From Folioceros fuciformis (lineage: Eukaryota): DNA of 51,613 nucleotides. How positions within the stretch are numbered: position 1 is the first letter of the stretch; every line of letters begins with the position of its first letter. Both the position numbers and the translations under genes were made by a program. Location: the NCBI GenBank assembly GCA_049999805.1, contig JBNGIO010005956.1, forward strand, positions 1 to 51,613, read 5' to 3'. The notes below the pieces were generated by a model, which did not search any database, was not told the DNA's origin, and saw only the letters and a list, made by a program, of their open reading frames with translations. This document shows, in pieces, positions 1 to 51,613 of this stretch.

Positions 1-139
1 TCTTCTTTTCCCGACATGTACGTATCTCTTTTTTTCCCAATATAGTTACTATCTCATCTTATTGCCACACAGTTGACATACCAAAACAAAACTAAAAAAT
101 CCAAAAAAACCTTCACTATCTTATAAGAATGGGCTACAT

Positions 140-480
140 AATCTTGCACTCTTCTCATGGTGAGTACTCATGCTCAGTAGAGTGTAGGAATTTCGTTGCC
201 GGCTGTGTGCTATCATAGCACTTGGTTGTAGTCCAAGTGCTTGACCGGCTGTGTGCTTAGTGTGGTCGAAGTGCTTGGAGGAGGGCTCATATTATTTCAT
301 GGCACCCCTGCAAGTTGCTTCCATTGTGAATGGTTGTTGTGTGAGTTGCTTTGCCGTGGGTGTGTGGTGATACCTGTGCTAATGTGGGCTTGAGGTTAGA
401 CTCTAGGGAAAGACTCCTTAGAGGTTCTCTCTAACAGGTGTGAGCATGCAATAACCAGCCCAAGGAAAAACTTGTTAGTT
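140..480 (-). repeat. Retroelement fragment, inverted copy of about 2985-3295
   Basis: Reverse complement matches 2985-3295 (e.g. gcacccctgcaagttgcttcc vs ggaagcaacttgcaagggtgc; cccaaggaaaaacttg vs caagtttttccttggg). Confidence 0.75.
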
Positions 481-949
481 TGGAGCAAACCCCACAAAGT
501 TGTGTCATGAGGGTGATATGGAATCAGTGAGCTTAAAGACAGTGTTCGAGGAAGGGTGGGGAAGTGAGAAAGCATTTAGAAGGTTGCTGTGAGACTAAAT
601 TTTGGGGCGCTGATTTAGTTTGGTAAATTGCACATTTGACTTTTTTGTCCGTGCTTAGCTTAGGACAAGTGGTGGTGCCGGTTGTGTGTTTACACAGTGC
701 TTGGTAGGATCACGGGGTGCGGTNNNNNNNNNNNNNNNNNNNNNNNNNNNNNNNNNNNNNNNNNNNNNNNNNNNNNNNNNNNNNNNNNNNNNNNNNNNNN
801 NNNNNNNNNNNNNNNNNNNNNNNGTGTTTACACAGTGCTTGGTAGGATCACGGGGTGCGGTGGCCAGGGCTGGGGGGTTACTAGCCCTTGATTGTAAGGG
901 TGCATCTTTCTCTTGACCTATTCGCTCTTTTTCCTTGGTTGGAAAAGGG

Positions 950-1142
950 CTAGTAAGAAAGGTAGCCTCTCCATCCATCTAACCATCCATATGAGAGAGA
1001 AAGAGAGAGAGGAATGCTACCGCTCCTACGTAGGAACGAAACCCATCGTCTCAACAACAATGGGATAAGTGTGGTCACTACAAGTAGCCCAAGGTCCCCT
1101 CCCCCTCCTGGGTGGTGAGGTGCCCAGGGTTTTGCCACCACA
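950..1142 (+). mobile_element. 3' part of an LTR (ends ...ccaccaCA), gypsy-like
   Basis: Diverged direct repeat of 9437-9630; ends in CA and is followed within 5 nt by a PBS-like sequence. Confidence 0.7.
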
Positions 1143-1146
1143 TTTT

Positions 1147-1164
1147 TGGCGCCATTACTAGGGA
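1147..1164 (+). promoter_or_regulatory. Degenerate primer-binding site (TGGCGCCattactaggga)
   Basis: Resembles TGGCGCCGTTGCCGGGGA, the tRNA-Asp-complementary PBS of Athila-type elements; the differences are G>A and C>T transitions. Confidence 0.6.
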
Positions 1165-2629
1165 GTGGCTTCTGAGTTGTTTTCCTTTCTTTCTATCTTG
1201 ATGGAGAGTCTAAAGGTTGATGTAGATGTCTGGTGGAAGAGGTGACCATTGACATGGTGGAGGGAGAAGAGCTTCAACCCCTTCACCAAGAGATCAACGT
1301 GCAACAAGAAGGGCTTTGCTACGAGGAGACAGTAGCTTGGGTGTCAATGTTATCACAATTGCGGAGGAGCTTCCCTTACCATATGAAGGGTACGAGTTGG
1401 GAGAGTCAGTTGCTAGAGAATGTCTCATCCAGGAGGAGTTGTGGTAGTACATGCGGCTGTGGGTAGGAGCCCCACAACTGACGGGTGGTTAGTATTGAAA
1501 GGGGCTTTGTCTTACAGGTAGTTGGCTTAATGTTAGTCCCAACTAACTGTCAAGTAGTGGTCTCGTCGCTGGACAACCCACAAACATTGATAGTGTCTAG
1601 ACAGTTTCTTTGTCAATCCTTGTCCCACTGTCAGTTTCAGAATCATTGTCAAGAGGAATTGCTTTCCATCTCGTCAGTGTTAGTCAGGTGAGGGGAGCAT
1701 TGTAAGAAGTTGTAAGTGTGATAGGAGTGAGCTTGACATTGAACAAGAACTGTCCTACAGTTTGTCGAGAAGTTATAGGCTAGAACCTTATCTAGAAGAC
1801 CAGGGAGGGCCTCTACGAGTAGTAACCTATGGTCCGGTGTGGTACCGGATCATAGGTTCGATTTAATATGAGGTCCGGACATAGGTTCAATTTTATGCTA
1901 AAACACATTAATTTATATATAAATAATTTAGATAATATTAAATAATGACTTAAATAATTTATGAATCGGCTACCTCGGGCAGGGATTAGCCAATTGTCTG
2001 TTGGCACTAACTTTTATCAGGTGAAGGTAGACAATAGGTGTCGACTAGGGCACAGGAAGAAGCTCAAAGCTGGCAGCTTAACCAACACCTCCAAAGGCTG
2101 GGGTTGTGAGGAGAATCGGAGCTAAGTGTCGATCAACGACCAACCAAGGAGTCCAGAGAGGTGTTATGGTTTTCTGCCTGGAGAGATAACACGGGAAGGA
2201 AGCCCAAGCCTTGAGAAATCGGGCAGATCATCGGGGCTGTGACAAATCAAGCTAGGCGTGCAGGCCAGTGGAAATTGCAAGACCAGGGCTGGATTGAAAG
2301 TGATGTGAGAACTCAACCTCCACGAGTTTGGACTAGTCTAATCCATGGGCAGGTAGACCGGACAGTAGGTGTGAGGAGACTGGACCCTGCATAATAAAAT
2401 CGGGAGCCTAGGAGAATGTAGAGGGTGTGAGCCAGACCACAAATGTGGCCCGACCCCCTTTCCCATTCCTCCATTCCTTCTTATTTTCCTCTTGTCTCGT
2501 TGTCCCATTTTCTTCTACCCCGTCGTGCTCCCTCTCCCTCCTTCCTTTCCCCCTCCCATCCTACTCTATCCCCGTCCCAGCGGAGCCCCCTCACCCCACC
2601 CCTGCATGAGGCAGCTTGGTGATGATCAC

Positions 2630-4700
2630 CAAACATGGATATGGGCGAGCGGGTCTGGTACCCCTACCAGGCACCCGCTCACATGTATCGTGGCCACATC
2701 AATCCCATGGTCATTGTAGGCTTCCCTGGAATCGCTCCCCTCAGAGCCTGATCAGCTACGTCTATCTTTCCCCTACAATAGTCAACACTCTCAATCACGT
2801 ACCTACTAATCCTGCAACACGTCCAGATAGTGGGAGGGCACCATTCCCTCATTTAGAAGGACCCCAGTACACCCCCCTACCGATTTCTACTTGATTACAC
2901 TCAATACCCTTTCCTCACAAGGCTCCCTACGACGCCTTCCTCAACCCAACAATCTAGCTACTTGTCTCCCTATGTACAACGACCAACAAGTTTTTCCTTG
3001 GGCCGGTTGTTGCGTGCTTGTGCTTGCTAGCGAGAACTTCTAGGGAGTCTTTCCCTGGAGTCTATCCTCAAGCCAACAGTCACACAGGTATTGCCACACA
3101 CCTACAGGAGCACAACAACCATTCACAAGGGAAGCAACTTGCAAGGGTGCCCATGGAAGAATATGAGCCCTCCGCCAAGCACTTCGACTACTGCAACTCT
3201 AGCCACAACGAGGCACTGTGATGGCACACAGCCAGCAATAAGATTCCTACGCTCCGCTAAGCATGAGAACTCGCAATGAGAAGAGTGCAAAATGTGGTGG
3301 TTCATTTCTTTGTGTAGCCCCTCCTTATAGGGGAGATCGACACATGAACCCTCTCCTACATGTAGGTGGTGGGCTACCCTTCTGTCACACTAGGCACCAC
3401 CAACTTTAATTGTGCACACCTACCAAGAGGCTAAGACCTACCAATAATTGCTAGGGCAGTGTGCGCCGCTGAAGATTAGGACTGCCATAGAAGATTCCAA
3501 AAAGGTGTGGCTAAGACTGCTCCTGAAGGGAGGCAGAGTCTGAAGGGTGAGCTACTGGGCCCCCCTCCATTATTGGGATCCACGAGCCTTCCCTGTACCT
3601 TCCTCTGTGTGGATCTCTTGGGACATCCCTTCACCACCACCTACAGGTTCAGTAGGGAAGGAATCCACTTGTTCTTCAACTTGAGGTTCCTTCCCTCCAT
3701 AGGGTGAAAATGTCCTCCCCTAGGTAGGGTCCTTGTTGCTTCGCTCGTAGGTAGGTTCCCTACGATTCTATGGGCAAGTGGACATGGTATCCCTACCAGG
3801 CACCCGCTCACATGTATCGTGGCCACATCAATCCCACGGTCGTTGTAGGTTTCCCTGGAATCGCTCCCCTCTGAGCCTAGTCAGCTACGTCTATCGCTCC
3901 CCTACACTAGTCAACTCTCCCAACCACGTACCTACCAATCTGACCACACGTCCCATCAATAGGTAGGCACCATTCCTTCACTTGGAAGGGCCCCAGTACC
4001 TCCCCTACCGATTTCTACCTCCCTACACTCGATACCTTTTCCTCACAAGGCTCCCTACAACACCTTCCTCTACCCCCAATCTAGTTGCTCGTCTCCCTAC
4101 ACCCAGCAACCAACGAGTTTCCTCCGAGCCTACTCCGCTCCCTCCAACTCTGTTTATCATTCGCCTACGACATTCAACCTTTCCCAGCGCGTACCTTCAA
4201 CACGTCCAGTCAGTAGGCAGGCACCATTCATTCCTTCACTTGGAAGAGCCCCAGTACCTCCCCTACCAACTTCCAACTACCTACACCCAGCACCTTTCCC
4301 CACAAGTCTCCTCACAACACCTTCTACACGGTCCAACTCCACGTTTCCCTACTTCCAAGACTCCCAACTAGACATCACAAGAACCTTTGCGATCGGCAAT
4401 AGAAAGGGCACTTGCAGCTCCCCCTTCTGCCAGGATGTCCACGCAGGCTTACGAAAATTGGTTCTCTATTCGTCACGAAACACTTACAATCAAAGAACAG
4501 GGGCCTTTGGCTCAAGTTCTTCGTTCTACTTATATAGGATGGTAGACAGCTTCGTACCTACCACTAGCTGCGGCCAGCTTTAACTACGCACACCTACCAA
4601 GAGGCTAAGACCTACCAAAAGTTGCTAAGGCAGTGCGCGCCGATGAAGATTAGGACTGTCGGTGCAGCCATAGAAGATTCGTTGACCCCCTTTTTCAAAA
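2630..4700. mobile_element. Internally duplicated blocks of the Athila/Tat-like element family
   Basis: 2630-2990 repeats at 3775-4125; 3410-3760 repeats the ORF end at 4590-4990; further copies at 15660-16470 (inverted) and 46660-47620. Confidence 0.7.
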
Positions 4701-4708
4701 AGGTATGG

Positions 4709-7200
4709 CTAGGATGGCTCTTGAAGGGAGGTAGAGTCTGAAGGTTGAGCCACTGGGCCCCCCTCCATTATTGGGATTTGTCTTCTTTTGGATCCACAAG
4801 CTTCCACCGTACCTTCCTCTGTGTGGATCTCTTGGGCTATCCCTTCACCACCACCTACAAGTTTGGTAGGGGAGGGTTCCCCTTGTTCCTCAACTTGAGG
4901 CTCCTTCCCTACGTAGGGTGGGAATGTTCCCTCCGTAGGTAGGGTACCTACCATTCCTACCCCTCCTCTCGTAGGTAGGTTTCCTACGGGAGTAGGTACC
5001 CCTTGTTGCGTGCTCTTCCTAGCCCATAGCAGCTCCTCAAGTTCCGATTGTGAGCTCTCCAGGTCCATACTGCTGTCCTCTTGAAAGTCTGTTGGTAGAG
5101 GCACTGTCTCCAGGGCCTCACGGTCGTCATCATGTGGCCCAAGATACCTTCGCCTTGCCAATGCTGCTAGTTCCTTGTGATGAGCGAGTGGACGTTGGTG
5201 TAGGTGGAGGTTGCGATTATGTTGAGCTAAATCTATGGTATCCATGTCAACAACCCAATCCCCACCCTCGCATCTACTCTTGTAGATATCCCGTTCAGCC
5301 TTCATCGCCCCTACCTTCAACTGTAGGTCAAGGTTTTCTTGATGAGTTGCATGAAGCTTGGTCATGCACCCCGTCAAGTAGGCATAGTCAGCACGAAACC
5401 TACGAGCTCGAACCACCAGCATCCTGTGAATCTTGGTCTGATGCTCAGCTACTTGTTGTGCTTTCTCCTGCTGAAGGTCTTCTAATTGGATGGTCAATTG
5501 TTCCCTCTCCACTCGCTCTCGTTGCCCTGCTTCAAGTCGTTGCTGGAGTTCCTGGTGCGCTTTAGCATTCTGTGCCTCCAACTCATCTAGCTTGCCTTGT
5601 AAATCCTTTGCAACATAGACTTGTTCCCGTAGCTGTTCCTCCACCACCTTCGTAGTTTCCTCAGACTGGGCGAGGTCCCTTCGACATGCAATGATCTCAT
5701 GTGATAAACCTTGTTGGGAAGTTTGCAACGTGGTCACCTGCTGGGTCAACTTCTCCAGCCCTTGCCTTTGCTCACCATCCTTGAGGGGATACTGTTCTCG
5801 CTCCTTTTCCAATTCCTGCACTTTGGATTCTAGTCGTGCCTGGTTTGCATCCCGACTTATGTCTTCCTGTAGTAGGGTTGCAATCATTGCACGGGCCTCT
5901 CCCCAATTGATGTGTTGTAGCTGTTGGCCACACTGAATGATGTTGCTCCACACTCCCAACGAAGTATCGTTACCTTGGCTTGTGGCGTGTGCTCCTCGGG
6001 CTGCTTCCCAATTCACTGGGCTCCTTCTCCCCAAATCTGGTGCTCCACTGTGTGCTTGCACTACTGGTGTCATCGCCAAATCCCCTACCTGGTACCCTAC
6101 CTCAACTATTGGCTGGCTTAGTCTAGGATCCCTCACTGTCTCCATCTCAGTTGGGGCGGAATTTAGGGCTGCGGGGGTGGTGACTGATGGTAGCCTTCGG
6201 TCCCTTTGCTGCTCCCTAGGTCTCCGTATCAACGGGGTGTCATCTTCATCAGACTCATCATAGGCTGCCATGGCTGATTCGGAATCAAGTGGGGACTCCT
6301 CATCCGTAAGAGGGATCGACACTCTACCGGAAATAAAAGCCTCCTCCTACAACGGGACAACTACAAAAGGTTGTTCCGCCTCCTCCAACTCCTCTTGTGT
6401 TAACAACCCTTTTGTCCTCCATAAGTGCACCAAGTAAGTCGAGAGGTAGCAAGGCCGTGCACTCCCCCCCTCCCTATCGTTCGGCTTGAGCAACTTCTCC
6501 CTGTGGTAGGTATACGCCTCATACATAATTAACCTTCAGTCTGGCTTGGCTCCTTGAGAGTCACTCTCCAAAGGAAGTGGAAGAAAGCATTGCTGAAGTA
6601 TGAGGTGCGTTGATAGTTCACCAATCCAAGAACCACCTTAGTGAACAACCACCATTTGAGCTCCTTGATCCTCTCACTCCTCCTCCCGTTCTTGGTTCTT
6701 GCTGGCTCTCCTACCAACAACAATTCTAGTGCCCCAGATGGTAGGGTGGTGCTGGGTGACCTCCGCCCATCTATGGTTTTATCCAGGATCCCAATACCAT
6801 CGCTCTCTTCTTCCGACCTACCATACACCTGTCATATGCTCCGGATAGTCCAACATCGAGGGTCAGTCCTCGCGTTTCGTTCAGGTAGGGCTTCTAACTC
6901 CTCCTTCGATTGCTGTAGGTTGGTATAGCACTCCTTCACCAAGCCTTCATGAGCATACGACCAGTGTTTGCCATATATCCAATCAAGCTGGATGTTAGCA
7001 TCACATGCCCAAAATCCGTAGGTCTATCAAATCCCTTGAGTTCATTTGGCCCCCAAAGCAAGAAAAGGACGGAAAATTGGTTTGGGGAGAGCTGGCTGCC
7101 CTCGTGGGTCATCCCCTACTACCGGAACCCACCTGAGTATTGTTGGAGGTCCACGCCATACTTGATAGAACAAAACCCCAAGAATGTCGGTTGCCCTCCT
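4709..7200 (-). pseudogene. Accessory ORF of a gypsy (Athila/Tat-like) retrotransposon: N-terminal plant-transposon domain plus long coiled coil
   Basis: 537-aa open frame (4709-6322) rich in heptad Q/E/L. Upstream broken frames read LVKECYTN...WWLFTKVVLGLVNYQRTSYF...PCYLSTYLVHLWRTKGLLTQEE, interrupted by stops and a frameshift. The upstream boundary is approximate. Confidence 0.6.
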
Positions 7201-7873
7201 TTACGCAAGGTTATACCCCTACTTCCGTAGGCAACTGCTCCTAGCTTCTGTGCAGCTGATTTCACGTCCCTTGCACGTTTCTCCCTATGGCTCTCACCAC
7301 AGCAAAGCCCTTTCTCTCTCTTTGAGTCCGCTTGGTCACAACAAGTAGGTCCCCGGCGTAGGTGTCTTGTCGCACAACTACTTCCTTATTCCCCGCTATG
7401 TAGGTAGATGTAGTTCCTTACGTGGAGGTGAGCACCCTTCGTTGATAGGACACCTTAGGTAGGGACCCCTTTAAATACCCTCTTGTCGTAGGTATACTTC
7501 TATATGTAGTAACTGCCCTTAATAGATACCCTACATAGGTGTCCCCTTTTCTGTAGGTAGCTTGCCCTTCACAACTATATTTCTTATTTGGGTACTACCT
7601 CGCATAGAGATATCCTCACTACGTGGGCATACCTCCCTATAGGTAGCCATCCCAAAGAAGGTAACTTCTTTATAATACTACCCCTTATTATCGCTACTCA
7701 TCTAACCTACCAAACCAAGACCAAACAAAACTGAAAATGCTATTAGCCGCTTCCTACCTACTGCGGGTATTTGCCAAAAACCCGCATTCCACAGATTCCC
7801 ACCCATTGTTGTAGGTAGGCTGCCTACCCCATTGCCGTAGGTGGCGTGTCTACCATATAAGTACCTTCCCTAC

Positions 7874-8083
7874 CTACGTAGGTATCTTCTATTTTCCCCA
7901 CGTAGGTACTCTCTCTACGTATGTAGGTAGATATTCTACTACGGAGGTATCTTCCATTTTCCCCACGTAGGTACTCTTTCTAAGTATGTAGGTAGATATT
8001 CTACTACGTAGGTATCTTCCATTTTCCCCACGTAGGTACTCTCTCTACGTATGTAGGTAGATATTCTACTACGTACGTATCTT
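7874..8083. repeat. Tandem repeat, 65-bp unit x about 3
   Basis: aggtagatattctactacg recurs at 7925, 7990 and 8055. Confidence 0.9.
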
Positions 8084-9436
8084 CTTATCCTAACCTACCA
8101 GGCCCAAGGAAAAACTGGCTTCGTTTTGCACTGCACTGCTGGGGATCAACCCTCGCGCTGCTGCCGGAATTGTCCCACTGACTAGAGGATCTACTCACCA
8201 CACTCCCTCCCATCTACTTTCCTCCTCTCACCCCTGCCCATGCCGAATCCTAGCCTGCTCTGCACCTGTCCCAACGAGCTGCTGAATTCTAGCGCGCCCT
8301 CCCGTGCCTCCGCTGCTGAACTCCCCCTTAATTGCTTTGCTGCCATTCTCAGCGTACGTGCATTCCTCCCCTCCCGTTCGCTCTCTCATTCTCCGTTTCC
8401 TTTTTTCTTTTTTTCTTTCCTTCTTAATTTCTATTTCTCCCTCCCTTTTCCTTGCCCCATTTCCCTAAGTTTCTTGAGTTTTCTGCCCTCTCCCAGCTTG
8501 ACCAAACTGACCTTCCAAGGTTGACCACCCATCCTTGGGTTAGAATCCAGCAACCATGCTTGCCTTGCCACTGACCCGTTTTCACCAAGGGAAGCATCAT
8601 TTTCAGGGCTACCTCTGGCTCCTGACCCCTCTCTTTCTGCAATCACTCCACCTTCTCATCCCATTGCTCTCACCAGTCCTAGGGGCCTTTTTCCACATCA
8701 CTATCTAGACATAGGATTGACCAACTGACCCTTAGGAATTTTCAGATACATGAGCAGTTACCAATTTTACTGACTTGCCTGCTAGATGCCTCTTTGCCAT
8801 CTCATTCCAGAAGGAGGTAGACTCATGTCACTCCCCACTCACACTCATGCCACTCCCCACTCACACTCATGCTGTATTTTCTTGGTTAAAAACTAACTTA
8901 CCTCACGTTAGTATACTAACTAATTAAGGGTTAATGAACCTACTGACTTGCCAATTTGAGGAACTGAAGGACTATCAAAACTTAAAGGTTGAGGGGTGGA
9001 GGTATTCAAGGAGGAGTGTGCTTCCCTTTTCATCTTTCTTGGGGTTGGCCTAGTTAGGAGGCTCCTGCCCGGTGGGGGGGAGTCAGTAGGATCAGTAGAG
9101 GTAGAATTGTGGTTAGGAAAAGCACCAAGGAGTGCTAGATAGATAGTTTGTCCTATGTCCGACAGGAGCTAGAGAGGAGCCCTCGAATCCGTGACCAAAG
9201 TGTGAGTGTTGTATAAGTGTTAGGAGGTTTGTCCTAGGGATAGAGCATAGTCTTTGGGAACATGTTCTTGAGGTCTAGTTGACCGTCCTAGGTTGTTGAT
9301 GTGACAATTGACCATGAAAACCACCTAACACGGCGTTAGTCTATGAGTTGTTTGTGGGTTGGCAAGGAAGCTGACCCAACTGTGACATAGGGGCCAAGGT
9401 AGGATAGGGAGTGGACAGGATACTTGGGAGATGAGA

Positions 9437-9630
9437 TAGTGAGAAAGGTAGTCTCTCTATGCATCTAACCAACCACATGAGAGAGAAATAGAGAGAGAAG
9501 AACGCTACCTCTCCTTCGTGAGAACGAAACCCATTGTCTCGAGAACTAAGGGATAAGTGTGGTAACTACAGGCAGACCAAGGTCCACTCCCACTTCTAGG
9601 TGGTGAGGTGCCGAGGTTTTTTCCACCACA
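9437..9630 (+). mobile_element. 3' part of an LTR (ends ...ccaccaCA)
   Basis: Diverged direct repeat of 950-1142. Confidence 0.7.
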
Positions 9631-10049
9631 ATTGCATTGACATCCCGGTGGAAGGTTGAGACGTGAGTGGTCTTCTTTCCATTGTCGATTGCAAATTTTT
9701 TTGTGGTGTCTATAGTTGGGAGTGTCGGACCTAGGGAGATGAGCAGCTGGATTGTTGGGCTGAGGAAGGTGCGTAAGGAGTTTTGTTGAGAAAGAGGTGT
9801 TGGGTGTAGGGAGCTAGCAGTCGGTAGAGGGAGAACTAGGATTCTTCTGCATGAGGAAGGTTTGGATAGGTAAGTTTGTAATTGGGAGTGTTAATTATCT
9901 CAGGTGGACAATGCATAATGCAATAGCGCTCTCGGAATGATTCCGGGAAGCCTACAATGACCATGGGTTGATGTGGCTCACCACTTGTCCTGACGGGCTA
10001 CTAACTGGCCACAATAATTGTGAGCTACGTATTGTGGGAATAATAATAC

Positions 10050-11640
10050 CATACCTGAGGTCCATAACCTATGATGAATGATGACGATAATCAGTAAAAT
10101 CAACATCGAAATCTGTAAGCCTTGTCGATGGTTGGGGCAGGCCAGTTGAGGCCCAGGATCGGCCTGTTGGTGGTGCAAGGCAAGATAAGCACATGTCAGG
10201 AGGAGACCTGTGCCGCAAGCTTGGACATGAGGTCGGGGAAGGGCTTCTAGCTCTTCGCCTGACGTAACTTAACTTTGGAGCTAAAACCGGACGTTGGCAA
10301 CTTTGCGGGGAGAAGAAAGGTGGCAACTTTGCCGGGAGCAGAAACCCCTATCCATGTTGCTGAAGTTCGCGAGTATGTGCATGCTTCATTCTCGCTGTGT
10401 TTTTTTGACCGGGTTGGGTGGAACAAATGCTTGTCTAGTTTCAAAGCTGTCAGCCGCATACTCTGCAGCGTACTGGTTATAGAATGCGATTTCTGTAGCA
10501 TACGGTGGAAGTTCAACACCATAAGAAAGCTAGCTGTCGGTATGATTGTTGATTTTCCACTCCTGCTCACGTTCTGAACAGCTTTGGATCGAATTAGCAA
10601 ACTTGAAGGAAAAGCAATCCAATTAGACAATAGAGAACCAATACCGTTGTTGTCATGTTACTCGTTGTGGCATAATTGTTCCTTGATCCTCAGCAACCTC
10701 ATGGCTAGCAGGTCAGGTGTCACTGATGAAAGTAATGACTAGGAAGCAGCCATAAACCACCGCTCTCACCAACAGAGGATAATGTAGCCGAAAGGTCACC
10801 CTCGAGTGCGGGTGCAGACAGGTCATGTTTTAATTTATTGAGCATGACATTCCACGATCAAGCGTGCCCTCGAGCCGCATCAGCACTGGACTAGAATGGG
10901 GATACTGTGCAATCCTTCGAGCTACAACATGTATGGACAGCTTGTGTAGAGCATTCCAGCTTTGCAGTACTCTGGGTACAATCACCTCCTTCGGCTTGTC
11001 AGCCTACTCGCATCTTCTGGCAGAGTGGTGATGAGGAAACTAGTGGTTAAGAACGCATTGTAAAGGAACATGACAGCCTACCACACAAGCAAGAGCGAAT
11101 TGTTTCATATTACATGGCCGAAACTGAGGAGCTTCGAGTTCCCGCCGAACGGTTCTTCCGCATATGGGCTTGTGGCAAATCCGATCTCCATTGTCGTGGA
11201 AGCGATGGTCAGAAGCGGCATTGCAGATGATGGATCCGTGCGCAGAAGTGGAGGGATGCTCGCACTCCGTGTCTGGAGTGCAATGCGGCACAGTCATAAA
11301 GCATCCAGATCAAATATACACTGCCGAGCTGTCGAGTTGCGCCCGAGCGTCATCAGGTTACAGTAACATTGATAGCCTTAATTTCGGGTGTTCTACCACT
11401 GATCCTAGACTACTGACTGCATTGCAAGCCTTATGCGTAGGATTGAACACCTGTGCGCAATGGGACAAGTAGTTCGAAACCAACGTGCATTCATCTCATT
11501 TCCAGGCATAAATTTGAATGCTGCCCGTGCATGTTGACATGACTGATAGTGATGTGATATGTTGCCCGCAGGCAAACTCATGAATGACAACTCGTTAGGT
11601 GCACGAAGCCATAGCTGCATTTGATCAATTACTCCCAAAG
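10050..11640 (+). pseudogene. Unit A: decayed LRR-like gene with a SAP-gene-derived exon end (AEVRE|gtatgt)
   Basis: Homologous to 24650-25180 and 34500-36030. Broken frames contain PKLRSFEFPPNG, IVVEAMVRSGIADDGS and LLTALQAL; many stops. Confidence 0.45.
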
Positions 11641-12284
11641 CTAGGCATGCATCATGCTTAAAGGAGAAGTCTCAAGCTCAATGAGCTTGACCAAACTGAT
11701 CAGTCTCTCGTGCTGATATTATCTTCTCCCAGCCGAGAGCCGGTTAACATTCTGTAGCCGACAGTTCCGGCCTATCATCTCTTTGCAGGTTGGAAACTTG
11801 CTAGGGAGGTCGAAACGTTTTAAAGTTTCACAGCTGTCGCCCGCGCCATGGAGTACTGCAAAACAATGCTTGATATACATATGTCAAGCTATTTATGGTA
11901 TGTATTGCATCATGTTGAACAAAGGCCCAGCGATTTGTTTGTCTCCAAACGTTTCCTCATCAATCCAGGTCGACTTCTCATGTGAGTGAGTATATGAGAT
12001 CAATACCGCGTGTTGCTGCAAAGGTCAAACATCTCCTGCCAAACAGACAGACAGGAGATGGATGACAGGGTAGGGAACAGCTGTGGCCACATCTACGGAG
12101 CTCATGTTGTGGATGGGCACCGTCGCAGATGTAGCTGAAGCTATGCACCTGATATGGCAGCTCACACAAATCTGTCTGACAAGATAGATTGCAGCTCCAC
12201 AAATACTGTGTTGTCAGGCCACACACTAATTGATATCCATCTAACTCCAAATCTCCCCAGGGCCACAACTAATAGATATCCATT

Positions 12285-13190
12285 TCACTTCAACTCTCCC
12301 ACGTCATCTGAATCGTCTGACAGCAAGAAAGGGAAACGAGTCGGTGACTGTAGCTCCTTCTCTGATGACTCCTCTGCGATCCAAGTTTGCACACACATCA
12401 GTATGTATAGTAATGTAGAGCGCATCTATGTATGAGAAACCTAGGGGGTACAAAAAAAAAAGCAACGACAACCATTTGCATACATCGTTCAACCACAATC
12501 AGCATTGTCGACGATCGCCTCAAGGACACCGGTCCCTCCCTTCTACAATCCAGACATAATGAACACAGGCCATGCTCGTTGAGCTCAAAATCTTTACGAC
12601 ATTGATGCTAGCAGTCGTCTGAACAAGTTAACTGCTAGAGAGCAAGCGAGTGCATTATGATCATCTGCCCATCTTCCAAGCACAACATCACCAAGTTCGG
12701 AAAAAGTTTTAGCCCACCCTGGACGTCCTCTTGGCCCTCTTGAACAACTCTATGAAAGCCCTGACCTTGGCTACAAGTAAAACCGGTCGACCGACGTCAT
12801 TAGCTTTACTCAGATATGCTTCCGCCATGACTTCTCTGATTATGGAACAAGACCACGGTGTGCCTCAAAAGGCGCTAGGACTCAACGTGCGTCCACCTGG
12901 TCACAACACATAAGCACAAAGTTTATTTCCGGATTCAACTCAAATTCAGACGATCTTATGCACATTATTCATGACAACGATATTCGGATCCAGTCACACT
13001 ACATAGATGCTGCAATTCAAGCGTTACAAGATAAGACGTACAGACTTATGGGTCCGGGCGCCATACCTTTGCAGCACTTCCCCGGATCAAAAGTGCACAC
13101 AAACAGGAACTTACCGGACTCATAAATTTGCACCCTGCCAAAGGTTGTGCAACCTTGGCTTCCTTTGCAGATGGCGCACACTCATCATCA
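12285..13190 (-). pseudogene. Unit A: ULTRAPETALA-like SAND gene pseudogene
   Basis: Exons VCAICKGSQGCTTFGRVQIYESGKFLFVCTFDPGKCCK|gtatgg; GRTLSPSAF followed by a +1 frameshift and in-frame TAA/TGA; a short exon KGGTGVLEAIVDNAD; last exon ...TRFPFLLSDDSDDVGELK*. The 5' end is missing next to the Copia remnant. Confidence 0.8.
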
Positions 13191-13399
13191 GATTTGTGAA
13201 GGCGCATAACTCCATCATCAGATTTGCGAAGGCGCATAGATTTTACGGAAGCGTAGAACAAAAAGTGTCTATATTGAAAAGTGAACAAAGACAATGTTTG
13301 AAGAACATATAAAAGTAGTTATAAAAATTGAATCTAAGATGCCTATTCATATCACAGTAACTTAAGTAATCAATAAAGTATAATCCTCAAACGTGCCCT

Positions 13400-13511
13400 A
13401 ACTAGGACTCTAATACCCATAACCTCTACACTCCTACTAGGGCTCTAATACCCANNNNNNNNNNTACACTCCTACTAGGGCTCTAATACCCATAACCTCT
13501 ACACTCCTACT
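13400..13511. repeat. About 35-bp tandem repeat spanning an N gap
   Basis: ctctaatacccataacctctacactcctactaggg repeated. Confidence 0.75.
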
Positions 13512-13786
13512 CACGTTTGAAGCAACATGAATAAGAGAAACAAACTAACACGTCCAATGCACTCTTGATAAGAAGAGAAATATATAGCAAGTTAGCGTAT
13601 GTGTAGAGGAGCTCCCACTTAAGAATAACCATTTGATAAGTCCACAAGGCCTAAAGCAAAAGAGAAATATTGGTCCTTGGCCTTGGATAAACCTTTTGTA
13701 AATACATTTGTCAGGTTCTCCTCCTCTGTTGGGATGTATTCAATAGTTACATGATGCCCGGAGACTAGCTGTCTAATAAAATGATG

Positions 13787-14784
13787 ATAAACGCCTATAT
13801 GGCGTCAAGGGGATATTGTCCATCAATTATCTTTTGGTTTAGAAACGTACTACGGGGTTTATGAGGCAGAACTCCTCTCTGTGGTCAAAGCAATTTCATG
13901 CCTGCCCACCCTCTTTGCTTCCATCCCCAGGATTTCGTCAGCTACAATTTTCCTTGATAATCAAGCAGCTATCATGTCTTTAACGGACACTTCGGCTCGC
14001 CCAGCCCAAGCCATATCTCTCCAAGCTAGGACATCTCTCCATGCCTTCTCGGTAGCTCATCCGGAGGCTTCCCTTAATCTCCATTGCATTCCGGGCCATC
14101 ATAATATAGTTGGTAATGAGCATGCAGATGTAACCGCTAAGGCTGCCACTCTTCTTCCCATTTCCCGCGAAGACCGGATTCTATCAGTGTCCAGTGTTCG
14201 CCAGCAAATTCATGTTGTAATTCTACAGGAGTGGCGTTTACGGTGGTTTTCCTCAACTAAGGCTTCTGCGCTTAAGAGGGTGTTGCTTGGTGGCCCTTCA
14301 ACCTCGGTGCTACAACGCCTTGGTCTCCATCACCGTAAGCTCTCATCATTTCTCACCCAGCTTCGGACTGGGCATATGGCTATTGGGGCTTACTTTAGGA
14401 GATTCAACATTGTAGAGGATCCATTTTGTCAGAAATGCAGGTCTTCAAAAGAAACTCGTCACCACATCCTTGGCCAGTGTATGGCCACTCGCAACACTTG
14501 GATCCAGGTGTTTCAAGGCTCTTACTACGATATCCGCCAACTTCTTAGTGTTCCCAAACTCAGGGAAAAACTTCTCTTACTTCAAGGCGATTGGCAATTA
14601 CTTAACTTAGGCTTATTGACATAGCTATCTAGATTTGCTATTTTGTTTGCTCTAATCCTCTTTCTTTTGCGCTTTCCCAAAGTGTCCATTCAATCATGTT
14701 TTTGATTCACGTTTCGGCGTCATAGCCTCACGGCTGCATACGCCTAATGATAAATAAATAAATAAATAAATAAACGCCTATATG
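13787..14784 (+). mobile_element. 5'-truncated non-LTR retrotransposon (Tad1/I-like architecture): RNase H, CCHC finger, (TAAA)n tail, 15-bp TSD
   Basis: Open frame GVYEAELL...IFLDNQAAI...CIPGHHNIVGNEHADVTAK...LTQLRTGH...CQKCRSSKETRHHILGQC to the stop at 14624. TSD ataaacgcctatatg at 13787-13801 and 14770-14784. Confidence 0.9.
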
Positions 14785-15320
14785 CTTAGTCCGAGCACGG
14801 TACTTGGCATTCTTGGTTAAAGCTATTGCTGACATATTGTGGCAATACAGCAAGGTAGGTGAGTCCTGAGCTTGATCCATCTCCACTAATAAGGACCTTC
14901 CAGCTACAGCATCCTTGCCAGCAAGTGTGAAGGAAGCATACTCACTCTCTATTGAGCTAGGAGACATACTCTGTTAATTCTTGCATGTCCATGAAACTGC
15001 AACACCCTACAAGGTAAAACAATAGCTAGACAGGCTTTTCCTTGTCATTGGATCAGCTGCCCAATTAGCATCAGGCCAACCCTCAAGTAATAGTCTTCCT
15101 ATTCCTGATCGTTTATATTGAAGTCCTACATGAAGGGTCCTAGACAGATAATGATAGATGCATTTTACAGCAACCCAATGAGCTAAACTAGGATAAGAAA
15201 GGAATTGCGATACAATAGAAATAGCATGAGTGATATCAGGACGAGTTCAACCACTAAGGAAAAGTAAGCATCCTATTGCCTCCCTATAAGGTGTGTGAAG
15301 CATCCTCTCGCATTCCTCCT

Positions 15321-16470
15321 TGTGGAACTGAAAAGTTTGGTAATTGGTCTAGGAAAGTCTAACTTGGTTTCTTTTTTTTCAGAATAGTTCGAAGGGAGGC
15401 ATGTGGAAGGTAGGTTTGTGGGCAAGTGCCCATGGTAGGTAGTGAATGGCTGGTGAAGGTTTTATGGATTTTTTTAGTTCTATTTTGGTAGGTTAGGATA
15501 AGAAGATATCTACGTAGTAGGATGTCTACCTACATACGTAGAGAGTACCTATGTGGGGAAAATGGAAGATACCCACGTAGGTAGGGAAGGTACTTATATG
15601 GTAGGCAGCCACTTACGGCAATGGGGTAGGGAACCTACCTACGAAGGGAACAACAGGGACCCTACCTACGAAGGGGACATCCTCACCCTACGTAAGGAAG
15701 GAACCTCAAGTTGAGGAACAAGTGGATCCCTTTCCCTATTGAACCTGTAGATGGTGGTGAAGGGATGTCCCAAGAGATCCACATAGAGGAAGGTACAGTG
15801 GAAGCTCATGGATCCAAGAGAAGACGGATCCCAATTATGGAGGGGGGCCTAGTAGCTCAACCTTAGGACTCTGCCTCTCTTAAGGAGCAGTCCTAGCCAC
15901 ATCTTTTTGGAGAGAGGGTCAACGAATCTTCTATGGTAGCACCGACAGTCCTAATCTTCAGCAGCGCACACTGCCCTAACAACTATTGGTAGGTAGGAAG
16001 CCGTCTGCCATCCTATATAAGTAGAACGAAGGCCTTGAGCAGGGACTGTTTTTTGGATTGTAAGTGTTTTATGACAAGTAGTGAACCAACTTTTGTAAGC
16101 CTGCATGGACATCTTGGCGGAAGGGGGAGCTGCGAGTGCCCTTTCTGTTGCCGATCTCAAAGGTTCTTGTGGTGTCTGGTTGGGAGTGTTGAACGTAAAG
16201 AGATGAGCAGTTGGATCGTTGTGGAAGGTGCTGTGAGGAGACTTGTGAGAAAAGGGGTGTTGGGTGTAGGTAGTTAGAAATCGGTAGGAGGAGGTACTGG
16301 GGCCCTTCCAAGTGAAGGAATGGTGCCTTCCTACTGACTGGATGTGTTGAAGGTACGCGCTAGGGAAGGTTGAATGTTGTAGGTGAACGATAAACATAGT
16401 TGGAGGGAGCTGACCAGGCTGGGAGGGGAGTGATTCTGAGGAAGCCTACAACGACCGTGAGATTGATGTG
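15321..16470 (+). mobile_element. Deleted derivative of the gypsy-like family, starting TGTGGAAC
   Basis: Begins TG directly where the Copia RT homology stops; inverted homologue of 46660-48018; retains only the 3' tip of the coiled-coil ORF. Confidence 0.7.
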
Positions 16471-16644
16471 GCCACGATACATGTGGCCACGATACATGAT
16501 ACTGGGGATACCAATCATGTGCCCAGCATGTGCCCAACTTCTATTCCTGATACATCTCCATTCAAGCTTTTGTGGTCGTCACATGCGTGGGCCTCTCTTC
16601 TATACGCACCCACATACATGTCTCTTCTAGGAACTTCATGTATT

Positions 16645-16750
16645 TGCGGGTTTTCCACCACTAATGTGTTGTACTTTGTGGGTTTTCCACCACTNNNNNN
16701 NNNNCCACCACTAATGTGTTGTACTTTGTGGGTTTTCCACCACTAATGTG
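16645..16750. repeat. 32-bp tandem repeat spanning an N gap
   Basis: gggttttccaccactaatgtgttgtactttgt repeated. Confidence 0.8.
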
Positions 16751-18936
16751 TCATGTATGTTTAATGGTGTATTCAACAATTCTGCCTCACCGTGATTTTA
16801 CCATCACCATGGGTAGAAAAGCTCTTCCTCCACACCTGAAATTGAGTTTTTGAACGATGGCCTCTTGCTCTGCCCAAAAGCATTCCCACCACACGTCCTT
16901 GCACACACCTAAATGTTGCCGAAGTTTGAACTCCAATTTTGATCGAATCTGCGAAAGGTTATATTCAGGCACATTTTTAGTAATGAACTTTTGTTTCTTG
17001 CTCCTCACCTGCAGATTCATTCATGGATTGGCTTTCATATCCATATACAAAATATGAAAATTCTATATCATCATCTGGCGATCAATATTGATATGTGGAA
17101 TATTGTTTGCCTCTCATCATTATAATCAACAGCTCTCCCTAGTGATCTGGAATTGGTGTTGGAAATAAATATTGTGTAGCTGATGAATTGCATATACATT
17201 CAGATAACTTGCTTTCCCATATAGTATAGGCCACACAAATATCTAAAATCAGGTACCTCTTTCACCTCATGGACCTTTGGCATGGGGGTATAAGCATTCT
17301 ACATGACTATGATAAGCTTCGGTAAAGTCAATGCTTCTTTCCGCCTAAGTGCCGTCGAAAATCTAGTCCACCTGTTAGTGGGTATGGCCTACTAACAAGA
17401 ACCCCCCTTCAACCTTTATGAAAATCCTCTTCTCCACTAACATCTTCAAACTACAAGCCCAACTAGCGGATTGTGAGACGCAGGAGGACAATATTGAGGT
17501 GGCGCTCCTCAGGGCATAGGTTGAGGCCATCTCCAACTTGTGGTTGTGGGAGTCGACTACGGTAGCTTTGGTGGCCCTCGAGGAACTTTGAAGGTATGTC
17601 ACATCGGCAGCCGCACAACATGATCTACCTAAAGCCAAGTGGCACCTGAAGTACTGCACACTCCATCGGATGGTGGTGGACACCATCCAGTAGCTTGACG
17701 AGTCCTCTGCGTCCTGAGTGAGATTGCGGAGGCCGTGGCAGGTGCAAACACTCCAGTGCTTCCTTCGGACTTGCGAATTGTGCCCAGCAGTCCAGAAGCT
17801 CCAACCCGTGGACCTTCCTCCCTAGAAGCTCATAGTCAACTTCTTATTTGCTCTCCCCATGCAGGCTCCGCCAACTTGCCCATCCCAATTGATAGGGCAG
17901 AATCCCTTGACCCCACCTCACCCATAGGATCCACCCCCTCGGCAACCTCCCTTGGCCCCACCTCTCCTACTCTACCACCTTCTCATTAAGGCATGATGTT
18001 AGTTGTTAGCTGGCTTCTGGTAGAATCGGATTGTCAGGATTTTAGATTAGATACTAGTCTCCTTTTTATTTGTGGTAGTTGTCCGGACTTGGAGTCTGGT
18101 TTTTGTATAACCCTTTATACTGTAATTGAGAGGGGTCTCAGACCTCATTTCCTCATTGGTGTACACTATCTCGCTCCCTCACCTCCACGCTACGGTCAAG
18201 CTCTCCTTTGCTTGTCTGCCTGGCCCTCATCATCCACCCCTCTTGGCGCACTGGTGAGACCTCATCTCCCGCGCCGTCTACTAGAGCACCTTCCGTCCGA
18301 TCTCCAGGAGCGACAAAGATCCATATGCTTGGGGAATGTACCCGACCCACTGATTGATCCTCCAACTGCAACGAACACCCTTTGCAACAGATTGTTGATA
18401 ATACTTACTAGATTGGAGTTAGTAACCCTTGTCTTCGCAGTGCATTTCTTCTCTTCCCCATGTATCACCTTCTTGTCTGTCCTTGCCTCGGCTTCCTCCT
18501 CCTCCCGAACTTTGTAAAGCAGCAACCTCGTGCCCGGACCCCATCTCCCTCTCCACCCCTCTTCTTGCTCTCATCTTGACCCTCTATCGTTTTCACATTA
18601 CGCTAAACCTACGGCGGGCCATGCCATTTCCCCTCCCCCCTTCAACCTATTTCATCTACTTCTGACACTGTTTGCTGCCTTGCGGCGGATCCGTTGGTTT
18701 TTGTACTTACACCTTCTCTCTCCTCTTGCGGTTGCAAGGTGCCATTAGACAACTTTGGTACTCATCTTGCCCGTTCTCGATTGGATTGCTACGCATGCTG
18801 CTGTGCAAGATATGATGTTTTTGTTGGCCAAAGAGACTAACTTTCTACTTTCTACCCTTCAAGCAGCTTCCATACAAGCTACTTAATTGCGTTTCTTCTA
18901 CTTAATCGCGTTTCTTCAGGTTGACTTTTCCTCGTC

Positions 18937-19050
18937 CACGGCAAGTTTTTATTGTTAACATGGTCGCACGGCAAGTTTTTATTGTTAACATGGTCGCACG
19001 GCATGTTTCTTTTGTTAACATGGTCGCACGGCAAGTTTCTATTGTTAACA
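18937..19050. repeat. 30-bp tandem repeat x about 4
   Basis: cacggcaagtttttattgttaacatggtcg units. Confidence 0.9.
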
Positions 19051-19129
19051 GGGTCGTAATTGACTCACTGTCGAAGTCTTCATACCAGCGAGAGGTTGGA
19101 GCTCGTCTATGACTCGAGGTGTGTTTACT

Positions 19130-21060
19130 GGATGTGTGTTTGCAGAGACTCTGAAGGCAAGAGGGCGAGAAGCTGAGGATGCTTGTCGAGACCCTCATCG
19201 CAAATGGTCGAGACTGCCGGGTTCCAACCCCAAGTAACTTTGCAAGAAGGTTCTACCCCAGATCAAGAATGGCTGCCGCAATGGTAGGTACTTGATTCTC
19301 AGGCTTGCTGAGACTGTCACTCGGGCAGGTTCGGTTTTGAAATCTGCTGCGTCTGCTGCTGACACGAGAAGTTCGAGCTTGTCAGTTGGTGGAGGTGGTG
19401 TTGCAGAAACTGAAGGCGGGAGCACGGACACCTAATGATATCTCCATAGTTGAATCCAAGGAGAAAAGAAATTTGACGCTGACAGATCTCTACCCCAAGG
19501 AGGCGGGCAAGCCCCTGGAAGGTCGAACCCATCCTTGTTTGATGTTGATATTGTTCTTCTGCTTTTGTGCTGTGGTAAGTATTCATCACAGCGAGAGATT
19601 GGAGCCCATTTCTGACTGGAGGTGTGGTCGCAGAGACTGTGAAGGCGAGAGCACGAAACGCTGAGGATGCTTGCCGAGACCCTCTTCAGGCTCTACGCAG
19701 ACGGTCGAGGTTGACGGGTTCCAACCCCAAGTAAGTTTGCAAGAACCTGGAAGGTCTACCCCTTCCCGTTGTGATCGGTATGTGTGTACTCTTACGGTGC
19801 TTCTTCTTCCCACGGCAATGTTTTCACCTGCCAAGATCCTCATGAACTGATATCAATCAGGCTTCTATCCTCAGATGGAGGTGCGTTGGAAGGAGGGGAC
19901 GAAGAACATGAAGCAGAGGAGGAGGAGGAGCAAGAGATGGTGCTGAAGTTTGTCAATATGTTGCAGGTGCATGCTTCACTCTCCCCACTGTTTCATATCG
20001 GGCACTCTTTTGGTAGATCTGGATGCCTGATTTCGTATTCAGAGCATACCCTGATCGTTCTCAAAGATGGCAGCCGCAGATGGTGGTGAGCTTGGAAGGC
20101 TCCCAAACCGTCAATTGAAACTGTGTTGAGACACAACATGACGAGGATGTCTTTAATTGACACGATAAAACTCCAAGTCAGGTTCTGCTGTTGAACGCAT
20201 TGTTCTTTGTGACTTGCTGACATTGCAAACCCGACCTCCTTTTGGTGATCAGATTCGAAAGGAGGGAAATAAACTGTCCTTCCGGCGAAAGTCCCTCACT
20301 ATCAACTGCACAGCTGGTCAGCTATCTTGCATTTTCGTTCCCGTATCAGGCAGGTGTGTGCAGCTCAGTCGCTGATAGATTTCCTGTCGGTTTCAGGAGA
20401 CGTCTGCAAAGGAGAAATCGGAGACATTGTCCTTTTCCATCAAAACGTTTATTCAAATTGTGTGCATCCGGCCGTTTCTCACCTCGAAGCTGTTGTGCCT
20501 CTGTGATGGACGACTCCTGAATGTGTTTTTGTTACCGCTGTGCTGCAGAGACTACTTTGATTACCTGGCGAGGACATCAAGCATGGCGTCAATAGGAGTA
20601 TGAACAGTGGCAGGTATGGTGACTAACGAGGCATATGGACTAGACAAGCAACAACCTTCACAGTGCGTACGAACTTGTCCCAGCCGACCGTAGCGTTACC
20701 TTGCCAGTGGCCTATCGTCAACTCATTCAGTCTTGTGGGCTATTTTTTCGCAGATAGAGGTGCTGTGGACGTCAGGTCCACAACCACTGAGGGCCATGGA
20801 GCAATTACTTCGGCGGGTACCTGTTCTTCTGAAGACCTTGAAGATGAGCTTGAAGACCCCCACAACACCAATAATTAGAAGGACTGGAGAACGAGAGTAC
20901 AAGGGCAGGCTGCCCCAGCAACAGACGGCATTTCGTAACAATGGTCGATGGTGGCCCGCGCCAAATATCCTCGGTAACTCTTTCTTACCCTATGCACACA
21001 CAGCTGCGGGACATGTCGCCCAGGAGGCCAATGCCAGAGGCGTGGTCAGCGGAAGTAACA
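19130..21060 (+). pseudogene. Unit B: SAP/C3H62-like gene pseudogene (5' exons lost)
   Basis: Exon-by-exon homology to 39051-42160 (GDVCKG, EAYGLDKQQ, IEVLWTSGPQPL, HSCGTC). Stops (CCC AAG TAA), a frameshift in SAP2, a mutated donor and deletions. Confidence 0.85.
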
Positions 21061-21519
21061 AGGGCTGGGTGAACAACATATCACAAAACGGTACTTCTGC
21101 AACCAAACAAGCCATCCAACAGCTACAGCAGATGCACTGGCCAGCCTGTCGTCGATCCTCGAGCTCATGAGGAATAGCTGTAGTCTTGAGGGCCTTGTAG
21201 ATCTCCATGTACAGCGACTGCCGACTTTGTCGCTTCGGTGGTGTACAGTGCTACAACATTTTGCATGTGCTGCATGCAGCAGTGAAGAGATTCTCTTCTC
21301 AAGAGGTTGAGGTTGGAGGTCGCAGTGAAGGAGGCGGTTGCAAGCTCAGCCGGCGGATGTTGTTAAGTTGTCACTGCGCTCGTTATGAAGATAAAAGACA
21401 CATAGTTGCTGCGGTATGGCAAATATGCTCAGGCGATGACGGAGGTGCCGAGCTGGCTTCCAAACATGATAATTTGATGGAGCTGGTGTAAGTATGCAGA
21501 AAAGGGAACCTACTGTGGG

Positions 21520-22200
21520 CAGGAAGCAGGCTGGACTTCGTGTTTGATATGTAGATCCTGCTGACTGCTCGCCTAGCCTGTTTTGCGCGATTTCGAAATC
21601 TAAACCCAGGGCGCCGGTCTGCCTGGAGTGAATTTGTATGCTGTTGTTAAATGTTTGTGATGTGATCGTTTTGGTATTGACCAAAGCAGGTCTGCCAGGC
21701 AGTGACTAACCATGATTCTTTGTGGGGTGTCTTTGAAGATGGGCCCCAAGAGCAAAACCAGCAGGAGGCTTTGCGAGAGCAGGTGGAAGTCAGGACCAGA
21801 TTCCCAGATTTTTGTTCTTGTCTGCAGTCAAAAACACTTATGTGACCCAGAGGACCCAGAGGACCCAGAGGAGCCATTTGAGCTATGGACGTAGTCTCCG
21901 CTCGTGGTTCCAAACTATCCAGATGAGACAACTCCCAGGGAGATATATGGATCTCCTCAGTGCCTACGCCGCTGCGCCAAGATGTAGGACCACCCATTGA
22001 TGGAGAGCTATCTCACTGCAGATCTTAGTCGTCGTGTGAGTAGCAACGGGATTAGTAATCAACGATGAAAACTGCACATCTGCAGTAACCCGTATCAATC
22101 GGTTGGGCCAGGCTCCTGGTCCGCTCTCTTTGGTGGTGCAATTCATGATGAACACAGGTCAGGGGACCTTCTTTGTCTCAAGATTGAACAAGATCGTTTC
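21520..22200 (+). pseudogene. Unit B: decayed 5' part of the middle gene, possibly F-box
   Basis: Fragments YVDPAD / ARLAC / QVCQAVTNHDSLW loosely resemble an F-box end; close paralogue at 33110-33790; many stops. Confidence 0.3.
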
Positions 22201-22529
22201 TGTAACCGTGCAACATACATATGAATGGGTCCGGGCACGATGAGCTCTAAGCATTCAGATCCTAGGGATACGCACACACAAACACGAACTTCTTGCGGAC
22301 CTCAAAAACTCACACCTTAATTGCATGGATTTCGTCATGTCCACCTGGCCATAGTTTTGCACCCATGCTTAGCGTGGTCATGTCCTGCAGCACACAAGCT
22401 ACCTACTTCCGTGTCTTCTGGGTTAAGGGCACTTGCCGTGGTCTTTGCTGGCTGCTGGCGGTGACTGCAAATCGATTGGGATGGCAGCTAGACGGAGTCC
22501 GACACGTCCTGTCCATGGATGACATATAT

Positions 22530-22740
22530 CTATTTTGCGTAATCCGATTTCAGGAGTACTGAAGCTGAGACTCAAGGGAAGTCATTTCTAAGCCATGTAT
22601 CCATGTTTCGTAATCCGATTTCAGGAGTCCTGGAGCTGGGACTCAAGGGAAGTAATTTCTAAGCCATATATCTATGTTGCGTAATCCGATTCCAGGAGTT
22701 CTGAAGCTGGGACTCAAGGGAAGTCATTGCTAAGCCATCC
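22530..22740. repeat. About 70-bp tandem repeat x3
   Basis: gtaatccgatt.caggagt..tg.agctg.gactcaagggaagt at 22540, 22611 and 22681. Confidence 0.9.
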
Positions 22741-23144
22741 TGGCGCAAAAGTTTGGGACGACTGACCAGGCTAGGAACTAGTCGTACGAATTTGTAGGTG
22801 AGGCGTGTAGCATTGTCGTGTTGGGTTGCTAGGAATAATTCACGCAATACCCTATGTTTTGAAGCTTATAATTCGCACAATACCCTATGTTTTGAAGCTT
22901 TTGCGCTGACCTGGTAGCGATTCTTGTGTCCAACACCCTCGGCATCTCCATAAGCGAGGACTCATCGAGAAAGAAAGTCTCGACTGGCTACACGCCAAGC
23001 TTTCATAAAGTGTTTCCATCTGATCCCATGGTTTCCAAGAGGAGTGGTAGAAAGCGGGTCATCACTCTACCAGAGATAGCAGCTTTGCCACTAGTCGTCA
23101 AATTGGTGAGGTAAGTGTTTACAGTGATGAAGTCCGATTGTTGA

Positions 23145-24675
23145 GGATTTATAGGCTTGTGTTTGCCGCATCCCAATGACAGGAATGCGATTCATGGCAA
23201 GCCGGCGGATATGTGTAAATTGGTGGCAGCCAGGATGAGGTGGATAAGGGCCAGTGTAAGCAACAGATCAGCCCAAGGGATTTAAGCGAGGACCTTGTAG
23301 TCGAGCATCGGGAAGGTGCATTTCTCGATCATTCAACAGATTGTAAGGCGCTGTAAGTCAGAGCGAAATCTACCCTTCCTTTGATTGCGATCGTCTGCAT
23401 CGTTTGCTTTCGTTTGCCCAGGGAGGATTTGCATGCTTGTGTTTGCCACATCCCAATAGCAGGAATGCGATTCATGACAAGCTGGTGGACATGTGTAAAT
23501 TGGTGGCAGTGAGGATGGGGCGGATAAGGGCCAGCGTAAGCAACAGGTCAACCCAAGGGATTTGAGCGAGGACTTTGTAGTCGAGCATCTGCAAGGTGCA
23601 TTTCTCGATCGTTCAACAGATCGTAAGCGTTATAAGTCAGTGCGAACCTACCCTTCCTTTGATTGCGATCGTCTGCATCGTTTTCTTTGGTTTGCAGATG
23701 GCAGGCCAATTGGACAACTGTCCACATTCCAGCTCAGCGTCTTCCTCCGTAACAAGGGATTACGTTCAAGTGGCAACAAATCAACGCTAATAACCAGAAT
23801 AAGCGAGTATCTCGAGCTTCGGGTTGGCCAGCAGAGAAAAAATGGTATGCAGCTGGTGCTCATGATTGATCTGGCCTGTAGATATCGTCACCTTAATTTG
23901 GTTGCGTCTTTCTTTGATCAGTTGCAATCTGGTGCCAAGTCGAGCTGGGTTGGAACTTGTTCTATCATGATCATGATTGGAGTTGTACTTGCAGGGACTG
24001 TGAATGTGGAAAACACACGCGAGCCGAGTCCGCCTAAGGTTAATTGCCAACGACGGCGTACGAAGCGACAGTTCAGGCGCCTGACAGATATCTACGCCGG
24101 TACCTTAAACATGCGCAAGCCCGGGCAAGGTATACTCCATCCCTTGTGATTGTGGTCATGTTGTTGCGAACGTTGGTCATATTGATGCTGGATGCGAACG
24201 TTCTTGTTTCTGCTGTAACAGTGTGTGTTCAGCGCAGCCACAACGAGAGGTTGACTGGAGCTTATCAAGTGTTCAGAGGTGCTTGCAGGACCTGAGGAGA
24301 CGCGTGCAGTTCCGGGAGCACGGAATGCTCAGGATACAAGTCACGGAGATCAGCCAGGCCATCGAAGTAAACGTTGGAAGCTGAAGGTTGATTTGAACAC
24401 CAAGGAGCTTGGCAACATTCTGGAAGGTCTACCCCTCCGTCTTGCTGTTGTCATCCACGCTGTGTTACGACAACGGCAGCTTCCTCTTGCTGTGGTACAC
24501 GTGCTCACCTCCCATCGTCGTCCAGTTCAAGAGCTGATGGCTTTTCCTGCTCCCAGATGGAGGTGCACGTACGTGATCGATGGACCACGAAGCAGCTTCG
24601 AGGAGGCAGTGGGTAGGGAATTGTTGGGAAAATACGGAGGGGAGAAACTGGACTGATGCTGCTGAAGTTCACGAG
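23145..24675 (+). pseudogene. Divergent copy of SAP-gene exons 2-6, with a 280-bp tandem duplication at its start
   Basis: SAP motif LSTFQLSVFLRNKGLRSSGNKSTLITRISEYL with the conserved AATG|gt donor, then RRLTDIY and TKELGNILE|gt exons and a cag|ATGGAGGTG exon. 23145-23417 repeats at 23425-23696. Confidence 0.7.
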
Positions 24676-24889
24676 TATGTGCATGCTTCATCCTCACTCT
24701 GTTTCATTGACTGTTTCTTGGTGGAACAGAATGCTCATCACACTGGTTTCAAAGCTACCAGCCGGCTAGAACTGAGGTTGTTGAATTGCCAAAGCTGCAG
24801 AATATGATGGAAAGTCACCACCATAAGAAGTCATGTATAATGGAAATCCGCCCTTCGTGGTACTCTCACGTCATATTCTGTTAAGTTTT

Positions 24890-25182
24890 ATGGCTTCGCG
24901 TAAAAAGCTGAGGCGCTTCGATTGTTGATTCGGCGTATCACGCCTGCCGCAAAGTTGATGTCGATTATCGTAGCAGCGATGGCCGGGAGCGGCTATGCGG
25001 AAGACGGTTCCCTGTACCCGTCCAGGGAAGAGCTACTTGCCGGCTTCTGGCTGAACATGGGGAAAGGAAGAAATGTTGCGGTTTGGTCACTTACAAATGC
25101 CGGTCATGGGTCGAAAGATGGTAGATGCACAGAAGAAGTAAAAGAATTCTATCACAGCTCACTAAGGACGGATTTCCATTAA
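24890..25182 (+). pseudogene. Unit B: LRR-like gene remnant
   Basis: KKLRRFD...IIVAAMAGSGYAEDGSLYPSREELLAGFWLNM matches 35380-35570 and 11120-11240. Confidence 0.45.
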
Positions 25183-25305
25183 AGGACTCGGGATAGATTG
25201 GACCTGGTGCATCCTGCTGGCTGTTCGACTGCTTTCCATTTCATGGTCCCGGCGCCATGGATGCTGCTGTCAGGAGTTTCGTGTTCTGTTCTGCAAGCTG
25301 CCGCG

Positions 25306-26296
25306 TTACCGCGAAAAGACTGAGTCGTCTGAGAGGTCCTTTGAGTCCTCTGCTCCAAGTTCCTACACAGCGAATCAAGACATATGCGCAGATATATGAG
25401 AAACGGAACAAGCAGAAAACAGTATGCAGATATCGACCCACCGTCAGCAGCGTTGTCGTGGCGTGCCACAGGGGCGCGACAAGTACTCTCTCTGCTCGAA
25501 TCCAACTAAAACAGAATGACCACTTGCACGTATGTGACGTGGCCCTGAAAGTCACCTGAATGAGCGAGATACAGTGGACATATATCTATATACATGCATG
25601 TGGCATGCCTAGTAGTAGTCGGACGAGCATGAGCCCCGCCCAACTTGCAAGTGTACCAAGTCTACATGAATTCACCAAGCTCTCCAAAGAAACTGCTCTG
25701 ATTGCCAACCTCCATCCTCCTGCCATCGGCCTTCTCGAGAATCTCCCTGAGAGCCCACAGCGTGGACACAATCCAGACCGGTCTGAGCGAGTTCGGAACT
25801 CAACCAAATGCGCTTCCGCCACGAGTTTCCTGGACAGCATTATTCCAACTAATCAAGAGCTATACAGCAAGATACGCACGTGGGTGTGGACGCCATACCT
25901 ACCGAGCACATCCCCGAATCACAATTGCACACAAACAGGAACATGCCAGTCCGGTTAACCTGCACCCTGCCGAAAATTATGGGATAGTCGCTGCCTTTGG
26001 AATGGCGCACACCATCTCCTTAAACAAGCCTTCCTGGGAAGCCAGAATGGGCACGTTTACCATGAATGCCACATCAAGACTACCACCACGGTCTTCCCAC
26101 TCCCGGGTTATCATATGTTCCAAGCTTTCAGTAACACTGTCCGAGGCGTCTGCGGCTGGCTTGGGCTTCACAGCCACAGCCCTGCCCCGATTTCCACCAC
26201 TACCGCCACCCAATTGCAAAGGCACAGGCTTCTCACTGCCATGTTGGGGACCCATCTGGTGGTGGGGTCCGCACGTCTGTTACTCTATCTATGTCC
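25306..26296 (-). pseudogene. Unit B: ULT-like SAND gene pseudogene
   Basis: AVAVKPKP...MITREW...FKEMVCA then a frameshift (premature stop at 25977); the LSPSAFEAHAG segment is deleted; SWRKRIW and LSDDS are retained. Confidence 0.8.
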
Positions 26297-27039
26297 CTGC
26301 ACATCACACATAGGTACAAGCTTGCATCCTCTGGAACCTTGTAACACACCTTGGCTTCCTGGTTGAATTTGGTGCCAAATTCCAGACTGAACGAGACAGG
26401 CAGGTACGAAAGTCTATGTGGAGTGACTCAGAGCATGAAATTGGCTTGATTTCGGGTTGATGCATCCCTGCTGGCTGCTCAACTGCTATTCCCTTTTCAT
26501 GGTGCAGCCTGCGAGCCACTGGATGTTCAATAATGACCTTCAACCCTAAATATTTGGATTTATATTTATTATGAGACTTTTATTTTATTTTTTATTTACT
26601 AACATATCGTAAATATTGTAACTATGACTGCGAAATAAAAGAAACTATTTTAAACGAAAATCTATATATATTATTTATAAATATGGTAGTTTAACTTTTT
26701 ATATTATTGGATCATTCATTTTTATTTCATATTTTTTCTTATGTTGCATATGCATTGCAACTTGGTTTCCAAAATGCAGAAGCTTATTTTTCTTAAAACA
26801 TATACCATCATGTGTTAATATTTATAAATAAATAAAATATTTACTGATATAGCATATTTCTTATAAATTATGAAAAATATGGCATTGCTCTAAAATTTTG
26901 ATAGAGATCATTTCCCTATTCATTTTGATTTATGAGATTATATATTAGTGAAAAAATTGAATGTGATATGTTTGTTGCATATAGCATTGTAAGAGTATGA
27001 AAGGGACTAAAGTCATTTGTGAGGTTATGTATAGTAAAA

Positions 27040-27330
27040 CTTACGGATTTGGCTTGTTTGTTGCAAACACTATTGTAAAATTGCAGAAGGGCTTTTTCAT
27101 GTCATTTAGGAGGTTACATATAAGTAAAATTGTCAGTGTGGCAAGTTTATTGCGAACACCAGTGTGGCAAGTTTATTGCGAACACCAGTGTAGCAAGTTT
27201 ATTGCGAAACACCATTGTAAAAATATAAAAGACCCTTTCTTCATTTATAAGGTTATATATTAGTAAAATTTGCTAATTTGACATGTCCTTGGCAAATACC
27301 GTTGTAAAATGAAGACCTTTTTCTCATTTG
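27040..27330. repeat. Nested tandem repeats in an AT-rich block (26-bp unit x3 inside a longer unit of about 95 bp)
   Basis: cagtgtggcaagtttattgcgaacac x3 at 27134-27215; aaaca/tac..ttgtaaaa...tcattt recurs around it. Confidence 0.75.
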
Positions 27331-27344
27331 TGCTATTTATGAGG

Positions 27345-27560
27345 TGTGCGAAGAAAAAGTTTGGTAATCGGTCTAAATTAGTCTAGGAAAGTTTAACTTG
27401 GTTCTTTTGGCTTAGGACAGTTCAAAGGGAGGCATGTAAAAGATAGGTTTTTAGGTAAGTGCTAAGCGGTTGGTGAAGGTTCCATTAGATTTGTTTAGTT
27501 CTATCTTGGTAGGTTAGGTATGTGATAATAGGACGAGGTATTACGCATCATGATAAGAAG
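27345..27560 (+). mobile_element. Terminal fragment of the gypsy-like family
   Basis: Matches 15321-15500 and the reverse complement of 47820-48018. Confidence 0.7.
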
Positions 27561-28649
27561 ATATGTACGTGCCCTCCAGTGGACCATGTTGGGCTAGAGA
27601 GCAATCTCGACCTCCACCATGGGTTTGGATGTGGGGTTCTTGCAAGAATCAACTGCTGTTAGCACAACCACCACTTTCACCATCTGCCGCTGCTCCAGGG
27701 TTTGCTTGCGCACCTCCACTACCGCCTAAACCCACTCCTCATAGCACCACGTTTCCTCAAGCCTGTCACGAGATGTCTGCTGTTGCCGAGCCCGCTGCCT
27801 CCTTCCTAATCACCTAGTTCAACTTGGATGCTTGTGTGTCCGTTTGCCCACAGTCCGATCCCGGACACCGCTTCAGTTGTGGTTGCGCTCCACTTCGAAA
27901 ATGCCCCCAGACACTTGGACTTCCCCTTAGGGTTTCCATCTTCCGAAAGCCGTTCCTGTTTCCATGACCTTTATTGGCTTCCACTACCGGTTGCTCCTTT
28001 TGCGACTGCCTTCCCCATTCCACAACCGACGTCAGGCTTTAACTACCTCCCTTCTCAGACTAAGCCCACACACAGACTGGGACACTCTACTCCTAGCTCC
28101 TAACACAAAATGACCCTACTATCTCTAGAATCCCCCCCTTATACATGCTTTTGCAAATTGTTCAAAGACCAAAGGCCAAGGAACAATCAACCCCTCTAGT
28201 TAGAGGACCAGTTATTGGTCAAACCAAACCCAAAACTAAAAACTCATAGGCCAAGAAACTTTTGAATATAAATACCTCGACCTACTCACAACTTGACTCT
28301 ATTTCACACCCAACTTAGCAAAAAAACAAAAAATCACTCTAGCATGCACCTTAGCAGGGAGTTCCTAGTTATCTGATCATTCACTATAGGCTCTCTAACA
28401 CGTGGTTTCATAAATGGGATGTCCTACATAGGGGTCTTCCCCTATAAGTACCTTCCTTACATATGTATCTTTTAGGCTAAATAATATAAGTATTTGCCTA
28501 TAAGTAGATGTTCTACACACCTAAATAGGTACCCTACTTACTAAGCATTTACCCTACATAGGTACTCTTCATATTATTTTGGGAATAATATTCAAAGGTG
28601 TTAGTCTCCGTTTTAGCTCTTAATTCTTTTCAAATTGTTCCTCCTTGTT

Positions 28650-29530
28650 TTGGTGGATGCATTTAGGGTCTTATTTCCATCCTCTTTACCTTTGGAGGTT
28701 CGTGAAGTATTACCTCTTTTCACCTTCTTTTCTAGACAAGGGTTAAGGAGTCTTTGGGCCTCTCTCTTGGAAAAGAAATATGGCTAAGCACTAAGAGCCC
28801 TTCTTTCAAACTTATCCATCTGCATGTCTTCTCAAGGGTCATATTCGCTCTAGATGTTTTTCAGGTAAAGGAGCGAGCTCTTAGCATTTGGCTCAACCTT
28901 GCATCTAGGCATTTCAAATCACACTTGCAACTTTTGCCACTACATAGAGATTTTACTTGGGTTTGGCTTACCCCTTGTCTTTTTCTCTCTTTGCATGCAG
29001 TTGTAGGATTGCCATTTTTGACATAGGTTCACATTAGCACATTGTCCCATTGGAGGCACCGTATTACCTCCATGATACACTTCGGGATGTCATGTTGTCA
29101 ATGGCTAGGGAATTTGGGTTTCTTTTGAATAGCGAGCATCCATATACTTCACACAACAAGGTTTAACTTAGAGTGGACCTTTTTTTTTCCACTAGGGGGA
29201 ACATGTTTGTGTCGCTGATGTGGCTACTATGAATTCTACTATGAATTTGATTTGCGAACACATTGTCATCAACTCCCCTAATTGGGTGACGAAGGGTTGT
29301 GCAAGTGCTAAAGGCCATAAGTATTCTCTATGTAGCACACTCATATTTTCATCCCCATTGCTTTTAAGACTCGTGGGATTATGGGCAAGGATTTTTCAAG
29401 GTTAATCAAGTAGTGGGCAAAGGTATATCATAGTAATAAAAATGGGGTTCTTCCTCTTTCTTCATGGTGGCTTCTTTCGATAACGCATATCCATTCTTTT
29501 ACAAAGAGCATTGGGTAAAATAATTTTTAG
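28650..29530 (+). mobile_element. CRE-like (RLE-bearing) non-LTR retrotransposon remnant
   Basis: Broken frames RFYLGL...CSCRIAIFDIGSH...HDTLRD and HIFIPIAFKTRGIMGKDFSRLIK; inverted homologue of 48550-49300. Confidence 0.55.
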
Positions 29531-30099
29531 AATAACAACAAGTGCAAGTCCAAGAACTTCTTAGGTACCGATGGTAGGTAGGCCTTTTACTATTTTATAT
29601 CATGATATTTTGGGAATGATAAGTAATTTTGAAAATGATGTATGAAGAGGCCAGTCTCTTTTAGACCCTGCTCTGTCTTACCTTCGGAGTAGCTAGAACT
29701 TTCTACAATAATTTTTTACCTTTTAAAATATACATCATATTTTTTCTTTCCCACTAGGTGTTGATAGATATGCCCTCTACAAGCCTCCCTAACCTGAGCG
29801 AGAGGCCTTTTATTCTCCGAGGCGTCAGTTGCAGGCTGGTTTTGTCCCCGTTTGCTCTACGGGCTTGAGTAGTGGTGCCTCTTTCTTTGTTTGCTCGAGG
29901 TGGGCTCCAGAGGCTTGAAGCGTTCCTGTCAGATAAGCATTGCGGCCAAGCACAATTGGGCCCGCTCCTTATAAGACTTTCGTGTTTCTAAGCTCATTCG
30001 GATTCGGATTCCTCTCTGTTCTTGCCCGGGAAGGGGAGCAAGTCCTTAACTACTGCCTCGATTCAGCATTCTGGTGTTGTGCGCCATACCACCGAGCTT

Positions 30100-32680
30100 T
30101 TCCCATCGGGCTGCGCTTTCGCCTCAATTTGAGGTACTTGTTTTGAATGCTGAATTCTGATTGTGGAGATACATGTTGTTCTGAATGTTGAATTCTGGTT
30201 GTGGAGATATTTGTGGGAGGTGATTGTGGGATCCGCGGACAGAAATGCGGTCCGTTGTAAGCTGGGTGTGAACTGTTGGCAATGACAGTGATGAGAGCCT
30301 CAACAGTGAAGGGAACGCTGCTGTGGAGGCTGGGCGCTTGGCCAAACCGCAAGATTTGAGTTTGTGGCGCTGTTTGCAAGTTTGGGGAAGGTTCATTCTC
30401 GTTCAAGCCACCATGAGGGGTTGCAAGAGCTCAAATCTGCTGTTCTTCTGATTGCCGATGGATTTTGGTTTGTAGATGGGAGGCCGTCTTTAGAGCTCTC
30501 CTTGTTGCTGCTCAAGATGTCTCTGCGGAAGGAGGATTGCAAGTGACTGGCAACAAGGAGGTGCTCGTTCAACGAGCTAAGGATCCATCTGAAGGTTGTT
30601 CCCCAGATCAAGAATGGCTGCCGCAATGGTAGGTACGCTCAGGCTTGCTGAGATCGTCACTTGAGGTGGTTTCGTTTTGAAATCTTCTGCGTCTGGTGCC
30701 GACACGAGAAGTTCGAGCTTGTCGATTGGTGGAAGTTGTGTTGCAGTGACTGAAGGCGGGAGCACGGACTCCTAATGATATCTCCAAAGGTGAATCCAAG
30801 GAGACAAGGAATTCGACGCTGACAGATCTCTACCCCAAGGAGGCGGGCAAGCCCCTGGAACCTCAAACCCGTCCTTGTTTGGTGTTGATATTGTTCTTCT
30901 TCTTATCGGTATGTGTGTACTGCTAACGGTGCTTCTTCTGCCTACGGCAATGTTTTCACCTGCCATCTTCCTCATGAACTGATATCAATCAGGCTTCTAT
31001 CCTCAGATGGAGGTGCGTTGTTGGAAGAAGAAGGGGACGAGGAACAGGAAGAAGAGGAGGAGGAGGAGCAAGAGATGGTGAGTGGTACACCCCAGAGGCT
31101 AAAGCTCCCTGATGCTGAGGTGTGCCAATGTGTTGCAGGTGCATGCTTCACTCTCCCCATGTTTTATGGTCTCTCTTTTGGTGGATCTGAATGCCTGATC
31201 TCGTATTCAGAGCATACACTGACCGTTCTCAAATGTGAAAGCTGCAGATGTTGGGGAGCTTGGAACGCTCCCGAGTCGTCAATTGAAATTGTATTTGAAA
31301 TGCAACAGAATGAGGATGTCTTGAATTGACGGGATAAAACTCCCAGTAACGTACTGCTATCTAGGCACTGCTGTTGAACGCATTGCTCGTTGTGACTTGC
31401 TGATAATTTAACTCTGACATTTGTTCGTGATCAGTTTCGAACAAGAGGGCTAAACCATTGTTCCCGAGAAAATCCTTCAGTATGAACTGCACAGCTGGTG
31501 AGCTGCCTTGCATTTTGGTTCCTGTATCAGGCAGGTGTGTGCAGTTCAGTCGCTGATATATTTCTTATCGGTTTCAGGAGACCTCTGCAAGGGAGACATC
31601 GGATGCAGCGTCCTTTTCCATCGAAACGTTTATTCGGAGTGTGTACATTTAGGCCGTTTCTCACCCCCAACCTGTTGTGGCTTTCTGATGACGTTTCCAA
31701 AATGTTTTTTTTTTCTGACGTGCTGCAGACAGCCCGTTGATTACCTGGCGGGGACATGGAGCATGGCGCCAATAGGAGTCCCAACAATTCCAGGCAGTGT
31801 GACTCACGAGGCATATGGACGAGACAAGCAAGTTAACACACCTTCAGAGTACGAACTTGTCCCAACCGACCGTAATGCTAGCTTGCCAGTTGCCTATCGT
31901 CAACTCATTCCGTCTTGTGTGCAATTCACAGATAGAGGTGCTGTGGACTTCAGGTCCACAACCACTTAGGGCCATGGAGCAATGACTCGAAAAGGTTCGA
32001 AATCTGCACAAGATACACACACTTCGGCAGGTACCTATTCTTCTGCTTCTTTATCCTCACCCCGCGCAAAACGCTCTCATACACGTTGCTTGCCTCTTTC
32101 CTTACCCATCATTGTGAGCTACTCATCAAGTACTTGACCATAATATGGTTTGGCATCATGAACTGTGTAGCCTTGGTGTGACGAGAAAGAACGGAAAGCA
32201 AAACTTGCTGAGAAGCACAAACGTGGGCCTGCTGCCCGTGGTGAGAGATCTCTCAGGGTGAGGCGTGCCAGAGACACCCATGGCATTCCCGCCTCACTCA
32301 AGATCCCCAAGGCGCACATGTAGACCCCGACAACACCAATACTAGAAGGACTGGGGAACAAGAGTACAAGGGCAGGCTGCCCCAGCAACAGGCGGCATTT
32401 TGGAACAATGGTCCATGGTCGCCTGCGCCAAATATCCTTGGTAACTCTTCCTCACCCTATGTACACAGGAGTGGGGAACACGTACAAGAACAAGGGCAGG
32501 ATGCCCCACTAACAAACAGCCCCTGATCACAAGGGAATAGTGGGGAAATTAACAGCCAGCCCCTGATCACAAAGGTAAAATGGGACAACAAGCAGACTGA
32601 TCACAATAGTATACGGAGGATTGTGGCACATGTCTCCCACGAGGTCAACGCCAGAGGCGTGGCCAGCGGAAGTAAGGAGG
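30100..32680 (+). pseudogene. Unit C: SAP/C3H62-like gene pseudogene
   Basis: Most exons are recognisable. SAP1 frameshift with a stop at 30544-30546, TGA in MEQ*LEK, TAG in the last exon, lost exon-2 acceptor. Confidence 0.85.
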
Positions 32681-33109
32681 GCTGGATGAGCAACATATCA
32701 CAAAACGGCACATCAACGAAACAAGCCATCCAGCATCTAGATCAGATGCACTGTCTAGCCTGCCGTCGACCCTCGAGCTCATCAGGTATAGCTTTGGTCT
32801 TGAGGGCCTTGTGGATGTTCATGTACGGCGGCCGGCGACTTTGTCGCTTCGCTGGTGTACAGCATTTTGCATGTGCTACATGCAGCAGTGAAGAAATTCT
32901 CTTCTCTAAGGGTTGGAGGTCGCGATGAAGGAGCCGATTGCAAGCTCAGCCGGCGGATGTTGTTAAGCTGTCAATGCAGAGTGCCGGGACAGCATTATGA
33001 ATATAATGACACGTTGTAAAGATGACATGTTGCTGCGGTATGGCAAGTATGCTCAGCCGTTGACGGAGGTGCCGAGCTGGCTTCCAAACAGATAATTTGA
33101 TGGAGCTGG

Positions 33110-36030
33110 AACTTACTGTGGGCACGAAGTTGGCTGGCCTTTAAATATGTATCTTTGATATGTAGATCCTGCTGACTGCTCGCCTAGCCTGTTGTGTGGA
33201 TTTCGAAACCCAGGGCATCTGTCCACCTGGTGTCATCGTTTTGCGATTGGCTAAAGCAGATCTGCCAGGCAGTGACTAACCACGATTCCTTGTGGGGTAT
33301 CTTTGAATATGGGTTCCACGATCAAAAACAGCAGGAGGCTTTCCGAGAGCAGGTGGAAGTCAGAACCAGAGTCCCAGATTTTTGTTCTCGTCTGCAGTCA
33401 TACATGTATGGAGCTCCGGAGCAGAGGACCCAGAGGAGCAATTTGAGCCATGGACGTGGTCTCTGCTTGTGGTTCCAAACTATACAGATAAGACGACTCC
33501 CAGTGGGATACATGGATCTCCTCAGTGCCTGCGCTGTGTCAAGATGCATGAACACCCATTGATGGGGATCCATCTCACTGCAGATATTCGTCGTCATATG
33601 AGTAGTCTGGAACAAAAAGAAAAACCATTTCATGGCCCCAATTTGCTCCTCTAGATCCTGTGCTCTGACTTTGCGACGGGGTTAGTAATCAACGATGAAA
33701 ACTGCACATCTACAGTGAGCCTTATCAATCGGTTGGGTCAGGCTAGCTGAGGCCCAGAGCCGGCTCCCCTCTGTTTGGTGGTGCAATTCGTGATGAGTCG
33801 AGCTGGGTTGGAACGTCTTCTATCATGATCATGTGTGGAGTTGTAGTTGCAGGGACTGTGAACGTGGAAAACACATGCGCGCAGAGTCCAGCTAAGGATA
33901 ATTGTGAACGCCGGCGTACGAAGCGATAGTTCAGGCGCCTGACAGATATCTACACCGGTACCTTAGACATGCGCAAGCCCGGGCAAGGTGTGCTTCATTC
34001 CTTGTGATTGTAGTCATATTTTTAATATTTTGATGCTGGATGCGGCCGTTCTTGTTCCTGCTGTAACAGTGTGTGTTCAGCACAGCCACAACGAGAGGTT
34101 GACTGGAGCTCATCAAGTGTTCAGACTCTGAAGTGTTTGCAGGGCTTGAGGAGCGCGTGCTCTCACGGGAGCACGGAATGCTCAGGATACAAGTCACAGA
34201 GATCAGCCGGGCCTTCCATGTAGACGTTGGAAGCTGATGATTTGACCACCAAGGAACCTGGCAACATTCTGGAAGGTCTACCCCTCCGTCTTGGTGTTGT
34301 TATCCATGCTGTGTTACGGCAACGGCAGCTTCCTCTTGCTGTGGTACATGTGCTCACCTGCCATCGTCGTCCAGTTCAAGAGCTGATGGCTTTTCCTTTT
34401 CCCAGATGGAGGTGCACGTACGTGATCGCGGGACCAAGAAGCAGCGTCGAGGACGGAGTGGGTAGGGATTTGTTGGGAAAGAAAGGAGGGAAGAAATTGG
34501 ACTAATGCAACTGAAGTTCGCGAGTATGTGCATGCTTCATTCTCACTCTGTTTTATTGACAATTTTTGGTGGAACGGATTGCTTATCTAGCTGGACTAGT
34601 CTGGACGGCATAATTGTTCTCTGATCCTCAGCAATCTCATGGTCACCAAGTGGAGTTGCTGATAGATGAAAGTGAGAGCTAGGCAGCAGCCATGAACCTC
34701 CGCTGTGGGCAGTGGAGGATAACATGGCAGAATGGTGACCCTATATCACCCCTCTTCGGCCGTTTGTCAGCCTAAGTACCTCCTCTGGCATGGCAGAGTG
34801 GGGGTAAAGTAAACTCTGACTGTCCAAAATAAACCATGACAAACAATTATATAACAGAAACTGAGGCGCATCGATTCTTCGACGAATGGCCATGATCAAT
34901 GCATGCCCGCTCTGCATACTCAGGCTTGCGCCAAAGGCGATGTGGGTTATCGGAGAAGCGATGGCCGGGAACGGCAGTGCGGATGACGGTTCCCCATAAT
35001 CGTCCACGAAAGAGCGGTTCCACACATGCAGCCCTTCAGCTTGCGCAAGATAGCCTCTACCTCTGAGCTATGTAGTCCAGTGAGATTAGTTGAAAACGAA
35101 AGCGGAAGGGTTGAATCTGGCGGAGCGTTCGGCATTTACTTACGTTTGGCCTAGCTCACCCCTCTTCTACCGCTTGTCAGCCTACGCACCTCTTCTGGCA
35201 TTGCAGAGTAGTGGTGACGTAACCCTGACTTGCTCAGGAACGGTTTCCAAAAAATACATGAAAACCCACTTCACAGACACAGCATGTATTCGTCGTCTTC
35301 GGACACGATCCCAGTTCGCTTGGCGCGCAGGTCTCCCTCCTGTGTGGTCCCTGCACGCGATCGTCCTCTGAACCTTAACAGCCGAAACTGAGGCACTTTG
35401 AGTTTCCGCCGAATGGTTCTTGCTCAACGGATCACCATTCGCCTTATCGGGCATGCGGCGAAGGCCACCTCGATTGTTGTAAAAGCGATGACGAGTAGCC
35501 GCAGTGCAGACGATGGCTCCCTACACTTGTTCAGGGAAGAGCTACTTGCCCGCTTGTGGTTGAGCATGAGGAGGAAAGTGGAGAGATGCTTGCACTCCGA
35601 GTCCGGAGATCACTGCAATGCTGTCTTGAAGAACCTAGATCGATATCCAGAGCCGAGCCGTCCGCTTGCGTTAGATCCCATCAGGTCTTGCCACGCAGAT
35701 GTTCTACCGCCCCTAGGTAGACTGACTGCATTGCGAACCTGAGTAGTGTGGATTGCTTTGCTTCCAATGACAAGACTTTTGTGCAGCCTGTAATGCTGTG
35801 CACTCAACCACGGGTAGAAGCACGAGCTCACTTGTGTTGCGCGGGAAGGTCATCGAGGAAGCTTTATTTTTCTTGGATGCTTTGAACACGTGGTTGGAAG
35901 ATGAGGCTAGCAAAGTTGTCCGTTTGGTGGTGGCCAATGCGCTGCCGCCTTTTGCACCTATTACTGCAGCGGTGAAAACACTCTTTCCCAAGGGGAGCAA
36001 GGTCGCAGTGAGGAGTCTTTTCTAAGGTAC
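33110..36030 (+). pseudogene. Unit C: decayed (F-box?)/LRR-like gene with embedded SAP-derived exons (33795-34525)
   Basis: QICQAVTNHDSLW; LRR-like LTPLLPLVSLRT, PKLRHFEF and LPPLGRLTALRT; internal duplication 34740-35020 vs 35155-35540; numerous stops. Confidence 0.45.
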
Positions 36031-36462
36031 TTGCGCAACAGGACAGGAGTTATTTTATTCCGGGGGGATCGTATCAGCCGGCCGCTGTTGTTCAATTGTC
36101 GAAGGAGGTGCACAAGGCGTTCCTATGTTGCAGAGTCGAGCATGAATTTATGCCTACTTCTTTCCTTGGTAGTCTATGCGGGACCTCTAGAGTCTTGAAT
36201 ATTATCTCAGCCGAGTGTATTGCCCCATCACACACCAGGTGTTGCTGCTAAGCTGAAACTTCTCCTACATAAGAAGGAAAAGGGAACAGCCAGGGCCATG
36301 CCAAGGGATCGCTCATGTTCCAGTGGTCACCGGCGCCGGAAATCCGAGGTGGCGCCGCAAACCTCACCACTGCTTGCAGGATTCTTGAAAAAGTTTCTGA
36401 GAATGGAATGATCTACTTATAAACGACCTGCCCTCTTGCAAAACTCTAGCTACATCCATGAA

Positions 36463-37780
36463 TCACTCCAAGTCTTCGTCGTTGTCGGAATCGTCGGAAA
36501 GCAGGAGATGAAAATTGCGTGTTAGCTCCGATTGCTCGTCTGAATCTTCTGTTGCACAAACCGATTCAATATGTACACGTGAGCACACAGATGTATGAGA
36601 AACGGAATACGCAACTGTGTGCAGACGCTCACCCACCATCAACACAGTTGTCGTCGAATGCCGCAGGATCGCTATTAGGGCTCCCTTTCTGCTGCAACAA
36701 GACAGAATGAACACATAATGTGAGGTGTGCCGTAAGTCAGTTAAACGAGGAAGATGGAAGCTGCAGTGAACATACATATGCAGGCAGCAGGCCTGGGCAG
36801 ACGTGCATCAGCTGCCCAATTGCAAGTGTACCGAGTCATGTGTTCACCAAGCGCTAAAACACAGATTTTGCCCACCTTCAGCCACTTGGCCTTCTTGAAT
36901 AACTCCTTGAAAGCCTGCACTTTGGATGCAAGGTAAAACCGGTCCGAGCCGCTGGAGAGCTTCACCCATATGCGCTTCCGCCACGATTTCTTTGACAATG
37001 GCACAAAACCAGCGTGTGCCTCAAAAGCACTAGGACTCAACATGCGCCCAGCTGGTCAGGACAAATTTTCAGCAGAGCTGAGATCAGCCGATGGTCTCAA
37101 ACGAATTCATGCAACCTCATGAGAGCGATTTCTATTCACACTACAAGGATGCTGCACAGCATAACAACTCTAGAGTTGTGCAACAAGATACACAAATGGG
37201 TCTGGACGCCATACCTTCCGAGCAGGTCCCCGGAGCACACATGCACGCAAACAGGAACTTGCCAGTCAGGTAAACCTGCACCCTGCCGTAAAGTATGGGA
37301 CATCCGCTGTCTTTACAGCCGGCGCACACCATCTCCTTGAAAAAATCATCATCGGGACCCAGAATCGGCAGAGTTCTCATGGATGCCGAACTCCTACCAC
37401 GCTCTTTCCACTCCCGAGCTATCGTCTTCTCCAAGCGTTCAATAACACTGTCCGATGGTTCTTCAGGTGGCTTGGGCTTAACAGCCACAGCTTTGCCCCG
37501 ATCTCTGCCACTACCGGCACCCAATTGCACAGGCGCAGACTTCTCAGGGCCGGCGCCATCTCTGGAACCGACCTTATCGCAGTCCGCACGAACCGTCGCT
37601 TCATCTGTGTCCCTGCACATTACACAGGTACAGGCTGGGATCCCCCGACAGCCTGCAACACAACGCGGGCCGAGTCCATTCATTATCAGCCAGCTGCAGG
37701 TCAGCTTACCAAGGCAGTTTCCAAGGCGTTTGCCGAGGAATGCTTTTGGATCTCTTTCCTTTCCCACCCCGAGGTATCAT
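36463..37780 (-). CDS. ULTRAPETALA-like SAND-domain protein, 5 exons, 261 aa, apparently intact
   Basis: Exons 37780-37710, 37612-37215, 37051-36876, 36691-36637, 36548-36463; all introns GT-AG and in phase (786 nt). Core EMVCAGCKDSGCPILYGRVQVYLTGKFLFACMCAPGTCSEAGRMLSPSAFEAHAG...KKSWRKRIWV parallels the ULT1 SAND domain. Basic N-terminus and acidic tail. Confidence 0.8.
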
Positions 37781-38029
37781 TGCTTAAGCAAAGCAAGGTA
37801 TATGACGTCAGACCTACGAAGAGAAAAAAAATCACTGAAATGTTAAACAACACGGAAGCTGAATGGGCACCGTGTTGAAGCTGAACGCACCCTTGTCGAT
37901 CTAACCCACAACTTCCAACTTTTAGCAAATCCAGAATGACGAGCTTTCTACCTTCAACAATCTAATCTCGAGGTCGTTTAAACAACTATGGCTTGAAAGA
38001 AGCTCATGACCTTCGCATTCGAACAAAGT

Positions 38030-38180
38030 TCGCAAACACCGTTTGTGCAAAGCTCACAACCTGAGCACTTGCACGAAATTCACAAGGACTGCTTGCGCAA
38101 AGCTCACAACGACTAGAGCGCCCACACGAATTGCGCAAGGACTGTTTTTGCCAAGCTCACAATGACCAGGGTTTGCAAAG
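38030..38180. repeat. About 52-bp degenerate tandem repeat x3 between the divergent genes
   Basis: aagctcacaa and caaggactg recur; aagctcacaa sits near 38050, 38100 and 38153. Confidence 0.7.
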
Positions 38181-39050
38181 GCTGACACCTACATCAGCTT
38201 GTACAACAAGCTTGGAACCACTGTAGCTTGCACGGAGCTTATACCACACTGACAAAAAGCTGACATGTCTACTTGTCCACAAAAGCTCTTAACAACTATT
38301 TGCTAGAAGCTTAAAAGATGATCATACACAACTAAGTATATATATAGTTAGGGTATCTTTGATCAAACAATCACTATTAAGGTTCATCTTGCTCAAATTA
38401 TTTTATTATTATATATTTATTTGAAGAATTTTATCTAATATTTATATTTCACATAATATGACAAAATATGAAGGACCATCACATTTCAATACAATGAAGA
38501 TCACTAAAAATCACACATAAAGTAACCACATAGACTTGAGAATATGTTATATATTAATATTTGATCCAACCAAAATGAAATTAAAATCGTATCATAACTT
38601 TTGAAGTTCAACTAAGCATAAAATTCATAATGAACTAACTTTCAAGCTATATTGTGACTGATAGAGTTTAAAGTTAACTAACTTGATTGAACTTCTTATA
38701 AATAATAAGGATATATTAAATTTCAAAGCTCTTCAAATATATAGATATTGGTACGAGCAACAGTAATCTCCCATCCATGTGAGAGACGATCTGGAGTGTG
38801 AAGTGGTATATTCCGTACCATTCAGACGACGACGGGTGTGCCAACTTACAATGGATGTTGGTTGTGCTCAGAGGAAGGCGGGCGGGACTCTTGCCCGCGA
38901 CTGCTTTCTATGTTCGAAACCGCTGGCCCTGTGAATTTGAAGGGCTAGCTGTCCGAAGCTCGATTGCGCTAGAGCTTGTAGCCTGACCTTGGGAATTTCC
39001 ATTGTGCTGGAGCCCACGTCAGGAAATCTGATTGTGCGACAGACCTGGCA

Positions 39051-42000
39051 ATGCCTACCACGAGTGGGAAGCAAGGCACCAATCCGCCAACGAAGCAGCA
39101 ATCGCAGCCATTGCCTTCAGATGTGATCGATTTGAGGTACGCGTCGTGAGTGGTGAATTCTGATTATGGAGATTTTATGGGTTGAGTGCGGGATCCGAGG
39201 AGCGGAGTGCGGTTCATTGCAAGCTGGTGGGTGGTTGTGATTTGGCAGCAGTGACAGTAGTGAGAGCCACAGCAGTGAAGAGGACGCCGCTGTGGAGCAT
39301 GGGCACCGCCCCAAACCGTATGACCTGAGCGAGGGCCCTATTTGCAAGTTCGTGGAAGGTGCATTCTGGTTCAAGCCAACGGGAGGTGTTGCAAGAGCTT
39401 GAATTTGCCGTTTTTTTTTAAATTGGTGAGGGCAATGATTTGCTTTGGTTTGTAGGTGGGGGGTCGCCTGCAGAATTGTCAGCGCTGCAGCTCAAGGTGT
39501 TTCTACGGAAAGAGAATTTGCCATGGACTGGCAACAAGGACGTGCTTCTTGGAAGAGTTAAGGAGCATCTCAAGGTTGTTTCGCAGAATGGCAATGGTAG
39601 GCAGCTGATGCTCAGGATTGTTGAAATTTTCAGATTGATGAGCAGGTTTGGTTGTGAATTCTGTTGCTTCTGGTGCCGAGACGAGAAGTTGGAGCTTGTC
39701 AATCAGTAGAGGTGGTGTTGCAGTGATTGTGAAGGCGGGAGCACGGACTCCTAATGTTGTTTCCAAAGTTGAGTTTCAGAAGACGAGAAATTTGAGGTTG
39801 ACGGATTTCTACCCCAAGGAGACAGGCAAGCCTTTGGAAGGTCATACCCATCCATGTTTGATAGCCATGCCGTTGATGTTGTTCTTCTTCTTGTTTGCTG
39901 TTGTAATTGTTCATCACAGCGAGATGTTGGACCTTGTTTCTCACTGGAGGTGTGGTTGCAGAGACTGTGAAGGCGGGAGCACGGAAAGCTGAGGATGCTT
40001 TCAGTGTTTTTGATCAACCTCCACGCAAACGGTTGAGGCTGACGGATTCCAACCCCAAGGAAGTTTGCCAAAACCTGGAAGGACCCCCGCTTCCTCCTGT
40101 GATGGGTATGTTTTATTACTAGGACTTCTTCTTGCTGCGGGTATTGTTTTCGCCTGCCTTCCACTTCAAGTGATGGCGTCAATCCCCAGATGGAGGTGTG
40201 TTCGACGGAGAAGAAGGGGACGTGGAGGAAGAGGAAGAGGAGGAGGAAGAGGAAGAGGAGGAGGAAGAGGAAGAGGAGGAGGAAGAGGAAGAGGAGGAGG
40301 AAGAGGAAGAGGAGGAGGAAGAGGAAGAGGAGGAGGAGGAGGAGGAGGAAGAGGAGGAGGGGCAAGAGATGGGCGATAAGACTCAAAGGCTAAAACTCCC
40401 TGATACTGAAGTTTGCCAATATGCGTTAGGTGCGTGCTTCACTTCTCTCCCTGTTTCATTGACTCTCTTTGGTTGGATTTGAATGCCTGATCTCGTGTTT
40501 GAGCATACCTTGACTGTTCTCAAATGTGAAAGCTGCAGATGGTGGTGATCTTCAAAGGCTCCGAACTCGTCAATTGAAACTGTATTTGAGACAGCACAGA
40601 ATGAGGATGTGTGGAAGTAAACAAGAAATCATTAACCGGATAAAACTCCACGTCAGGTGCGTTTCTCCTATTGAACAGCTTGATCTTTGTGACTTGCTGA
40701 TAATTTCACTCTGACCGGTGTTGGTGATCAGATTAAAAAACGAGGGAGCTCAAGTATTGTTTCCGATTACTTCTTTCACTATCAACTGCACAGGTAAGCT
40801 GCCTTGCATGTCCTTTTCTGTATCAGGCAGGTATGTCCAGCTCAGTTGCTGATACATTTCTTGTCGGTTTCAGGAGACGTCTGCAAAGGCGACATCGTCC
40901 TTTTCCATCAAAATGTTTATCCAAAGTGTGTACATCTGACCGTTTTCACCGGGAAGCTGTTGCGCCTTTCTGATGGACGACTCGTGAATGTTTTTTTTCT
41001 GACTGATGTGCTGCAGAGACTCCTTTGATTACCTGGCGAGAACATCAAGCATGGCTCGAACTGGAGTCCGAACAGTAGCAGGCATTGTGACTAAGGAGGC
41101 ATATGGAGCTGACAAGCAGCAACACACCTTTACTGTGCGAACTTGTCCCTACTAACTGTTGGATTGCCAGTTGCCTATCATCACTGATTCCGTCTTGTGT
41201 GCTACTCTCAGATAGAGGTGTTTTGGACGTCAGGTCCACAACCACTGGGGGCTATGGAGCAATTACTCGTGAAGGGCCGAAATCTGTACAAGATACACAC
41301 ACTTCGGCAGGTACCTTTTCTTCTGCTTCTTTATCCTCACCCAGCAGGAAATGCTATTATGTAAGTTGCTGCCTCTTTCCGTATCCGTCACTGCTCTCTC
41401 TGAGACAATGTGCGTTACTCATCACTTGAAGGTAATACGATGTTGCATTATGAACTTTGTGCAGCCTTGGTATGACGAGGAAGAACGGAAAGCAGTTCTT
41501 GCTGAGAAGCACACACGTGGGGCTGTTGCCCGTGCTGAGAGGTCTCTCAGGAGGGGGCGTGCCAGAGACACCCGTGGCATTCCAGCCTCAACCAAGATCC
41601 CCAAACCCAACAAGACCCACAAGATCCACACGACCCACAAGGCCCCCAACACCCTCAAGAGCCCCAAGACCCAGAAGACCCCGACAGCACCAATTCCTAG
41701 AAGTGATGAGGAACAAAACTTCGAGCGCAGAGTGCCCCAGCAACAGACAGCGTTTTGCAACACTGGTCCACGGAGCCTTGCAACAAATATCCTTGGTAAC
41801 ACTTTCTTACTCCATGCCCACAGTGGGGAACAAGAGTACAAGGGCAGGCTGCCCCAGCAACAGCGAGCCCCTGATCACAAGGATCTCTTGGGGCAACGGC
41901 CAGCCCCTCATTACCATGGTATGCTGGGGCAACAACGAGTCCCTGATCACAATGGTATACAGAGGATTGTGCCAGATGTCAGTGGTACCCCTTCATTACC

Positions 42001-42160
42001 CCATGCCAGCAGGAACTATGCAATTAGATTCCCAAGACAAAGGAGTGGGACATGCCGTACCCCTCGCTGCAAGCAGGAGCTCGCAAGGGGTTGCCTCTTT
42101 CACAGTTGTGGGAGATGTTGCCCAAGAACCGGATGCCAGAGGCATGGCAAGCGGGGCTAA
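39051..42160 (+). CDS. SAP-domain protein of the plant C3H62/At5g66840-like family, 12 exons, 660 aa, apparently intact
   Basis: Exons 39051-39136, 39249-39358, 39456-39596, 39724-39840, 39962-40105, 40190-40429, 40539-40656, 40732-40793, 40874-40925, 41017-41134, 41212-41310, 41465-42160; all GT-AG and in phase (1983 nt). Two SAP motifs and the family signature SFTINCTGDVCKGDIVLFHQNVY...RTVAGIVTKEAYGADKQQHTFTIEVFW...KGRNLY...RQPWYDEEERKAVLAEKHTRG. Confidence 0.85.
40225..40359 (+). repeat. GAG/GAA coding microsatellite (45 consecutive Glu)
   Basis: Mostly an 18-bp unit gaggaagaggaagaggag within exon 6. Confidence 0.95.
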
Positions 42161-43580
42161 CCGGGGTCCGGATGAGAAAGATATCCCACCATGGAACATC
42201 AATGTAACACGTCATCCACCATCTACAGCAGCTGCACTGTCCCGCCTGCGCCCGTCAACAGGTATGGCTGTATCTCTTGGGAGCCTTACGGATGTACAGC
42301 TCCTGCCCAGTCTGCATCCAAAATCTTTGGTGGTGGCTGATGCAGTGAACTCGGTGAGGAGAGGAGAAGCACGAGGGTCGTGTGCTGCGCAGCGCACGAC
42401 CAATTCTTCTTGCGGTGTTGAGTTGGAAGATGGGCTGGTGACGTGTCTCTTCGGTTGTGTACAATGAATGCGCTGTAGCGTTTTGCATATACTGCAGCGG
42501 TGAAGAGATCCTTCCTTCCTCAAGGGGATGGAGGTCGCGGTGAAGGAGCCTGTGCAAACTCAGCCGGCGGATTTCGTCAAGATGTCACTGTGGAGGTTAC
42601 AGCGTTTCTACTGTGCGGAGTGGAACTCGAACTTGTGCTACACCTGTGTGGTTACGTACGTGGTCCATGTGAAACTCGTTCGAGCTTCTTGAATAGAACG
42701 GCCGTGAGACATCGATGTTGAGTGCTGAATGATCATGAGTGTTGAACGAGACAGATTTGCTCCGAGGATGAAAACAAAGTCCCATTCTTTGGTGTCTGCT
42801 TGTGGAGTGAGCAGGACGTAAAGTGGCTTAATCTCGTGATTGATGCATCCTGCTGATTGCTTGACAGTTGTTTGCCGTTTTGATCATCTCGGCACGGGGC
42901 TGTGAGGAATTCATATGCCGTATGCAAGCTTCTTCAAAGCTACAAAGTGGGCCAAGAAGGCACCTTGCGTTAGAACACTTCCAGGTCTAGTTTAACATTT
43001 TTGGCACGTGGGTCACATCTCTGAGCTCAAGTTTCCTAATGACATAGATTATCTGTTGCCGGAAGCCGAATCGTCTCTGACAACGTGTTTGCTTGTTCGA
43101 AGACAGTGCTGCGTATGTTCATCAAGGATGTACATACTTCCAAGGCCGTGGGGAAGTATGAAGCTTAAGGGGCGAGTCGCTTGATGCGCTGGGGGAGTCC
43201 CAGCACACAGTAATCCTCAGGTTGTCAAACAGATATTATTTTGTAGCCCAGCAGAACGTCGGGTTGCATTCTCCCACCTGTTCCAGACCTCGATCTTGTT
43301 GCAGGTCCATATTTTTATGCTAACGTGGAATCTGGAAACTCCTTCTGGTTCACTTTCCGACAAGGATAACTGCAAGTGGTCCTCTATCTGGCAGGATGCA
43401 CATGGCATCTTATCTGTACGCGTATCTCCTGAACAGCTATATCTACAGTAATATGACAGAAAAAAATCATTTTGAGCAACTGGACGTGCTAGCTGCATGG
43501 CGGCAAAATGAGAACTGTGATATTGAGGACCACCCAGTGATCTCGGGAGTGATTGTGATTGTGAATCGGGAGTGATTGTG

Positions 43581-44503
43581 TCACTCCCAATTCTCCTCGT
43601 CATCTGAATCGTCCGAAAACAGGAAAGGGAACGCACGTGGTGGCTCCGATTCCTCCTCTAAATCCCCTGTTCCCACAAACCGAATCACATGTGTAATGTG
43701 GGATCATGCCTGAAATCTGCAATGTGCTGACTAACTCTCGACATGCTTCAATTCTTTAAGTTGCAATCTACAATCAAAACTGAAATGTCATGCATGTGTC
43801 CCACCATCGGCATTGTCGTCTATTGCCGTAGGCCCACCGTTCTCTCTCTGGTGCAAGACACGATGAGAACAAGTTAGGTGAAAACTCAACTTAACAGGGA
43901 ACCTCAAACATCAGACAGCAGGAATATATGCACGCGTAGGCACATATCCGCCCACCTTGAACCTCTCGGCCCTCTTGAACAACTCCCTGAAAGCCCTGAC
44001 TTTGGATACATTGTAAAACCGACCTCTCGTCAGCTTCACCCAAATGTGCTTCCGCCAAGACTTCTGTGACCGTGGCACGATATCGGCATGTGTCTCGAAG
44101 GCGGTACCACTCAACGTGCGTCCAGCTTATCACAAACCCCTTCATTAACACTTCGGCCCAGCTTCAGCAGGATGCATGAGAGACCGACATCGACTCACAC
44201 ACTCTGACTGGATGTACATATATATGCTGCAAAATCGCAGCCTTACAGGACTGCGGGTATGCAACAAGCAACACGTATGGGTCCCGACGTCATACCGTCC
44301 GAGCACGTCCCAGGAGCACACGTGCATGCAAAGAGAAACTGGCCGGTCCTGTGGATTTCTGCTTTCCCAAAGGTTACTGTATTTCCGCTTCCTTTAGCGG
44401 CGCACACCACTTCCATCAAAACCTCATCGTCGTGCGCTTTTGACACCCACGGCGCGATGGGTGCCATACCTTTGCATCGTTTCTCCCATTCCCGGGTGAT
44501 CAT
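43581..44503 (-). CDS. Unit D: ULT-like SAND-domain protein, at least 4 exons, open frame, start uncertain
   Basis: Exons 44503-44296, 44125-43956, 43847-43805, 43666-43581 are in phase; LSGTAFETHA...KSWRKHIWV; tail AFPFLFSDDSDDEENWE*. An in-frame stop near 44598 limits upstream extension. Confidence 0.65.
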
Positions 44504-46654
44504 CAGTCCCACAATGTTATCCCTCGGTTCCGCGTTGTCGACGTGGATTTCACCCGACAGCGCGGCAATTGTCAGCGTCTCCTTCGAATCTTGTCTTTAC
44601 CACTCGGAAACTCTTTCATACGCTAAACCTATTGTGAGACTAGTTCTGCTTGTGCTAAGCCTGAACTACCCTTTGTGCTATACTATGATGTGGCTCTTCT
44701 TTCTCCTAAGCTCAGAACACTATGTGCTCCAATTAACATCCAGACAGCCAGACCGGGATGAAAAAAGAAAAAATCAAGAAATTTCATGTATTGTTAACAA
44801 AGGGTATAACCCCGATGAAACTAGTACAGGACAGGGAGAATTTCTAAACTCCTCACTATCACTAATCTTACTACTGGCCACATATAGCTCAATTTTGTTG
44901 CTCCACCTTTGGTAACTAATACAATTCCATTTAATAAACTGATATAAAACAACGTATGGTGACGAAAGGGGTTTGTCTCAAAAGCTCGTCTTGCACTTGG
45001 GTTATCACATATTTACAATGCATGTGTTAAAAGGCAATCAATTCAACTTGATTCATTAGGATTGTGAGTGTTGATGCATTGGAGTTTCTTGCCTTTTCTC
45101 TTTCTTGGAATTTTAGTATGTACTGTATTTGAGTGGAAGATGTACTACATGTGATGAATAGCATTGGAGTGTAAGTAGGAGAATTGGTTCGTCATCCAAG
45201 CTCTATGAATCTAACCTTTCCAACAAAGGGACAATGATGTTGTACCTAATGGGTTGTAGACAAGGTTATTGTTTGCAGCAATAGGATCAAAAGATACTTG
45301 CTGAGGTGAGGCCCTAGGGGCGTTCAAATATAAAGTGTCCAAATGTTCCTCATCCTAGGTGGGTCCTTTGCATTGAAAAAAGCACATTGCTTTCCACATC
45401 ATGAGTTGTTGGCATGGAGTGCTATGTTTGCAGCCCCTACTCAGCAAGAGCAAGGACAAGAGGCCTTGGGGAATTTATCAGCACACGCAAGGGGAAGGAG
45501 TGACAGCTAATGCTCGCACTTTTGTCAATGTTCCCCAAGTTGGTGGCAAGGCAAGGGCCGTACGGGAAGGCTATCGGGTTCATGCTCACGTTGAGAATAG
45601 CACATTTGGGGTCAATATGCGCAGCAGGGGGATATCGTTGTGACTATGCCCCAGCTCGACGAGGATTTGTTGGAGATGCTATTGATGATTTTGTAGGGGG
45701 TAACTAGTAATGAGTTTGATGATTTGTAGGGGATAACTAGCAATGAGTTTCAAAAGGCCGGTTGGCAAGCCCTCATAGATCAAAGTTAGGGTTAGGTTCT
45801 TGGCGGGAGTTAGGGTTAGGTTCTAGGCGAATGTGAGAAAGATTTTTGAGCGTGTGACTGATATCGGCCCTGGTAGGTTGTGATGGGGGGTTCTTGGCCA
45901 AGATAGTATAAGGGGCTAGTCCTGCCATTTAGGAGGGGGTAGTCCTTTGGTGTGATTCCCCTTTGCCCTGCGTGCATGCTGCTAGATTGGGATGCTGGTA
46001 TGGTGTGAGTGTGTTGTATGGGCTTGATCCCCTAGCCACTAAGAGGGGATCCATGGTCTGCTAAGATCTGTGTGGCCAGATCCGAGGCTGTGGGCCCTTC
46101 TTGCTTGTTGGTTGAGGTGCCTTGACGTCCTTGGGGGGGTTTCCAAGGTAAGGGTTGTTGGGCTGTGAGCCAAGGAGGCTATCTAGCCCAAGACCTCACG
46201 TCTCTACCTTAAGGCTACAGGTGGGAAAGCTGCTGTGTTGCAAATTCTAGGAGCTAGAGAGTTGTGTTGCGAATTTCAGGGTGCTGAAGTGAGGAGTTGA
46301 AGTTGAAGAGGTGGAATAGTGAGTCTAGGAGTACTTTTTCAACTGCTAAGGTAGCTTGTGCATGCATTAGGAATAAAGTTATGGGGTTAGACCTAACTGT
46401 TGTAGCTATTGTTAAGGCTGGGCAGGGGATGATAGGTAGGATAAGGTTAGCATGTTAGAATAGCTTAGGTTGACTGCCCTGGCACGATATCACTCCCTTG
46501 GGAACGAATCTTAGGACTGCAACGATAAGAGGGTTAATGTAGGCCTCTTGGTGATCCTTTGGCCAAGAGGGTCACTCCACATTTGTACTGCTCCATTTGC
46601 AAATCTAAGGGATAAGCGTGCTAGTAGGTGCAATGTTTACCAATCTCTAGTGTG

Positions 46655-48018
46655 GGCAAGCGGGTATGATACCCCTACCAAGCACCCGCTCACAGTAATG
46701 TATTATGGCGACATCAATTCCATGGTCGTTGTAGGCATCCTCGGAATCGCTCCCCTCCAAGCCTGGTTAGCTACGTCTACGGTAATCATTCCCCTATGAC
46801 AATCAACACTCCCAATCACGTACCTACCAATTCTACAACATGTCCAAATAGTGGGAGGGCACCATTCCCTCATTTAGAAGGACCCCATTAGTCCCCCTAT
46901 CGATTTCTACCTCCTTACACTCAATACCCTTCCCTCACAAGGCTCCCTACGACACCTTCCTCAACCTAGCAATCTAGCTACTCGTTTCCCTACATTCAAC
47001 ACTCCCAACCAGACACCACAAAAACCCTTGCAATTGGCAACAAAAAGAGCACTCGCATCTCCACCTTCCGCTAGGATGTCAACGTAGACTTACAAAAGTT
47101 GGTTCACTACTTGTCACAAAACAACTTACAATCCAAAAAAATGATCCCCGCTCAAGTTCTTCGTTCTACTTACATCAGATTGCAAACGACTTCCTACCTA
47201 CTACTAGCCGCCGCCAGCTTTAACTACGCATGCCTACCAAGAGGCTAAGACCTACCAATAATTGCTAGGACAGTGCGTGCCACTGAAGATTGGGACTGTC
47301 GGCGTTGCCATAGAAGATTCTTAGACCCCCTCTCCAAAAAGGAGTGGCTAGGAATGCTCCTGAAGGGAGGGAGAGTCAACAGGCTAAGCTATTGGGTCCC
47401 CCTCCATTATTGGGATTCGTCTTCTCTTGGATCCGCAAGCTTCCACCATACCTTTCTCTATGTGGATCTCTTGGAACATCCCTTCACCGCCACCTACAGG
47501 TTCAATAGGGAAGGGATCCACTTGTTCTTCAACTTGAGGCTCCTTCCCTACGTAGAGTGAGAATGTCCCCTTCGTAGGTATGTTCATTGTTACTCCCCTC
47601 GTACGTAGGTTCCCTACTTGTCGTAGATAAGCTCCCTACCATTTCCATTGCGTAGGTAGGCTCCCTACCACTTGCTTTTTGTAGGTGGGGTGTCTACCCA
47701 TATAAGTACCTTCCTGCCTATAAGTAGACATCCTACATACCTTTAGAAGACAATACCCTGCCTACGTATGCAGGTCAACATTCTACTAGGTAGGTGTCTT
47801 CTTGTTTCGATGTAATACTACCTCGTCCTATTGCCACACACCTAACCTACTGAAACAAAACTTAACAAATCTAATAAAACCTTCACTTGCTGCTCACTAC
47901 CTACCGTGGGCGCTTGCCCAAAAACCTGCCTTCCACATGCCTCCCTTCGAACTGTCCTAAGCAAAAAGAAACCAAGCCAGACTTTCCTAGACTGATAACC
48001 AAACTTTTTCGTTCCACA
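46655..48018 (-). mobile_element. Deleted derivative of the gypsy-like family (terminus TGTGGAAC on the - strand)
   Basis: Homologous to 2640-2990, 4340-4990, 7700-7870 and 15321-16470. Confidence 0.75.
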
Positions 48019-48549
48019 ACTGATCACGGGAGATATATGTTAACAGGGGTAGGAAATGAGGTTAAGCACGTGGTTGCTTAGAGCATAGCAGCAACCAAAA
48101 AAATACCACTACATGGCACTCACATGTCTAGCAAGAAGCACACCACCAGTGAAAACACCCCAAGAAAAACTACTGGCAAGAAAGCACCTGCTTTAGGGAT
48201 CAACGATTGCAATGAGCAACAACAACAGCGACACACAAGTTGCTTACAGTAAGGTAGCAATCCAAAAAATATATAGAACTAAATACATAGCTCGAAGAAA
48301 ACAAACGTGATAAAATCCAAAACATGCAAACGAACATACACTAGTAGGAAACATTAGATAAGTTGTTTACAACATAGTAGCAACTCAAAAAAGAAACCAT
48401 TGCACAACATCAACACCAGTCAAAGGTACACCACAGCACGTGCATTAGGGATCAATAGTCACGATCAACTAACAGTAGCAGAAGCGACAAATGAATGTCA
48501 CAACCTTTTTTGTGCTGCTACCCTATTGTAAGCAGCTTGCCACTTGAAT

Positions 48550-49300
48550 GTCAATATTCTAAAGACCGCCTTGACCAACCCTTCGCAAAATGATGGATAC
48601 GCATTGTCGAAAGAAGACAACCACAAAGTAAAGGGAAAGAACCTCATTCCTATGACCATAAGTTAAATACACCTTTGCACACTCCTTAATAAGCCTTGAA
48701 AGTCCTTACTCATGGCCCCATTGGTCTTGAGACCAAGGAGGATGAAAACATGCCCATTATACATGTGAGAATACCTTTGGACTTTATATAGCAATCGCCC
48801 AACCCTCTACCACTCATCCAGGTCTCATCTCATGTTGCATCATGAGTGGCAATGCATTGCCCCTTAAAGGGAAAACATGCCAATTGTACATGAGACCCTA
48901 AGTCGACAATGGTGGCCGCACAATTGCATGTAAAGAGAAAATGGACCAAACCTATGTGGAATCTCATTGTGATCGCAAAAGTTGTTCGTGCCATTAAAAA
49001 CATCTCAATGCAAGGTTGAGCCACAAGTCACGAGCCCACTCCTTTACATAAAAAGGAGCAGATACAATCCCTAAGAAGGCTGGAGGATGGGTGTCTAAGA
49101 GAAGGGCATTTAGCGCTTGTGCATATTTCTTTTCTAGGAGGGAGGCCCTCAACCCTTTCCTACAAAAGGAGGTGAGAGAAGGTACAACCTCTTGAGCCTC
49201 CAAAGGTAAAGAGTCTTTTATTTGCTTATGAGACATTTGTAAAGCACAAATCCCCTTCTCGACACACAAGATGAAATCCTCTAAAAGAGGAGAATCGCAA
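48550..49300 (-). mobile_element. CRE-like (RLE-bearing) non-LTR retrotransposon remnant
   Basis: RFHIGLVH...CNCAATIVDLGSH...C...IATHD (zinc finger), then GHVFILLGLKTNGAMSKDF / LIKECA...FFRQCVSIILRR (endonuclease C-terminus); frameshifted. Confidence 0.6.
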
Positions 49301-51613
49301 GGCAAAAAAATAAAAAGTACAAATGGCTATAGTGTTAGCAAGTGAGAATTGTGAGTTTGTGCTGTTCCAATAAATATATGTAATAAATAAATATTTATTA
49401 TTCTTAAGTTTTCTTTTAGGTTATTTTTAACTATTTATTATTATTTCTTTATTTTTTGCTCTATACTAATCTTAGTAAATCATAATTACTATCTTTAATG
49501 GATTGAGCTCTAATGTGAAATGGGAGTTGGTGTGCATGCTAGCATTGCCTCCTACTACTACTTCACCGCCCCACTTCATTGCTAGTGTTCTAGGTTGTAT
49601 TAATGGGTCACAACATGTTGTAATTCCACACTCTCTTCATGTTGCATTGCTACATACTATAATTTCATGTTACCCTAGTACTGCATTGCTATTGGCTAGT
49701 AGACATTACCATGTGCTCTCGGCGACTTTAATATGGTTTGTGCAAAATGGGTAGATTCTTAAAATCTTGTTGGGTGCTTTTGTGGGGTTAAAATATGGTA
49801 CCTGGGGGTACCGCGAGGTCCACACAAGCCCTCTATGTCGTTGTAGCTCTGGGATTCGATCCCAAGGGAATCATTCGTGTTAAACTACACAGGTTAGCTT
49901 CTAAAGTCAATCAGCACCTAAACTCGACTGACCCACGCACACACGTCCAGTGCTCGGTCCTTACCCACCCCCCTTACTTCTCCCACTACACGACTCTCCT
50001 ACCACCCAGTCGCACCAGGGACTACCTCCCCCTGGACTACTCTTGGTGGGCCACCGGACTACCCTCTGTTCCCTAATGGACTACTACCGTCGTCTTTCGG
50101 GCTACCACTCGTGGGCCCCACTCTCTCTCTCTTTCTCTCTCTAGGATTTTCTCTCTCTCCGAGTCGTCCCTACACGACTGTTTTCTCGCGCTTTCCCTTT
50201 TGCGCTTTCCTTCCTTGGTTCTCCACAAAATCGCCTCTCACCCTCAGGATCAAACGCACACACATATGAATAGCAACAATCTGCCGGTCGCCTTCCACCC
50301 ATGTGATTTCACACTCTAGGTACACCCTCTACAGTCTCAAATCAACTTCCTCACAGTCTCTCCAGTCTCATCGCGGCTAGTCACTCATACACACCACGTC
50401 TCGTTACACATTACTCACCTCGCTTCCAGGGTTTCTCTGGCTTCGTTCTCCACTCATTAGTTTTCGATATACGTTCTCCTCGTCTCTGGTTACTCGCTTC
50501 TCCTCTTTCTCACACACGCGCACCCTCGCGCTTCTTTTTTATCCAATCCTCCGTCTTCTTTCTCAGCAATGCCCCTCCTGGGCTTCCATGAACATTGAGG
50601 AATGGTGAGGTACCGGAGCTAAGGGCAGAGGGACCTCTTCCACTCCGAACTCGCGGATTCGGCTCCGACACCCACACCACCCACGTGACCACTCCGAGGA
50701 TAGCTGGGGAGCTTCTCTCCCACTCGGCGAGGCTCCTCCTCCCGATTCGTCCCCGGACCTAATCACGGAGCGCCCACCACCTACACCCGCACCCCAGGTT
50801 GCTACATGCGCTCGCTTGCCTGGACCTCCTGTCCAGCAACGGCCATCGCTAGGTTCCTGCAAGGTCGACTGCTCGGCTGGTGTTTTGCTACTTCCTTAGG
50901 CCTTCAAACCGGCCTCTTGTACACGGTGATGGCAGTTTTTCCGCCATAAAGTCTGTCAGGCAAGGGGGCTGCGCTCTTAAATTTTGAGCGACTTGGGTCC
51001 AAATAAAGCACGCTAAAAAAAACTATTCTAGCCTGCATTTACTATCGCCCTGTCTTGCGCCGCTGGCGGCTTCCTCCTGGCCTTCGCACGTCACCCCTCG
51101 CTGCTCCTCATCTCGCTCTTATGCCCCTCCGTTGATCCGGCAGGTCCTCCCAGAGGATCTCCACATCAATGCTGCTGCTGCTGGGCCTGGCTGGCGGTGC
51201 AGGTGGGTCCCACCACTGTGGTCCACCACCCCTCCTCCTTCTCTGGTTGCTGAGGACAGCCACAGGCCCCCGTTCTTCCGAGCGCTGGGCCTCCTCTTCC
51301 GTTCGTTCCTCCAAAACTGCCTCCGCATAACAGTGGGGCAGTCCTTGTTAAGCATAATTAATGTTGAGATTAATTAGTGCTAATCCAGCTTATTGAGTTT
51401 GTACTAATTAGTGGTAAGAGTGATTAAGGTTATGATTAATATATAAATATAGCTTATTAGACTTTGCTATGTTAGGCAAAAAAGTATTGTAGGGTTTGGG
51501 GTCATTTATCCCATATTGGGCACGAAATGAGAGTGCCACCCATAGGTCCATAAAAGAAGGGATGAACCCACTTAGTATTAGAAGTCTAACTCCCTCTTCA
51601 CTTGTATTGTGTT

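Follow-up and report, generated by a model that had tools for sequence, protein, structure and literature searches.

Two intact genes for predicted ULTRAPETALA-type SAND proteins with an acidic tail in a tandem array

Proteins of the ULTRAPETALA (ULT) family have trithorax-group activity and bind ATX1-type SET proteins, and the range of the family has been reported either as angiosperms only or as ferns plus seed plants. ULTRAPETALA1 and ULTRAPETALA2 (ULT1 and ULT2) of Arabidopsis and OsULT1 of rice are small proteins that combine one ULT-subtype SAND domain with a Cys-rich, B-box-like C-terminus. The B-box-like region has been linked to protein interaction and, for OsULT1, also to multimerisation (PMC7947857), and the TPxxFE core of the domain is reported to be perfectly conserved in plant ULTs (PMC4349709). 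Land plants are credited with only two SAND architectures, ATX-type and ULT-type, and the RegA/VARL proteins of volvocine green algae are described as single-SAND proteins from lineage-specific tandem clusters that expand and decay (PMC10137558).

Here we describe four minus-strand gene copies, A to D, in a 51,613-nt stretch of DNA that was analysed as a whole and is referred to as the window. Like the ULT proteins, the predicted products of copies C and D are small and carry one SAND domain, which is probably of the ULT subtype. The pattern C-x-C...xPxxFE-H-(A/S)G...W-basic...(I/V)WV is one that we take to be common to both groups. In contrast to ULT1, ULT2 and OsULT1, copies C and D lack the Cys-rich B-box-like C-terminus and have an acidic tail motif instead; they also differ in the TPxxFE core and in profile scores that stay below threshold. 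With RegA/VARL they share the single SAND domain and the decaying tandem cluster, but their SAND domain appears to be of the ULT type and is not matched by the generic SAND model.

The spliced reading frame of copy C comprises 783 nt (260 codons) on the minus strand and is interrupted by three canonical GT..AG introns. Exon 1 (37215..37683) begins with the ATG at 37683-37681 and encodes about 112 low-complexity N-terminal residues followed by the N-terminal half of the SAND domain, ending in ...CAPGTCSE at a phase-1 donor, G|GTATGG. A Cys cluster, CVAGCRGIPACTCVMC, lies near the N-terminus at 37662-37615. Intron 1 (37052..37214, 163 nt, GT..AG) is predicted only and cuts the SAND domain in phase 1, between about positions 48 and 52 of the Pfam profile PF23292. 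Exon 2 (36876..37051) encodes the C-terminal half of the domain and a basic, helix-like stretch, RFYLASKVQAFKELFKKAKWLK; an RNA joint falls at 36876. It is followed by intron 2 (36689..36875, 187 nt, RNA contig joint 36688|36876), which uses the distal acceptor of a CAGCAG pair. Exon 3 (36637..36688, 52 nt) encodes an acidic linker, has RNA joints on both sides and keeps the frame. Intron 3 (36549..36636, 88 nt, RNA contig joint 36548|36637) leads to exon 4 (36463..36548), which is RNA-joined to exon 3 and contains the acidic tail FHLLLSDDSDNDEDLE at 36513-36466 and a TGA stop at 36465-36463. The SAND elements are TGKFLFACMCAPGTCSE at 37266-37216, LSPSAFEAHAG at 37040-37008 and KKSWRKRIWV at 36992-36963. 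The charge is divided unevenly along the product, with 11 K+R versus 4 D+E in the SAND domain and 16 D+E versus 2 K+R in the last 45 residues.

The original prediction had extended to 37780, and this coordinate had to be given up. The ATG at that position lies in another frame than the SAND domain, and linking the two would need an ‘intron’ of 16 nt; the first ATG in the SAND frame is the one at 37683.

Transcript evidence came from one public RNA run, X1, placed on positions 25001-45000 of the window. Of its 22 contigs, 21 match the window at 99% identity or more. The 14 joints listed are all of the GT..AG type, except that two on the minus-strand gene read CT..AC. We therefore regard the run as spliced RNA of the window's organism. 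Introns 2 and 3 of copy C were confirmed by spliced contigs whose joints read CT..AC on the plus strand. RNA depth was above zero in the bin 37007-37673, and the word depth of the joined copy C contig was low, about 2.3. The run contains no joint for intron 1 or for copy D and no coverage on copy B or above 37674; as it is a single run, these blanks carry no weight. The model of intron 1 is based on its splice signals, on the reading frame, on a matching site and phase in copy D and on alignments across the junction to a distant metagenome locus, L001. Introns seen in this RNA are 77-187 nt long and of the GT..AG type. The GC content of the window is about 48%, with values of about 0.41-0.52, and the Rfam and tRNA scans returned no matches and no genes, respectively.

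We assigned the domain with Pfam scans of contiguous exon pieces rather than of the spliced product. The family that ranked first for all four SAND pieces of copies C and D was PF23292 (SAND_ULT1; 95 positions, cut-off 25 bits). For copy C, the N-terminal half (37216-37368, minus strand) scored 16.2 bits (E 0.014, profile 13-48) and exon 2 scored 14.1 bits (E 0.067, profile 52-81). The corresponding values for copy D were 18.1 bits (E 0.0038, profile 8-48) and 13.3 bits (E 0.11, profile 52-82). The two halves are thus collinear on the profile. Every single piece is below the cut-off of 25 bits, and the simple sums are 30.3 bits for C and 31.4 bits for D. Because the E-values are library-wide (24736 families), the chance of a second independent exon matching the same family is about 3e-6, and the joint support of the two exons for PF23292 is judged strong at the level of sequence, although each piece is sub-threshold. 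As controls, among 140 six-frame ORFs of at least 85 aa in the window PF23292 was found at E<=0.01 only for the exon-1 ORF of copy D, and it had no match among 73 short ORFs on the minus strand beyond the ends of the copies. The N-half ORFs of copies A and B, which are pseudogenes, had no PF23292 match either.

Two observations count against this assignment. The generic SAND model PF01342 gave no match at E<=10 on any piece of C or D, and the TPxxFE core is altered to SPSAFE in C (within 37040-37008) and to SGTAFE in D (within 44114-44082). The KDWK motif is found in other SAND domains, and in copy C the residues K-S-W-R-K are located where a motif of this type is expected. The ULT-type SAND domain of the original prediction therefore stands in so far as the ULT profile is the best match to all pieces and in the right order, and it is weakened by the sub-threshold scores and the changed core. 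Since the Cys-rich end is absent and TPxxFE is altered, we do not file C and D as members of the ULT family; as predicted from their sequences, they are a divergent, SAND-only variant of the ULT type outside the family proper.

It is also conceivable that the domain belongs to a wider plant group with the pattern C-x-C...SPxxFE-HAG (TDBD), or is a generic green-lineage SAND domain, and that the preference for PF23292 is a profile artefact. IDM1 and other PHD/acetyltransferase proteins contain a TDBD. On exon 2 of copy C, TDBD (PF16135) comes close to PF23292, with 12.9 versus 14.1 bits, and neither C nor D retains TPxxFE. However, that match spans only 12 residues (profile positions 16-27 of 52), lies below the TDBD cut-off of 23.6 bits, and is missing from exon 2 of D and from both N-terminal halves, which are matched by PF23292 alone. 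Moreover, the stretch W-R-K-x-I-W-V presumably agrees with the KDWK position of SAND domains and not with the continuation of a TDBD.

The only relative that we found bears on the same question. A metagenome scan reduced 361 pattern matches to one confirmed locus, the distant L001, which contains two contiguous SAND-like ORFs without an intron at the site of intron 1. These ORFs scored 22.8 and 31.2 bits with TDBD, 20.5 and 22.6 bits with SAND, and 22.5 and 19.8 bits with SAND_ULT1, so that L001 exceeds the Pfam threshold of TDBD with 31.2 bits and that of SAND with 22.6 bits (cut-off 22). As all three models match one core in L001, they evidently overlap on C-x-C...SPxxFE-H-x-G...W, which favours the wider grouping; a core C-x-C-x(2-4)-C...LSPSAFEAH-x-G...K-x-W is shared with the TDBD proteins and L001. 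PF23292 matches L001 only from profile position 37-39 on, whereas in C and D the N-terminal half of the profile is matched as well. Taking both sides together, we consider the wider grouping unlikely, and we keep the divergent ULT-type domain as the preferred assignment. In phmmer comparisons with the two L001 ORFs, the spliced product of C scored 19.0 and 15.7 bits and that of D 15.6 and 12.7 bits. These alignments run across the junction of exons 1 and 2 and thereby support the model of intron 1. L001 was picked by an exon-2 pattern, so the similarity over exon 2 is partly a product of selection, and independent evidence comes solely from the part of the alignments that reaches into exon 1.

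Other searches for relatives were empty. A word-indexed protein search with exon 1 of copy C gave 32 candidates (85-273 aa), none at E<=0.01, and a word-indexed search with the exon-2 alignment among longer candidates gave 86, none at E<=10. An exhaustive HMMER search with the exon-2 alignment against 1.84 billion representatives returned two matches at E<=0.001, a 2101-aa multi-PAS sensor kinase and a 258-aa internal repeat, and both were rejected as repeat artefacts. The exon-2 alignment had no match at E<=10 among PDB sequences. When exon 2 was compared with the ESM Atlas, clusters of IS110-type transposases were returned with 126-129 of 256 features in common, which we judged to be noise. 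The window also carries a plant-type LINE with zf-RVT and RNase H. For the LINE ORF, relatives were found only at 34% identity or less, all from environmental sources. Since this ORF is likewise without close relatives, the collections probably lack the lineage, and their blanks are weak evidence for a lineage-specific family. The lineage-specific character claimed by the original prediction is no more than consistent with the empty searches. Taken together, the intron lengths, the GC content and the LINE suggest that the DNA comes from a green plant whose genome is compact.

A BLASTN search of the copy C region against the window found exactly three other copies, at 66-75% identity, so that four minus-strand copies lie within a tandem segmental duplication. 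Copy D (43581..44503, minus strand) is intact, with predicted exons at 44503-44296, 44125-43956, 43847-43805 and 43666-43581, a product of 168 aa and the same intron phases as in C. Its SAND elements are at 44347-44297, 44114-44082 and 44066-44037, and its tail, FPFLFSDDSDDEENWE, is at 43631-43584. Its DNA similarity to C ends at 37354 of C, so that about 110 N-terminal codons are missing, and it may be a truncated version; the N-terminal Cys cluster is accordingly absent. Copy A (about 12288..13181, minus strand) is a pseudogene with one frameshift and two in-frame stops in exon 2 and an intact tail, FPFLLSDDSDDVGELK; directly before its SAND N-half ORF there are two stops and no ATG. Copy B (about 25321..26354, minus strand) is a pseudogene as well. 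Its exon 1 has stops and frameshifts, its tail is cut to LSDDSVFSR, and a deletion has removed the DNA matching 36998-37162 of C, and with it intron 1 and the beginning of exon 2, where LSPSAFEAHAG is encoded. A six-frame pattern scan found T-G-x-F...C-x-C in C, D and B, AFE-x-HAG in C only and W-R-x-x-I-W-V in C and D. With A and B broken, the array in the window consists of two intact genes and two pseudogenes. The family of four copies that had been proposed is therefore present in number, with half of its members decayed.

Self-comparison of the window resolved duplication units at about 19.0-26.3 kb, 30.2-37.7 kb and 39.1-44.4 kb and a fragmentary, older unit around copy A. Each unit contains plus-strand spliced genes with RNA support, and sub-threshold SAP-domain matches were found on the plus-strand ORFs 39422-39706 and 23499-24146. 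The SAND gene forms the right end of every unit and is convergent with a plus-strand gene. The array goes back to the tandem duplication of a unit of several genes, roughly 7-8 kb long and including the plus-strand genes with SAP-like ORFs, and two of the copies decayed later.

This history raises the question of whether the array is merely a decaying, functionless, lineage-specific duplication in which C and D are the least damaged copies and the transcripts are noise. The two pseudogenes among four copies, the 5′ truncation of D relative to C, the low RNA word depth of about 2.3 and the lack of relatives in large protein collections would all fit. Against this stands the comparison of C and D by Nei-Gojobori counts over 167 aligned codons, which gave pS 0.559, pN 0.242, dS 1.03, dN 0.29 and dN/dS 0.285. 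For the SAND part (74 codons) dN/dS was 0.24, and for the tail it was 0.11, a value from a small sample of 16 codons. At a dS of about 1 the two copies are old, neither contains a stop or frameshift, and both frames are still open; this speaks for genes that have been functional during much of the time since the duplication. Introns 2 and 3 of C are correctly spliced in RNA, and the tail and the position of the stop are retained in three copies. We therefore regard a functionless array as improbable, and C and D as genes under constraint.

The absence of a Cys-rich C-terminus was borne out. RNA joins exons 2, 3 and 4 of copy C, and the stop lies inside exon 4. All four tails of the original prediction were recovered on the minus strand by a six-frame motif scan, each immediately followed by a stop: FHLLLSDDSDNDEDLE ends at 36466 in C, FPFLFSDDSDDEENWE at 43584 in D, FPFLLSDDSDDVGELK at 12288 in A and LSDDSVFSR near 25321 in B. 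In A, C and D the stop is at one aligned position, after F-x-[F/L]-L-[L/F]-SDDSD and further acidic residues. Among the last 45 residues of C there is a single Cys. None of the 73 minus-strand ORFs of at least 28 aa downstream of the four copies matched a B-box in Pfam. The sole zinc-finger family among these ORFs was zf-CCCH_tandem, at the noise level of E 0.13, on 42831-42986; this ORF is antisense to an RNA-covered plus-strand exon. When Cys-rich windows were sought, a single minus-strand ORF downstream of C was picked up, at 35867-36049, with 6 Cys in 40 residues. It had no Pfam match, and its counterpart in the third unit, 42422-42551, had no Cys-rich window on the minus strand. A 0.8-kb block present at 23923-24739 and 33782-34587 (87% identical) was also considered as a hidden B-box exon and rejected. 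Its Cys-rich ORFs are on the plus strand, which is the wrong strand, and since its mismatches are spread evenly over codon positions (30/27/25) and its gaps break the frame, it is not such an exon.

That the gene models are incomplete, and that extra exons would add a Cys-rich B-box-like region and make these ordinary ULT genes, is very improbable: the true 5′ end could lie upstream, as RNA depth in the single run is zero above 37674, and both the N-terminal Cys cluster of C and the ORF 35867-36049 are rich in Cys, but that cluster is missing in D, that ORF is neither recognized by Pfam nor conserved as a Cys-rich window, none of the 73 downstream minus-strand ORFs matches a B-box, and the stop lies within an RNA-joined exon at a position shared by A, C and D.

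What the tail does instead can be approached through its letters. Phospho-regulated SUMO-interacting motifs (SIMs) are known from chromatin-associated proteins, for instance the PIAS proteins and Daxx, which has one at its C-terminus. A SIM is defined as a hydrophobic core of four residues with acidic residues and Ser that CK2 can phosphorylate on its flanks (PMC12751080). We used as a letter criterion at least three hydrophobic residues in the four-residue core with flanking acidic residues or phosphorylatable Ser. The cores HLLL, FLLS/PFLL and PFLF, each followed by SDDSD, fit this pattern. Like the phospho-SIMs, the tails of C and D have a hydrophobic core and then a run of Ser, Asp and Glu in a CK2 context close to the C-terminus. 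They differ in that Phe, His or Pro occurs in the core, whereas Val, Ile or Leu is preferred in SIMs. A phospho-enhanced SIM-like motif is ranked first among the possible readings, though tentatively and at well below an even chance. An acidic activation motif, or an F-x-x-L motif of the ATG8 type, would match the letters of the tail equally well. The more general suggestion of the original prediction, an activation or docking motif, is plausible from the composition of the tail.

On balance we favour the view that copy C, and probably also D, encodes a small regulator of nuclear type that combines a divergent ULT-type SAND domain with an acidic docking tail and that arose by tandem duplication. 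The protein would consist of a disordered N-terminus, the SAND domain with its phase-1 intron, a short basic stretch and an acidic C-terminus carrying the motif. The SAND domain may bind DNA or chromatin through K-S-W-R-K at the KDWK position, and the conserved set C-x-C-x4-C...H may hold a zinc ion. The tail would stand in for the Cys-rich, B-box-like interaction region of ULT1 and recruit a partner. With its hydrophobic core and subsequent Ser and Asp in a CK2-type context, its form fits best a phosphorylation-enhanced SIM, or otherwise an acidic activation or docking motif.

A more far-reaching version of this proposal is a long shot. It holds that the host is a green-plant lineage outside the flowering plants, that it has a ULT-type SAND protein whose B-box-like region was lost or was absent from the start, and that the tail is a CK2-primed SUMO-binding site. 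If this were true, ULT-type SAND domains would extend beyond the reported range of the family. Plant SAND proteins would also be tied to SUMO-dependent chromatin assemblies, in parallel to Sp100, the animal SAND protein of PML bodies.

We found no description in the literature of ULT-type SAND proteins in which an acidic tail replaces the B-box-like region. Because the match to PF23292 is weak and each exon piece falls under the cut-off, transcription-factor catalogues that apply domain thresholds would miss genes of this type. In this family, which is expressed and selectively constrained, the ULT-type SAND domain appears to have been kept while the Cys-rich interaction region was swapped for an acidic-hydrophobic motif. 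Read in this way, the sequences of C and D suggest that a SAND module can be connected to different partners, and they would offer a compact natural test case in which DNA or chromatin binding is separable from partner recruitment.

When the window was compared with itself, the SAND genes were found to form the right-hand end of a repeated tandem unit of ~7–8 kb that carries several genes. Tandem units lie at 19000–26350, 30180–37660 and 39150–44430, with older unit fragments at 10350–13190, and identity between the unit copies is 66–89%. Spliced plus-strand genes are also present in every unit. RNA backed 12 GT..AG introns in those at 38857–42984 and 30388–32169. SAP-domain-like plus-strand ORFs were detected at 39422–39706 and 23499–24146, with scores of 23.5 and 22.2 bits that fall slightly below the Pfam cut-off of 23.9, and the plus-strand genes containing them were duplicated together with the SAND genes. 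The 0.8-kb large exon of the plus-strand genes had no domain match to known families.

A block shared between units (23923–24739 and 33782–34587, 87% identity) is among their best-kept stretches. RNA covers the unit-2 copy. Codon periodicity was looked for in the block and found absent, and its reading frame is broken by gaps; it could represent a UTR, a non-coding RNA or recent gene conversion.

The intact SAND copy C has an N-terminal Cys cluster, CVAGCRGIPACTCVMC (37615–37662, minus strand), which is partly kept in pseudogene B (…CVMCRD) and missing from copy D. On an environmental contig, the distantly related locus L001 contains a plus-strand gene (2857–3961) with two tandem intron-free SAND-like domains. 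Because the Pfam models TDBD, SAND and SAND_ULT1 all match a single core of these domains, the three models overlap.

Mobile-element remnants comprise a plus-strand piece of a LINE that carries zf-RVT and RNase H (13791–14621), a minus-strand ORF matching DUF7869 (17378–17821) and a minus-strand coiled-coil-like ORF of 545 aa (4712–6346), whose bordering repeats recur at 15.3–16.5 kb and 46.7–48.0 kb. Within the plus-strand gene region lies a CT-rich low-complexity repeat (39751–40389), the minus strand of which would translate into Leu/Phe runs; RNA placement left out 40212–40369, inside this stretch, as repeat. SAND copy C is separated from the plus-strand gene that follows by a divergent intergenic region of ~1.1 kb; this region contains a 53-bp tandem repeat of 2.4 copies (38043–38166), which may be a promoter element common to both genes.
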